Assembly (NCBI RefSeq): GCF_021869535.1
Contig: NW_026262581.1
Span: 114,762,001 to 114,826,000, forward strand
Reading direction: 5' to 3'
Source of the DNA: Mytilus californianus
Taxonomy: Eukaryota
DNA length: 64,000 nt
Part shown: piece by piece, positions 1-64,000 of the stretch
Layout of the letters: every line of letters begins with the position of its first letter
How positions within the stretch are numbered: the first letter of the stretch is position 1
The notes under the pieces: generated by a model
What the model was told of the DNA's origin: nothing
What the model saw: the letters and a program-made list of their open reading frames with translations, nothing else
The model's database searches: none
Program-made: the position numbers and the translations under genes

Positions 1-1168
1 AGGCAAATTGTTCAGGAAAAAAGTAAAATAACAAAAGTACCGAACTGCAAGGAAAATTTAAAACGGAAAGTCCTTTATCAAATGGCAGAATCAAAAACTC
101 AAACACATCAAACGAATGGAAAACAACTGTCATATTCCTGACTTGGTACAGGCATTCCCTTATGTAGAAAATGTCAGCCCTGATTTAGACAATGAAGAAA
201 CCACGCGATGAAAATTGGACGGATAACAAATCCGACTCTGAGTCTCATATATTTAACAATTATATCAAGAAAAATAAACAATGTCACAACATATACATGA
301 TATAGACAAAATACATAAGTCTCGTTTATCATTGAAAATCAAAAAATGTAAACAAAAAATAACCAAGTCTTAAATTCCAAAATAAAACAAATCTTCATGA
401 TTAAAAAGTGAACTAATATCAAATCGAAATTAATCGTCGATCAGAAGAGGAAAATATGTTCATCAACCGAAAAGAAAACCAGCTAGAAGCTTTGTGTGAG
501 ATGTTTAAGACAGAATACCACCAGAATTATTAATGCGTTATACGACCACCATATTGATTATACCCTCATTTAAACCTAAAAAGTTCACAAAATTACCAGA
601 ATGACGAAATATACAAAGAATTCATAAAATACCTAACAAAACAACAGAACCGCACATAATACATACCCGATCATTCCGGTGTGTCAATACACGAGTACAC
701 GATAAATATTCTGGTAGATTTAACAGAACTCGCATGAATGTTCTGTGAAGTCAGATAAAAATATAAGTATTTGGGCATGATTTTCCGATGGTCAGAAAAA
801 CAAATAACATATTTGGGCATGATTGTTTGATGAAATCAGATACACATATGACTTACTTGGGCATAACTGACAATTGAAACCACATAATAGTGATAATAAA
901 TTCTTTATTTAAAGAGGGTTACTCAATTAGAACTAGTTTAATTTTCAATGAGGCCCTCAAACAAAATACATGTATACAGCTAACATTCAAACATCAAAAT
1001 ACAACATATAAATGATGCCATCAAACAAAATACATGTATACAGCTAACATTCATACATATAAATTATTTGAACATGAATGTCCAATGAAATCAGATACAC
1101 GTATGAGTCATGAGAGATGCATACAGGTAACAAAAACATCAAGTTTGTGGTTAAATGATAATACTTAC

Positions 1169-1282
1169 ATAATTCACAGAATTGTCCAGTGAAGCCAGAA
1201 TAACATGTACATGAAAATCCAGTGGTACTAGCATGACATGTTCCTCCGTTTCTACATGGGAGATCAGCGCAAACTTTTGATA
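1169..1282 (-). CDS. EGF-like exon (third EGF module) of the chitin-binding/EGF modular gene
   Basis: Minus strand tctttcAG|..|GTAAGT, 114 bp, phase 1-1. Encodes SKVCADLPCRNGGTCHASTTGFSCTCYSGFTGQFCEL, a canonical 6-Cys EGF pattern (PC.NGG.C, C.C..G..G..C). Not in the ORF track. Confidence 0.88.
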
Positions 1283-2012
1283 CTGAAAGAGAACACCATC
1301 AACATTTTGTAGTATAAAGTCCTTCTTTTATTCTATTCATTCTGGTCTTCATTTCTTTTGTTTTTATGGTATTTTAACAGGAGTTAGGCATGTTTCAAAG
1401 TTCAAAGCACATCTTGCCTAAATTTTGTTCTGCCTACATACTTTCACTTTATATATATCATAGTATTCAAAACATGTATCGATAAACAGTTGACACAGAA
1501 ATATTTCTCGGCTGCGTTTAAATTTTATTGTATGATACAAATTTTGAAATTTAAATGGAAACCACTTGTGACTGCCTGTACACTTATTAAAATGAAAGGA
1601 GTGACATCCAGTCTCCCTGAAAATGGGATCTGTCAAGGCTTATACAACTACATACCAAATGTCATTGACTTATCATATAAAGTGGTTCTCCTTAAACAGG
1701 GGACATAATTACATTTTTAGACATGCACAGTATGCAAAAGTTTTAAAGTTAATAAGATAAGATAAGAAAACTTTATTTTGATTCGGCATAAGTTAAAAGA
1801 CACAACACAAGCTCTAAGGAGCTTTTGACCGAATATAAAAACATATACATAACATAAAAACAGTCTAATTTGACATATAAAACAACCTGTTATACGAAGT
1901 TAAATCTCACTTACATAGCATGCAATAAAAATTTAGCAACAAATTTAAAATGAAATAAAACATGCTAGACCAGAGCAAACAAAAGCAACATAAATAATAA
2001 ACATCTCAAGAA

Positions 2013-2997
2013 TTATCTGCAAGCAGAACATCGACATTCCAAACCATTCCAGGACTGAACAAGACTTTTAAAATGTGAAAAACTATTTTCAGTCCTGAAA
2101 TGGTTTGGAAGGCTGTTCCATAAAGTAGCAGCAGCAAATTTGAAAGATTTTTTACCGTAACGGGTTGACTTTACCTGTGGAACATCTAGAATATTTACAT
2201 ACCGGAAAGAATACTTAGATTTTTTGACACTCACCAAATTTTGTAAGCACACAGGAGCTATATTATTTATAATCTTAAAAGTTTCTAGAGCCATTGTTCT
2301 AATCCGTCTAATCTGCAAGGAGGGCACCTTAGCTTTAAGTAAGAGGTCCTCGTAGGGGCTGGTAAAATCCTCATATACAAAACGGAGTGCTCTTTCCTGC
2401 ACCTTTTCTAATTTTTTGGAATTTTTCTCAGTGCAAAAATGCCATGCCAAAGGACAAAAATTAAAATTACTAAGAATAAAGGTATGAAAAATAGTAAGTT
2501 TACTAAGTCTATCCAAAACTGAGCCCAAACGTTTTAAAACATTTAATTGCTGTGATGCCCTCCTACAGATTGAGCTGATATGAACATCAAAATTTAACTG
2601 ATAGTCAATTTCAATGCCTAATAATTTAACTGTTTTTTCACATGTAAGGTTCGAGTTTTGAATACGTATAGATGGGTTTTGTTCAAAGGTCTTTTTGCCA
2701 ACAGCCAAAACTTGAAACTTATCGGGATTTGCTTGCATTTTATTCACCCGGAACCACTCAATAAGTATTTTTGACTCAGATTCCAAAGTTGAAATTAATA
2801 AATCAAAATCTGGAGTACAGAAAGACAAAGTATTGTCATCTGCATAGTTATATAAACTTCCATTTTTAACAAAAAGAAAAATATCATTTATAAATATGTT
2901 AAACAACAATGGCCCTAGTATAGAACCCTGTGGTACGCCTTTATGGATGTCAGCCAAATCACTCAGAACATTGTTGACTTTAATTTGTTGTTTACGA
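2013..2997 (-). pseudogene. LINE ORF2 C-terminal RT part after the frameshift
   Basis: Shifted frame reads NRKQQIKVNNVLSDLADIHKGVPQGSILGPLLFNIFIND..YADD..KLLGI..WNSLP. The expected SYLSNR is shortened to S-NR, consistent with a small (about 8 nt) deletion. Confidence 0.88.
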
Positions 2998-5163
2998 TTA
3001 GGACTTTAAAAGAGCAACAGCATGGGGGGATACACCATATGCTGATAATTTATCTAGCAAGATATTGTGAGGCAGGCAGTCAAAAGCCTTAGAAAGATCC
3101 ATTAATACCGCTGCAATGTACTGGTTTTTATCGAGAGCTTCACGCCAATCTTCTAACACTCTGAGAAGTGTGGTCTGACATCCATGTCCACGTCTAAAAG
3201 CACACAAAAAAGGATTAAATATTTTATCAAAGTATTCAGTTAGTTGAATTTCATATATTTTTTCAAAGATTTTAGAAAATATGGGTAAGACACTAACTGG
3301 TCTATAGTTTGTTTTTAATAATGGGTCACTCTTTTTATGAAGGGGGGTCACTTGGGCTTCTTTAAGTTTGTCAGGGAAACAGTTATTTTCAATTGATAAA
3401 TTTACAAGAGTTGTCAGCTGTGGTGCAATATAAAATTTACAATTTTTTACTATTTTTGCTGGAATACCATCAGCTCCTGTAGCCTTCTTTATGTTTATTT
3501 TATTCAAGATTTTATTGACATTTTCGTTAGATACTTTCTTAAATTCAAAGTCAGAAACATGCTTTCTGTTACTCAAAATTTCTTTTATACTTGGGTGATT
3601 TGAGGGGTCATATACCACATCTGCTCCAATTTTGTCTGCTACTGTGGAGAAAAAATTATTAAAAACATTTGAAACTTCATTTGGACTATTTACAATTTTG
3701 TCATTTTCACACAATAAGATTTTTTGTTCTCCACAGTTCCCCTTTTTTGAGAAAAATGGTTTGACTGTTTTCCAAAACTCGCATGATTTTGACCCACCAG
3801 AGCAACGTTCTAAAAAGTATACTTTTATTGATTTTCTCTTTATCTTAGTTACCAAATTTCTTTGTTTTCTAAATTTCTCCCAATTTTTGTCACTCCGGTT
3901 TTTAGTATATTGTGAATAAAGCATTTGTTTTCTATATATGGCCCCTCTCAGTTCTTTATTCATACATGGCAGTGGTTTTCTTCTTTGACACCTAGATTTG
4001 ACAGGTGCATGTTTATTTAATATATTTTTAAAATCTTTTTCATAATCATCATAAATACTATTTAAATCTTTCTCAGTACAGTTTTCTGAAATCTTTATTT
4101 TCTGTAAATCATTTGTAAATTTGTCAATATCAAAAGTTTTGTAACTTCTATATGTTACGTCCCTGCATTTTTGTGCAGGTAAATTCCCTTTCACAACTGT
4201 AGAAATAATATTGTGACAGTCACTAACACCATTTGGACTATTTGTTGTTTTAAAACACAAATTCTTTTTACTTGTAATAATAACATCCACAAGGGATGGG
4301 TTACAACCCTTTTTAAAACATGTTGGACCTTTAACCAGTTGTGATAAGTTGAAAATATCACATATATCATGTAAAGTCTGAGATTTTTCAGCAGACAACA
4401 TATCAAAATTAAGGTCACCAAAAATAATAATATTTTCATATGACACAAAACATTTATCTAGTGATTTTGTAAAATTATCAATAAAGTCATTATTTTTCAT
4501 GGATGGAGGTTTGTATGCTCCCATAATAAGCCATTTGGCATCATTTATATAAATTTCATAGCAAATATTTTCAAGTTTATCAGATTCAAAACATTGTTTT
4601 CTACTGGAGGGAAAGTCTGATTTAATCAAGGTAAGTAAACCACCGCCGTGCTGATCTCTGTCACGCCTTTGTAATTTATAACCATCAACTTGAAATAAGT
4701 TGTCTTGGAAGGTATTGTCCAATTTCGATTCGGCGATCATCAATAAGTCAACTATATTGTCTGTGAGAAGTTCTTTTACCTCATCAAATTTGAACCTGAG
4801 ACTGTTTATGTTTACATATGCCGCAATAAAGTTCTTTGGATGCAGACGTCTGGTCTCTCTCAAATCTTGGAACAAAAGTTTGTTTACACCGGAAGTAGAG
4901 TTTGACGATAGACTGTCATTTATAGGTGCGTTTGACTCCTCGTTAAAATCAATAAAATACGAATCGCTAAAATCTGGTAAATAACATATTTTGCAGAACC
5001 AGCTGTCAGTTGAATTTCCAAGTAGTTCATATTCTTTTAAGGGTAGATTTATACATTTTAGATGAAACCACAAGTTACAATCATCACACTGGATTGCCCG
5101 TTGGTTTTTTCTGACTCCCTTCTCGCAAGTTCCACATGGAAATTTTACTGGTCCAGGATTATT
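2998..5163 (-). pseudogene. LINE ORF2 N-terminal part: PHD finger, APE endonuclease, start of RT
   Basis: The frame is open upstream of the listed start to a TAA at 5164-5166: NNPGPVKFPCGTCEKGVRKNQRAIQCDDCNLWFHLKC..WFCKIC is a C4HC3 PHD finger. It ends at a frameshift in RT (LLKS*). Confidence 0.88.
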
Positions 5164-5418
5164 TTAATGTACCATAACAGTTGCCGGACCAAAATGTATC
5201 CATGCAAAATGAGATGTGTTAGTGATAATATTACTGCACACTAAATATAAATGACCAACCATTGGTGATGAGAAGTGGTTATTTTCAATCTGACCTAATG
5301 ATATACTTTAATATGAAGACCATGCAAAAGTTTCAAAGTCAATGGACCATAACTCAGATGGTAAGGTAAAATAATCTCCATGAAAAGGTAGATCTGCCGA
5401 TGCTAGTTCAACTACATA

Positions 5419-5479
5419 TAGCCTGGGATCCTGGCCAACTGCTCGACGAAGTATTAGATTGGGTCAGGATGTCAGGCTA
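5419..5479. mobile_element. 61-bp miniature DNA transposon with TAG termini and 9-bp TSD (Academ/AcademH-like)
   Basis: TIR TAGCCTGggATCCTGgCC versus TAGCCTGacATCCTGaCC (reverse complement of the right end). Perfect direct repeat AACTACATA at 5410-5418 and 5480-5488. Confidence 0.72.
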
Positions 5480-5496
5480 AACTACATATCAAATAT

Positions 5497-6663
5497 CATT
5501 GATAGTTAATGAACTGACATACCTTGGGTTGAATTTTTCAAGAACAGGTAGCTTTATGAGTGCTAAGAAAATTTTAGTTCGAAAAGCAAATAAAGCAATG
5601 TATGAAGTATTGAAAAAGGGGAGGTTGCACAACTTGTCAGTGAAATCTCAATATGATCTATTTGATAAAATTGTGAAGCCAATCCTACTATATGGATGCG
5701 AGATTTGGGGTTTCAGTAATACTGATATTATAGAAAGAGTGCACTTAAAATTTTGTAAACTATTACTAAACCTTAAGAAGTCGACACCTAATTTTATGAT
5801 TTATGGTGAACTTGGTATTTATCCCATGTCTTTATATATACAGCTGCGTATGGTTAATTTTTGGTCAAAAATGGTAAATGGGAATGATAACAGGATTGCT
5901 AAAATATTATACAGATACATGTTCTTGAAGAATTCTGTCAACCAATTTAGGTCAGATTAGTTGAAATACGTTAAAGATACATTAGATAGATGTGGATACA
6001 GCAATATATGGTTGTCACAAGGAAATTTTAATCCTAAATGGTTGGGTATTAGTTTAAAACAAAGGTTATTTGATCAGTTTCAACAGAAATGGAGAGCAGA
6101 TATTGACTGTTCATCAAAAGGTTTGGCCTACAAATTGTTTAAACAAAAATTTGAATATGAAGAATATCTGAATATCTTAAGTGATAAAGATAGAATAACA
6201 TATTGTAGATTTAGAACGGAAACCACAAGTTACCCATCGAAACTGGTAGATGGAATAAAATTGAACGTAACTATAGATATTGTAATTTATGTCATTGTAA
6301 CGAGATTGGGGATGAATTTCATTACATTTTGCAGTGTAGTTATTTGACAAACTTTCGAGCACAATATTTGGATACTTTTTCTTGCACAGAAGTAATATAC
6401 TAAAGTTTGGAAAACTATTTCAGTTAAAATTAAAAAATAAGTTAAAAAAGCTGTGCAAATTTATCAGGGTTATAACTTTTCAAGCAAGTCTTCCTGGTTA
6501 ATCACCACTCTTCGCCACTACTGTGTTATTTTGTTTTATTTTATTTTTTCTTCTCATCTTGTCATGTGTGTTTATGTTATGTTATAACTTTTGATGAACT
6601 TCTTTGTACCATTGTAACTATATGGTGTTTGAGAAATAAAGAATCTTGAATCTTGAATCTTGA
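5497..6663 (+). mobile_element. 5'-truncated RTEX-like LINE (RT thumb plus C-terminal CCHC knuckle), disrupted
   Basis: YLGLNFSRTGSF..KPILLYGCEIWG..ERVHLKFCK..YGELG. In-frame TAG at 5958-5960. After a frameshift near 6217: NHKLPIETGRW..YCNLCHCNEIGDEFHYILQC. Tail AATAAAG(AATCTTG)3 at about 6635-6663. Clade assignment is from memory. Confidence 0.8.
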
Positions 6664-6690
6664 CTTATCATATGTGGTTTCTATACTCAC

Positions 6691-6828
6691 GTGACTGTGA
6701 TTTCAGCTCACAGTTAGGGCCGTGGTAAGAAAACCCGTCAACGTTTTGGAGACAATGGCACATGTATCCATCACTTGTTCCCGTGCAAGATCCTCCATTC
6801 AAACATGGTTTGTTTAAGCATGCATTGC
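6691..6828 (-). CDS. EGF-like exon (second EGF module)
   Basis: tttacttgatAG|..|GTGAGT, 138 bp, phase 1-1: NACLNKPCLNGGSCTGTSDGYMCHCLQNVDGFSYHGPNCELKSQS. Not in the ORF track. Confidence 0.88.
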
Positions 6829-6870
6829 CTATCAAGTAAAGAAATAAATTAATAAATTAATCGATGAAAA

Positions 6871-7447
6871 GGAGTAGGCCCAGTAAGACCCCTTTTTGGC
6901 CCCAAAATATAGCAGTTTTACAAAATTGTTAAAATGTAAAGTTTTAGCTATTTATTGGAAAGAAGAATACTTTTGTTACATAAATATGGGCTGTTTTTGA
7001 CAATACAATGCACATGTATCGGGTACTAGCATCATTAAGTCATGCTAAATTACTGAAATCTTCGAAATTTCAGCATTTTGGTTAATTTTTAGACGGTTTC
7101 CGTCTGAAATGGAAGTGGCCGCATTTGTGTTCATTCTTAATATTTAAATGTAAGTTGTATTTGATGATAATACATAACATATATAAAGGTTGAGAATGAA
7201 CACGGATGCGGCCACTTTCTTTTTTGACAAAAACCATCTGAAAAGTGACATATTATGGCATATTTGATAGATTTTTCATATTTAAGCATGAAATTGAGCG
7301 TCTTTAATGACTAAATCAGTTCAAATCTTTCACTTAAACTAATTGAATCGACTGAAGTAGACACTTAAGTGTTTAAAAAGTGTCCAAATGTTTCATCAAA
7401 TGAACCTGAATTTTGAGGCCAAAATCGGCCCTTACCGGACCTACTCC
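6871..7447. mobile_element. MITE, copy 1 of the GGAGTAGG family
   Basis: Imperfect ~37-bp TIR: GGAGTAGGCCCAGTAAGACCCC.. and ..GGCCCTTACCGGACCTACTCC. A colinear second copy lies at 33619-34202. Confidence 0.85.
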
Positions 7448-8025
7448 TTTGAATTAGTTGATAAAGGATTTTTATTATTGGTTATCATGTTGATAATTGT
7501 AATAATTGCTTATGATAATTTTACATTATTCATGATTGAAGACTAATAAATTGTTTTAATGCATTTTCAAAAAAAATCATCTGCGATTACTTAGGCTCTA
7601 CAACATTTTATATTATTTAGAAGCAATATACCCACATAAAGTACTGACATGCTATGTTCTTACTGCTTCGAGTAAAACCACCATTTTTCATTTGTGCTTA
7701 AAAGTATAAATTGAGGTTGGAAATCTGCAGAGATTATGATAGCATATTTATCTTAAAATTTCATGGCTAAAACGCTCTCAACAAATATCTGAGCAAATGT
7801 GCGTTTCTATAATAGTAACAATACATATATGCATATATCTTGCGAAATATGGTAAAATCTTTGTTTCCAAATCACTATTTGAATCCAAATTCAAACAACA
7901 AAAGGATAGAGTTCAATATAATTATTCATTTTGCATTCACGGTATTTGAATAACAGTACATCGTAAAAAATTTCTACGAAAATATAATGGTTCTTTAATA
8001 TGTTGTGACGATGATGTTCTCTTAC

Positions 8026-8157
8026 CTATCTCACAGTTTTGTCCACTGTAGGCGCTGTTACAAACACACATGTAGGTTTGTTGCGGTGGTAACGATCCTA
8101 TACAGTTTCCTCCGTTTAAGCATGGGTTTGATTTACACGGGTCGGGATCAGTTATAA
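8026..8157 (-). CDS. EGF-like exon (first EGF module)
   Basis: tttatttAG|..|GTAAGA, 132 bp, phase 1-1: ITDPDPCKSNPCLNGGNCIGSLPPQQTYMCVCNSAYSGQNCEI. Not in the ORF track. Confidence 0.9.
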
Positions 8158-8414
8158 CTAAATAAATTATAAGGATCGCAAAATATCAATGTACAGTTGA
8201 AAATATAATTTGGTACTTTAACCTTTCAAGGCGTGACAACAATAAAAAGGTAAAAACCTACTACGTTACACAGTCTTGCTGAAACAGTTGGAAAACTTGG
8301 AGTTGAGTCTATATATAAAAACAAAGGAGGATCTATGATAAGAGCTAATATCTGGCTTCTGAAATTGTAATAAAACATTAGAATTAATTTTTCCATTCAA
8401 AATCTAATTAATTT

Positions 8415-8553
8415 AATTGATAAAAGAAAGAGAGGAATGTTATATGATAATTGATAAAAGAAAGAGAGGGATGTTATATGATAATTGATAAAAGAAAGAG
8501 AGGGATGTTTTATGATAATTGATAAAAGAAAGAGAGGGATGTTATATGATAAT
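8415..8553. repeat. 34-bp tandem repeat, about 4 copies
   Basis: Unit ttgataaaagaaagagagggatgttatatgataa. Confidence 0.9.
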
Positions 8554-9754
8554 TTCAGTGTTGAATTTAGTAATTTGTGCTGTCTCTGTTATGATTTAGA
8601 TTGTCAAAGCCTCATCCCAAAAAAATATATTCAACCCTTTTCAACATTTGTGTATATATTGAAGACATTTTGTAGCATAATCTATATTGGAATAAGACTT
8701 TGGCTAAAATCTGAATTTTTAAGACAAGATCTTAAAAAAGGTTATTTGGCCGGGTCTTTTTTCAGTTCTTCATTAGATGAAATATTTTTGGAGCAAATAC
8801 ATAACACAAAATTCAAAAAATACAATTACTGTAATGGGATAGACTAATGTTGACACCTGAATGATGTTACTTGATAAAATTATAAAACTTTTTTTTATTT
8901 TCGAATCATGGGACCAAAATGGCTTATCACATCTTGAACTTCATATGAACGTTATTTGGGCAAACATATTTATTGCAAACAATTTCATTTGATTAATTGT
9001 GTGCTGTTTGCTTGAAGTCCAGTGAAAATTATGTCATGTTTATTCAGGACGAGAACAAATTAATAATAAATCTTAATACGCTTGATAAGTGGGTCAACCG
9101 GAATAAAGGCGGAGACACTGGTAGCAGGTCAAGAAGTCCTTATAAGTTCACGGAAATCAAAAAATTTTAAGAGCCTTATTAGTTCTACTGATCATCTTTT
9201 TTGATAATCTAGTAATCTTTTATTGTTTTTCGAGATCAACAAATTATCATTTTTACCCTGAAGATATACATTGTTGAGTCATCCGTTTTAAGGTCAGTCA
9301 GGTCATCTATGGATATGTCAATGATAAAGTCAAGATAACTTCATTTAAATTGACAATTAAATTGTGATCTTGTTTGTTTGAAATAATCTAACAATATTCT
9401 ACAATACTGATTTGTAGTATATTTTTGTTTTTGTAAAAGGCGACACAGATAAAACCTAAATTATACGTTTTATGTCAAAATAGAAAGAAGAGGGTTACGC
9501 GCCTTGTACTTTATTCACGTATTAAACTTATCTGACATTTATATAAATGTATTTAAAATGGGGAATGAACCATTGTTTTAAAGATATGTCTTCTTTTACC
9601 AGAAAAATAGTTACACTGGGTTATGTTTGTTAATCCGCTTCTGGAGAAACCTCTAAAAACAAATGTAACTATTTCCATCTGACAATTATCAATTTTAGAT
9701 CGAAAGGGAGAAAAAAGGGAATATGTAAAGCTATTTTTTTAATTAGTTTCTTAC

Positions 9755-9955
9755 TTTTGTCAGTCGTAAGACCACCGGCAGGCACACACACATCTGGATG
9801 ATCCAGCGACACGCATGCAAAGTCGCCATCTTTTCTGTGTCTTAGTGTATTTGGGCATCCAGGCATCGCTATGAAATTTCCATGCACACATTTCATAAAA
9901 GTACAACTGGTTTCATTAACCTCGTCTTCGGTACACTTTGGCTGGGTAAGCGGTA
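9755..9955 (-). CDS. Cys-rich exon, chitin-binding type 2 (CBM14/peritrophin-A)-like module 2
   Basis: ccttttAG|..|GTAAGA, 201 bp, phase 1-1: PLTQPKCTEDEVNETSCTFMKCVHGNFIAMPGCPNTLRHRKDGDFACVSLDHPDVCVPAGGLTTDK. Six Cys spaced x9-x4-x10-x13-x8. Paralogous to exon 14628-14813. Confidence 0.82.
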
Positions 9956-11007
9956 CTAAAAGGTTAAAAAATATACATATTAAAAATCAGGTTGTTCTTT
10001 TGTCTCATACTCAAAAATAGCACTCCAGATGTATAGTCAATGGACTATGAATATAGATATATTGAATATATAGTTATGGTAGGTTCTAACATATGATATT
10101 TACACTGCTAATACCATATGTGTTCTAAAAATGTATTATTTTCTAAGCAATATATGTGTTCTAGTAACAATGTAATGGTGCTCTAGTAAAACTGACGTTA
10201 TATGGTATAACTTTCACGTGGCTTCTAACATTGGAATAGACATTTTAAAGATCTTAATTTATGGAAGACATGTTAAGGTTGTCACATTCCTTTCATTCGT
10301 AGTCATCCTTAATCATAGTAGGCAATTGATTTTTTAACAGTAAAACAACGTGTTTATAAGGTCAAAACATAGAATACGCATGTATCCTCGGTAAAACATC
10401 GAGTTGAATAAGCATTTCGATAAAATAAGAGAATGGATTGGTCTTTAACGTCTTACCATTTCTACATGCAGTATTTACATGTCCTTTTCTTCAATTCATC
10501 TTAAATAAATTAATATACAAGTATATCAATTATCTATTTCTTTGATTTACATGCAATTATGTTGAAATGCACTATCGGTTTTATATCTAACATTTATTTT
10601 GGCTCAATTTTCAAAAGACAATACATGGCTGTTTAATTCATAAAGAAACTAAACAACGGCCTAGGTTTACGAAACCCTTTGCATGTAGTGAATTCGTCGT
10701 ATTCTCCGTTTTTGAGAGAGTGTTTCGTTGTTGCTAAAAAGTGTAGAATATATCAATAAGACGATCAAATGCCATAAGTCGGTTAAAGACCAGACAGGCC
10801 ATGGTCAAATGAAAACAAACAGAACTAACAAACAACAGTCATCAAAACACTACCCTGAAAACTAGATATTGGGCAGCACAAACCCTACCAAAATCCAGGA
10901 TGGACTCGTCGAGGATAAACAGTTACCGGTTCCGGTATTATGTTGCATTCAGTGACGTCACAATCGGGGGAAATAGGACGGAATGCGACTACGATAGGTG
11001 GAACATT

Positions 11008-11978
11008 AGGTAGCAATAAACAGTTAGGAAAAAATATTAAAATTTTCCCTCATAAATTTTACCATCCCCTTTTCATTGCCTTCTTGCAATATTAAGCTTA
11101 CTGTTTGTGTCATATATGTGCATATGTATGTAATCAGAATCTTCCATAGATTTCATATCCAGTATATGAAATGGTAAAATATAATTTCTCCTTGGTGTAT
11201 CCATGGCAACAATCTGCATTTTTTTGTTATAAAATATAGCAAAAAGGGGGGAAAAGATGTCACATATTTCCCCAAAATTTGACCAAAAGTAGAATTTCAA
11301 TCACTTCAAGTAATACCTTTTCTGAAACTGTTTACATATATCTTTCAATAAATCCAATGAAAATCATATGTCTTTCGTCTCATTTTTTTGTAAAATTGCG
11401 TCAAAAACTTCGTGTAGAAAAAAAGTGTTTGTAAACATTACATTAATTTCTGGACCGATGACCGGTCTAGCTATGAAAATACGGAGAGTCAAACAGAAAA
11501 TAGCCCATAAAACATGTAAAAAATAATCTTGATGTTCTTATAAACCACATTTGAAGGCTAAATTAGTACTCAGCTGTCTAAAAATGAATTTTATTACACA
11601 ATAATTTAATTTTGGATGTAACGCGTCTTCCGATTGGCTGACGTTGTTTTGTTTATCAGCTCATAGACATAATTTTGTCATGTGACCGTGACGTCATCAA
11701 CGTTTTTTCATGGTTTACTCCGGTTTAAAATGGAATTAAGAATTAAATTATAAGAAATGACTGTAATATTTTTTCTGTCTATTCGAAATAACATAAAAAA
11801 TGTGGTGCACACTTTTAAATAACCCGCTACGCGTGTTATTCAGTGTGCACCACATTTTTGATGTTATTTCTTCATAGACAGAAAAAATACTACAGTCATT
11901 CCTTAAATAACTTTCATATTTGAAAAATCCACCGGGGCCAAAATGCGAAACCAAACTCCTAACTGTGTATTGCTACCT
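11008..11978. mobile_element. MITE with 22-bp TIR, carrying a nested palindromic repeat
   Basis: AGGTAGCAATAAACAGTTAGGA at 11008 versus TCCTAACTGTGTATTGCTACCT ending 11978 (1 mismatch). Flanks are only TTAA-like, so the superfamily is uncertain. Confidence 0.75.
11751..11905. repeat. Long imperfect palindrome (~60-bp arms), foldback element
   Basis: taagaaatgactgtaatattttttctgtctat..tgtggtgcacact pairs with agtgtgcaccaca..atagacagaaaaaatactacagtcattcctta; inner stem aataac/gttatt. Confidence 0.88.
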
Positions 11979-12090
11979 TATAAAAATAAGAAGATGTGGT
12001 ATGGTTCACGATGAGACATCATTCCATCAGAGACCAAATTAAGTAGAAGTGACACAGATATTGTATAACTGTTAACTACAACAGGCGGGG

Positions 12091-12180
12091 CCGCTTGTAA
12101 AAGTTTCGAAGAGATGACGTCAACCATTAGTTCAATAACTTCCCTGTAAGCAGCAACCCTCTATTAAAGAAATCATGATA
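12091..12180 (-). mobile_element. Penelope-like retroelement RT C-terminal scrap
   Basis: Minus frame YHDFFNRGLLLTGKLLN*WLTSSLRNFYKR, similar to the recalled bivalve PLE motif DFLDRGLLLTRKLLNQGF..KSSLRKFYGR. A related scrap lies at 42442-42506. Confidence 0.5.
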
Positions 12181-12408
12181 GAAAAGACCTCCAATATCGT
12201 ATAACAACTGGAGGATATATACTCCATGTACAAGTGCCACTTGGATGTTTTATAGGAATAAAGCGGCAATTGACAAATATAAAACAATTCAAACGAGAAA
12301 ACTAACGACATGATTTATGTATAAAATAATGAACGAAAAACAAATATGATATACAGCAACAAACAACAACCACTAAATTACAGGCTCATTTTTGAAGTTA
12401 AGTTGATC

Positions 12409-12941
12409 AGGAATGCTCATACCCTAATATTTAATAGCCAGGGATGCTCATACCCTAATAGTTAATAGCCAGGGATGCTCATACCCTAATAGTTAATAGC
12501 CAGGGATGCTCAGACCCTAATAGTTAATAGCCAGGGATGCTCAGACCCTAATAGTTAATAGCCAGGGATGCTCAGACCCTAATAGTTAATAGCCAGGGAT
12601 GCTATACCCTAATAGTTAATAGCCAGGAATGCTCAAACCCTAATAGTTAATAGCCAGGGATGCTCAAACCCTAATAGTTGATAGCCAGGGATGCTCATAC
12701 CCTAATAGTTAATAGCCAGGGCTGCTATACCCTAATAGTTAATAGCCAGGGATGCTCAAACCCTTATAGTTAATAGCCAGGGATGCTCAAACCCTAATAG
12801 TTGATAGCCAGGGATGCTCAAACCCTAATAGTTGATAGCCAGGGATGCTCAAACCCTAATAGTTAATAGCCAGGGATGCTATACCCTAATAGTTAATAGC
12901 CAGGGATGCTCAGACCCTAATAGTTAATAGCCAGGGATGCT
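12409..12941. repeat. 31-bp minisatellite, about 17 copies
   Basis: Unit gccagggatgctca(t/g/a)accctaatagttaata; some 30-bp variants. Confidence 0.95.
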
Positions 12942-12959
12942 TATGTACTTGAATACATG

Positions 12960-14316
12960 AGGATCTATATGACTAAAGGGGCCTAAAATGATTAGCCAAA
13001 TCCATCTAAGCTGATGATGTCAGCCGTGTTGACTAATTTGTAGATCTTATTTGCAGATCATTTTTGCTAATTACAGTTTCTCTCTACCTACTATAGTTTC
13101 TGCACAAATCACAAGAATGGGTAAATATCGTCATTGGCGGTCGAGAACTTCTATAAGAGGTGATATTTGAGTTCAGTCATGTAAACTTAATTTGTAGATC
13201 TAATTTGCTTGTCATTTGTCAGTTTCTTATATCTACTAATCATGATTTCCGCACAAATCACAATAATGATTAAAAATCGTCATTGAAGGTCAAGAACTTG
13301 TGAAAGAGGTGACCTGATGATTTCAGTCATGTTGACTTATCAAAAAGTCTTACTTCGCTGGGTTTTTTTTTTGACTAACTACGTTTCTCTCATATACTAT
13401 AATTTCCGCCAAAAAACGCGAAAATGTGCAATAATCGTCATTCAAGCTTATTACTCTTACAAGAAGTCAACTGGAAATTTCGGCAATGTCAACTTATTTT
13501 GCTTATCATTTATGTTTTTCTCTCTATCTACTATAGTTTCAAACAAAAGGCAAAAACTGGTTAAAATCTTTATCAAGGACGATAAGTCATATCAGGAGTC
13601 GACTGCCAAGTTCGACATTGTTGACTTATCTGTACAATTTGTCTTGCAGATTATTTTGTTGTTTAAGTTTCTATCTATCTTCTATGTTTTCAAATTAATA
13701 GAAAAAATGCAGATTGGTAAAATCAATAGAAGCCAAAAAAGAAGGCCAAAAAATAAGTAAATGCAATATAAGTTTTGTTATCAGATATTTTTGTTTTAAG
13801 GGCAATAACTCCAATAAGTATTGAATTGTAGATTCAGGTCATTTTAACTTGTTTGTAGGTCTTTGCTTGCTGATCAATTTAAATCTTCTCTCCATCTATT
13901 GAAGTTTTCAAGATATTATTCAAAATCGCCAATAATTGTTTAAAATCATTAACTGAATGACAAAAAGTTCTTAAAAAGAGTCTTCAGACAATTTTGATTA
14001 AAATTTATAATGGTACGTCTTGACATCCGGAACGTTTCTGCAATCCCAGGAGTTCTCTTACTATAATAGTTTCAAGATAAAAGACAACATTTGTATTTTA
14101 CTTCCTTGTTCAGCCTTGGTGGCCATATTGGTTAGCAGACGGGATCAACAGGCACATATAAAGTAGATACACAAAAGTTGGTTCTAACTGACAAGGTAGT
14201 TTCACAGCAGAATTTCGGGGTTAAATTCAACGGACGACAAACAACGGAAGACGACAGACGACGAAAGCCAAGTGACGAAAGTAGATCATACTGGCACAAA
14301 GGCCCACATGACCTAA
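12960..14316 (+). mobile_element. Degenerate Helentron-associated (HINE-like) element
   Basis: Decayed internal repeats (ttgtagatct..tctctctacctactatagtttc recurs), then GACG-rich tract near 14230-14260 and a decayed terminus ccaagtgacg..ggcccacatgacctaa resembling the ends of the 44453-51043 elements. Confidence 0.4.
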
Positions 14317-14627
14317 TTGGGAATTAGATATCAAAGGAGGGAATAAAAACCATAAGTCGAAATAAGATAGACAGCACGATCGACTTTTGAAAAAACGACG
14401 AAAAGACTAACAACAGTCCACAAAATACTACACAACTAAAGATTGAGTGACAGGAACCCAACAAACTTCCGATTAACTTAGAATAAGATGTTTTGACCTC
14501 AACTATACAAAAAAAGGTTTCGTTAAATCTACAGATTGTCAATGATATTAATGTACTGAAGAAAGATAAAAAAAAATTGAAATAAGATAAAATTAAAATT
14601 TCAAAATAAAGGAGAAAACTTGCTTAC

Positions 14628-14813
14628 ATGGACTACCATCTGGCAAACAGGCATCTGGGTCCTCTATCAACACGCATGCGAAATCAGGATATTTTTGGTG
14701 CCTTTGACCAGCAGGACATCCAGGCATTTTAAGATACATCCCATGAACACATTTCATGAAATTACAGTCTCTATCTACTTTGTCTCCAACGCACAGTTGT
14801 GGTAATGGCACAC
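14628..14813 (-). CDS. Cys-rich exon, chitin-binding type 2 (CBM14)-like module 1
   Basis: ttttatataccAG|..|GTAAGC, 186 bp, phase 1-1: VPLPQLCVGDKVDRDCNFMKCVHGMYLKMPGCPAGQRHQKYPDFACVLIEDPDACLPDGSP. Cys spacing x8-x4-x10-x13-x8. Confidence 0.82.
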
Positions 14814-17314
14814 CTGGTATATAAAAACTTGATAAAAGTTGCTTCTTATTTTAACTTTTTAAATGTGCATTTTACTGATTATTTCTTCCAAAGACATTAT
14901 GGTACCTCAATAACTATGAATAGTTTTCTTAGGTTATAATCATTTTAGTCCATGTATTTGTACGCTATAAACATACTTTGTGCGCTTGAATTTCATAGTT
15001 TTTTTGCGGTCATTATTAATATTTATCTGCTCAACTTTTGGTTTAAATTTCGATCGGTTGTTTGGACTGCTCCTTGGTATCACCATTGTTCACCTGTGAA
15101 TTTGACTTTGAATGACTTCCCGACTCTAACGGATTTAAATTTTGAAAAAAAGTAGAATTCTTAAAATTTGTGATAACCAAACATTTTCTAAGGAAAATCC
15201 GTGTAAAAGTTAGGAATGTGGTCTCTCGTTGTCCTGTATATCTCAGAACGATTAGTTTAAAAAGAATTTATTTTCTCAATCTTAGCAAAATGGATGAGTA
15301 AAGTAAATCATACTTATAATACAATATACGTATATATGCCTAATTTAATTGTATGATGTGTTTAAAATGGATTATTAAATAACTAATGTTTGTCCATTCA
15401 AAATGCATAAGATATGAAAAAACAGGACATCACAATAGTAAATTTGAAATGAAAACATATTGTTAATATTGACTTTTGAATAAACTTGAAAATAGACAAC
15501 AATCTTAAACGAAGAACTTTACAAGATTGAACTAATCTGGTTGTCATGGTTTAACAACAAAATATTAATTATTTCTATGTGCGATTAAAAATTGTGTTAA
15601 AACGGATTAAAACGACACAGTAAAACAATGGTTAAAATATACATGCTGAAATATTTACCTTTTCCAAAAAATAAACATATTAAAAACGTAAGAGCTATCA
15701 TTGAAATATCCATATCAATAAATAATGTTTAACATAAAAATGCATGATCGTTTTCGTTTTGTAAACTTTCTCAGATAGACATTAAATTAGTTTTAACTGG
15801 GGGCGAAGGCTGTATGATACTAATCATTATAGGTATGCTGAAATATATAGTTATTGATTCATAAATCCGTGTTGATGTTATCATTGATGTCCAGGAGTGT
15901 ATTTGGTCTATTGTGATTCAGCAGTATGTGCACTCTTAAACTTTATAGTCCCGAAAATCTTTTAAAAATGCAAACTTAAGCAGACATCTTTAATTAATAT
16001 GAAATATCTAGGAGGGGTATTACTATTGTGTTATTTGTAACTTTTTTAAATGATAATTTCTTGATATAGTTTCAAAATTTAATATTTAAGATAGCAATTT
16101 ATCCATTTGTCAGGTGGACCTTAGTAATTCATAATCAACACTTAACGTTTAAAACAATAATAAAATCCAGAGTTATCGAGAAAAAAATGTCATCAGATGG
16201 TCGGCGCCTACGAAAATAACAACAATTAAGACAAGACAAGAAAAGACAAAGTTTTACCCTTCCTAAGTCGTGATGTGATTTAGTCTACTAGCACCATGAT
16301 GACAGTTTTTTTTTACCAAGAAGTCATTCTCACTATAATGCTATAAAAATAAATTCATGCTTATAACACGTGGATTTGTTTTTACTTTTCCAAATTGCTG
16401 AGTTTGAAGCATCAGGAGATGACATTTACTAGTAACTGCAAAACCAATCAAACGTGAAGAATGAATTCAAAAGTTGTTTTTGGAAGAAAATTGCTCCATG
16501 ACAAAAGTTACGCATTATTTGTGCTTTTATACAAACGTGAATGATTAACGTTAAAAACATCTTTACTCTAAATATAATATTCACCAATTAACTTTATTTT
16601 CTACCAATGAAAAAGCCACACGTTAATGAGAATGGACAGCAAAAAAGAAGGCTTTTAAGCAGGTCTTTAAAAGGTTTAATGGTTTCTAGATTTGTCCAAT
16701 ATCCTTTCTATCATAAAGGTTATGACAGCGATGTTCCGTGACTGAACTGAAAAGACTGCTAATAGCAATTTGATTTTTCATTGTACATTTCCTTGTATTA
16801 AATGTTTATAGAAAAGAACATCGTCTGAGTGAAAGGTTGGAAAACATTTAGATGTCAATTTCACATCAAGAGACAGTTTAATATGCATTCCTATCGATTT
16901 ATCTTCGGAGATCTGAACTTAATTGTTGGAAATCATTGCTCACGTTTAATCAAATTGATAGTGTTTGTTTCGAGTTGTTCCATACTATAATTTCTATGGA
17001 AATTGGGATACTTTTGTATTCGGTTTTCTGACTGAAACTTACAATTATGTTTGGTAAAATGATGAAGTTATCTAAATAAATGTTGGCTCCGTTCGATTTT
17101 TCTTATGCATTTATTAACTTGATGGAAAGTTTGCATGGAATAGTTCTGAATCGTATCCAACAAGCTTTATTTGAAAATATTAATTGTTGGTCTTCAAAAT
17201 TTGATTCTTTGTTAGAGTTATATATATTTTAATACTACATTTTAATCAAGTTAAAATTGAACTTTTAAGTTATATCGTATAAAACATCTTGACTTCAAGT
17301 ACTTGAAAAATCTT

Positions 17315-18340
17315 TCCTGATCAAACGAGTAAACTCTTTTCCTGAACAAATGAGTATTTTTTTCCGGAATAGTTAAGTAAATGCTTTCCTAATCTTTTCT
17401 TAAAAAATAAGTAAAAAATTTCTTGAACAATTGAGTATTTTTTTTCTTAACATATGAGTGAATTCTTTATATAACAGGGGTGGTGTTCTCGAAAGTATCC
17501 CAAGATTCGTCCTAAGACACATCCGAAGACCAATTTTAGAATGGACTTAGGATCATCTTAGGACACTCTTAAGTTGTGTCTCGAAGCTATCTCAGACGCA
17601 TCTTATGTTAGGACGTCCTAAACATATCCTAAGTGCGAAATTTTAAATCGTTAAAGTAATTTTTTGATAAAACATTTATTAATGACGAAACCAATTAATA
17701 AAATTGTTTACGACTTTTATAATTACATGTTTATAATTAAATGCATGATTTCAAATGTAATTATAGATTAATATCAAAAAGGATTGTAATTTAAACTGGA
17801 AAACAATTAGTTTTGAAATGAGAATTGAATTTGTAGTGTCATCGTATCGTGAAACACGAAGTTCAAAGTTTTAAATCATGCACATAACCGATGGTGCGTT
17901 TCATTTCATGTTCATCTTCACATATTTGCTTACAAATTATTGTCTGAGACGTGTCCTAAAGTTAGGATGAAGATAGGATGATCTTAAGACACCTAATTAG
18001 GTGTCCTAAAGTTAGGACAAAAAATGCCATATATCCTAAGTTAAGAGAGCTTCGAGAACACGACTTAGGACAAAGACGTGTCATGAGATGGTCTTAGGAC
18101 AGTCCTAATCCTAAGATAGCTTCGAGAACACCACCCCAGATGAGTAAATTATTCCCTTAACAAATAGGTAAATTTTTTCAAGAACAATGATTTTTCCCCT
18201 TTGCAAATGAGTAAATTCTTTCCTGAACAAATGGTTAAATCATTTCCTTGACAAATGAATAAACTCTTTATTAAAAAATGATTATAAATTATTACACATG
18301 AGTAAAATTCTTTCCTGAACAAATGAGTAAATTCTTTCAG
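17315..18340. repeat. Degenerate ~25-bp minisatellite interrupted by a MITE
   Basis: Unit about ttttcctgaacaaatgagtaaattc, on both sides of 17478-18136. Confidence 0.8.
17478..18136. mobile_element. PIF/Harbinger-type MITE with CAG (CWG) TSD
   Basis: Perfect 16-bp TIR GGGTGGTGTTCTCGAA / TTCGAGAACACCACCC. CAG at 17475-17477 and 18137-18139. Removing the element and one TSD restores an array unit (aacagatgagtaaatt). Confidence 0.8.
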
Positions 18341-19699
18341 TAGGTATATCAGAATTTAACAGCAAGATAAATGCAATAATGATATTCAGAGACTTATATA
18401 AAAATAACGATCTGTGGTATGCCATTGAGACAACAATCCACCAGAGTTCAAATGACGTTGATGTAAGCAATTGTAGGTCACTTTGCGGCCTTCAACAATT
18501 AAAAAAATACCGTATGGTAAGCTTTAAAAGGCACCGACTTGAAAAATGTGAAAGAATTCAAACGAAAAAACCAACGGCATTATTTATAACAACACAATTC
18601 ACGAAAAACAAATATGACAGACATGAATCAATGACTTTGGACAAGCACATAAAGAATGTGGAGGGGGATGGAGGTTTAACATTTTTATGAGAGCTCAACC
18701 CTCCCTCTTCTTTGTTAACATGTTATTTTGTTTCGTGTACTACTTCCATCAATGACAGCAAATGCAATACCAACACTTACTAGAAAAGTCTTTTTTACCT
18801 TATCTAAATATATTTTTAATGATAGATATTTTGTAGCTCATGAACTTGTGAATTTTGACCAGACTATCACTTCCATCCTGGAAATGTCCGTAGGATTAAA
18901 CTGATTATCAACTGTACCCTGTATAATATCACGATTAATACTAGAGAATACCTGATTCACTTCGTTCTGATAGTATAACAAAACAGACCATTAGTTTATG
19001 TGACATGTGTTGTTTTGTCTAGTTGGGCGGCTATTTTCTGATATTGCAGGTCATTTCTTTACACGTTTCATATACATTTTATTATCGTGTTTTTTTAAAT
19101 ACAATTCAATATAAATTAATATAATTCAACTAAATGAACTTTAACATTTTATTACACAAAAGTATCAACTTGGACCGTAATTTTTCTCCCAAAACTGCAC
19201 GGTTCAATATTTATTAATTTCACATTTTATTATCTCAAAAAATGTAGTAATTTGGAATCTGAAAACTTGTGATACAATCAATTTTATATTTAACAAGAAG
19301 TATAATCACATTTTTGCAATTTCATAACAAATTAGCCTAGTTATTTTGTTGATAGCGATGTCAGCAGAAGTCGCAGCTTTAACGAAACGTTGAATATGTT
19401 TTTGTAGTATTGATTTTACACCACTGGAACATCCATCAAGTTTTCTGACGACTTCCATTAGTGGGAGAGCTACTGTTGGTAACACAATATGAAATATGCT
19501 TTATCTCAGCATTGGACTTAATCAGAGATTACATAGACGCCAGTTTGTTTATACAGAAAAACAAAGTTCTGCTTATAAAACCATCCGAAAACTGTAATAT
19601 TAAATCCAGTTTCTGTGGATATTGCGATTGATGGTAAGATTTGTTTTATTATGAATCGTTTCTTTATTTCATTACTTAATTGAAGAAAAAATGTCGATT

Positions 19700-19701
<2 letters not shown>

Positions 19702-19753
<52 letters not shown>
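19702..19753. repeat. (AAT)n microsatellite
   Basis: Direct reading; source of the poly-L and poly-I ORFs. Confidence 0.97.
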
Positions 19754-19756
<3 letters not shown>

Positions 19757-20411
19757 TTATTATCATTATTATTATCATAACAAATTAGGACAATTTCCAA
19801 TGGGTAATACATTTTGCGTATACTTTTATCTAAATTTAGAATTGAGCGCATCCTTACAATCAATTTTCACTTGTAAATTGAAGTAACGCCTTATAAATTC
19901 AAGAGCCCGGAGCACTTTTCTAGGTACAAGATTGTGCTCAAATCCAAAAATATGAAACCCAAGGATGTATAAATACTTAAACACTTTAGGAATTATATGA
20001 CTAGAAGGAACATAAAAAGAATACCCATCTAAATCCATCTAAAATTACGTAAATATCCATAAAAAGATATAGAAAAAAATTATCTTACTTCAGATTTCAT
20101 TATTTTACATTTCAATGAGATTTTAATGCTGAATGATTTAGCTATATTGTGAAGAATCTCGAGTGTAACAGAAATAATTGTAAATCAACTGTAATAATTT
20201 TTTCCTCGATTCACTGGTTATGATTTACCATATTCATTCATTTCATTTCATTCATCAATTCATCATTGAAACAAATGACGAGCACAATTTCATATATTTT
20301 ATTTTTAACAAAACAATCAACCTAAATGGTTTTAAAATAGATATATTCTATCTTTATTGACTCTGTTTTCTTCTCAAATTATTTTTTCTAAACTTAGGTG
20401 CAGGTATTCTT

Positions 20412-21415
20412 TGGTTACGTTGGGGTGTTGACTGTTGACTACTTATTTTAACATTGGGTCGCTGTTTCTTTGTTTACGTCGGGGTGTTGACTGTTGACTA
20501 CTTATTTTGATATTGGGTGGCTGTTTCATTGGTTACGTCGCGGTGTTGACTGTTGACTACTTATTTTAATATTGGGTGGCTGTTTCATTGGTTACGTCGG
20601 GGTGTTGACTGTTAACTACTTATTTTAATAATGGATCGCTGTTTTATTGGTTACGTCAGGGTGTTGACTGTTGACTACTTATTTTAATATTGGGTCGCTG
20701 TTTTATTGGTTACGTCAGGGTGTTGACTGTTGACTACTTATTTTGATATTAGGTCGCTGTTTCATTGGTTACGTCGAGTTGTTGACTGTTGACTACTTAT
20801 TTTAATATTGGGTCGCTGTTTCTTTGTTTACGTCGGGACGTTGACTGTTGACTACTTATTTTGATATTGGGTGGCTGTTTCTTTGGTTACGTCGGGGTGT
20901 TGATTGTTGACTACTTATTTTAACATTTGGGTGGCTGTTTCATTGGTTACGTTGGGTGTTGACTGTTGACTACTTATTTTAATATTGGGTGGCTGTTTCA
21001 TTGGTTACGTCGGGATGTTGACTGTTGACTACTTATTTTCATTTTGGGTCGCTGTTTCATTGGTTACGTCGGAGTGTTGACTGTTGACTACTTATTTTGA
21101 TATTAGGTCTCTGTTTCATTGGTTACGTCGGGGTGTTGACTGTTGACTACTTGATTTGATATTGGGTCGCTGTTTCATTGGTTATGTCGGGGTGTTTACT
21201 GTTGACTGCTTATTTTAATAATGGGTGGCTGTTTCCTTGGTTACGTCGGGGTGTTGACTGTTGACTACTTATTTTAATATTGGGTGGCTGTTTCATTGGT
21301 TACGTCGGGGTGTTGACTGTTGACTACTTATTTTAATATTGGGTGGCTGTTTCATTGGTTACGTCAGGGTGTTGACTGTTGACTACTTATTTTAATATTG
21401 GGTCGCTGTTTCTTT
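20412..21415. repeat. 59-bp minisatellite, about 17 copies
   Basis: Unit gttacgtcggggtgttgactgttgactacttattttaatattgggtggctgtttcattg. Confidence 0.95.
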
Positions 21416-21774
21416 GACCGACCATTACCAAACATTTAATGGTATCAATAGAATGAAATGTCACTTGTTTCTACAACTACTTTTGTGGGTAACATTTTTA
21501 GAAATAACCTAAAAAGTGGACAAAACTGTTTGTTTAGGATTAATTATATGTGTTTGACTCAAAAGGTTTATGATGTCCTGACTAATTAATATATTTTGTT
21601 AATTTTTTGGGGTCGTTTCTTGCATTATACATCGTTTCCCTAGTATTTCCTGGCTGCTAAATTCATTCAAACACGTAGTTATCTATTAAAAAAGAAGTAC
21701 TTCATAACTGTATAACATCCAATGCAAAAAACCAAGCCTTGAAATAATTCAATTGAGATTTTATTGCGATATAT

Positions 21775-21777
<3 letters not shown>

Positions 21778-21848
<71 letters not shown>
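21778..21848. repeat. (CT)n microsatellite
   Basis: Direct reading; source of the poly-ER ORFs. Confidence 0.97.
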
Positions 21849-21850
<2 letters not shown>

Positions 21851-24800
21851 GCGAAAATATTGATTGATTGTTGTTTGCATAACTTCCAGTGGCATGCATA
21901 TTTCATACTTATTCAGGACAAAGGACAATAGGTAACAATAATACAATATGCAAGATCGACAGAGAAATTTAAAGTTACTAAAAAGAGGGTAAAATAGAAA
22001 GGGACAGAAAATTTGTATCGCAGCATGTCATCTACATAGCATTCTCAACGAGCTGTTGCAAACGTCCAAGAGAGTGGTATTCTCCCTACACAAGGCATCG
22101 CATATAACGCCACCATTCCGAGCCGATGTGGCTGTGTATTTATACATCCAGCTTTTAGGTATGTATGGGTTTTAGTGCCGGATAAACGTCTATGTGACCT
22201 TATTTCGATTATCTCAGTAGACATATCAGTTAAAGATACTTATTTCTGAAATACGAATGAAAATTGACCTCTCGGAAGAAGTTGACGTACAACACATATG
22301 TTAAATATATTGTTTTGATATCAAACAGCTATCTAGATTTAATACAAAGAATTAATATATGTGACTAATAAACACAAAAAAGGTCATTCTTCTTAATAAA
22401 AAAAAATACGTATAGGCAAACGGAATTACGTGTTATTATTCTGAATTGGCTGTCAGGCATTTTTTTTTGTATGCTCATTCAATCATCTCCATAAAAATAG
22501 TTTTAAGCGACAGTTCGTCAAATACCTGCTACGCGATCTAACGCAAATCAGATTAAGGTCATGAATCCGAGCAGGTCTATTATCTCCGGTCATTTTCCCC
22601 TAGGGGTAGGTGATGATTCTACTCCAGTCAACCATTGGGTATCCTGCGAAGCGAATGATTAAAAATAAAACATATTTAACTGGCGGAAATATAAGTTCAA
22701 ACAAACAATAATACATGAAATAGGAAGTACCTAATATAATGGATCGCACCAACCACCAACAACAGACGTCTCATGGAAAAATGGATATACAAATAAAGAT
22801 CAAAAACAAATTAACAAACGAACAACACATGGGTCATATATGTTGACTTGGAACTGGCTCAGTATACAACTGTCGTGAAGTTCGAATGTGTCAAAAAGTT
22901 AAATATATTTTGTGTTATAATGAAATCAGGGCAACCTTATATTGTTTTCTTGATATTTATGATAAAATTCATTCGAAAAGTATTAAACACGTCTTTTGAC
23001 GTCCAAATACGTTAATACGTCCAAATACGTTAATACAAAACAGTCTCGCTTGTTCAACTGTCTCGCTTGTTCTGGTACAATACAAAACAGTCTCGTTAGT
23101 TCAACAGTCTCCCTTGTTCTGGTACAGGTTGAACTTCTATGTTCTTAAATCATAATCCAAAAATCAATTTGAGTTCTACTAAACCAATGCTTTTTATTCT
23201 CTTTTCGATATTCTTTAAGGAATTTCTTTAACCATTGAAAAAGTTATTGTTACAGAAAGTTAATCAATATTTGCATCTTTTAAAACAATATCAGAGAATG
23301 CTCCCAACGTAATCCTTAATACTATCCGCATAACTGCTGTTGCTTGCATCTTGATTGATTCTTTATCAGCCTGATTAAAACCAGATCTTTCACTTTATAT
23401 TGACATGTCTTTTTTGTTGTTGAAGATGTTCTTAGAATGTAAATATTTAGACAGGAAAAAAAGGTCATGACATGAACTTTCGAAAATAATGACGGAAAGC
23501 AAAAGATGAAGGAAAACTAATTGCTAAAACACGCACATTGTACTCAAGTGCGTAGCATATTCCAAATGGTCTTTTTACCGTGTTTAAAACGACTATGTAA
23601 CATTAGGAGATATGATTGCCAATGAGACAAGTATTAAAAACAGAGTCCAAATGAAGCGAATTTAAGATTACTTTACGATAACAGCTATATAATGATATTG
23701 ATGGCACTATTAATTTGTTAAAATTTAACACTACTTCTATACAGTTTTTTTTTGCAATTTAATGTCGGCGTTCGTCTAATGTCATATAACATTTGTTATT
23801 AAGAGAAATTGGTTTTGAAGGAAGATATTTGACAGTTGATATTTATTTACAATGACTTTTAAACACTGATTACGATTTAGAGCTTGATATATTGTATAGA
23901 CACAGCCATGTCTACTGTTGAAGACTGTATGCTGCCTTCTAGATGTCTTTTGAATATTTTTGTCATAGGGTTGCTGTTTCTTTGATGTATACCCCGCATC
24001 TCTGTTTGTTCACATGTTCTTGCCTCTACAACGATTATGTACGGGAATTTCGTTTATTCTGATCTTCATCCGAGATTCGGTGTACTCTATAGATAAGCGA
24101 ATATATTACCTTCTGCAGGTACATGTGAATATTACTACTAAGAAACTGAGAGAACAAAATTTGAAATGTGATATGAACAGATTTTTTCGAAATAGTTCAA
24201 CCTTTGAAATCCCCCAATACCAATTCACAAATATAAGTATTATAGGTTAAAGTCGACTTGGGTTCGTCTTAGAGGTCCTTAAAAAATTACACGCTGAATG
24301 CAGTCATGACAGTTCCATAAATGGTTATATAGATTCGTGATAATGCTCTGTGGACATGATTTCATATTATCATCAACTATTACTAATATAAGATTGATTA
24401 TAGAAAAATGAAGACTATTTTTTGTCATTTCAAATAGAATGACACGTAAAAACATGAATTGTATTCCTAAAATATCTGTTGGCATTTATTCTTGTGCTTA
24501 TAAATTATGTGAACCTATTTGGCTAATTTGTTTATAAGCTTCGTAATTGCTAATTTAAATGCTTTGCCAGTTAGATTCTATTTCCTTTAAACTGTATCTT
24601 TTCTATAATTTTGCCTTATAATTATTCTCCAGAATATCTTGTATCCTGTTTTGGGGAATACTTTCCATTGCAACAAAAACTTCTTTTAAATTGAAGGAAA
24701 AATCTTTCGTGCGATTCTCAGAAAGATAAAAGATACATTTATCTTCTTTGTATGGAAATCCTTTCGTTACTACTTAAAATCAAGTTCTACGGGAATATTA

Positions 24801-26134
24801 AAAACACGTAAAGTAAATTCCAAGACATTTGAAAATCAATATCCACATGCAATGGCAATTTTATGAAATAATATATACATCAGTGCCAATGCACGATTTG
24901 CATAAAAACGGTCATTGTGATTCTACTTGGCAAATCACATTAAAGTGAAAAATCCTGACTTGAGCACATTACGAAATACCAGGGGCAATACAAACAAAGA
25001 AAAACGAAGAAAAGGTCAGACAACAGTCACAGACAACAAAAATGGGTAACACGAACCCTATAAGTATAGATGATGATTACAAATTGCCAGTATATATATA
25101 GACGTTGATTACTGTGACCTTGAAGTTTAGTAATATTTTTTATTCCTTATATTTTTGTAGCAGGATTACACGGAATTCTATAAAATACACCAATTAATAC
25201 AGATACACCAATTAATTCAGATAGACCAATCAATGCAGATTTTAAATGAATGATTGAGAGTTGCTTACTTAACATCCAGTCGGAAATATATCGTGCATAT
25301 TAAGGACAATTTTAATGTTTTAGGGAGTAACACTGTGTAAGCAGTATAAAGACAATTACTCTCTTTCTATTGTCAGTCTTTATTGAACAAATACCATTGT
25401 CATTTTGGCGACTTTAAAGTGCATCATAAGTCTTCAATTTAGACGGTTACCACAAAACCATTAAGGAAAGTATTGAGATGTTTTAACTTTTTGTAATTCA
25501 TTCCAGATTTTATTACTGTGTCTAAAAGCTTTTTCGCCTGATGACGTTGATCAATATCATTTTTAAAACTGAACTTCTGACAATGGTTGTGGTGTTTTAA
25601 GTCTCACGATAAAGTGATTTTCTTGTCAAGTTTTCCATTTGAGATATAAGTCAAGTTCTTCCAATGAGATTTGACACGAGGCACTGTGTCAATGAGCATA
25701 TTCATTACGACCTCTGCATGTTTACAGTTTGACCACAATTCTGCATTTTTACATGAATGTCTAATTCATTCGATATATAACCGATCACACTATCTGCCAA
25801 CTGCATCTATAAAGGGCAAAACAAACACATAAATGAACCTCTTAATTGCAAATAATGCAATAAGTTTTATTTGTGTATTATTGTCCACACAAAGGCAAGT
25901 AAGGCCATCGAGGCAGAAAAAGGAAGAAAACATTCTTCAGATTTGTTTGTGTGATGTATTTGATAAAATGCATGTACTATTTGTTCATTTCAGATAATTT
26001 GTCTAAATGAATCGAACATATTTTTTATGTTAAATTTATGTAATATGTTTCATTTGCTTTATAAGTTTTCAGTGAAACACGATTGAACTTTTCTATTAAA
26101 GTTCTTCTGTGTTTCAGTAAGGTTCTTCTTATTT

Positions 26135-26780
26135 GTCTTCCCAACAGTTAGTGTGGAGCGTACCTGATGAAGGTAGTTCATTTGTCTTTCCGAACATTTA
26201 GTGTTTATAGAAAAGAAGATGTGGTATGATTGCAAATGAGACAACTCTTCACAAGAGACCAAATGACACAGAATTTAACAACTATAGGTCACCGTGCGGC
26301 CTTCAACAATGCAATAGCATACCCGGTGTAGGTAACTTAACTGTTTTTAAGAACATTTAGAGTTGAGCATTTAGCGTTGAGCATAACCTATGAAGGTAGC
26401 CTATTTGTTTTCCTGAACATTTAGTGTTGGGCCTTTAGTGTTTAACATGCACGATTAAGGTAACTTATTTGTTTTCTCGAACATTTAGTGTTGGGCTTTA
26501 TGTGTTTAGCATACCCGTTGAAGGTATCTTATTTGTTTTCCCAAACATTTAGTGTTGGGCATTAAGTGTTTAGCATACCCGTTTAAGGTAGCCTATTTGT
26601 TTTCCCGAACATTTAGTGTTGGGCATATAGTGTTTAGCATACCCGTTGAAGGTAGCTTATTTGTTTTCCCGATCATTTAGTGTTGGGCGTACACGTGAAG
26701 GTAGTTCATTTGTCTTTCTGAACATTTAGTGTTGAGCATACCCCATATGAAGGCAGTTCATTTGTTTTCCCTAACATTTC
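26135..26780. repeat. Degenerate ~50-65-bp tandem repeat
   Basis: Recurrent aacatttagtgttgggc..agcatacccgttgaaggtagcttatttgttttcccg. Confidence 0.8.
26213..26311 (+). mobile_element. Short dispersed (SINE-like) repeat, best copy in the window
   Basis: aagaagatgtggtatgattgcaaatgagacaactc..ggtcaccgtgcggccttcaacaatg. Similar partial copies at about 11988, 18420, 23608 and 34810. Confidence 0.65.
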
Positions 26781-28486
26781 GTTTGATTGCTACTGTTATC
26801 TATTCAGCCTCTAGAGACATAGTTGAGTGTTCAGTTAATTTGAGTTTTATATGGTTATGTAGACAAGAATAAGTCAATCAATGAAAAAGGCTAATATTCT
26901 CCTATAACTGTATAGACACGCTGTATCGGCAAGTCTGTATTTCTTATAAATTTTATAGTTAGTTTTGGTGTATTAGCGAGTGTAGTATCGTTACTTCATA
27001 GTTTCGAAATAGAAAAAAATATGTATTATTGCATCGTTCCAGCAACGGGCGGGTTTTATTTACTAACAAAGTTTTTGATTTTTACTAGGATATTTAACTA
27101 ATTTAAAATTAAAAATGTATATATCAGATGGTCAGGTTGCAAAAGAGCTTGCTTAATAATGTAACAATACTGGAAATGTAATAAAAAAGTGGGAAACCAT
27201 TTAGAATGAAAAAGGCAGGTCCAATTTACCTAAATTCTTTTCATTGACGAAAAAATCTTTCAATCATTACAGTTCGAGATCTTCATCTGTCTGCTTTGAG
27301 GTCGTGTCTCTGAACAACTAGTCAATGCTTTCGTGCCTAAAGATGGATCAACATTTAAGTTGTTGACAATATTTTGTCAAAAAGGTCGAACCAAATTCCC
27401 CTGAATTTGTTTCTGTCAGAAAATTGTGAATTCTTCTGTAATTTGAATATTCAAGATTCTGTATAACATACTTCAATTTGTTAAAATTTGTATTAAATAA
27501 TATCCAATTGTTAGACAATTTTGGTAAAATTTAACAAAATTTACATGTTTTTGTAAAAAGTTTGCTTCGACTGAAATCTAATAATTTGTATCTTAAAACG
27601 ATATAAATTTATATTCAATACAGTTTTGGTTTTGGTTAAAAAAAAAAAAATCTGAAACTCGTTCGGAGGAATAGCGGGGACTTGTCTATATATATTTATC
27701 AGTTGAAACATTATTAATGTTGGTTGTGGTTGTCCTTCGATGCAAAAAATTGAAGAATTTGCTGAATTGTGTCAAAATTGTCCTTACAGCAATTGATTAA
27801 CATTTTGGTTTAATCTGGGACTATTATACTAATATAATATATTATGTCCCAGGTTTAATTGATATTTTCAAAATCTATGCATTATCTTAAGGGTATATAA
27901 TGTGGTCTGTTTAATAGACTTCATTAACTCTCTGATCTTGACTCTATGAATGCTACTGGCCATATCTCTACTTTTAGAGCTACTCTTCAGAGTTGTTCAT
28001 CGATAATCTTTCTAACACATTTTACGAAATTCAAACCTTACATAGATATTAACAGCCAATCGTAAATTATTCACATGAGTTCATCTTTTTTTTTTAATTG
28101 AATTTTTTTTTGCATGTTCCTTGAAGATAATGATCATAATGGCAAAACAATATGTTGACACAAAACAATCATGTGGTTTAAAATATTTTCATGATATTTA
28201 CGCCATCCATTTCTTCTTAAAATTATCTTATTACCAGTTCTTGAAACCAAATATCGTGTTCCTGCAAAATAATTTGAAACCGATAGATTGTACACCATTT
28301 GTACAATAAATCATTTAGCTGACACTGTCTTTTGTTTGTTTTTAATTATAAGGAAAGAAGATGAACTAAATTCAATTTGTTGCTTTTATTGAATTAAACA
28401 GTTTTGCATATTATTGTTTGTCTGTTCAGAGTGGGAAAATAATTATCCGGTTAACTCGATAGAAATCTTAATCATTTTTTGGTGTA

Positions 28487-28884
28487 GTTGTTACTATTAT
28501 TATTAGCTGTCACCTTTTTCTGACCAGTTTACAAACAACAGTGATCTGTGTAAGTTGTTACTATTATTATTAGCTGTCACCTTTTTCTGACCAGTTTACA
28601 AACTACATTGATCTGTGTAAGTTGTTACTATTATTATTAGCTGTCACCTTTTTCTGATCAGTTTACAAACTACATTGATCTGTGTAAGTTGTTACTATTA
28701 TTATTAGCTGTCACCTTTTTCTGATCAGTTTACAAACTACATTTATCTGTGTAAGTTGTTACTATTATTATTAGCTGTCACCTTTTTCTGATCAGTTTAC
28801 AAACTACATTGATCTGTGTAAGTTGTTACTTTTATTATTAGTTGTCACCTTTTTCTGACCAGTTTACAAACTACATTGATCTGA
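28487..28884. repeat. 67-bp tandem repeat, 6 copies
   Basis: Unit starts at 28487, 28554, 28621 and onward: gttgttactattattattagctgtcacctttttctgaccagtttacaaactacattgatctgtgtaa. Confidence 0.95.
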
Positions 28885-28975
28885 TCACTTAGTCTGTGAT
28901 CATTGGGCTCAGTAATAAGTCTGCAAATTTATCTTCATTTTCCGAGAACACTCGTGGTCAAGTTATATTTTGTTT

Positions 28976-29210
28976 TGTTCTAGACCATCGTATCAGCATT
29001 GTTCTCGACCATCGTATCAGCATTGTTCTCGACCATCGTATCAGCATTGTTCTCGACCATCGTATCAGCATTGTTCTCGACCATCGTATCAGCATTGTTC
29101 TCGATCATCGTATCAGCATTGTTCTCGACCATCGTATCAGCAGTGTTCTCGACCATCGTATCAGCATATTTCTCGACCATCGTATCAACATATTTCTCGT
29201 ATCAGCATTT
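28976..29210. repeat. 24-bp tandem repeat, about 9 copies
   Basis: Unit tgttctcgaccatcgtatcagcat; explains four overlapping repetitive ORFs. Confidence 0.95.
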
Positions 29211-29890
29211 TTCTCTGGATTTCCTGTATACTTATTTTCTCCAGTAAACGTTCTTATTGTGCACGGTATAAGTCTGATGAACTATCACATTGCTCTGATT
29301 ATATTGAGAAAAGATAAATAGGCAAAGATGGATAGTTATCTCATGATAAAAGACATTAACAAGTATATTATCCCCGCTATCAATCTACTTGTTAGGTTTT
29401 GCTGTTTTTAACGATATTCGTTCAGGTCTGACACAGTTTGATACTGTATTATTTCCCAAAGAAATCGAAGGGCAATATAAGTAGTTTTTTTTATAATATA
29501 ACTCGATTACGTCTCCAATAGCAAGTGCAGGTGATCTGCATGTTGTTTTATTTATTGAAGAAAAAGTTAAATGCAGAATGAAGAAAAAAAGTGTATTGAC
29601 TATATAAATCGCATCTATAATTGAACTTGAAGAGAAGGATGCAACAGATAGTGAGATATATACATATTTTGTTTTGCACCTAGTGACAGTGTGGCTAAGA
29701 ACTATATTTTTTTTCTTCAACTTTTCCTTGTCTTTATGCATCATACATCACCTACTCTTTATTCGTTTAGGCAGACTTCATATTTAAGAGCCTCTCGTGA
29801 ATAATGGTAGGACGTTGGAATTATGAATTAACTCCAAGTTACGCTTTATAGATGATGTCCTCGTAATGAGCGGTTCAAAGTTTTGATTGG

Positions 29891-29948
29891 GTTGACCGTT
29901 ATGGCCGGAATATCTGTCTCACAGATGACTACGGATATGTTCCACTTG
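29891..29948 (+). mobile_element. Penelope-like element scrap
   Basis: Reads VDRYG-(small insertion)-GISVSQMTTDMFHL, the recalled continuation of the bivalve PLE RT C-terminus. Confidence 0.45.
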
Positions 29949-30737
29949 ACTATAAGCTGAGTTGATACGATATTAAACATGACGATGCATCAAGTCATCA
30001 GTGGTAACCTTCATAATTGGAAAATTTACGGGTTCGAGTTTCCCTTTCTTGTTCTTTTACAATTACAAAGAGGGACTTTTATTTTTTTGTCGTTTGAGAT
30101 TATTTTCAAATAACCGTGACATTTCGTTATCATTTTAGAATACGATTATTTATATTCATTTGGGATTATAATCCGATAAACGGTTATTTGGGTCTATATT
30201 TTAACAGGAGAAGGTCCACAAAGACCAAAATGTCCCTAACTATTGAACTATGTCTTATCCAATCTAAAACACAAAAGTATTTTCCAAAATAAACAATGTC
30301 AGATAAGCAAATCATATATGGCTTCAATTAAAGTATCGTGCTATTCGGGTTAAGCCAAGTTTTTTTTTAAATGTATAGTTAAAAATTTCCTTTTTTTAGC
30401 ATTGGCACACCCTTCGACCAAAAACTTTATATGTAAAAAAAAGCCGCGTTTTACTTTGTTTGAAATACACAATCGAAAATATATATATATATCGGTCATT
30501 GCATGTGGCAACGAAAAAAAAAACATCCTAAATTTAGAGGAAATTATTTAAAACTATCATTTCCATAATCAATATGTAAACATTAATTGTTTAACCTATC
30601 AATCTACATGGCAACATATTTTTATCATTGACCTCGCACTTGTCTAAATTTTGGCATTGACGTTATAATTCTATTATGAATTTAAGTGGATATGTTATTA
30701 TTGCTAGTAATTTGTAAATTTTGTTTTAGCTGATGTT

Positions 30738-30756
30738 CTTTTTTTTTTTTTTTTAG
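30738..30756 (+). promoter_or_regulatory. Polypyrimidine tract and splice acceptor of a 5'UTR intron of the GPCR gene
   Basis: Long T run ending in AG at 30755-30756, about 85 nt before the ATG. Confidence 0.65.
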
Positions 30757-30839
30757 ATATCATCTGCGAAATCCAAGACGGCATCTTAATCTTAATCGGA
30801 TGTTCTAGTATCTATTGTGATCAAATCTAGAATCTCACA

Positions 30840-32018
30840 ATGAACGGATCATTAAATTATGCAGCCAGCACAAATCTAACGACCATATATAATCTGTCTG
30901 ACATCAACTCTGAAATTGTAGATTTTACTGAAATAGAGTTGAACAAATCACCGAGTTTTATCAAACATGACTCTGGATTTATTGTGGTAACTAAACTAAT
31001 TATACTGACAGTTATTATGGCCGTCGGAATCACTTGTAATGTTATAATCATATATTCTATAGGAAATAAGCCTCAATTTCATGGACCACCATTTTATTAT
31101 TTGATTAGTCTGTCAGTTTCCGATCTATCCAGGACAATCTTTTGTTTCCCTTTTGTTCTTTCTTCTATTGTGGAAGGATCTATATGGAAACATGGGGATT
31201 CCTCATGTACGCTTTTGGCATTTGCAAATACATTTTTTGTATTCAGTTCTGTTGTAGCTTTATTTGCTATTGCAGTAGACAGACATCTTGCCATTGTTCA
31301 TACACAGTTTCACAAAAGACGATCACGTGGGTTTATGAATCTCGCTATTGTAGTTGTTGGTTGGTTAGTGTCGTTTGCTGTTTCGTTCCCGCCAGTTTTT
31401 GGAATGGGTACATACAAATACATACCAGAAGAATCGCAGTGTACCTTTAGGCATCACACCTACCGCGGTAATGATACATTAGGGTTTCTTTTAGTTATGA
31501 CTGGAGTTATGACTGGTACTATCTTATTATATGTGAAAATATTTATATTTCTAAGAAACCACAGGAGAATGTGTCCATTACAGAGACATATTCCAGCACG
31601 TAGTAATAATTGGGCATTTATTGGCCCAGGTGCCAATGGACATCTTATGATGAATTGGATCAATGGATTTACAAACGGCATGAATCAAATTCCAACAATA
31701 CCACAAAATCTAGCCCATATTGCAGGTCGTATTCGGCTGCCAAGGCCAGTAAAGAATGAACATTTGACGAAAAAGTTCTTATTTGTAACAATTATGTTCG
31801 ACTCGTTGTGGATTCCATATTTAGTGAAAGCTTTTATCTCGACGTTAAATGAAACTGAAATTCCATATGTTGTTGGGACTATATTATCGTGGATGACCTA
31901 TATGCAAGTGGCTCTATGTCCACTTATATACTTATGTCTAATGACAGTTAAAACTAAATCAAAGAAAAAAGATAATAATGAGGACGCAATATACCAGATT
32001 GATTCTGGACAACTTTGA
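30840..32018 (+). CDS. GPR85-like: Class A (rhodopsin-like) 7TM GPCR, SREB family (GPR85/GPR27/GPR173-like), 392 aa
   Basis: Seven hydrophobic segments, N-glycosylation sequons at the N-terminus, LSVSD, DRH, WIPY. SFPPVFGMGTYKYIPEESQCTFRHHTYRGNDTLGF and NWAFIGPGANG match the recalled GPR85 segments SFPPVLDVGTYSFIREEDQCTFQHRSFRANDSLGF and NWTFHGPGASG. Confidence 0.9.
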   Translation: MNGSLNYAASTNLTTIYNLSDINSEIVDFTEIELNKSPSFIKHDSGFIVVTKLIILTVIMAVGITCNVIIIYSIGNKPQFHGPPFYYLISLSVSDLSRTIFCFPFVLSSIVEGSIWKHGDSSCTLLAFANTFFVFSSVVALFAIAVDRHLAIVHTQFHKRRSRGFMNLAIVVVGWLVSFAVSFPPVFGMGTYKYIPEESQCTFRHHTYRGNDTLGFLLVMTGVMTGTILLYVKIFIFLRNHRRMCPLQRHIPARSNNWAFIGPGANGHLMMNWINGFTNGMNQIPTIPQNLAHIAGRIRLPRPVKNEHLTKKFLFVTIMFDSLWIPYLVKAFISTLNETEIPYVVGTILSWMTYMQVALCPLIYLCLMTVKTKSKKKDNNEDAIYQIDSGQL

Positions 32019-32404
32019 TAGAAATTGTGAGCGTAAAAATATCGTTCCGTTGTTTTAAATGGTTGTGAATAGATTTCAATTACTTTTTTTACAATAACTT
32101 TTGTTTGAATATTTAGCGCGTATTTACAAATTGGAAAAAAATAATAATCTATTAGCATGATTTGATGTGTACGAAGCACATGATCAGATTTTATAATCTG
32201 TAAATTTTTCATCTGATATACCCATGACAATCTTAAACAATACAACAAAAAATAACAAAAAGAAACAACACGTTAACCATGATAGAGATAGATCGGAGCG
32301 GAACAAAAAGTTTATAAAGGATTCGTTGCAATAAATAAAAGATAAACATGGTATGTTGGTACAAATTAATATTGGTCTTTCGACTATGCAAATTGATAGC
32401 ATCT

Positions 32405-32745
32405 GGTACCACAGCGATTGATGGTTATCAAGCGACAGTACTAGATACTGGAACGATGATACCACAGCAATTGATGGTTATCAAACGACAGTATACTGGC
32501 TATTCGAACGATGGTGCCACATAGATTGACGAGTCTAAAGCAGCAGAACTGAATACCACAGCAATTGATGGTTATCAATCTGGCAGTATTGACTACTGGA
32601 ACTCTGGTACCGCAGTTATTAACGGTTATCAAACTTGTCGTCCTGGAGACTGAAACGGTGGAATCACAGCGATTGGTGGTTACCAAGCGACAGAACTGAC
32701 TATTTAACCGGTTGTAACACAGCGATTGACGCTCATCACGCGGTA
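32405..32745 (+). repeat. Degenerate ~54-bp (18-codon-like) tandem repeat, about 7 units
   Basis: Recurrent accacagc(a/g)attgatggttatcaa; plus-frame consensus TTAIDGYQxxxLDYWNxG with stops and indels. Confidence 0.7.
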
Positions 32746-33618
32746 GTAATGAACCAGTTGTATTATGAGCGTTCAATACATGTTTCAATTCGCACAATAC
32801 GTGTTTTCATGTCAGCTAGAATACAAATATGCAGGAAACTTTCTATCAGAAAGAAGAACAATTAAAATGAGGCGCAAACATTTTGTTAGTTTTGTTTTAA
32901 GAAGTTTTATCTTTTGTTTTTATACAGAAAAAATTAAATCCGCCATCACAAAATAAATTGTGGTCGAAGGTCTTACTTGTGCAACATCAGAAGTCGTTTT
33001 CCTTTACACATGCTTTCTTGGCTGGAGGCACATTCATCTATCGTGTTCCGTTCCCTGACTGAATTAGATAAATATTGGTATATTTCCACCATGTTAAAAG
33101 CAAACAAATATAGGTGGGTATGCAATATATCAGGGCAACAACTACTAGCATATCATACAAAAAAAATGTATTGGGTTTCGTAGCTTTAGCTTTTGATGTG
33201 TTGTTTATTCAGAACAAACATGTTTTATTTGTTTATTTATTTCTATTATTATGTTTTTAAAAAGGGTTGTCTAGTTTGTATTGCTATACAAAATTCATAA
33301 CTTTTTTTTCTAATTACAAAGCATCTACGATATTTTCCTTGTTATTACTTTTTATTACATCGGATGTGACCTTGACAGGTCTTACCGGTGTTATGTTGCC
33401 GCAGAAATTTCTTTGCAGTTTGACTGATAACCGCGAACGTATTTCGTATAATTACGCGGATATTATCGAGTGCAACATAACATTCCTTATCGCTTGTTAT
33501 ATATTAATTTCATCAATAAATATTCATGAAAATAATTTTTAAGCACATAGATAAATGATATGAAAATGTTTTGTCGTGCGAAATATATATATCAATAACA
33601 AATCATGAATACCGAAAA

Positions 33619-34202
33619 GGAGTAGGTTCAGTAAGACCCCTTTTTGGCCCCAAAATATAGCAGTTTTATTATAAATAAATAAGTTTAATATAAACTTTTA
33701 GCTATTTATTGAAAAGTAGAATACTTCTGTTACATAAATATGGGCTGTTTTTGACAATACAATGCACAGGTATCGGGTAATAGCATCATTAAGTCATGCT
33801 AAATTACTGAAATCTTCACAATTTTAGCATTTTAGTTAATTTTTAGACGGTTTCCGTCTTAAATGGAAGTGGCCGCATTTGTGTTCATTCTTAATATTGA
33901 AATGTAAGTTGTATTTTATGATAATACATAACATATATAAAGGTTGAGGATGAACACGGATGCGGCCACTTTCATTTTTGACAAAAACCATCTGAAAAGT
34001 GACATATTATGGCATATTTGATAGATTTTTAATATTTAAGCTTGAATTTGAGCGTCTTAAATGACTAAATCAGTTCAAATCTTTCACATAAAGTAATTGA
34101 ATCTACTAAAGTAGACACTTAAGTGTTTAAAAAGTGTCCAAAATCTTTCATCAGATTAACCTGAAGTTTTAGGCCAAAATCGGCCCTTACCGGACCTACT
34201 CC
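33619..34202. mobile_element. MITE, copy 2 of the GGAGTAGG family
   Basis: Same TIRs and internal sequence as 6871-7447. Confidence 0.87.
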
Positions 34203-36799
34203 TTTGTGTTAACGCATGCGGAAGAATATTTCGAGAACGTTTTGCAACAAAAGCGGGAAAATATGAATGCCTACTCAAATCCAATCTATTAGAAAAACGA
34301 GTTATTACAGAAGAGTGTCCACCATGCACTTGCACTGCACTATCATTAGAATAGTAGAATATAATGATATATAAATGGATGAAAATTTGCCTGTAGAGTT
34401 ATTAAGATGATCTGCCATATATATAACTGTTATACAAATATTGATATAATATATAACAACAAACCAGAGTATACTGATAACAAATGATTATATCACTACA
34501 ATATAATAATAATTATTACGGTGAGGTTGAATTCCCTGTCATTTATTCATCATCCACACAAGAACTTATCTCAGAAAAAAAAATTATCTATCTACCTTAA
34601 CCCAACTTTCAGATATAGAGATATGAATTTTTTTCTGAGACAAGTGCTTGTGACCATCCACCAGAACTTGCGGTGATCCGATGTTCAGTACTTCAGTACT
34701 TTGATTCTTTAAGCTGAAGCATCTATTTCTATAAAAAGAATGTAAAGCTTTGGTTTTGGTAAACCGTTAATGTCTTTCAATATATAAGTGGGCATGTCTT
34801 ATCAAAATAAGGAGATGTGGTATGATTGCCAATACGATAACTATGAACCAGAGTCCAAATGACATGGGTGTAACAACTGTAGGTCACAATGAACAAAATC
34901 GATACCGAATAGTTAGTTATAAAAGGCCCATCGTAAGAAATGGCCAAAAGCGCATCAAAGTTCAAAAATAGAAAACTTAACAATAAGGAACGAGAAATCG
35001 TAACTTTTGTCATACAATCTCTTGTATCGAGTTTTTCCGTGTGAAACTGAAATATCCAAATTTAGAAATGGACAGTTATTTATGTTTATACTAGATTTAT
35101 TTAAAGTAAGTTCCCTTGGGTATATTTCCGCAGTATAATAAAAAAAATCTTGATTATTTAAGACAAGTTATAACTAATTTAACGGAAAGTTTTATTAAAT
35201 TTATCATTTAAAAGTAATCTTTATTGAGTTTTGCCGTAAATTATGATTCTAGCGATACAGGAAAAATGTCTGCTATTAAAGGGGATCAATTGGTGCCCAT
35301 TGGAATTCATAAACTTGTCGATAAACGAACATAGATGTTGTTTAGGAGAAAATAAACAGCCACAACCATTTTATTACAGTTTCAGTAGATATACATAGTA
35401 TATCAACAGGTTTGTCATATTCTTGCATTGCACGGGAATATATATTTGTGGCTATCTACGTGATTTTTGTATTTTTCCAAATGTTTAATATCATAACTGT
35501 GAATTTATAAAAATGGAGAAAAGTGATGGAAGCCGACAGAAATAGCATTGAATTAGGAGGACTAAATCTGTTAGAGGTGCACTGATTGATAGCTACGCCT
35601 GGAAAAACGTAGTCTTTTTATTTGTTGAAATTTGATTTTGAACAAGCTTTCAGTAACTGCAAGTACTCTTAAATAGGTACTATTTGTCTTCTGTTGTAAT
35701 ATTAGTTTTTATTGTGCTTAGTACCGAACTTACAATTTAAGTCTAGCCCTTTGTTACTGCTTTTTACAGTTGTTTTGTGTTGTGCTGTTACGCACCGTTT
35801 CGGGTTAAGATGAGCGTCCATAAACATGTGTAACCACGTTACCCTCCGAACGTGTAAGTCAGGATGAAGTCCTAAAAGTTATTTGTTGCCGTCTATCATA
35901 ATTATTTATTTTTTATTCTTATAAGCTCAAATCAGGACGTCAATTTTTTCTTTCGTTATTGGCCTTCGGCTGTTATCTGCTCTTCGGCCGGGTTGTTGTC
36001 TCTTTGACATATTCCCCATTTCCATTCTAAATTTTACTTATCCTTCGGTGGATATTTTTCTCATTTGGCAATAATACAGCACCCCCTATTTTCCCATTTA
36101 AGTCACATTATGCAAACAATAATAGACGTCAGCCGTTTCACCATCTACTAATACAGATGGGAAAGGAAACGCTAATAAACGAATTTTGAAATAGTAAAAA
36201 GAATTTTATTGTTGTGCAACCTTTTTTTCCTGGTGTATTCGACAGATATATTTATGCAAAAAATAATGAATAGATTTGCCAGACATTACACTTCATGCAC
36301 ATTAATCGTGTAAAGAAGTTATCTAATAAGGTTCCTTAAAATGACATACTATGCAATTACATGTATAGTTGAACGGATGATTCACACTTTTTAACATTTA
36401 AAGTACATTTAAATGTATAGAGTTGTATTCAATTCTTTTTAATAGATAAGTCAGATATGATTGTTCGACACCAGGGTTAAGTGACATTGTGTAGCGAAGT
36501 GTAAGTCAATACATGCACCCCATATATTTGTTTTTTCTTTGTGGAAAATTATCGCTTCGTTTAATTTTCTTTCAATTGGCATATGACCGGGTATACAAAG
36601 TCGGTAGTTTGAAATTCATTATAAGCTCAAAGTAGAAAATTATTGAGGTTTTGTCAATTTAAAGATATCGATTATTTATTATCATTTGGAAATTTTTAGG
36701 TTATTACACGTGATTCAATTTTGTTAGTTGGACAAGTATGTATATGTTCTTTAAATGACTTCCGAAGGTGCCAATGCGGTTTTGAAATTCTAAGTCAAA

Positions 36800-37085
36800 A
36801 TGGAGTGGAATCGAAAAATAGAGGACAAACTTACAGAAAATTGGCAATGGTTGATGAAGACAGTCATGCTGAAAGAAATCGTCCATGTTTTGATAGAAGA
36901 CAAAGTTATAGCTCTGGATTTCTGGATGAATCTAAAAGAGAAACAAATTTCTGAGCAGGATAGGAATGCGAATTTTTTCTTCGAAGTTTCCAAATTCACA
37001 AAGGAGAGATATAGAATGTTTGTTGATGCTTTGAGAAAGGGAGGACACAGTCACCTAGCTGATATGTTGGAAATAAAACCACAAG
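36800..37085 (+). CDS. CARD (death-fold) exon, first coding exon of a CARD-coiled-coil gene
   Basis: MEWNRKIEDKLTENWQWLMKTVMLKEIVHVLIEDKVI..EQDRNANFFFEV..YRMFVDALRKGGHSHLADML fits the six-helix CARD pattern (L..N...L; F..AL...G..HLA..L). Donor CAAG|GTATAA, phase 1. Confidence 0.75.
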
Positions 37086-37928
37086 GTATAACGAATAATT
37101 TACTGAATGAATTTTCATATAGATGTTAATTTTGTAAAATTTTAATATATTCACATATTCCAACTTTTCCTTACATTTATACCAAGGTTTCGTTATTGGT
37201 GTGTAACAACCAGGTATGTGTTCAACAGGAAAACTTTCCTATGCGATCTTGTATTGAATAAGTCATAATGGTACAATTTCAAAGTTTTTGTAAGGCCGAC
37301 TCAAAGAGAAAATTTGTGCATGTTAAATTTTCAAAATCTTCATTATTATTTTTTTTCACGAATACAATAGCGATCCTAGATTCAGTCGTGTCGTCGGCGT
37401 CGTCAACATTTAGTTACAGACTGCGGTTAAAGTTTTGATAGACATCAATTAATATATCATGGAATTTTAGAAACATGGACGGAAGCTTACTCAAGAGAGC
37501 ATCCAGCAGGAGCAAAATTTGATTTATTTTCTCTAATTTTTCGGTATTTTATTAATAATGGACTTAAATTGTTTCGACAACCATAAAGATACAGTCTTGT
37601 GTTATTTAGACATCACTTTGCAAAACCTTTATTTTATGGAGTTTTATGAAATTTGGACAGGGATAGCGTGTTTTTGGAAGTCAACATAACACCTTTTCAC
37701 TGACAGCATTCGCATTAAAATTTGTCGATATCTTAGAATTGTATAAAAATCAACAGACTGATAAATTAAATTGACATGCGTGCTCCATTGATGAGAAACA
37801 AAGGAGTAGGATAAATTTCATCTGTATATATTTCTTTCACTCTCTTAGCTTTGAAAACTTTACCTATTTTCGAACACGCATATGGTGCATCCAATTATGA
37901 TTTGTATCTTGTTACTTTGTATTATTAT

Positions 37929-38995
37929 GGCAGTTGCTATTTGTCCGGCTAGCCGGACGAATAGTACCAGGACTATTTGTCCGGCCAATACAATACGCAT
38001 GTCACTATTTGTGTGTGCGTGTAATATTATCTTCATCAGCACCAGGGGGTCGCAAATTATATATGGATATTTAAAAAGCAATGTTTTGCAATCTTTAATT
38101 GTAAGGCCCCAATCTTGTTACTGGTAATTGAAATTGTTGTTTCCTTCATATATAGTCCAATGTGGACAACGTATAATTTGAAATTTTTTTCATACATATT
38201 CCATATTTATTTCTTTATCTATGGCTTCACAATTGTATGAAGAGGGAAGAAAATACTTGTAAAGCAAACTTGGGTCGTGATTGACTCATGCATTTTAAGT
38301 TAACGTAAGGATTTGGTCTAGTTGAAAAAGATACAAAATTGTTATGTCTGAAGCTGTCAAACAGAATTATAGACCCCCTTAACATAAAGTTATCCATATT
38401 TTGAGTTAGAGGTGGTAGATTTTTCTATATGTTTCCCCCAAAAAGTAAACTACACTGTAAAAATCTTATTAGGAATCCCAGGTGGGATTTTTCTTTTTAT
38501 TTGTATTTATTGTTCTAAATAAATGCACTACGTTAGGGGGTCGAGGTGACACAGGGTTCCTTTTCCCAAATCCCTCTTTGTCCCCCCAGATCCGACCTTT
38601 GTTGTCCCCTATATTCCATATCCCCACTTTTTACAACCTATATCCCACATCCACACCTTTTGTAACCCCCGCTCCCCCTTATATCTCACTTTTCCTTGTG
38701 CTTTCAGTTATTTTTGAGTCCCTTTTATAAAATTAGATCTTTCTTTAAGTTCATACTTTCGTATTCGCTTGTCTAATTCTGAAAACTGTAAACTGTATCT
38801 AAAATATTGATATCGCTGTTTTCAGCCATGATCAGTCAAAATTGAAAATCAGTGATCGGATTACACGCGACCCCCTGGTGCTGCTGAAGATAATATGACA
38901 CGCACTTCCGCACGCACATAAAGTGACATGCGCATTGTCATGGCCGGACAAACAGTCCTAGCACTAGTCCGGCTAGCCGGACAAATAGCCACTCC
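37929..38995. mobile_element. Mutator-like non-autonomous element with ~130-bp TIRs and 10-bp TSD
   Basis: 37929-38060 is the inverted repeat of about 38870-38995 (gctatttgtccggctagccggac..agcaccagggggtcgc). GTATTATTAT at 37919-37928 and 38996-39005. Confidence 0.8.
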
Positions 38996-39053
38996 GTATT
39001 ATTATCAGTGGATCGATCTATCTGCTAGTAGATTGCAAGGCCCCGAAGGTGTC

Positions 39054-41175
39054 GATATCCTAGCCACCAATGCTGTTTGTATTGGCATGTTATTACTGTG
39101 ATATCCTAGCCACCAATGCTGTTTGTACTGACATGTTATTACTGTGATATCCTAGCCACCAATGTTGTTTGTATTGGCATGTTGTTGCTGTGATATCCTA
39201 GCTACCAATGCTGTTTGTATTGGCATGTTATTACTGTGATATCCTAGCTACCAATGCTGTTTGTATTGGCATGTTATTACTATGATATCCTAGACACCAA
39301 TGTTGTTTGTATTGGCATGTTGTTGCTGTGATATCCTAGCTACCAATGCTGTTTGTATTGGCATGTTATTACTGTGATATCCTAGCCACCAATGCTGTTT
39401 GTATTGGCATGTTATTACTGTGATATCCTAGCCACCAATACTGTTTGTATTGGCATGTTATTACTGTGATATCCTAGCCACCAATGCTGTTTGTATTGGC
39501 ATGTTATTACTGTGATATCCTAGCCACCAATGCTGTTTGTATTGGCATGTTATTACTGTGATATCCTAGCCACCAATACTGTTTGTATTGGCATGTTATT
39601 ACTGTGATATCCTAGCCACCAATGCTGTTTGTATTGACATGTTATTACTGTGATATCCTAGCAACCAATGCTGTTTGTATTGGCATGTTATTACTGTGAT
39701 ATCCTAGCCACCAATACTGTTTGTATTGGCATGTTGTTACTGTGATATCCTAGCCACCAATACTGTTTGTATTGGCATGTTGTTACTGTGATATCCTAGC
39801 CACCAATGCTGTTTGTACTGACATGTTATTACTGTGATATCCTAGCCACCAATGTTGTTTGTATTGGCATGTTGTTGCTGTGATATCCTAGCTACCAATG
39901 CTGTTTGTATTGGCATGTTATTACTGTGATATCCTAGCTACCAATGCTGTTTGTATTGGCATGTTATTACTATGATATCCTAGACACCAATGTTGTTTGT
40001 ATTGGCATGTTGTTGCTGTGATATCCTAGCTACCAATGCTGTTTGTATTGGCATGTTATTACTGTGATATCCTAGCCACCAATGCTGTTTGTATTGGCAT
40101 GTTATTACTGTGATATCCTAGCCACCAATACTGTTTGTATTGGCATGTTATTACTGTGATATCCTAGCCACCAATACTGTTTGTATTGGCATGTTATTAC
40201 TGTGATATCCTAGCCACCAATGCTGTTTGTATTGACATGTTATTACTGTGATATCCTAGCAACCAATGCTGTTTGTATTGGCATGTTATTACTGTGATAT
40301 CCTAGCCACCAATACTGTTTGTATTGGCATGTTGTTACTGTGATATCCTAGCCACCAATACTGTTTGTATTGGCATGTTGTTACTGTGATATCCTAGCCA
40401 CCAATACTGTTTGTATTGGCATGTTATTACTGTGATATCCTAGCTATCCTAGCCACCAATGCTGTTTGTATTGGCATGTTATTACTGTGATATCCTAGCC
40501 ACCAATGCTGTTTGTATTGGCATGTTGTTGCTGTGATATCCTAGCCACCAATGCTGTTTGTATTGGCATGTTATTACTGTGATATCCTAGCCACCAATGC
40601 TGTTTGTATTGGCATGTTATTACTGTGATATCCTAGCCACCAATGCTGTTTGTATTGGCATGTTATTACTGTGATATCCTAGCCACCAATGTTGTTTGTA
40701 TTGGCATGTTATTACTGTGATATCCTAGCCACCAATGCTGTTTGTATTGGTATGTTATTACTGTGATATCCTAGCCACCAATGCTGTTTGTATTGGCATG
40801 TTGTTGCTGTGATATCCTAGCTACCAATGCTGTTTGTATTGGCATGTTATTACTGTGATATCCTAGCTACCAATGCTGTTTGTATTGGCATGTTATTACT
40901 TTGATATCCTAGCCACCAATGCTGTTTGTATTGGCATGTTATTACTGTGATATCCTAGCCACCAATGCTGTTTGTATTGGCATGTTATTACTGTGATATC
41001 CTAGCCACCAATGCTGTTTGTATTGGCATGTTGTTACTGTGATATCCTTGCTACCAATGCTGTTTGTATTGGCATGTTATTACTGTGATATCCTAGCCAC
41101 CAATACTGTTTGTATTGGCATGTTATTACTGTGATATCCTAGCCACCAATGCTGTTTGTATTGGCATGTTATTAC
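39054..41175. repeat. 46-bp minisatellite, about 46 copies, intronic
   Basis: Unit gatatcctagccaccaatgctgtttgtattggcatgttattactgt. Confidence 0.97.
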
Positions 41176-41485
41176 TTCAATAGAAACTGCCAGCTAACGT
41201 TAGATATCTTCCCAATGCACACGTCTACGCTGTTTTTTTGTGTGTGTTTTGATTCTATTTTGTTTTTCAGTTGTTTTTGTGAGATGGAGATATAATCGTC
41301 TTATTGGTGTTTTTGTATTTGATTGTGTAATAGTGTATTACCTTGCTTTGAACCTGATGAAAATCTAATTTTTTTACAAAGTCAGTATGAACGGTTTATG
41401 TAAATAGTTTAAACTATGAACCATCTATTTAAGAAAGATGTTTATGTCATTTTGTACTTTAAAGTATATTTGCATCCTTTGGTAG

Positions 41486-41592
41486 ATTTAAGAGTCAACA
41501 AGACACCAACAGCCTTGGGTCCTAAAAATGAGAGAATTAAAAAGGAAAATATACCAAAGAACAGTAAAAGTAAACCTCCTCCAGAACATATA
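41486..41592 (+). CDS. Second coding exon (Lys/Pro-rich linker) of the CARD-coiled-coil gene
   Basis: catcctttggtAG|..ATA|GTAAGT, 107 bp, phase 1 to 0, exactly bridging the CARD exon and the coiled-coil exon: DLRVNKTPTALGPKNERIKKENIPKNSKSKPPPEHI. Confidence 0.65.
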
Positions 41593-42309
41593 GTAAGTCT
41601 AATGTTACTGTCGTGGTTAACCAGTTGCTATCTTTTCATACATTTGTCTTTCATTTACGTCAAACGCGATTTAAATATGTTTGATTGTGATTCAACCAAG
41701 GTATGAAGGGATTATGGATTTTAATACAAGGTGTGTGTTATAATTAGACTTTTGTCACCATAAGCATTTTTAGATATCCTATCATATCCAAACTTCCTCG
41801 ACACAATCAGTTCAAGCACTTTAAAGAGTCTTTTTGCACTGTATTTGAATAATTTTACTGTGTTAATTCTATAAAGCGAATCTCCAACTTAAAAGTGTTA
41901 TTCCTTAAAAGTTCATGTTTTGATTTACCTTATTTTTTATTTGATTGTCACCTATTTGAAGATCATGTGAGTCTTATATAATAAAAAAAATTTAACACCA
42001 CAGTGCAGTCCCATTGACGTGAACCCTTCGTCGCCTCACATTCATTTACTTGAACTTCAAACAGAGTAATGTAATCACAAAACTGACTGAGACATTTGAT
42101 GTTCACCATTTTCCAAAATATTACCCTTTAAAAATAATGTCTACAAAATCAGGGAAGTAACTGTACTTCAAGTCTTTACACCAGCCATTGAAATAGAATG
42201 CAGCATTACGTATACTGCTCATTGTAAGGGTTATTTACTAGATTATACTAGACTAGTCTGGTATCGACACTGTTTGACACCAAATTGGTTAACAAACTCG
42301 TGACAAAAG

Positions 42310-42440
42310 AGATGCGAAAGATACCAAAGAGATACTCAAAATCATAAGTCGAAAACACACTGACAAAGAAAGCCAAGGCAAAAAACGAAAAACGACGAAA
42401 AGACAAGTAGTACACAAAACACAACAAGAAAAACTAAAGA
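42310..42440 (+). repeat. A-rich dispersed repeat family
   Basis: cataagtcg..aaacgacgaaaagac..cacaaaacac..aactaaaga(c/t)tg. Degenerate relatives at about 10790, 14340, 51650 and, inverted, 55560. Confidence 0.5.
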
Positions 42441-43354
42441 CTGATTTCAACTTGACCACTTGGTTCAATAGCTTCCTTGTAAGCAACAACCCTCTACCAA
42501 GGAAAGTGTCTAAAGAGGTGTTTGGAGTTTAAATACTTTTAAAGTGTCTAGTTCTCACATTACCTTTTATTTCGACATTTATGTTTGGTCTAGCCATCTC
42601 GGCAATACGATGGGTGTAACTTTCAGATCGTGTTGCCCTATCAACGTTCTGTTTATTTCCATAAAATCTAAATATTATTCAGCCAATACAATTTTAATAA
42701 GAAGGTGCTGATTGTAAATATCGCATATGTAACCAATTTTTTTTTTCTCAAAGAAAGTTTCGATTGAATTTTGATTTTGTTTAGGAATTTTCCTTCAGTA
42801 AATTTGATATTAAAATAATTAAAAAGTTGCCAATACCTATCAAAAAGTTAAAATGCAGTTTTAGCCATCCAAAGGAATTTATAATATAATACATGAAGCT
42901 GTGATACTGTGGAATTAAGTATAGATTCAAGGACATATTAAATTACACTGCTGGTAAAAATCAATACATCAGAATCTTTATTTGTTTGTTGTTTATTGTA
43001 CCATAGTATAAGTGTTGGCTTGGTCATGAATTGTTGTATTTAGGCATATACAGGTTTAATTGATTTTGTACTTCATTTATTACTAATAGAAAATGCGTCA
43101 GTGGAAACATATAACTAGGGGTTAGTACAGGGTTTTATATGATAAACATAACATTCTGCATCTCACGCCAAGATAAGATTGTCTCCTTTGTAAAGCATAA
43201 CGTATATTTATGTTATCAAAGAACATTGTTAAACTAATGAACCAACCAGGTCAAGAACTATGCGTCAATCTTAGCTTTCCACATTCATGTGTTTCCCCTT
43301 TATCCAGGTTCCTATACATGATATTTTATGTCACCATTTCTGTTGTATTTTCAG

Positions 43355-44206
43355 TCTAAACATGACCGCACACCAAGTGATATAAAGCGAGAAAACTCTG
43401 AACTTAGGAATCAACTAACAACAATCTCCTCTCATGTTGGACACCTTCATTCAGTGACCCAAAACATAGCAGGGTCACTTGTGTCACATAGTAAGACGTT
43501 CGTGGCAGAAAAGGAATCTTTTGTTCAAAGGATTCAAAATATAGAGGAGCATGAAAAATATCTGGAGCTGCAAGATACGAATCTTAAACAGGAAATGGTT
43601 ATAAAACATTTACGATCTGAAATCGTAGATCTGAAAGTTGATCTAAATCATCAAATTAACCAACTGGAAATAAAACTGAAGGATGCTAACGTGAAGAGGG
43701 AACTTAAACAGCAAGAAGCTGAAAATTTGCTTAGTAAGATCACAGGGATAAAAACACAAATGCAAAGTCTTACTAAAGATTTAAATCTAGAGAGAGAAGA
43801 AAAAATAAAACTGAAAACAGAATCGACAAAATTACGGAAGCAGAATAGTGACCTTCAAGAAAAAATTAGGCAACAAACTTCAAAAGTAGTGTCGTTCGAA
43901 AATGATATGCTGCAAGTAAAGTCGGAGAAAGAATCGGCAAAATCTGAATTTAAACTTCTTCAGAAAAAAATGTCAGAAACCGAGAAAATGTTGAAAGATA
44001 AGACACAGAAAAATGATGAATTATCACATGATATAATTGATGCAAAGTGTAAGGCTGAAGAATTTGAACAGGAAAACAAAAGACTAGAGAACAAAGTAAG
44101 CAATTTTGAAAAAGAGATTGTAGACTTGAAGGCAAAACTCCACAAACTAGAAGCAGATAAACAACGAGCTAGAATGAAAAGTAGCGTTGTCCCGACATGG
44201 CGCTAA
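43355..44206 (+). CDS. Terminal coiled-coil exon of the CARD-coiled-coil gene
   Basis: ctgttgtattttcAG| phase 0. 283 codons, E/K/L/Q-rich and heptad-like, nearly proline-free through the central region; stop at 44206. The listed ORF start (MSPFLLYFQ) is intronic polypyrimidine sequence. Confidence 0.8.
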   Translation, partial: SKHDRTPSDIKRENSELRNQLTTISSHVGHLHSVTQNIAGSLVSHSKTFVAEKESFVQRIQNIEEHEKYLELQDTNLKQEMVIKHLRSEIVDLKVDLNHQINQLEIKLKDANVKRELKQQEAENLLSKITGIKTQMQSLTKDLNLEREEKIKLKTESTKLRKQNSDLQEKIRQQTSKVVSFENDMLQVKSEKESAKSEFKLLQKKMSETEKMLKDKTQKNDELSHDIIDAKCKAEEFEQENKRLENKVSNFEKEIVDLKAKLHKLEADKQRARMKSSVVPTWR

Positions 44207-44452
44207 AAACGAGTATGATCTGTTTTGTCTTGACATTTTGTAAATATTGCCGCAAAAAATACACATCTATATTTGTTTTATTGTTGATGTTATAAGTATT
44301 AAACTAATTGTTGTTGTTTTTCAATTGGATTCATTAGAATAATAGATACATTTTACTTTTATTGGCCCGCTATTGGATATTTGATTTAAAAAAAAGAAGT
44401 ATAGCTTCTCTATAAAATTATGTTAACAGCAATCTGTAAGGGAGCTACCATT

Positions 44453-45842
44453 TGACTCACCTTTTCAAAGGAAATGTGAGCTTTTGCCATCACTTGTCGT
44501 CCGTCGTCGTCGTCCGTCCGGTGTAAACTATTTCAAACATCTTCTCCTCTGAAACTACTGAACCAATTCCAACCAAACTTAAGCTAAATGATCCTTAGGG
44601 TATCTAGAATAAAGTTTGTATTTTATTTTTTGTTTGGTCAAAAAACATGGCCGCCATGGCTTAAAATAGAACATAGGGGTAACATGCAGTTTTGGCTTAT
44701 ATCTCAAAAACTAAAGCATTAAGAGCAAATCTGACGGGGTAAAAATGTTAATTAAGTCAAGTTCTATCAGCCCTGAAATTTTCAGATGAATCTAACAACC
44801 CATTGTTGGGTTGCTGCCACTAAATTGGTAATTTTAAGGAAATTTTGCAGTTTTTGGTTATCTTGAATATTATTATAGATAACGATAAACTATAAAAAGC
44901 AAAAATGTTCAGCAAAGTAAGATCTACAAATAAGTTTAATATGACCAAAATTGTCAATTGACCCCTTGAGGAGTTATTGCCCTTTAAAGACAATTTTGCA
45001 TAATTTGTTTATCATGTTTTCTAACTTTAAAAAATCTTCTCCTCTGAAACTACTGAACCAAACTAAACCAAACTTAAACTGAATGATTCTTAGGTCATCT
45101 AGAATAAAGTTTGTGTTTTATTTTCTGCTTCCTCAGATAACATGGCTTTCATGGCTAAAAATAGAACATAGGGTAAAATGCAGTTTTTGACATATATCTC
45201 AAAAACTAAAGCATTTAGAGCAAATCAGACAAGAAATTAAAGTATTCATTAGGTCAAGGTCTACCTGCCCTGAAATAATCAGCCTAATCGGGTATCTGAT
45301 TTTTAGGTTATTGTCCATGAATTGATGATTTTAAGGAAAATTTGTAGTTTTCGGTTATTATCTTGAATATTATTATAGATAAAGATAAACTGTAAACAGC
45401 AAAAATGTTCAGCAAAGTATGATCTACAAACAAATTTTATGATATGACCAAAATTTTCAATTGACCCCTTAAGGAGTTATTGTCCTTTAAAGACAATGTT
45501 TCACAATTTGTTCATCTGGTTTGCTTACTTTAAAAAATCTTCTCCTTTGATATTGCTGAATCAATTTCAGCCAAACTTGGGCTGAATGAGTGTCAGAGTA
45601 TCTAGTATAATTTTTGTATTTTATTTCCTTGTACGTCAAGAAACATAGCCACTGTGGCTTAAATGGAACATATGAGTAAAATGCATTTTTTTTGCTTTTG
45701 AAGAAAATATGATACAAAGAACATTTAAATGTCATTTTTAAGCCACTCATTAATATATATTGAAAAGCAAAAATAATCATTGATGAAAGATTTGAGCAAA
45801 AAATTACAGGTGAGCGATTCAGGCTCTTGAGAGCCTCTTGTT
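44453..45842 (-). mobile_element. Helentron-associated element (HINE-like), copy A
   Basis: On the plus strand: actcacc..gtgagc subterminal IR, (GTC)n tract, ~500-bp core units, end GGTGAGCGATTC plus hairpin AGGCTCT-TG-AGAGCCT-cttgtt. Confidence 0.82.
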
Positions 45843-46152
45843 TTTTGCCAAGTTGCTCATCCTGCTTTTTTTCAAATTTCCTATATATTCAATCTGAAAT
45901 AAATTCCTGCTAGTGAAATTGACTATATAAGCTCAGTCTTGATGACACAATTTGGTTATTGGAGTGACGATTTATCTAACTTTAGCAAAACACAGGCTTG
46001 TTTCAGGAACATTTCGGCTAAATTAGTATAGAGCACAAGGGTCGCAAAAAACAAAGAGAGAAACATGAAATACACTTCCTGTGTATAAAATATCTTTTTA
46101 GGTGACGCTTGTGCTCTGTGTATTATTTCTTATTGTCGGTGTGTCACATTTC

Positions 46153-48068
46153 TAGCTCACCGGGGCCCGAAGGGCCCCATGTGAGCTTATGCCATCACTT
46201 GGCGTCCGTCGTCGTCCGTCGTCTGTCGTCGTAAACTATTTAAAAAATCTTCTCCTCTGAAACTACTGGGCCAATTACCTTCAAACTTTAACTAAATGTT
46301 CCTTAGGGTATCTAGTTTATAAATTGTATCCGAAGTTTTGATCCATCGACAAACATGGCCGCCATGGCTAAAAATAGAACATAGGGGTCAAATGCAGTTT
46401 TTGGCTTATATCTCAAAAACTAAAGCTTTTAGAGCAAATCTGACACTGAGTAAAATTGTTCAATTGGTCAAGATCTATCAGCTCTGACATTTTCAGACGA
46501 ATCGAACAACCCATTGTTGGGTTGCTGCCATCAAATTGGTAGTTTTAACAAAATTTTGCAGTTTTTTGTTATTATTTTGAATATTATTATAGATATATAT
46601 AAACTGTAAGCAGCAATAATGTTCAGCAAAGTAAGATCTACAAAAACGTTATTATGACCAAAATTATCAATTGACCCCTTAAGGAGTTATTGCCCTTTAA
46701 AGACAATTTAACACAATTTGTTCATCAAGTTTGCTAACATTTAAAAATCTTCTCCTCTGAAACTACTGGGCCAATTACCTTCAAACTTTAACTAATTGTT
46801 CCTTAGGGTATCTTGTTTATAAATAGTATCCGAAGTTTGTATCCATCGACAAACATGGCCGCCATGGCTAAAAATAGAACATAAGGGTCAAATGCAGTTT
46901 TGGCTTATATCTCAAAAACTAAAGCATTAAGAGCAAATCTGACAGGGGGTAAAAATGTTAATTAAGTCAAGTTCTATCAGCCCTGAAATTTTCAGATGAA
47001 TCTAACAACCCATTGTTGGGTTGCTGCCACTAAATTGGTAATTTTAAGGAAATTTTGCAGTTTTTGGTTATCTTGAATATTATTATAGATAACGATAAAC
47101 TATAAAAAGCAAAAATGTTCAGCAAAGTAAGATCTACAAATAAGTTTAATATGACCAAAATTGTCAATTGACCCCTTGAGGAGTTATTGCCCTTTAAAGA
47201 CAATTTTGCATAATTTGTTTATCATGTTTTCTAACTTTAAAAAATCTTCTCCTCTGAAACTACTGAACCAAACTAAACCAAACTTAAACTGAATGATTCT
47301 TAGGTCATCTAGAATAAAGTTTGTGTTTTATTTTCTGTTTCCTCAGAAAACATGGCTGTCATGGCTAAAAATAGAACATAGGGTAAAATGCAGTTTTTGA
47401 CATATATCTCAAAAACTAAAGCATTTAGAGCAAATCAGACAAGAAATTAAAGTATTCATTAGGTCAAGGTCTACCTGCCCTGAAATTATCAGCCAAATCG
47501 GGTATCTGATTTTTAGGTTATTGTCCATGAATTGATGATTTTAAGGAAAATTTGTAGTTTTCGGTTATTATCTTGAATATTATTATAGATAAAGATAAAC
47601 TGTAAACAGCAAAAATGTTCAGCAAAGTATGATCTACAAATAAATTTTATGATATGACCAAAATTTTCAATTGACCCCTTAAGGAGTTATTGTCCTTTAA
47701 AGACAATGTTTCACAATTTGTTCATCTGGTTTGCTTACTTTAAAAAATCTTCTCCTTTGATATTGCTGAATCAATTTCAGCCAAACTTGGGCTGAATGAG
47801 TGTCAGAGTATCTAGTATAATTTTTTGTATTTTATTTCCTTGTACGTCAAGAAACATAGCCACTGTGGCTTAAATGGAACATATGAGTAAAATGCATTTT
47901 TTTTGCTTTTGAAGAAAATATGATACAAAGAACATTTAAATGGCATTTTTAAAAATGGCATTTTTAAGCCACTCATTAATATATATTGAAAAGCAAAAAT
48001 AATCATTGATGAAAGATTTGAGCAAAAAATTACAGGTGAGCGATTCAGGCTCTTGAGAGCCTCTTGTT
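46153..48068 (-). mobile_element. HINE-like element, middle (chimeric) copy
   Basis: TAGCTCACC-ggggcccgaagggcccc-atGTGAGCT, (GTC)n, core units, same terminal hairpin. Left part matches the third copy, right part matches copy A. Confidence 0.85.
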
Positions 48069-48379
48069 TTTTGCCAAGTTGCTCATCCTGCTTTTTTTTC
48101 AAATTTCCTATATATTCAATCTGAAATAAATTCCTGCTAGTGAAATTGACTATATAAGCTCAGTCTTGATGACACAATTTGGTTATTGGAGTGACGATTT
48201 ATCTAACTTTAGGAAAACACAGGCTTGTTTCAGGAACTTTTCGGCTAAATTAGTATAGAGCACAAGGGTCGCAAAAAACAAAGAGAGAAACATGAAATAC
48301 ACTTCCTGTGTATAAAATATCTTTTTAGGTGACGCTTGTGCTCTGTGTATTATTTCTTATTGCCGGTGTGTCACATTTC

Positions 48380-51043
48380 TAGCTCACCGGGGCTCGAAGG
48401 GCCCCATGTGAGCTTATGCCATCACTTGGCGTCCGTCGTCGTCCGTCGTCGTCCGTCGTCTGTCGTCGTAAACTATTTAAAAAATCTTCTCCTCTGAAAC
48501 TACTGGGCCAATTACCTTCAAACTTTAACTAAATGTTCCTTAGGGTATCTAGTTTATAAATTGTATCCGAAGTTTTGATCCATCGACAAACATGGCCGCC
48601 ATGGCTAAAAATAGAACATAGGGGTCAAATGCAGTTTTTGGCTTATATCTCAAAAACTAAAGCTTTTAGAGCAAATCTGACACTGAGTAAAATTGTTCAA
48701 TTGGTCAAGATCTATCAGCTCTGACATTTTCAGACGAGTCGAACAACCCATTGTTGGGTTGCTGCCATCAAATTGGTAGTTTTAACAAAATTTTGCAGTT
48801 TTTTGTTATTATTTTGAATATTATTATAGATATATATAAACTGTAAGCAGAAATAATGTTCAGCAAAGTAAGATCTACAAAAAAGTTAATATGACCAAAA
48901 TTGTCAATTGACCCCTTAAGGAGTTATTGCCCTGTAAAGACAATTTAACACAATTTGTTCATCAAGTTTGCTAACATTTAAAAATCTTCTCCTCTGAAAC
49001 TACTGGGCCAATTACCTTCAAACTTTAACTAATTGTTCCTTAGGGTATCTTGTTTATAAATAGTATCCGAAGTTTGTATCCATCGACAAACATGGCCGCC
49101 ATGGCTAAAAATAGAACATAAGGGTCGAATGCAGTTTTTGGCTTATATCTCAAAAACTAAATCTTTTAGAGCAAATGTGACATGGGGGTAAAATTGTTTA
49201 ATTGGTCAAGATCTATCGGCCCTGATATTATCAGAAGAATCGAACAACCCATTGTTGGGTTGCTGCCACCGAATTGGTAGTTTTAACAAAATTTTGCAGT
49301 TTTTTGTTATTGTTTTGAATATTATTATAGATATATATAAACTGTAAGCAGAAATAATGTTCAGCAAAGTAAGATCTACAAAAAAGTTAATATGACCATA
49401 ATTGTCAATTGACCCTTTAAGGAGTTATTGCCCTTTAAAGACAATTTAACACAATTTGTTCATCAAGTTTGCTAACATTTAAAAATCTTCTCCTCTGAAA
49501 CTACTGGGCCAATTACCTTCAAACTTTAACTAATTGTTCCTTAGGGTATCTTGTTTATAAATTGTATCCGAAGTTTGTATCCATCGACAAACATGGCCGC
49601 CATGGCTAAAAATAGAACATAAGGGTCAAATGCAGTTTTTGGCTTATATCTCAAAAACTAAATCTTTTAGAGCAAATGTGACATGGGGGTTAAAATTGTT
49701 TAATTGGTCAAGATCTATCGGCCCTGAAATTATCAGACGAATCGAACAACCCATTGTTGGGTTGCTGCCATCAAATTGGTAGTTTTAACAAAATTTTGCA
49801 GTTTTTTGTTATTATTTTGAATATTATTATAGATATATATAAACTGTAAGCAGCAATAATGTTCAGCAAAGTAAGATCTACAAAAAAGTTAATATGACCA
49901 AAATTGTCAATTGACCCCTTAAGGAGTTATTGCCCTTTAAAGACAATTTAACACAATTTGTTCATCAAGTTTGCTAACATTTAAAAATCTTCTCCTCTGA
50001 AACTACTGGGCCAATTACCTTCAAACTTTAACTAATTGTTCCTTAGGGTATCTTGTTTATAAATAGTATCCGAAGTTTGTATCCATCGACAAACATGGCC
50101 GCCATGGCTAAAAATAGAACATAAGGGTCGAATGCAGTTTTTGGCTTATATCTCAAAAACTAAATCTTTTAGAGCAAATGTGACATGGGGGTAAAATTGT
50201 TTAATTGGTCAAGATCTATCGGCCCTGATATTATCAGAAGAATCGAACAACCCATTGTTGGGTTGCTGCCACCGAATTGGTAGTTTTAACAAAATTTTGC
50301 AGTTTTTTGTTATTGTTTTGAATATTATTATAGATATATATAAACTGTAAGCAGAAATAATGTTCAGCAAAGTAAGATCTACAAAAAAGTTAATATGACC
50401 ATAATTGTCAATTGACCCTTTAAGGAGTTATTGCCCTTTAAAGACAATTTAACACAATTTGTTCATCAAGTTTGCTAACATTTAAAAATCTTCTCCTCTG
50501 AAACTACTGGGCCAATTACCTTCAAACTTTAACTAATTGTTCCTTAGGGTATCTTGTTTATAAATTGTATCCGAAGTTTGTATCCATCGACAAACATGGC
50601 CGCCATGGCTAAAAATAGAACATAAGGGTCAAATGCAGTTTTTGGCTTATATCTCAAAAACTAAATCTTTTAGAGCAAATGTGACATGGGGGTTAAAATT
50701 GTTTAATTGGTCAAGATCTATCGGCCCTGAAATTATCAGACGAATCGAACAACCCATTGTTGGGTTGCTGCCATCAAATTGGTAGTTTTAACAAAATTTT
50801 GCAGTTTTTTGTTATTATTTTGAATATTATTATAGATATATATAAACTGTAAGCAGCAATAATGTTCAGCAAAGTAAGATCTACAAAAAAGTTATTATGA
50901 CCAAAATTATCAATTGACCCCTTAAGGAGTTATTGCCCTTTAAAGACAATTTAACACAATTTGTTCATCAAGTTTGCTAACATTTAAAAATCTTCTCCTC
51001 TGAAATACAGGTGAGCGATTCAGGCTCTTGAGAGCCTCTTGTT
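48380..51043 (-). mobile_element. HINE-like element, copy B, with five ~501-bp core units
   Basis: Unit starts (aaaatcttctcctctgaaac) at about 48481, 48981, 49482, 49984, 50485 and 50987; same termini. Confidence 0.87.
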
Positions 51044-52261
51044 GGGTGACGCTTGTGCTGTGTATTATTTCTTATTCCTGGTTTGTCACACATATTTGGC
51101 AAATTTGCCATTCTAAATGAATGGCAGATATTTTAAACTAAATCCTCAATGTTTTATTTAAGTACATTGCTTCAACATTTTATTCTTCAGAGAAAATTTC
51201 ATATACAATTCATTTAAGGGCCGATTTGGTCCCAAATCGTATACCTTGTCCCTTGTTCGCACTATAGTCAATTTCTTTTGACTTATACGTCAAAACGAAA
51301 TAAATGAAATTTGTTACACAAATAACCTATAGAACTAAGTATAAGTTAGCATCTAAAGATTATGAACAATATAGTTTTTATTGATAAGCAATTTTGACAG
51401 AAATTGAAAAATTGAAATGTTTAGTAAAATTCTGTGTCTTCCAATCTACATCTGAATGATATCTTTGTGTAATGAAACAGCTAGCGTCTTGTACTCTTCT
51501 TATCTGTCTAATATCATCTTTAAACATATCAAACCTGCATGTAAAGCACACCAGATAATTATTATAGGTTTGAAATTTTCACCTGTACAAACATATAGAA
51601 AGTGAGTAGTTTTAGTTGATTTAAAAATCCCCAAAAGAGCAACCATAAAATGTCATAGAAAATCAGGCAACATCATGGTCTGCAGAAAAAAAAACGAAAA
51701 GATAAACACAAAACATTACACTAAAAACTAGTAAAGATTGAGCAATACGAACCTCACTAAAACTTTGGGGTTTATAAAGCCATCGTAGAGCAGCGACTGA
51801 TTAATTCGGGTTTTACAATTCAGAACCCGAACTGAGAGATATTAACTCCATATATAGAGCTTCCGGAATGTTGCAAAGAAATGGAAAGTTCTTATTTGGG
51901 AATCAAAGTCATTGTCATGAAGTGTTTGTACTGAACCGAATCTGTCTCTGTGGACCACTATAGGTGTAAGTTTAGGTACGAGGCAGACCTGGCTGTAGCT
52001 GGGATATTCTTTATTTGAACTTTATTGAGAATTTTGATGAAAAAATCAGCAAACTTTCAAGTAATCGTTTAAATGCTAAAACATATGTATATTTTGATTA
52101 TCAGATAAGGCCTATTTTCATTAATCTTTCTTGAGAAGTCCTTGTATGAAAAATTGCTCTTCTGGGTATCCCATCTAAAGTAAAAAACAAAACAAAAAGC
52201 AATAAAAGAACAGAGTTCCAATGTCTCCCGCGTTGCACATATTTTATCTATATATATATCC

Positions 52262-53397
52262 ATGGTACAAGGGCAATAACTAAAAAAAGCACTTTTTTTT
52301 TGTTCTTTAAAACTTTTTATTAATATCTTAGAGAAGTGAAAGCTTTAGAGCAAATGCATTGTGATTTCCATTATAATTAATATTTCCAAGAGGCATAACT
52401 CGTTAAATATATTTGATCAGAACTTATTTTCGAAAATGTCAAAGACATTGCTGATATAAACCTATGATATAAGTTTCATAAAATTCTGGCAAGAATTGAA
52501 CACATGAGAGCTCTAACTATGCAATTTTGCATATAATCAATATTTCCAAGGGCCATAACTCTTTCAAAAATAATTGATCAACACTGATTTTTTAACTCTT
52601 CAGACATTGATGATATAAACCTATAATATAAATTTCATAAAAATCTGGCAAGAATTGTACACATTAGACGCTCATAAGGCAATTTTCCATATAATTAATA
52701 TTCCCAAGGGGCATAAATCTCTTAAAAGTTATTGATCTGCACTGATTTTCTAAATCGTCAAAGACACTGCTGATATAAACCTATGATTTAAGTTTTATAA
52801 AATTGTGGCAAGAATTGTACACATGAGAGCGCTAACAATGCAATGTTCCATATAATTAATGTTTCTAAGGAGCATTACTCTTTCAAAAATAATTGATCGG
52901 CACGGATTTTCGAACTCGTCCAAGATATTGCTGATATAAACCTAAGATATAAGTTTCATACAAATCTGGCAAGAATTGAACACATGAGAGCGCTAACGAT
53001 GCAGTTTTCCATATAATTGATGTTTTCAAGGGACATAACTCTTTTAAAAAATTGATTGGTACTGGTTTTCAAACTCGTCCAAGACATTGCTAATATAAAC
53101 CTATGATATAAGTTTCATAAAAATCTGGCAAGAATTGTACAAATGAGAACGCTAACGATGCAATGTTCCATATAATTAATGTTTCCAAGGGGCATAACTC
53201 TTTTAAAAATAATTGATCGGCACTGATTTTCGAACTCATCCAAGACATTGCTGATATAAAGCTTTGATATAAGTTTCATAAAAATTTGGCGAGAATTGTA
53301 CAAGTGAGAGCGCTAACAGGACCGGACGGACGGACGGACCGACGGACGCCCGGTATTTCTATGTCCCCCGCAACGCGTTGCGCGGGGGACCATTAAA
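52262..53397 (+). mobile_element. HINE/pearl(CvA)-like element with ~160-bp core repeats
   Basis: About 6 units (caagacattgctgatataaac at about 52441, 52601, 52761, 52921, 53081, 53242), (GGAC)n tract at 53320-53348, terminal hairpin gtcccccgc..gcgggggac at 53363-53390. 5' end approximate. Confidence 0.8.
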
Positions 53398-53499
53398 CAC
53401 ATGTCATTTCTATTAGGATATAAACGGAGTTTCGTTCTAGGTTCCCATGCTAATGAAGACAGAAAGTCCAGAAATCTTTACAAAAAGTCAGCGTCGGAA

Positions 53500-53610
53500 A
53501 AAAATAAATATAAGGAATAGTGGCAACAGAAAAATAAATCGAAGGAATAGTCGCAACAGAAAAATAAATCTAAGGAATAGTGGCAACAGGAAAATAAATC
53601 TAAGGAATAT
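53500..53610. repeat. 30-bp tandem repeat, about 3.5 copies
   Basis: Unit aaggaatagtggcaacagaaaaataaatct. Confidence 0.85.
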
Positions 53611-54046
53611 TAAAACGCATAAAAAAGTACATTTTCAAGTCTGAGAAAGTGCGGACAGCGGCCAAATTCTTAATCCGTTTAATATATTCTGTGATTGGAT
53701 ATAATCAAGAAAAATAATATCCACATGTATCTACAATTTTCATGAAGTTAATTGGACACTTAATAAACCGCAGTGTCTTTTACAGGCACATTTATAGTGA
53801 AAGCAAAACATTGTAATAATTAGATTGAATGAACCATGTAAACAAAATATGCATTAACTTTTGTTTATTTATTTACTTTACATAAGATTGTTTTTATGAT
53901 CAATAGAAAATCTATATAAAAAAAATCCCGAAAAACCGACATTAAAGAAAATGATTCCCATGGTAACGAGATGATACCGGTGATACGAGTTTACCAGCTG
54001 AGATAAGACGCTTGTATCTAGTTACTGCAACTGTGTAATCAAATCA

Positions 54047-54079
54047 ATGGCGACTGTGTTGATTCTTGTTTACAACAAG
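54047..54079 (+). promoter_or_regulatory. 3' part of a candidate first exon of the DUF229 gene, with upstream ATG and strong donor
   Basis: caATGGCG..AAG|GTAAGT at 54079/54080. The link to the acceptor at 59908/59909 is inferred. Confidence 0.45.
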
Positions 54080-56475
54080 GTAAGTGTTAATTTCAAATAT
54101 TTAATACCAGGTTTTACTGTTTGTTTCACACATTTGATACAGTGGTTGTTTTGGAACTCTTAAGCAAGCAGATTTTCTTATATTGTTCTACACAAATTTG
54201 TATACCAATATCCCGTCTCTTTAATAGTTTATTTTAAGAGTATAAAATAACGTAACTACAAATTTCTTTTCTTTTTTTTTTTTTACATTTTTCTTGTCAT
54301 CAAGAACATTTGTTTTTAATATTTTGGATCTGATTTTTATTTAAGTCATTTTTTATAATTTTTTTCTATTCCACGTGTACAGACATTAGTCATCCGTAGA
54401 AGACGTGACGTGACGTGACGAAATGCATACTTCAGAAAATGTTTTATAAATGTTACAAAGAATTCGTGTATGCTTGATTTAAGCCGTTTACAGAATGTTC
54501 AAAGTTCGTGCAATGCTTTTAACCGTTGTTCAACTTGATTTGGTAAAATAATCAAAACAATTTTTCTCGTATTTTTGATTGTTACAGTTTAAAGAGTCAG
54601 CAATGTCAAAACCTTATTTTCCGTTCTTTTGTTATCCGATATAATTTATAAAATTTAGTTAAAGATTACAAACCGCCATGTGTTAAACTTACTGCATATA
54701 TGTCATAGAAATAAGAGCGTGCGTTGTGTATTGAATAGAAAGTTTTAGTCATACTTATAAATCACTATCTTTTATCTTTTTACTCTAAAATCAAAATAGA
54801 TAGGAAATTCCTGCTTGTCTAAAATGATAAATCTGACATTACAACTTTACATACCACAAATATACACTTACCAATGCTTGATTCTACTTAAATTGTACTA
54901 ACTCATATTTTAACTTTAAAGTCTTTTTTATAGAATTAGTATCAATTATTCGTGTGATTTTGTTTTATATTCACACAACGTATATAAATATGCATAAATG
55001 TATCGATATAGTTTATATTAGATTTCCAAGAAAATGAAAGTATGTTTTTTTATAATGTAATTTTTGTCTAGTTTATGACAAGATATGGCTTCTAGTCAGA
55101 TGGCTACTTGTCAAAATCGTTTGGTAACCCTTAACTATCACACTGTTACGTTACTGTAAGACGGGGGACATGATACTATTGATTGGAACGCTATTGTTTA
55201 TTTGTTTTTATTTATCATAATTAATCTGGTATCGCTGTTGTGCATATCATCAGTGTTAATTGGGTATGGTTTACTAATAGTCTTAAGTAGACTGTACATT
55301 TATTTTGATTGTATGAAAACGATATTCCCGACTTAATTACTGATAACAAGTTCTCCTTACCATTAATTTTAATTCAGTTTACATTCAACTATGGCAAAAA
55401 ATTTGGCGTAAATTGGTATTTTGTTTAAAAACATAAAATATGCGACATATCATTTGATTTTTACATGTAAAAGAAGCATGAAAGGTACCACAAGTCGAAC
55501 GGAAACGCATTTCAATGTATTGTGTTCCAAGGGCTTCTGAGGACGCACACAGTTTTTGTGGGATTCGTGTTGCTCAATTTTTATTTTCTATGTAGTGTTT
55601 TGACGACTATCCGGTTGGTCTTTTTTACTTTTTGACTTTTGTTATGTGGTTTTACCTTTCTCCTTCATTTTTTTCATCAGGAAATGTCCTTTTCAGCTAT
55701 TGTTTTGATTGCTTAAGACCCCTTTTTCGTGCTAAGTAACCCGTTTGTTCTTTCGTCTGACCGATTGATTATATTTTATGGGTATGATTAGCAAAATATT
55801 ATCATTGTCGTTATTACTAAATATGTTGGAAGGTTAACCAATTGGATCTCATAAACTAATGGACTTTTAATGAAAATGTCAATGATTCTTAAATACTTTA
55901 TGCCATTCGTGCGACTTCTGGTCCGAACTAACTACATTCTATGAGAGGTCCTTGGAGTTCTTTCTTTTTTAATCGATAATAATAACCATTTAATCTCAAT
56001 TTTTCAAAGAGTTTTTAGAGTTAAACAGATTGATTTCGGTTATTTAACGACGGAATTTGACCAAACAGCCAAGAGAAAATAAAGTCTCCAATAGAATTCC
56101 ATACTAACCATGTCAATAAAAGATATATTAAATATGATCAAAATAGTTTTTTTTATATGAATTATAATTCTAATCATTTTTTTTATTATTTGTTATCATT
56201 TTTTGCATTACTTTCTTATCTTATTCTTTCTTATTTTATGATGAATAGTTATGTCCTTTTTCTAAACCGAGAACTTCCGAATCGTATGTGTTTGTCTTAT
56301 ATCTTTAATGTCTTTTTCGATTCGGGGGTACTGAAGTAAGATTTTAGGATTTGAGACTGTCTGTTATTTGCATTCACACCATTTAAAGACTCATCGCGAC
56401 TTAGATTTTAACATGTTGTAAAGACACTGATATATATTGCTGTTCAAGACTATTGTTGAGCTTAATATGTGTGTC

Positions 56476-56730
56476 TTTTTAGTCCCCTACCGACGAAGTT
56501 TGCACTCTGTCCGTCTGTCTATCTGTCTGTCTTTCTGTCTGTCCATCCGTCAGTCCGGCAAATCAGTTTTCCACACTTTTTTTCGTCATGCTTGAAGATA
56601 TTGACTTGATATTTGTTATATAGTTTACACCATGACAAGTTATAGATCAATTGCATTTTGTTCCAGTACAATGAATTTTCAACTGGTAGGGGACTATGTA
56701 TTGCCATGCAATAATCTCAGAATGCTTGTT
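56476..56730 (-). mobile_element. Short HINE-like element (~255 bp)
   Basis: Subterminal IR AGTCCCCTACC (56481) and GGTAGGGGACT (56685), (CTGT)n tract, one core monomer, terminal cttgtt. Confidence 0.7.
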
Positions 56731-56790
56731 GATTCTTGTTTTGTTAATTTCACTGTTGCCTGCATTGACATATACCTATACCCAACATAT

Positions 56791-56876
56791 TTTTATACGA
56801 CCGCAAAAAAATTTTTGTGGTCGTATATTGGTATGACGTTGGCGTCGTCGTCGTCCGGCGTCGTCGTCGTCGTCCG

Positions 56877-56914
<38 letters not shown>

Positions 56915-59224
56915 CGGCGTCGTCCGAAGACACATTGGTTTTCGCACTCTAACTTTAGTTTAAGTGAATGGATCTTTATGAAATTATACCACAAGGTTCA
57001 ATACCACAAAAGGAAGGTTGGGATTGATTTTGGGGGTTATGGTAATAACAGTAAAGGAATTAGGGGCCAAAAAGGGACCAAAAATAAGCATTTTTGTAAC
57101 TTCCAGACATAACTTGTGTGTTAGTGTATGGATCTCTCTGACATTGTACCACAAGGTTCCATATCACTAAAGGAATGCTGGGATTGATTTTGGGGGTAAT
57201 TGCCTCCAAATTTTAGGAATTAGGGGCCAAAAAAGGGGCAAAAAACAAGCATTTTTCTAGTTTCATGACAATAACTTGTGTGTAAGTTTATGGATCTTTC
57301 TGAAATTGTACTACAAGGTTCCATATCACAAAGGGAAAGCTGGGTTTGAGTTTGGGGGTAATTGCCCTAAACGTTTAGGAATTTGGGGCCAAAAAGGGGC
57401 CAAAAAACACATTTTTTTCTAGTTTCCAGACAATAACTTGTGTTCAAGTGTATGGATCTCTCTGAAATTGTACTGCAAGGTACCATACCACAAAGGGAAG
57501 GCTGGGATTGAGTTTGGGGGTAATGAATCATAATGGGGGTTCAAAAAATTTTGGGGGGGGATTTATTTTTTTTTCCTTTTTTTTCTTTTTTTCCTTTTTT
57601 GTTTCTTTTAAAATTTTCCATTTTAAGTTGGTTATTTCTGATTTATATTTAAAATCAAATAATAATGATATGGTAGGAGATACACACCAAACAGGATGTG
57701 TAAATTATTATATAATAAGTATTGTGCAATAGCAAGAAATTTTCAATTGCACAGTATTGCACAATAGCAAGAAATCTTCAATTGCACAGTATTGCGCAAT
57801 AGCAAGAAATCTTCAATTGCACAGTATTGCGCAATAGCAAGAAATATCCAATAGCACAATATTGCGCAATAGCAAGAAATTGTCAATTGTACAGTATTGC
57901 GCAATAGCAAGAAATTGTCAATTGTACAGTATTGCGCAATAGCAAGAAATATTTAATAGCACAGGATTGTGCAAAAGAAGATACTTCCTATAAATTGCTT
58001 ATTTCTTGACCAATTTCAATGGGGTTTTATTCTTGATTTCATGGGGTTCTTTAATATGCTGAATCTAACCGTGTATTTAGTTTTTGGATTTTGGGCCCTG
58101 TTTTTAAATTGCTCCACATTGAGGTCCAAAGGGTCCAAAATTAAACTTTGTTTGATTTCATCAAAAATTGAATTATTGGGGTTCTTTGATATGCCGAATC
58201 TAACTGTGTATTTAGATTCTTAAATTTTGGTTCCGTTTTCAAATTGGTCTACATTAAGGTCCAAAGGGTCCAAAATTAAACTTAGTTTGATTTTAACAAA
58301 AATTGAATTCTTAGGGTTCTTTGATATGCTGAATCTAAACATGTATTTAGATTTTTGATTATGGGCCCAGTTTTCAAGTTGGTCCAAATCGGGGTCCAAA
58401 ATTAAACTTTGTTTGATTTCAACAAAAATTGAATATATGGGGTTCTTTGATATGCTGAATCTAACCATGTATTTAGATTTTTGATTTTTGGGCCCCGTTA
58501 TCAACTTTGTCCACATTGAGGTCAAAAGGGTCCAAAATTAAACTTTGTTTGATTTCATCAAAAATTGAATTATTGGGGTTCTTTGATATGCCGAATCTAA
58601 CCGTGTATTTAGATTCTTAATTTTTGGTTCCGTTTTCAAATTGGTCTACATTAAGGTCCAAAGGGTCCAAAATTAAACTTAGTTTGATTTTAACAAAAAT
58701 TGAATTCTTAGGGTTCTTTGATATGCTGAATCTAAACATGTATTTAGATTTTTGATTATGGGCCCAGTTTTCAAGTTGGTCCAAATCGGGGTCCAAAATT
58801 AAACTTTGTTTGATTTCAACAAAAATTGAATATATGGGGTTTGATATGCTGAATCTAACCATGTATTTAGATTTTTGATTTTTGGGCCCCGTTATCAACT
58901 TTGTCCACATTGAGGTCAAAAGGGTCCAAAATTAAACTTTGTTTGATTTCATCAAAAATTGAATTCTTGGGGTTCTTTGATATGCTGAATCTAACCATGT
59001 ATTTAGATTTTGGATATTGGACCATAATAGGTGAATGTCCAATTTAAAATTTTTAAGTTCTTAGACCACATTCAATCTGTGTTAGAAACCTATGCTGTGT
59101 CAAATATTTAATCACAATCCAAATCCAAAGCTGTATCAAGCTTGAATGTTGTGTCCATACTTCCCCCAACTGTTCAGGGTTCGACCTCTGCGGTCGTATC
59201 AAGCTGCGCCCTGCGGAGCATTTT
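56791..59224. mobile_element. Composite HINE-like element carrying three different tandem arrays
   Basis: ATACGACCGC (56795) with nearby IR gtggtcgtat (56817) and far IR GCGGTCGTAT (59190) plus a short terminal hairpin. (GTC)n at 56843-56926; 160-bp, 35-bp and ~135-bp arrays inside. Confidence 0.8.
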
Positions 59225-59534
59225 ATTTTTCTTAAAATCTTAAATATCATTAATTTCAAATGGAGTTTATACAGTGTAACAAATAGTTCTGAAGAGATTG
59301 AATCTTAACTGTGAAAAAAAACTAATCAAAACAAATATTTTATCAGCGTTTGAAAAAGAGAGTAAGACAAGGAGGGCAAACAAGAAAGATATATCAAATA
59401 TTACATTTACAGTTAAAAAAAAGGGTTTTGATGGTTCAGAGTGAGGGTGTTGGTGGGGGTAGGTGTGGGGTGGGGTCTTTTAGTTTATATGCTCCTGATC
59501 TGAAGATGTTTTAGATCAAATTCGTTTCTAATCA

Positions 59535-59602
59535 CTAGAGGGGTTTTTAACGACCTTTACTACATGTGTACCCAAGGTCGTTAAAACCCCCTAGTAGTAG
59601 TA
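59535..59602. mobile_element. 68-bp miniature foldback element
   Basis: ctagaggggtttttaacgacctt pairs with aaggtcgttaaaaccccctag; flanked by GTTTCTAATCA (59524-59534) and GTTTCTGATCA (59603-59613). Confidence 0.62.
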
Positions 59603-59924
59603 GTTTCTGATCAGTTAGAAGAGGTTTCTTTAATACTGCTTGGCGACCATCTTCAACTCCATTCTGGTTCTTTGAGAGTAATGATTATAATCATTCATGC
59701 TAAGTTTAATCTATATACATATATTGACGATTACATCAAAAGCTTTTTACGCTGTTTAATACATTCAAACAAACTTTGCCTTCATAGAAATGTCATATTG
59801 CACGAAGAAAATTGTAATTGTATAAATTGAAAAAAAACACGTAACATATTTGTACTAACGGAATGCCGTCAATTAAAGATAAAGATACCATTCGTTGTTT
59901 TATTTTAGATTGCTTAAGCAGACG

Positions 59925-61868
59925 ATGAGAAGAAAACAGTATTTAAAAATCCTATGTCTATGCTGTTGTGTTCTATTCCTGTACAACCTCTACCACGCAA
60001 ATGTGTCGCCGTATCCACACAAAAATTACCATGAAGAAAATCCATCAACCAAGTTGAACTCACGACCTGTCTTTCTTGTAGACACTCCAACTTGTAAAAT
60101 TCCATTATTTTCACCATTTGATATTTCAATTGTTCAATTTTTGAAGCCTGGAAAGAAAATTTCTTGTAACAAATTTCTTCCATACACTTACGAAGATGGG
60201 ACTATTTTGCGAGTTAACTGGACAGCAATTCACCAATCACGTCATAAAGATACCTTCAAACATTGCCGATATCAACCAATCATAAGACCATTTGAAGCGG
60301 AGCATCACAATTATTTTGACTACGGCGACTACAGTAAAAAGTTCTATTCGTATATTGAAGTTCCATATGAATTTGTAAGAGTTCGATGCTATAACAGAGC
60401 TAATGGTAAAATATATACCAATTACCACCAGTTTATTTACCGAAAGAATGATATTGAAAAAGTAAAATCGACAGCTTTCGAAAAACATAGGGCGAAAGTT
60501 TCGGAAACTTTAAATGTTTTAATGGTTGGTGTTGATTCCATTTCTAGATTGAATTTTCAAAGATATATGCGAAAGACAAATGCCTTTTTATCAAACAGAC
60601 TAAACGCTTTTGACATGATGGGTTACAATAAAGTAGCAGACAACACATTTGTCAATATTGTTCCTATGACGCTTGGAAAGTTTTTAGAAGATGTCCCATG
60701 GAACGAATCACTTAGTGATATTTCATTTGATAGTTACAACTTTATATGGAAAATGTTTTCTGATCGTGGATATCGAACGTTATATGCTGAAGATGCTCCA
60801 AAAATTGCCATTTTCGATTATCTTAAAGCTGGATTTCATAAAGCACCAGCTGACTATTTCAACCGTCATTTTAGCATAGCTATGACTAAAGACAAACAAC
60901 TCTGGTATAATGAACATAACTGTCTTGTCAACAGACTAGAAACTGATGTAATTTTGAATTATACATTCCAATTTGCTTCTATTATGCAAAAGAATCCATA
61001 TTTTGCTTTCGCTTTTATCACTGGATTAACCCACGATTCTACAGAAAGTGCAGCCATGGCTGACGAATCATATTTCAGTTATCTGAAATCCCTTTATGAG
61101 CAACACATGCTTAACAATACACTGCTAATATTTTACAGTGATCACGGGATGCGATTCGGAAAACTAAGGGAGACTTATATTGGAAAATTAGAGGAAAGAC
61201 TTCCATTTCTGTTTATAGTTTTACCAGAATGGTTCCGAAAGAAATATCCAGTAATTAGCCAAAGTCTCCACATCAACGAAAGACGTTTAATAACACCATT
61301 TGATATCTATGAAACACTCCAGGACGTTTTATTCTTTGGAACCGATCAGCGGGAGCAGTCGTCTTCAAGGGGAATAAGTTTGTTTCAAGAGGTGTCTGAT
61401 GAGCGCACCTGCTCTGAAATTGGAATTCTTCCGCATTGGTGTACATGTGCAAAAAATGTACCTCTACCTCCTGAAGACATAAAAATTCGCGACTTCGGAG
61501 AGCGAATTGTCACATCAATAAATCAGATTTTATCAACATATGTAGATTGTGCACGATTGACCCTAGAAAATGTACTTAGTGCCTCGAAGATTTTACCGTA
61601 TGATGAAATTCTTCGATTTAGGAAAAGTAAGAATGACGTTATAAACAGGAAAGTGACATTCGGCGACAAAGTTAACTCGTTTGTACATTACCAGCTTATC
61701 GTCCAGACAAGTCCAGGTAACGGACGATTTGAGGCCACTATAAAATATGACGAACTCCACGACTCTTCAAAAATTGCGAGTGATATTAGTAGAATAAATT
61801 TATATGGCAACCAATCAAATTGTGTAAATGATCATTCCATTAAGAAATATTGTTTTTGCAATATGTGA
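59925..61868 (+). CDS. DUF229 family protein (alkaline phosphatase/sulfatase superfamily), type II membrane anchor, 647 aa
   Basis: Acceptor tttattttAG at 59908, then ATG at 59925 (MRRKQYLKILCLCCCVLFLYNLY anchor). Motifs NVLMVGVDSISRLNF, GYNKVADNTFVN, GYRTLYAED, GLTHD, SDHGMRFG, EERLP, TPFDIYETL, GILPHWCTC, C-terminal KKYCFC. Confidence 0.9.
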   Translation: MRRKQYLKILCLCCCVLFLYNLYHANVSPYPHKNYHEENPSTKLNSRPVFLVDTPTCKIPLFSPFDISIVQFLKPGKKISCNKFLPYTYEDGTILRVNWTAIHQSRHKDTFKHCRYQPIIRPFEAEHHNYFDYGDYSKKFYSYIEVPYEFVRVRCYNRANGKIYTNYHQFIYRKNDIEKVKSTAFEKHRAKVSETLNVLMVGVDSISRLNFQRYMRKTNAFLSNRLNAFDMMGYNKVADNTFVNIVPMTLGKFLEDVPWNESLSDISFDSYNFIWKMFSDRGYRTLYAEDAPKIAIFDYLKAGFHKAPADYFNRHFSIAMTKDKQLWYNEHNCLVNRLETDVILNYTFQFASIMQKNPYFAFAFITGLTHDSTESAAMADESYFSYLKSLYEQHMLNNTLLIFYSDHGMRFGKLRETYIGKLEERLPFLFIVLPEWFRKKYPVISQSLHINERRLITPFDIYETLQDVLFFGTDQREQSSSRGISLFQEVSDERTCSEIGILPHWCTCAKNVPLPPEDIKIRDFGERIVTSINQILSTYVDCARLTLENVLSASKILPYDEILRFRKSKNDVINRKVTFGDKVNSFVHYQLIVQTSPGNGRFEATIKYDELHDSSKIASDISRINLYGNQSNCVNDHSIKKYCFCNM

Positions 61869-62374
61869 TACAAATAAAAGATTTTATACTTTTTTATATC
61901 AGTTATTTCGACTTCAAGACTATATTATGTCAGACCAACATGTTAATTGAATATATGTATAACAAATACTACCATCTGTGTGGCTTAGTTGCTTAAGAAC
62001 ATACACAAATGCTGTAAGTTTATACTGACCACATGAACATGCAAAAATGACATCAAAGCCACACGACTATTGGTTTAACCTCGTCCATTGGAGCACGAAA
62101 ATGAGATAAGACTAGCATATCCAAAAATTGAATAGTGTTACTAGTATCTTATTTTATAAAATTTGCTAAAACAGGCCCAATTCTGATTATTTTATCTAGA
62201 TCACTATGGTTTGAACATGAGGTTAAAACCCTATGACACGTCAATTGAAAATGCAAGATGTCTTTTGGTTTTTTCTTTTTTTAGTTGTCTTGTGTTTCTG
62301 TTTCAGTAAGTAAAACCCTACATTCTCGCTTGCAAAGTTACCTAGTAATAATATCATCTCACTCGTGATAAGGT

Positions 62375-64000
62375 CAAGCCATATGCCATGGGATATGTAG
62401 TCACGCAAAGTAACTGAGGAATATACCTCAGGTCAGGTTATATACCATGGGGTATATAGTGCTCACTACAAATAATATATAGTAAAGCATATCAACAGAG
62501 GAATATAACTAGGGTCAAGTCATATACCATGGAGAATGTAGTGCTCACAACAAATACTATCGTCATGGATAGTAACTGAGGAATATACCTAAGGTCAGGT
62601 CATATGCCACGGGGTGTGAAGTGCTCACTACAAATAAAATAGTCGAGCATACTAAACGAGGAATATAACTAGGGTCAGGTCATATGCAATAGGGTATGTA
62701 GTGCTCACTACAAATACTATAGTCATGGATAGTAACTGAGGAATATACCAAAGGTTAGGTCATATGCCATGGGGTATGTAGTACTCACAACAAATAATAT
62801 AGTCATGGATGGTAACTGAGGAATATACCTCAGGTCTGGTCATATGCCATGGGGTATGTAGTGCTCACAACAAATAATATAGTCATGGATGGTAACTGAG
62901 GAATATACCTCAGGTCTGGTCATATGCCATGGGGTGTGTAGTACTCACAACAAATACTATCGTCATGGATAGCAACTGAGGAATATGCCTTAGGTCAGGT
63001 CATATGCCATAGGGTATGTAGTGCGCACAACAAAAAATATAGTCACGCAAAGTAACCGAGGAATATACCTCAGGTCTGGTCATATGCTATGGGGTATGTA
63101 GTGCTCACAACAAATACTATCGCCATGGATAGCAACTGAGGAATATACCCAAGGTCAGGTCATATGCCATGGGGTATGTAGTGCTCACTACAAATACTAT
63201 AGTCATGGATAGTAACTGAGGAATTATACCCAAGGTCAGGTCATATATGCCATGGGGTATGTAGTGCTCACTACAAATACTATAGTCATGGATAGCAACT
63301 GAGGAATATACCCAAGGTCAGGCCATATGCCATGGGGTATGTAGTACTCACAACAAATACTATCGTCATGGATAGCAACTGAGGAATATACCTTAGGTCA
63401 GGTCATATGTCATGGGGTATGTAGCGCTCACAACAAATACTATAGTTATGGATAGCAACTGAGGAATATACCTTAGGTCAGGTCATATGCCATAGAGTAT
63501 GTAGTGCTCACTACAAATACTATAGTCATGGATAGCAACTGAGGAATATACCCAAGGTCAGGCCATATGCCATGGGGTATGTAGTACTCACAACAAATAC
63601 TATCGTCATGGATAGCAACTGAGGAATATACCTTAGGTCAGGTCATATGTCATGGGGTATGTAGCGCTCACAACAAATACTATAGTTATGGATAGCAACT
63701 GAGGAATATACCTTAGGTCAGGTCATATGCCATAGAGTATGTAGTGCTCACAACAAATACTATCGTCATGGATAGTAACTGAGAAATATACCAAAGGTCA
63801 GATCATATGCCATGGGGTATGTAGTGCTCACAACAAATACTATAGTCATGGATAGCAACTGAGGAATATACCTCAGGTCTGGTCATATGCCATGGGGTAT
63901 GTAGTACTCACAACAAATACTATCGCCATGGATAGCAACTGAGGAATATACCTTAGGTCAGGTCATATGCCATGGGGTATGTAGTACTCGCAAACAAATA
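62375..64000. repeat. 80-bp minisatellite, about 20 copies, runs off the window end
   Basis: Unit gaggaatatacccaaggtcaggtcatatgccatggggtatgtagtgctcacaacaaatactatagtcatggatagcaact; 5' units more diverged. Confidence 0.95.

What the first reader, a model, noticed from the sequence alone, without database searches (positions are those of the whole stretch)
1169..14813. Hidden modular extracellular gene: two chitin-binding-like modules then three EGF modules, every exon phase 1-1
Seen: five minus-strand exons with canonical AG/GT, lengths 186, 201, 132, 138 and 114 bp (all multiples of 3, all phase 1), splice into one open 257-codon frame. The three EGF exons are absent from the ORF track. The two upstream modules share FMKCVHG....MPGCP...RH.K..DFACV....PD.C, with a short x4 second spacing that is atypical for CBM14. 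Established: phase-1 symmetric exons are the signature of exon shuffling in extracellular proteins; CBM14 occurs in mollusc shell-matrix proteins (Pif, BMSP) and tandem EGF in mussel foot protein 2 and shell EGF-ZP proteins. Inference: a chitin-anchored EGF scaffold (shell, periostracum, byssus or gut matrix) with an architecture I do not recognise, able to skip modules in frame.
Basis: partly seen in the sequence, partly recalled or inferred. Interest (0 to 1): 0.75.

Follow-up and report, generated by a model that had tools for sequence, protein, structure and literature searches.

The report
Mussel secreted EGF and chitin-binding-module gene
The five exons are real and belong to a nine-exon mussel gene for a secreted protein with two odd chitin-binding-like modules, five EGF modules and three ordinary chitin-binding modules; related mussels already have it annotated but unstudied, so it is a tidy but fairly ordinary mosaic matrix gene.

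Summary
Five minus-strand exons of 186, 201, 132, 138 and 114 bp have AG/GT borders, are all phase 1 and join into an open frame.

They are part of a larger gene of about 19.4 kb with nine exons and eight phase-1 introns:
- a signal-peptide exon at window 15659-15713;
- three further exons beyond the window start: F (two EGF), G (one CBM14) and H (two CBM14, then the stop).

Exons C to F pass Pfam's EGF cut-off. G and H pass the CBM_14 cut-off.

Modules A and B get no Pfam hit. Four lines of evidence place them as a divergent CBM14 (peritrophin-A) relative:
- a profile search of 1.84 billion proteins;
- hhalign against 29 CBM14 domains from this genome;
- an AlphaFold model;
- two fold searches.

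Their cysteine spacing is shortened and most of the consensus aromatic residues are missing, so chitin binding by A/B is unproven.

The genome is Mytilus californianus. Its RefSeq model covers only 208 aa and is named "fibropellin-1-like". Full-length orthologues of 584 aa are annotated in M. edulis, M. trossulus and M. galloprovincialis. Two M. galloprovincialis isoforms skip exon D or exon F in frame.

RNA contigs confirm the G-H and E-F junctions. The A-to-E junctions rest on annotated models and on conservation (dN/dS 0.17). Tissue and function are unknown.

The parts
15659..15713 (-). Exon 1, coding part: start codon plus signal peptide (18 codons and 1 base), donor GTAAAT, phase 1. The 5' UTR and transcription start are not mapped.
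   Evidence: sequence. The peptide begins MDISMIALTFLICLFFGK, which matches the N-termini of the M. galloprovincialis, M. edulis and M. trossulus proteins. The exon is 98% identical in M. coruscus DNA.
14628..14813 (-). Exon A, 186 bp, phase 1-1: first divergent CBM14-like module with six Cys, spaced C-x8-C-x4-C-x10-C-x13-C-x8-C.
   Evidence: No Pfam hit at E<=10. Profile search, hhalign, AF2 model and fold searches point to CBM14.
9755..9955 (-). Exon B, 201 bp, phase 1-1: second divergent CBM14-like module, 53% identical to A.
   Evidence: Joined to A and C in the annotated orthologues.
8026..8157 (-). Exon C, 132 bp, phase 1-1: EGF module 1.
   Evidence: PF00008 25.0 bits against a cut-off of 21.5. 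Its 3' part and the C-D junction are in this genome's RefSeq model XP_052106170.1.
6691..6828 (-). Exon D, 138 bp, phase 1-1: EGF module 2. It is a cassette skipped in M. galloprovincialis isoform X2.
   Evidence: PF00008 24.8 bits. Exact match to XP_052106170.1. X2 lacks it.
1169..1282 (-). Exon E, 114 bp, phase 1-1: EGF module 3.
   Evidence: PF00008 32.4 bits. The E-F junction appears in a contig of run X1. Exact match to XP_052106170.1.
1..1168 (-). Start of intron E-F. The gene continues beyond the window start, in L006 (G000:C1:114752001-114762000). Exon F is L006 8992-9288 (297 bp, two EGF; a cassette skipped in isoform X3). Exon G is L006 7309-7542 (234 bp, CBM14). Exon H is L006 6286-6692 (two CBM14, stop TGA, AATAAA about 55 bp downstream).
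   Evidence: EGF 44.0 bits, CBM_14 24.7 and 40.5 bits against a cut-off of 22.1. The G-H junction appears in contigs of three runs from three studies.

Best explanation
This is one nine-exon gene of Mytilus californianus, about 19.4 kb long on the minus strand. It encodes a secreted mosaic protein of about 587 residues with no membrane anchor. The order is: signal peptide, two divergent CBM14-like modules (A, B), five non-calcium-type EGF modules (C, D, E and two in F), then three canonical CBM14/peritrophin-A modules (G and two in H). Every intron is phase 1. That lets cassette exons be left out in frame, and annotated isoforms in a sister species do this with D or F.

Inferred mechanism: the C-terminal CBM14 triplet anchors the protein to chitin. 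The EGF run acts as a disulfide-stiffened spacer whose length splicing can change. The N-terminal A/B pair belongs to a mussel-restricted offshoot of the CBM14 fold. It has lost most consensus aromatic positions and carries a conserved basic R-H-x-K patch. It would bind either chitin weakly or a second matrix partner, which would make the protein a cross-linker in a chitin-containing extracellular matrix.

Shown here: gene structure, domain identities, conservation and purifying selection, transcription in some libraries, and two junctions. Inferred only: chitin binding, the cross-linking role and the tissue.
For: Gene model:
- Exons, phases and open frame.
- All nine exons have identical lengths and AG/GT sites in M. 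coruscus DNA at 94.5-99% identity. Summed dN/dS is 0.17 (Sd 29.5, Nd 20.5).
- Full-length 584-aa proteins with the same exon order occur in M. edulis, M. trossulus and M. galloprovincialis.
- RNA contigs give a G-H joint in X1, X12 and X5 (three studies) and an E-F joint in X1.

Domains:
- PF00008 is above cut-off for C, D, E and F. PF01607 is above cut-off for G and H.

A/B as CBM14-like:
- The A+B profile searched against 1.84e9 proteins gave 7 hits. The only ones outside the family are CBM14 repeat proteins: Styela P0002 at E 1.3e-17 over 13 repeats, and P0007 at E 4e-5 with Pfam CBM_14 86.9 bits.
- Family member P0006 hits CBM_14 at 14.9 bits, E 0.029.
- hhalign against 29 CBM14 domains from this genome scored 21.4, P 2.5e-4, with C2 to C5 in register. 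Of 100 column-shuffled controls none reached it (mean 9.6, sd 2.2, max 16.0).
- The AF2 model has pLDDT 78.4 and four strands.
- Foldseek ranks 1-7 are all CBM14 structures.
- In VIA-align, 7 of the 9 chains with Z>=2, out of 48,161, are CBM14. The canonical exon-G control finds the same seven entries at Z 4.2-7.6.

Splicing: isoforms X2 (no D) and X3 (no F).
Against: - A and B get no Pfam CBM_14 hit even at E<=10, and a PDB sequence-profile search was blank.
- The fold matches are weak in absolute terms: Foldseek E>=0.6, best VIA Z 3.9. They rest on a predicted model built from only 8 sequences.
- The C1-C2 and C2-C3 spacings fall outside the usual CBM14 range. The aromatic after 'GL' and the 'CDW/Y' aromatic are replaced.
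- The CBM14 fold does not guarantee chitin binding. EHEP and Der p 23 have the fold and do not bind chitin (PMC10619976).
- The ex1-A, A-B and B-C junctions were not tested with reads here. C-D and D-E appear only in this genome's RefSeq model.
- The one raw-read RNA run of the same species (X16) had no reads on exons E to H, with 6% of the run read.
- Nothing links the protein to any tissue or proteome.
Confidence: 0.6

Rival explanations
1. The protein is a chitin-recognising immune or antimicrobial factor, like tachycitin or other secreted CBM14 lectins. On this reading it marks or agglutinates fungal or parasite chitin, and the EGF run mediates binding to haemocytes.
For: Tachycitin is among the fold matches for both module A and module G. 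The neighbouring genes include a Toll-like receptor-type ORF (note s1-342906) and a CARD adaptor (note s1-312219). Expression is low and patchy across RNA libraries.
Against: Gene neighbourhood carries little weight in animal genomes. No induction data exist. Multi-CBM14 proteins are more often structural matrix components.
Confidence: 0.15
2. The protein is a gut or digestive-fluid protein of the peritrophin or EHEP type. Its CBM14 folds would bind dietary polyphenols or xenobiotics, or line a chitinous gut structure, rather than build shell or byssus.
For: Aplysia EHEP, made of three peritrophin-A domains, is the top VIA match for module A at Z 3.9 and third for module G at Z 6.6. EHEP binds tannin and not chitin (PMC10619976). 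A/B have lost the consensus aromatic residues.
Against: EHEP has no EGF modules. The structural similarity is at fold level only, with 13-19% identity.
Confidence: 0.1
3. A and B are an independent small disulfide-rich fold. On this reading the CBM14 signals come from cysteine-rich composition and from AlphaFold bias towards common knots.
For: No Pfam hit. hhalign probability is only 43%. All fold scores are below the usual significance levels.
Against: Four independent approaches converge on the same family and on no other. Composition-preserving column shuffles never reach the real hhalign score, 0 of 100. C2 to C5 align in register.
Confidence: 0.1
4. The protein is a signalling ligand of the Notch/Delta or fibropellin kind, as the automatic names suggest. 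Its EGF repeats would engage a receptor.
For: The best non-orthologous hits of the whole protein are Delta-like and fibropellin proteins. Read from the sequence and general knowledge, four of the five EGFs carry a C2-x4-S/T-C3 motif and two carry a C1-x-S-x-P-C2 motif.
Against: Those hits cover only 24-36% of the query, which is the EGF run. Pfam found only EGF and CBM_14: no DSL/MNNL, sushi, NIDO or FN3 domain. There is no transmembrane segment.
Confidence: 0.05

Closest known systems
Annotated Mytilus orthologues: XP_071140455.1 (M. edulis) and XP_063426446.1 (M. trossulus), both named 'sushi, nidogen and EGF-like domain-containing protein 1'; LOC143051216 isoforms X1-X3 (M. galloprovincialis); CAC5409839.1 (M. 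coruscus)
   Same: Same gene, same exon order, 86-97% identical per exon, same signal peptide.
   Different: None has been studied. The automatic names are misleading. The M. coruscus model lacks exons 1 and F even though both are present in its DNA. This genome's own RefSeq model, XP_052106170.1 'fibropellin-1-like', has only 208 aa: part of C, then D, E and F, then a 10-codon alternative end.
CBM14 / peritrophin-A domain family (PF01607): tachycitin, CHIT1 CBM14, Avr4, Der p 23, Blo t 12, Aplysia EHEP
   Same: G and H are ordinary members. A and B share the six-cysteine framework, a remote profile similarity and the predicted fold.
   Different: A and B have shortened C1-C2 (x8) and C2-C3 (x4) spacings. 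They lack the 'G-x-Y-P' segment, the aromatic after 'GL' and the 'CDW/Y' aromatic. They carry a conserved R-H-x-K patch and are invisible to the Pfam model.
Pif / BMSP shell-matrix proteins (VWA + CBM14 + laminin G)
   Same: Secreted molluscan proteins that use CBM14 modules within a mosaic architecture.
   Different: No VWA or laminin-G domain is present here, and Pif/BMSP have no EGF run (Pfam; domain composition of Pif/BMSP as stated in PMC9290575).
Molluscan EGF-like shell matrix proteins (EGFL/EGF-ZP, gigasin-2-like) and mussel foot protein 2
   Same: Tandem EGF modules in secreted bivalve proteins.
   Different: According to PMC9290575 and PMC4517812, those proteins pair EGF with ZP or stand alone, and none is described with CBM14. 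No proteomic identification of this gene was found.

Membership tests
CBM14 / peritrophin-A (PF01607), modules A and B | Match to the Pfam CBM_14 model above the gathering score (22.1 bits) | tested here: not met
   No family at E<=10 for either exon. The genome-wide PF01607 scan found 117 places, including exon H, but not A or B.
CBM14 / peritrophin-A (PF01607), modules A and B | Six cysteines with the canonical spacing (about C-x13-20-C-x5-6-C-x9-19-C-x10-14-C-x4-14-C; EHEP paper: CX15CX5CX9CX12CX5-9C) | tested here: not met
   Six Cys are present, but the spacing is x8, x4, x10, x13, x8. The first two gaps are too short and the last three fit (PMC10619976).
CBM14 / peritrophin-A (PF01607), modules A and B | Detectable sequence homology to bona fide CBM14 domains | tested here: met
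   In the profile search, the only hits outside the family were CBM14 repeat proteins. hhalign gave P 2.5e-4, and 0 of 100 column shuffles reached the score. P0006 hits CBM_14 at E 0.029.
CBM14 / peritrophin-A (PF01607), modules A and B | Tachycitin-like fold | tested here: met
   This rests on a predicted model only (pLDDT 78.4). Foldseek ranks 1-7 are all CBM14. In VIA, 7 of the 9 chains with Z>=2 are CBM14, at Z 2.4-3.9. The canonical control, module G, finds the same entries at Z 4.2-7.6. Absolute scores are weak.
CBM14 / peritrophin-A (PF01607), modules A and B | Disulfide pattern C1-C3, C2-C6, C4-C5 | not testable with these tools
The pattern is as stated in PMC10619976.
CBM14 / peritrophin-A (PF01607), modules A and B | Conserved aromatic positions of the consensus, and actual chitin binding | tested here: not met
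   In the hhalign register only the F between C2 and C3 is kept. 'GL-x-W/F' becomes GQRH (A) or TLRH (B), and 'CD-W/Y' becomes CVL or CVS. Binding itself cannot be tested here.
CBM14 / peritrophin-A (PF01607), modules in exons G and H | Pfam model above the gathering score | tested here: met
   G scores 24.7 bits over profile positions 1-53. H scores 40.5 bits in two stretches. The G model matches Avr4 at Z 7.6.
EGF-like domain (PF00008), exons C, D, E and F | Pfam model above the gathering score (21.5 bits) and the six-Cys EGF pattern | tested here: met
   Scores are 25.0, 24.8 and 32.4 bits, and 44.0 bits for the two EGFs in F. The regular-expression scan found exactly these five. EGF_CA scored only 13 bits, so they are not the calcium-binding type.
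SNED1 (sushi, nidogen and EGF-like domain protein), the automatic name of the orthologues | NIDO, sushi/CCP and FN3 domains beside the EGF repeats | tested here: not met
   The Pfam scan of orthologue P0008 and of every exon gives only EGF-type families and CBM_14.
Pif / BMSP | VWA and laminin-G domains flanking the chitin-binding modules | tested here: not met
   There is no VWA or LamG hit.

The most novel reading that the evidence does not exclude
Modules A and B, with the single-module relatives found on unassigned environmental contigs, would form a mussel-restricted domain family derived from CBM14. On this reading the family has given up chitin binding and uses its conserved basic R-H-x-K surface for a different partner, such as an acidic polysaccharide, a phenolic or DOPA-rich protein, or mineral. 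The protein would then bridge chitin, held by its C-terminal CBM14 triplet, to that second component, with splicing setting the bridge length.
Probability: 0.2. Interest if true: 0.5.

Novelty: new member of a known kind. Interest (0 to 1): 0.3.

Why it matters
The practical gain is small. It corrects a truncated and misnamed gene model in the M. californianus reference annotation. It also shows that the 'SNED1' and 'fibropellin' names on the orthologues are artefacts of EGF similarity.

It defines a divergent CBM14-like module that Pfam does not detect and that so far appears only in mussels and a few unassigned contigs.

If the protein proves to be a component of shell, periostracum, byssus or gut matrix, the mix of canonical and degenerate chitin-binding modules, with a spacer whose length splicing can change, would make a neat model for how matrix cross-linkers are tuned. 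Mosaic phase-1 extracellular genes are textbook biology, so a specialist would not be surprised.

Tried and rejected
- Word-index protein search with module B alone was blank. Its length window is only 36-115 aa, so this says little.
- ESM Atlas look-up of module A gave no usable hit.
- PDB sequence search with the A-type profile gave no hit at E<=10.
- Full-text paper search for the orthologues' accessions gave 0 papers. Supplementary files were not searched.
- Shell-proteome papers and the EGF shell-protein evolution paper do not describe an EGF plus CBM14 protein.
- A word-index search with the C-terminal CBM14 triplet (region 372-584 of P0062) found only Mytilus orthologues. No orthologue outside mussels was seen at that sensitivity.
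- The raw-read RNA run X16 of the same species gave nothing on exons E to H.
- The Logan cluster members P0066-P0070 turned out to be genomic ORFs reading into introns, not transcripts, so they give no junction evidence.
- I considered SVWC, TIL, antistasin or other small Cys-rich folds for A/B and rejected them. None appears among the sequence or fold matches.
- I rejected SNED1, fibropellin and Delta as families (see the membership test).
Exons were searched one by one by reference. The five exons were concatenated once inside a script, only to count stop codons.
Full report
**Observation**

The window is AT-rich eukaryotic DNA (about 32% GC). It lies at G000:C1:114762001-114826000 of a 1.65-Gb assembly.

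| Exon | Window coordinates | Length |
|---|---|---|
| A | 14628-14813 | 186 bp |
| B | 9755-9955 | 201 bp |
| C | 8026-8157 | 132 bp |
| D | 6691-6828 | 138 bp |
| E | 1169-1282 | 114 bp |

Each follows a pyrimidine-rich tract ending in AG and is followed by GTAAG or GTGAG. In each exon only the frame at offset 2 is open, which is phase 1 at both ends. When the five are concatenated that frame has no stop, while the other two frames have 14 and 20. That concatenation was done once inside a script, only to count stops.

**The gene is larger than the finding**

- A scan for the EGF cysteine pattern found two more EGF modules just beyond the window start.
- Reading that flank (L006 = G000:C1:114752001-114762000) gave three further exons:
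  - F, L006 8992-9288, 297 bp, with two EGFs;
  - G, L006 7309-7542, 234 bp;
  - H, L006 6286-6692, which ends in TGA, with an AATAAA about 55 bp downstream.
- All three continue the phase-1 pattern.
- Upstream, the N-terminus of the M. galloprovincialis orthologue pointed to a signal-peptide exon at window 15659-15713. It has an ATG, 18 codons plus one base, and donor GTAAAT.
- The gene therefore has nine exons and eight phase-1 introns. It spans about 19.4 kb and encodes about 587 residues. There is no hydrophobic segment after the signal peptide.
- The next gene downstream is a Toll-like-receptor-type ORF on the other strand.

**Domain identities**

- Pfam places C, D and E in PF00008 at 25.0, 24.8 and 32.4 bits, against a cut-off of 21.5.
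- F scores 44.0 bits for two EGFs. G scores 24.7 bits for CBM_14 over the whole profile. H scores 40.5 bits for two CBM_14 stretches, against a cut-off of 22.1.
- EGF_CA reaches only 13 bits, so these are not calcium-binding EGFs.

**What A and B are**

A and B are 53% identical. They are the only copies found in the genome and have no Pfam match at E<=10. The evidence that they are divergent CBM14 relatives is as follows.

1. *Profile search.* A profile of A+B searched against 1.84 billion representative proteins gave only seven hits.
   - One is the Mytilus orthologue.
   - Four are short ORFs with one A-type module each, on small environmental or run-assembly contigs.
   - Two lie outside the family, and both are CBM14 repeat proteins. 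One is a Styela protein with about 17 CBM14 repeats and a VWA region (E 1.3e-17, summed over 13 repeats). The other is a two-CBM14 protein (E 4e-5; Pfam CBM_14 86.9 bits).
2. *Weak Pfam link.* One A-type relative, P0006, touches the Pfam CBM_14 model at 14.9 bits, E 0.029.
3. *hhalign.* I took 29 CBM14 domains from this genome by a PF01607 scan, so they were not selected by similarity to A/B.
   - An 11-sequence A-type alignment scored 21.4 against them, P 2.5e-4, over 35 columns, with C2, C3, C4 and C5 in register.
   - One hundred column-shuffled versions of the CBM14 alignment averaged 9.6 (sd 2.2, max 16.0). The reversed alignment scored 10.8.
4. *Predicted fold.* An AlphaFold2 model of A from an 8-sequence alignment reached pLDDT 78.4 with four short strands.
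   - Foldseek against the PDB gave no significant E-value. Even so, its first seven ranks are all CBM14 structures: chitotriosidase, Aplysia EHEP, tachycitin, Der p 23 and the CHIT1 CBM14.
   - The Foldseek-independent VIA-align scan of 48,161 chains found only nine with Z>=2. Seven of them are CBM14 proteins, at Z 2.4-3.9.
5. *Calibration.* A model of the canonical module G (pLDDT 76.7) found the same seven entries at Z 4.2-7.6.

They are not ordinary members:

- The spacing is x8, x4, x10, x13, x8, against x13, x5, x9, x12, x6-7 in the CBM14 domains of this genome.
- In the hhalign register the aromatic after 'GL' becomes His, and the 'CDW/Y' aromatic is lost.
- A conserved R-H-x-K patch appears in its place.
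- The fold does not guarantee chitin binding. EHEP and Der p 23 have it and do not bind chitin (PMC10619976).

**Is it one transcribed gene?**

- *Annotated orthologues.* Cluster look-ups show full-length 584-aa proteins with the same exon order in M. edulis (XP_071140455.1), M. trossulus (XP_063426446.1) and M. galloprovincialis (LOC143051216 isoform X1). M. coruscus has a 464-aa model.
- *Species and local annotation.* The cluster also holds XP_052106170.1, 'fibropellin-1-like [Mytilus californianus]', 208 aa. Its contig length, 142,435,203, equals that of G000:C1, and its D, E and F segments match the window's translation exactly. This identifies the genome as M. californianus. It also shows that the local RefSeq model is a fragment.
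  - It starts at an internal Met in exon C and joins C-D-E-F.
  - It ends in a 10-codon alternative exon, which uses an acceptor about 135 nt upstream of exon G (L006 about 7648-7677).
- Exons 1, A, B, G and H are not in that model.
- *Conservation.* In M. coruscus genomic DNA all nine exons are present with identical lengths, conserved AG/GT sites and 94.5-99% identity. This includes exons 1 and F, which the M. coruscus gene model missed. Counts made exon by exon give Sd 29.5 over 355 synonymous sites and Nd 20.5 over 1382 nonsynonymous sites, so dN/dS is 0.17. Exon A is the least constrained (Nd 7, Sd 3).
  - Contigs of three runs from three studies join H to G exactly at the predicted borders. 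One of these runs is on record as RNA-seq.
  - One contig of X1 joins F to E at the predicted borders and carries a synonymous difference.
  - No contig bridged F-G or E-G.
  - The raw-read RNA run of the same species, X16, had no reads on these exons, with 6% of the run read.
  - Depths were low, at 4-9.
- *What remains untested.* The ex1-A, A-B and B-C junctions were not tested by reads. They rest on the orthologous models and on conservation. C-D, D-E and E-F are in this genome's own RefSeq model.

**Distribution**

- An 8.4-kb environmental contig (L009), reached through P0006, carries three A-type modules followed by two EGF exons. The second EGF ends in CELQSQS, like exon D here.
- The module order is therefore conserved in a more distant, unidentified organism. 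Its exon D counterpart is, by my eye, roughly 55% identical to ours.
- On that contig two of the modules are preceded in the same open frame by a Met and a hydrophobic stretch. P0004 and P0005 show the same feature.
- A word-index search with the C-terminal CBM14 triplet found only Mytilus proteins.
- At the sensitivity available, the gene looks restricted to mussels.

**Function**

Nothing in the literature I could search mentions the gene or its accessions. The shell-proteome and EGF shell-protein papers describe EGF-ZP, gigasin-like and BMSP-like proteins, but no EGF plus CBM14 protein.

My best reading is a secreted, multivalent protein of a chitin-containing matrix:
- It is anchored by the three canonical CBM14 modules.
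- The EGF run is a spacer whose length can be changed by skipping D or F.
- The degenerate A/B pair is a second, weaker or different binding end.

The rival readings are an immune chitin sensor, a gut or xenobiotic-binding peritrophin-like protein, an unrelated Cys-rich fold for A/B, and a Notch-type ligand. The automatic names 'SNED1' and 'fibropellin-1-like' fail their own domain requirements.

**Verdict**

The gene is a new, uncharacterised member of a known kind of mosaic extracellular protein. It is already present in public annotations of sister species, truncated in this one, and carries a modestly novel CBM14-derived module. Interest is low to moderate.

Noticed in passing
window 2013-5073 (minus strand): A non-LTR retrotransposon sits in intron D-E, on the same strand as the gene. 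One ORF (2998-5073) has an endonuclease plus the start of RVT_1; a second (2013-2957) holds the rest of RVT_1. A break near 2957-2998 separates them. The same intron is 5.4 kb here and about 1.6 kb in M. coruscus, so the element looks like a lineage-specific insertion.
   Followed up: partly
L006 about 7648-7677 (G000:C1, about 2.3 kb before the window start), minus strand: An alternative acceptor about 135 nt upstream of exon G adds 10 codons and a stop. The M. californianus RefSeq model XP_052106170.1 uses it. If real, that isoform would lack all three canonical CBM14 modules.
   Followed up: partly
L043 3895-4073 (G000:C1:114761995-114762173, intron E-F, straddling the window start): A short repeat of about 180 bp is covered at very high depth in every RNA and contig run, with many variant letters and loose ends. 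It is probably an abundant transcribed SINE-like element.
   Followed up: no
L006 119-1921 (+), about 8-10 kb before the window start: A 600-aa ORF has leucine-rich-repeat-like and TIR-like sequence. It is the neighbouring Toll-like-receptor-type gene on the opposite strand, in line with note s1-342906. No Pfam scan was run on it.
   Followed up: no
L009 193-444 and 3110-3436 (environmental contig); P0004, P0005: In the distant relative, A-type modules are preceded in the same open frame by a Met and a hydrophobic signal-like stretch. In Mytilus the signal peptide has its own exon. This could mean tandem genes, alternative first exons, or small single-module secreted proteins.
   Followed up: no
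window 28896-29321: A tandem repeat gives long repetitive ORFs on both strands (units such as 'LDHRISIV'). It lies between this gene and the GPCR gene at 30840-32018.
   Followed up: no

Follow-up and report, generated by a model that had tools for sequence, protein, structure and literature searches.

CARD adaptors control the timing of initiator caspase and NF-kB complex assembly. The described systems closest to the gene reported here are the CARD-CC proteins, the apoptosome scaffold Apaf-1 (CARD, NB-ARC and WD40) and the adaptor CRADD/RAIDD (CARD and death domain). In CARD-CC proteins, a post-CARD segment (…LE..YP.L(Y/F)K..TGK.P…) leads straight into the coiled coil. Read by eye, human, chicken, frog and fish CARD9 all contain this segment; it is recognisable in the acorn-worm and Nematostella CARD-CC proteins and occurs as a variant, YP.(V/L)FK..T.K, in the oyster protein CgCARD-CC. 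According to the title of PDB entry 6n2m, the first coiled coil of CARD9 packs on its CARD. Bivalves have a separate, genuine CARD-CC orthologue, oyster CgCARD-CC, which has a CARD9-type CARD (Staal 2018, PMC5978004), and molluscs have BCL10 and a type 1 paracaspase (PMC5978004). Molluscs, including bivalves, were reported to be without a CARD-bearing Apaf-1 and caspase-9, yet to show cytochrome c release and CARD-caspase activation (PMC5550854, PMC7836458, PMC10959488, PMC11463336). The latest of these reports proposed that CRADD alone serves molluscs as a CARD activator of their CARD-caspases (PMC11463336).

The window analysed here is a stretch of 64,000 nt of Mytilus californianus DNA. It contains a three-exon gene on the + strand, whose 1245 nt of coding sequence encode 414 aa and have no stop codon except the terminal one. 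Coding exon 1 (36800..37085) begins at the ATG (Met1), extends one base into codon 96, contains the entire CARD and ends in phase 1 at the donor CACAAG/gtataa. Intron 1 (37086..41485, GT..AG, 4400 nt) contains a minisatellite of 46 copies of 46 bp (39054-41176). Coding exon 2 (41486..41592, 107 nt; phase 1 in, phase 0 out) encodes residues 96-131, the linker, between the acceptor tttggtag/ATTTAA and the donor CATATA/gtaagt. After intron 2 (41593..43354, GT..AG, 1762 nt), coding exon 3 (43355..44206) starts at the acceptor ttttcag/TCTAAA, carries residues 132-414 and the stop codon, and ends in ...TGGCGC TAA. The 5' UTR (36688..36799) is at least about 112 nt long, assuming collinearity with exon 1: of the 396 nt by which the X1 RNA contig extends upstream of 41484, 284 nt belong to the coding part of exon 1, and about 112 nt are left for the UTR. 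An in-frame TAA (36791-36793) lies upstream of the exon 1 ATG. The 3' UTR (44207..44318) has an ATTAAA at 44298-44303 and a poly(A) site after 44318, where the X4 contig terminates in 22 A.

The 41592>43355 joint (GT..AG) was found in seven raw stranded RNA reads with six start positions (X21) and, with zero mismatches, in one RNA contig from each of three runs, X1, X4 and X5. Each of these contigs also carries 30 letters 5' of exon 2, which map uniquely to 37054-37083. The exon 1-exon 2 joint is read only from these contig overhangs; RNA reads were aligned over 41200-44700, downstream of the 46-bp minisatellite, which blocked alignment across intron 1. Exon 2 itself is covered by RNA contigs and reads, and expression appears constitutive, at moderate depth. 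The identical exon join is found in the annotated 414-aa protein P0001 of Mytilus coruscus. In another mytilid, intronless 414-aa ORFs lie within contigs of 1.4-1.6 kb. A sequence-only reading of this DNA had joined three exons in phases 1 and 0 into an ORF of about 414 aa and had placed the CARD and the coiled coil in one transcript. The splice sites read directly, the RNA joints and the P0001 join agree with it, and the contigs run from the end of exon 1 through 41592>43355. The gene is real and expressed, and a single transcript encodes a CARD, a basic Pro-rich linker and a long coiled coil.

A Pfam scan of the protein gave CARD as the only domain (E 2.4e-4; 21.5 bits against a gathering score of 23.9; profile positions 3-84 of 85). 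At E<=0.001, Pfam did not call a CARD in full-length family members. Caspase, NACHT, helicase, kinase, NB-ARC and WD40 domains were not detected by Pfam in the three exons or in family members; the first four had already been declared missing from the protein. AF2 modelled the CARD poorly (pLDDT 35-60) when given the full-length sequence and no alignment. When repeated with a 38-sequence alignment, it produced a CARD of pLDDT 89.4 with six helices, helix 1 being broken into H1a and H1b (residues 2-13, 15-21, 24-33, 39-47, 52-63, 68-80 and 84-90). The structural matches of this model in Foldseek were CARD structures, the Apaf-1 CARD being in the top tier with TM 0.73-0.76. Its Atlas neighbours were all clusters of CARD-bearing proteins or near kin. 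The N-terminal domain is thus predicted to be a death-fold CARD of the PF00619 superfamily, as had been proposed.

The linker is basic, Pro-rich and disordered, with AF2 pLDDT below 50 at residues 92-132. It is followed in the model by one helix of about 270 aa (residues 138-406, 43373-44179), in which Pro is absent and the 3.5-residue (heptad) periodicity has z=15.8, a value reached by 0/2000 shuffles. The C-terminal part of the protein is predicted on this basis to have coiled-coil character, in agreement with the long coiled coil first described. The protein ends in ...SSVVPTWR (44180-44203), of which the P.W motif is conserved across the bivalve family. The window protein and P0001 are 97.6% identical, with omega 0.16 and 0/131 residue changes in the CARD and linker. 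Compared with L001, pN/pS was 0.11 for the CARD, 0.47 for the linker and 0.28 for the coiled coil. The gene is, to judge from these ratios, under purifying selection, strongest on the CARD. Exon 3 weakly matches assorted coiled-coil, leucine-zipper, cytoskeletal and golgin-like Pfam families, all below gathering score, as might be expected of a structural or trafficking protein outside immunity and cell death, in which the CARD was merely a localisation module. Against such a role, no part of the protein is more constrained than the CARD, which is identical between the two Mytilus sequences, and CARDs are hardly known except as homotypic signalling modules. We regard it as extremely improbable.

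Forty relatives were found among 1.84 billion representative proteins. All named full-length relatives are bivalve and uncharacterised, and the sole other named relative, a weaker match, is a 252-aa CARD protein of the gastropod Lottia. A word-index search with the CARD region gave mytilid or heterodont relatives only, none of them named or characterised. The family signature consists of a CARD with L(D/E)(Y/F)W(M/I).LK, a variable disordered linker, a long coiled coil and a C-terminal P.W, and the window protein conforms to it. This layout with the C-terminal Trp motif was found in distantly related bivalve orders, in Mytilus (M. coruscus P0001), Dreissena (KAH3820784.1), Mya (XP_052779703.1), Mactra (KAL4226812.1), Mercenaria (LOC123528712), Sinanodonta (KAL3852748.1) and Potamilus (KAK3585823.1); the proteins indexed as P0001, P0017, P0018, P0021, P0023 and P0073 are among the members. 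No member was seen in oysters or scallops among the relatives found in this non-exhaustive search. E-values in hmmsearch were 1e-57 to 1e-13 for a first clade and 1e-9 to 6e-4 for a second, which also has the family architecture and C-terminal motif. The coiled coil of family members lies mostly within one large terminal exon. Of the bivalve members, that of Mytilus is the shortest, at 414 aa versus 470-625 aa; its linker is much shorter, and it stops at the Trp motif, whereas heterodont members have an RR.S-containing tail past it. The gene order 7tm_1 GPCR, CARD-coiled-coil gene, DUF229 is kept in M. coruscus. A second CARD or coiled-coil exon was not found in the window when its six-frame translation was scanned with an HMM. 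An adjoining NB-ARC/WD40 gene, as a trace of gene fission, was also sought; none was present in the window, M. coruscus, Mya, Sinanodonta, Dreissena and two more assemblies (L002-L007). No paper describing the family was found, and databases label its members no more precisely than 'hypothetical', 'uncharacterized' or 'CARD domain-containing protein', so that the protein was rightly called undescribed.

The sequence-only reading had seen a CARD9-like scaffold, either a distant CARD9/CARMA relative or a convergent adaptor. In a phmmer search of PDB sequences with the Mytilus CARD alone, no natural CARD was matched, the one hit being the designed protein 7vty (E 0.003), and profiles were therefore required. 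With the broad family profile (A2), Apaf-1 was the best of the solved CARDs (E 2e-12, 50 bits; next natural CARD type, 29 bits), a strong score that depends on including the second clade in the profile. With the strict family profile (A4), Apaf-1 was still top, but the link was weak, at 20 bits (E 5e-3) and 22% identity. The RAIDD CARD had E 0.16 against the family profile. The CARD9, CARD11 and BCL10 chains, although present in the structure library, gave zero matches even at E<=10 with family profiles of 38 and 17 CARDs. By these comparisons the family CARD appears nearest in sequence to the Apaf-1 CARD and not of the CARD9/CARD11/BCL10 type, with weak significance for the strict family and among solved structures that sample few invertebrate CARDs, outside which a closer CARD type could lie. 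A role as adaptor in RIG-I-like receptor or MAVS-type antiviral CARD signalling, instead of caspase activation, is quite unlikely: with the broad profile MDA5 scored 20 bits lower than Apaf-1, with the strict one it was non-significant (E 0.36), and the protein has no transmembrane anchor or helicase domain.

CgCARD-CC and the mussel protein were compared by eye on the sequence text. The post-CARD motif YP.L(Y/F)K..T.K was absent, by eye, from the window protein and P0001. A true but fast-evolving CARD-CC (CARD9/10/11/14) orthologue or paralogue, nucleating BCL10-paracaspase filaments in mussels, would have this same layout of N-terminal CARD and long coiled coil with nothing else, and its BCL10 and type 1 paracaspase partners exist in molluscs (PMC5978004). 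We consider it very unlikely, given that the family profiles that reach Apaf-1 miss CARD9, CARD11 and BCL10, and that a 40-residue disordered linker stands here where the first coiled coil of CARD9 packs on the CARD. Moreover, CgCARD-CC has both the CARD9-type CARD and the motif that the mussel protein lacks, and the orthologue slot is therefore already filled in bivalves. Because of the Apaf-1-like profile matches, the failure to match CARD9, CARD11 or BCL10 and the CARD-CC orthologue already present (PMC5978004), the CARD9-like layout of the family is most likely convergent and not a matter of CARD9/CARMA orthology. The scaffold proposed earlier was right in layout; of its two suggested origins, the CARD9/CARMA one finds no support and the convergent one is favoured.

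Taken as a whole, this is probably a single-copy expressed Mytilus gene of an uncharacterised bivalve CARD-coiled-coil family, encoding a convergent CARD9-like platform that recruits a CARD partner. The coiled coil would form a constitutive dimer or higher oligomer, holding at least two CARDs side by side. Through homotypic CARD-CARD contacts, the clustered CARDs could then bring in a partner that itself has a CARD. As a guess, the most plausible partner would be a caspase-2-like bivalve CARD-caspase, and a further adaptor with a CARD would be less plausible. The local concentration of the partner would rise on recruitment, by induced proximity or the nucleation of filaments. Any role in immunity or apoptosis is putative. 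Alternatively, the tethered CARD might be a decoy or brake that sequesters a CARD-caspase or adaptor and damps apoptosis or inflammation, as ARC/NOL3, ICEBERG and CARD-only proteins do. A CARD without an effector domain and the apparently constitutive, moderate expression would suit a decoy, as would the great expansion of anti-apoptotic repertoires in bivalves (PMC8917759). However, known decoys are short and have no conserved oligomerising region of about 270 aa. Conservation of both the coiled coil and the C-terminal motif between bivalve orders points instead to a scaffold that has additional partners. A decoy function is accordingly rated as doubtful, though worth keeping in mind.

A more specific form of the recruiting platform is unlikely but can be formulated. 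An Apaf-1-type CARD, either kept after loss of NB-ARC and WD40 or recruited instead, would make a nucleotide-independent 'coiled-coil apoptosome' that activates caspase-2-like initiators. If true, this would be a second CARD activator beside CRADD, against the current one-activator view of molluscs. The bivalve family in any case offers a concrete, cloneable candidate for CARD-caspase switching after cytochrome c release, one not considered by the surveys that reported the absence of Apaf-1. It most likely also represents a second origin of the CARD-plus-coiled-coil design, separate from that of CARD9. Should the protein be only a minor adaptor, the annotation is still useful, as Pfam misses the family and the bivalve genomes examined label it 'hypothetical'.

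Compared with the known systems, the mussel protein resembles the CARD-CC family (CARD9/10/11/14, CgCARD-CC and NvCARD-CC) in having an N-terminal CARD, then a long coiled coil, and no catalytic domain. By analogy, it would share their expected logic of an oligomerising scaffold presenting CARDs to nucleate a partner CARD. Unlike CARD9, CARD11 and BCL10, its family has a CARD that seems Apaf-1-like by sequence; unlike CARD-CC, the mussel protein has a basic Pro-rich linker between CARD and coiled coil, and the bivalve family has its own C-terminal P.W motif. It differs from Apaf-1 in being without NB-ARC or WD40, and its oligomerisation would be through the coiled coil and not through a nucleotide-driven ring. 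In alignments read by eye, the acidic helix-3 residues E39-E41 of Apaf-1 are replaced by the aromatic or hydrophobic F/Y-W-M in the bivalve family, and the caspase-binding surface is therefore not conserved as such. Like CRADD/RAIDD, the protein is a small adaptor that combines a CARD with an oligomerisation or assembly module; in the bivalve protein, a coiled coil replaces the death domain.

The CARD and coiled-coil gene is carried on the plus strand in three exons. Exon 1 (36800-37085) extends from the ATG start to the donor CACAAG/gtataa, exon 2 (41486-41592) from the acceptor tttggtag/ to the donor CATATA/gtaagt and exon 3 (43355-44206) from the acceptor ttttcag/ to the TAA stop. By direct reading, an in-frame TAA is located nine bases 5' of the ATG. 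The sequence-only reading had joined three separate ORFs as these exons, in phases 1 and then 0. Splice signals were canonical in these phases, and the spliced CDS (1245 nt) encodes 414 aa with a single, terminal stop. RNA data were mapped over the interval 41200-44700. The joint 41592>43355 (GT..AG, 1762 nt skipped) was found in 7 stranded raw reads of run X21, with 6 start positions, and without mismatch in three contigs (1440, 1464 and 1369 nt), one per run, from runs other than X21. The first mate of the X21 reads was on the minus strand, which denotes plus-strand RNA in most stranded libraries. All three contigs contained the same 30 letters 5' of exon 2, which have a unique match at the end of exon 1 (37054-37083). 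Exons 1 and 2 are therefore joined within the same molecules, and the CARD and the coiled coil belong to one transcript, as had been proposed. The contigs extended 369-396 nt 5' of exon 2, so the 5' UTR measures at least about 112 nt. One contig ended in poly(A) after 44318, with ATTAAA 15 nt upstream. The RNA data contained no further exons between 41200 and 44318, and no second copy of the gene was found in the 64-kb window.

About half of intron 1 is occupied by a minisatellite (39054-41176; 46 copies of 46 bp, 94% matches). The gene spans 7.41 kb here versus 6.07 kb in Mytilus coruscus, where intron 1 measures 3.0 kb, and the entire 1.33-kb excess lies within intron 1; the length of the array may differ between the two species. 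Plus-strand RNA at 42253-42603, within intron 2, reached a depth of 149 in one run and was flanked by loose ends on either side; it is probably a copy of a dispersed repeat and not an exon. Just 3' of the gene, RNA at 44476-44700 reached a depth of thousands in contigs and up to 83 in raw reads. Variant letters were numerous, as were loose ends and joints of non-canonical type (44559/60>44647); this RNA resembles a transcript family of repeat or transposon origin with high expression, separate from the CARD gene. Elsewhere in the window, two adjacent minus-strand ORFs of 691 and 314 aa (2013-5073) resemble, on visual inspection, a non-LTR retrotransposon (endonuclease and reverse transcriptase) that a stop or frameshift has broken in two. 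Overlapping ORFs at 28896-29321, built from a 24-nt tandem repeat (…VLDHRISI… / …CSRPSYQH…), are probably a non-coding satellite.

The predicted protein was analysed domain by domain, and the CARD, basic proline-rich linker and coiled coil proposed for its 414 aa were recovered. In exon 1, Pfam detected only a CARD, which matched positions 3-84 of the 85 in the profile at E 2.4e-4 and, with 21.5 bits, stayed below the gathering score (23.9). Caspase, NACHT, helicase and kinase domains were not found in the protein by Pfam, in agreement with the sequence-only reading. AlphaFold2, run on the CARD with an alignment of 38 relatives, gave a six-helix bundle with the first helix broken in two (pLDDT 89.4, pTM 0.75). 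Foldseek, which had been suggested as a check of the CARD, returned Apaf-1 CARD structures as the best natural matches (TM 0.73-0.76; 85 residues aligned with an rmsd of about 2 Å). Neighbours in the ESM Atlas, by shape and language-model features, were clusters made up of proteins with a CARD or of near relatives of these. The linker (residues 96-137) is basic, proline-rich and disordered in the model. Residues 138-406 were modelled as one long helix, proline-free and rich in K, E and L, with a heptad-like hydrophobic periodicity of 3.5 residues (z=15.8, reached by 0/2000 shuffles). The best single-sequence PDB match of the CARD was 7vty, a 'de novo designed protein' (28% identity, TM 0.76), whose entire length aligns as an idealised Apaf-1-type CARD would.

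The M. coruscus orthologue P0001 (414 aa, 'CARD domain-containing protein' in UniProt) has the same exon join. The 10 substitutions among its 414 residues are confined to the coiled coil, and the CARD and linker carry none. Values of dN, dS and omega were 0.010, 0.065 and 0.16, respectively. Two intronless 414-aa proteins were also found as mRNA-like ORFs on 1.4-1.6 kb contigs of another mytilid. In the comparison with the more distant mRNA-like contig, for which synonymous sites are saturated, pN/pS was lowest in the CARD (0.11), highest in the linker (0.47) and intermediate in the coiled coil (0.28). The mussel gene is thus constrained and is not a pseudogene. The P0001 locus is flanked as in the window, with a 392-aa 7tm_1 receptor on its upstream side and a DUF229 gene on its downstream side. 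The window counterparts are a single-exon 392-aa rhodopsin-type receptor ORF (30840-32018) and a 657-aa ORF (59895-61868) whose position matches that of the DUF229 (PF02995) gene. Since the receptor gene occupies the same place in M. coruscus, the receptor, CARD and DUF229 genes form a syntenic block. The distance between the CARD and DUF229 genes is about 15 kb in the window versus about 7.5 kb in M. coruscus.

When 1.84 billion representative proteins were searched exhaustively with the mytilid CARD profile (E<=0.001), only 40 matched. Long matches (470-625 aa) came from Dreissena, Mya, Mactra, Sinanodonta and Potamilus, and a Mercenaria member was found by word search. Lottia gigantea, a gastropod, contributed a weaker named match, a CARD protein of 252 aa. 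Full-length alignment revealed a common plan in nearly all members: a CARD with the signature L(D/E)(Y/F)W(M/I).LK is followed by a variable-length linker, a long coiled coil and a short motif at the C-terminus. This motif reads …LL.RCV.P.W… in heterodonts and …SVVPTWR in Mytilus, and is absent from family members P0048 and P0033. A second clade of identical architecture comprises P0035 and P0048 (Potamilus; without the Trp motif). It is also present in two eukaryotic genome assemblies (L006:10001-12704 and L007:10001-17609) as a CARD ORF and, after it, a coiled-coil ORF of 280-295 aa with the C-terminal sequence …YAIPPF.VG…GW…. Exon structures vary in detail across the family, with the coiled coil mostly within one large terminal exon. 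All long members are named 'hypothetical', 'uncharacterized' or 'CARD domain-containing' in databases. The reading of the mussel protein as an undescribed adaptor holds. The protein itself is present in databases as a prediction without a name; by kind it would be a CARD adaptor with a coiled-coil oligomeriser.

Long parallel coiled coils are constitutive oligomerisers. CARDs act through homotypic contacts and nucleate helical assemblies of partner CARDs, as in Apaf-1/caspase-9, CARD9/BCL10 and RIG-I/MAVS. In the most economical model, the coiled coil of the mussel protein would hold at least two CARDs together, and the protein would be a scaffold concentrating a CARD-bearing partner. A CARD-caspase would be the favoured partner, because the CARD is nearest to that of Apaf-1 and apoptosome CARDs top the structural list. 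In family alignments, the acidic helix-3 triplet of Apaf-1 is replaced by F/Y-W-M, so the Apaf-1 interface cannot simply be transferred to the mussel family. The protein may alternatively be a decoy, an antiviral adaptor or a purely structural component. According to four papers, including Li et al., Vogeler et al. 2021 (PMC7836458) and Krasovec et al. 2023 (PMC10959488), molluscs have no CARD-bearing Apaf-1. Those surveys did not take into account a bivalve-wide protein in which a coiled coil carries an Apaf-1-like CARD. That it provides an alternative activation platform, as a substitute for Apaf-1, is speculative and rather improbable. No trace of fission from an NB-ARC/WD40 gene was found at the family loci examined.

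The sequence-only reading had left a choice between a distant CARD9/CARMA relative and a convergent protein. Among all PDB sequences, the highest-ranking match of the broad profile (38 family CARDs) was the CARD of Apaf-1, at 50 bits and E 2e-12, a score driven by the more Apaf-1-like CARD of the second clade. It was followed by the second CARD of MDA5 (29 bits), ASC (27), caspase-9 and CED-3 (24) and then NLRC4; CARD9, CARD11 and BCL10 chains gave no match even at E<=10. With the strict profile (17 clade-1 sequences), Apaf-1 again came first and was the sole natural CARD below E 0.01 (E 5e-3). CARD9 orthologues and the invertebrate CARD-CC proteins reported by Staal et al., including oyster CgCARD-CC, have a CARD9-type CARD with a YP.L(Y/F)K..T.K segment just after it (PMC5978004 supplement). 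Neither was found in the mussel protein, CgCARD-CC being compared by eye. Oysters possess CgCARD-CC (PMC5978004), and the CARD-CC orthologue slot in bivalves is therefore already filled. Profile matches, the missing post-CARD motif and the filled orthologue slot all stand against a CARD9/CARMA relative. On these three tests the gene was classed as convergent with CARD9 and not as belonging to the CARD9/CARMA family; the CARD9-like architecture stood and CARD9 homology did not. Convergence in design, as judged from sequence comparison, is favoured: CARD9 has the same layout as the mussel protein, whereas its CARD subtype and post-CARD motif differ.
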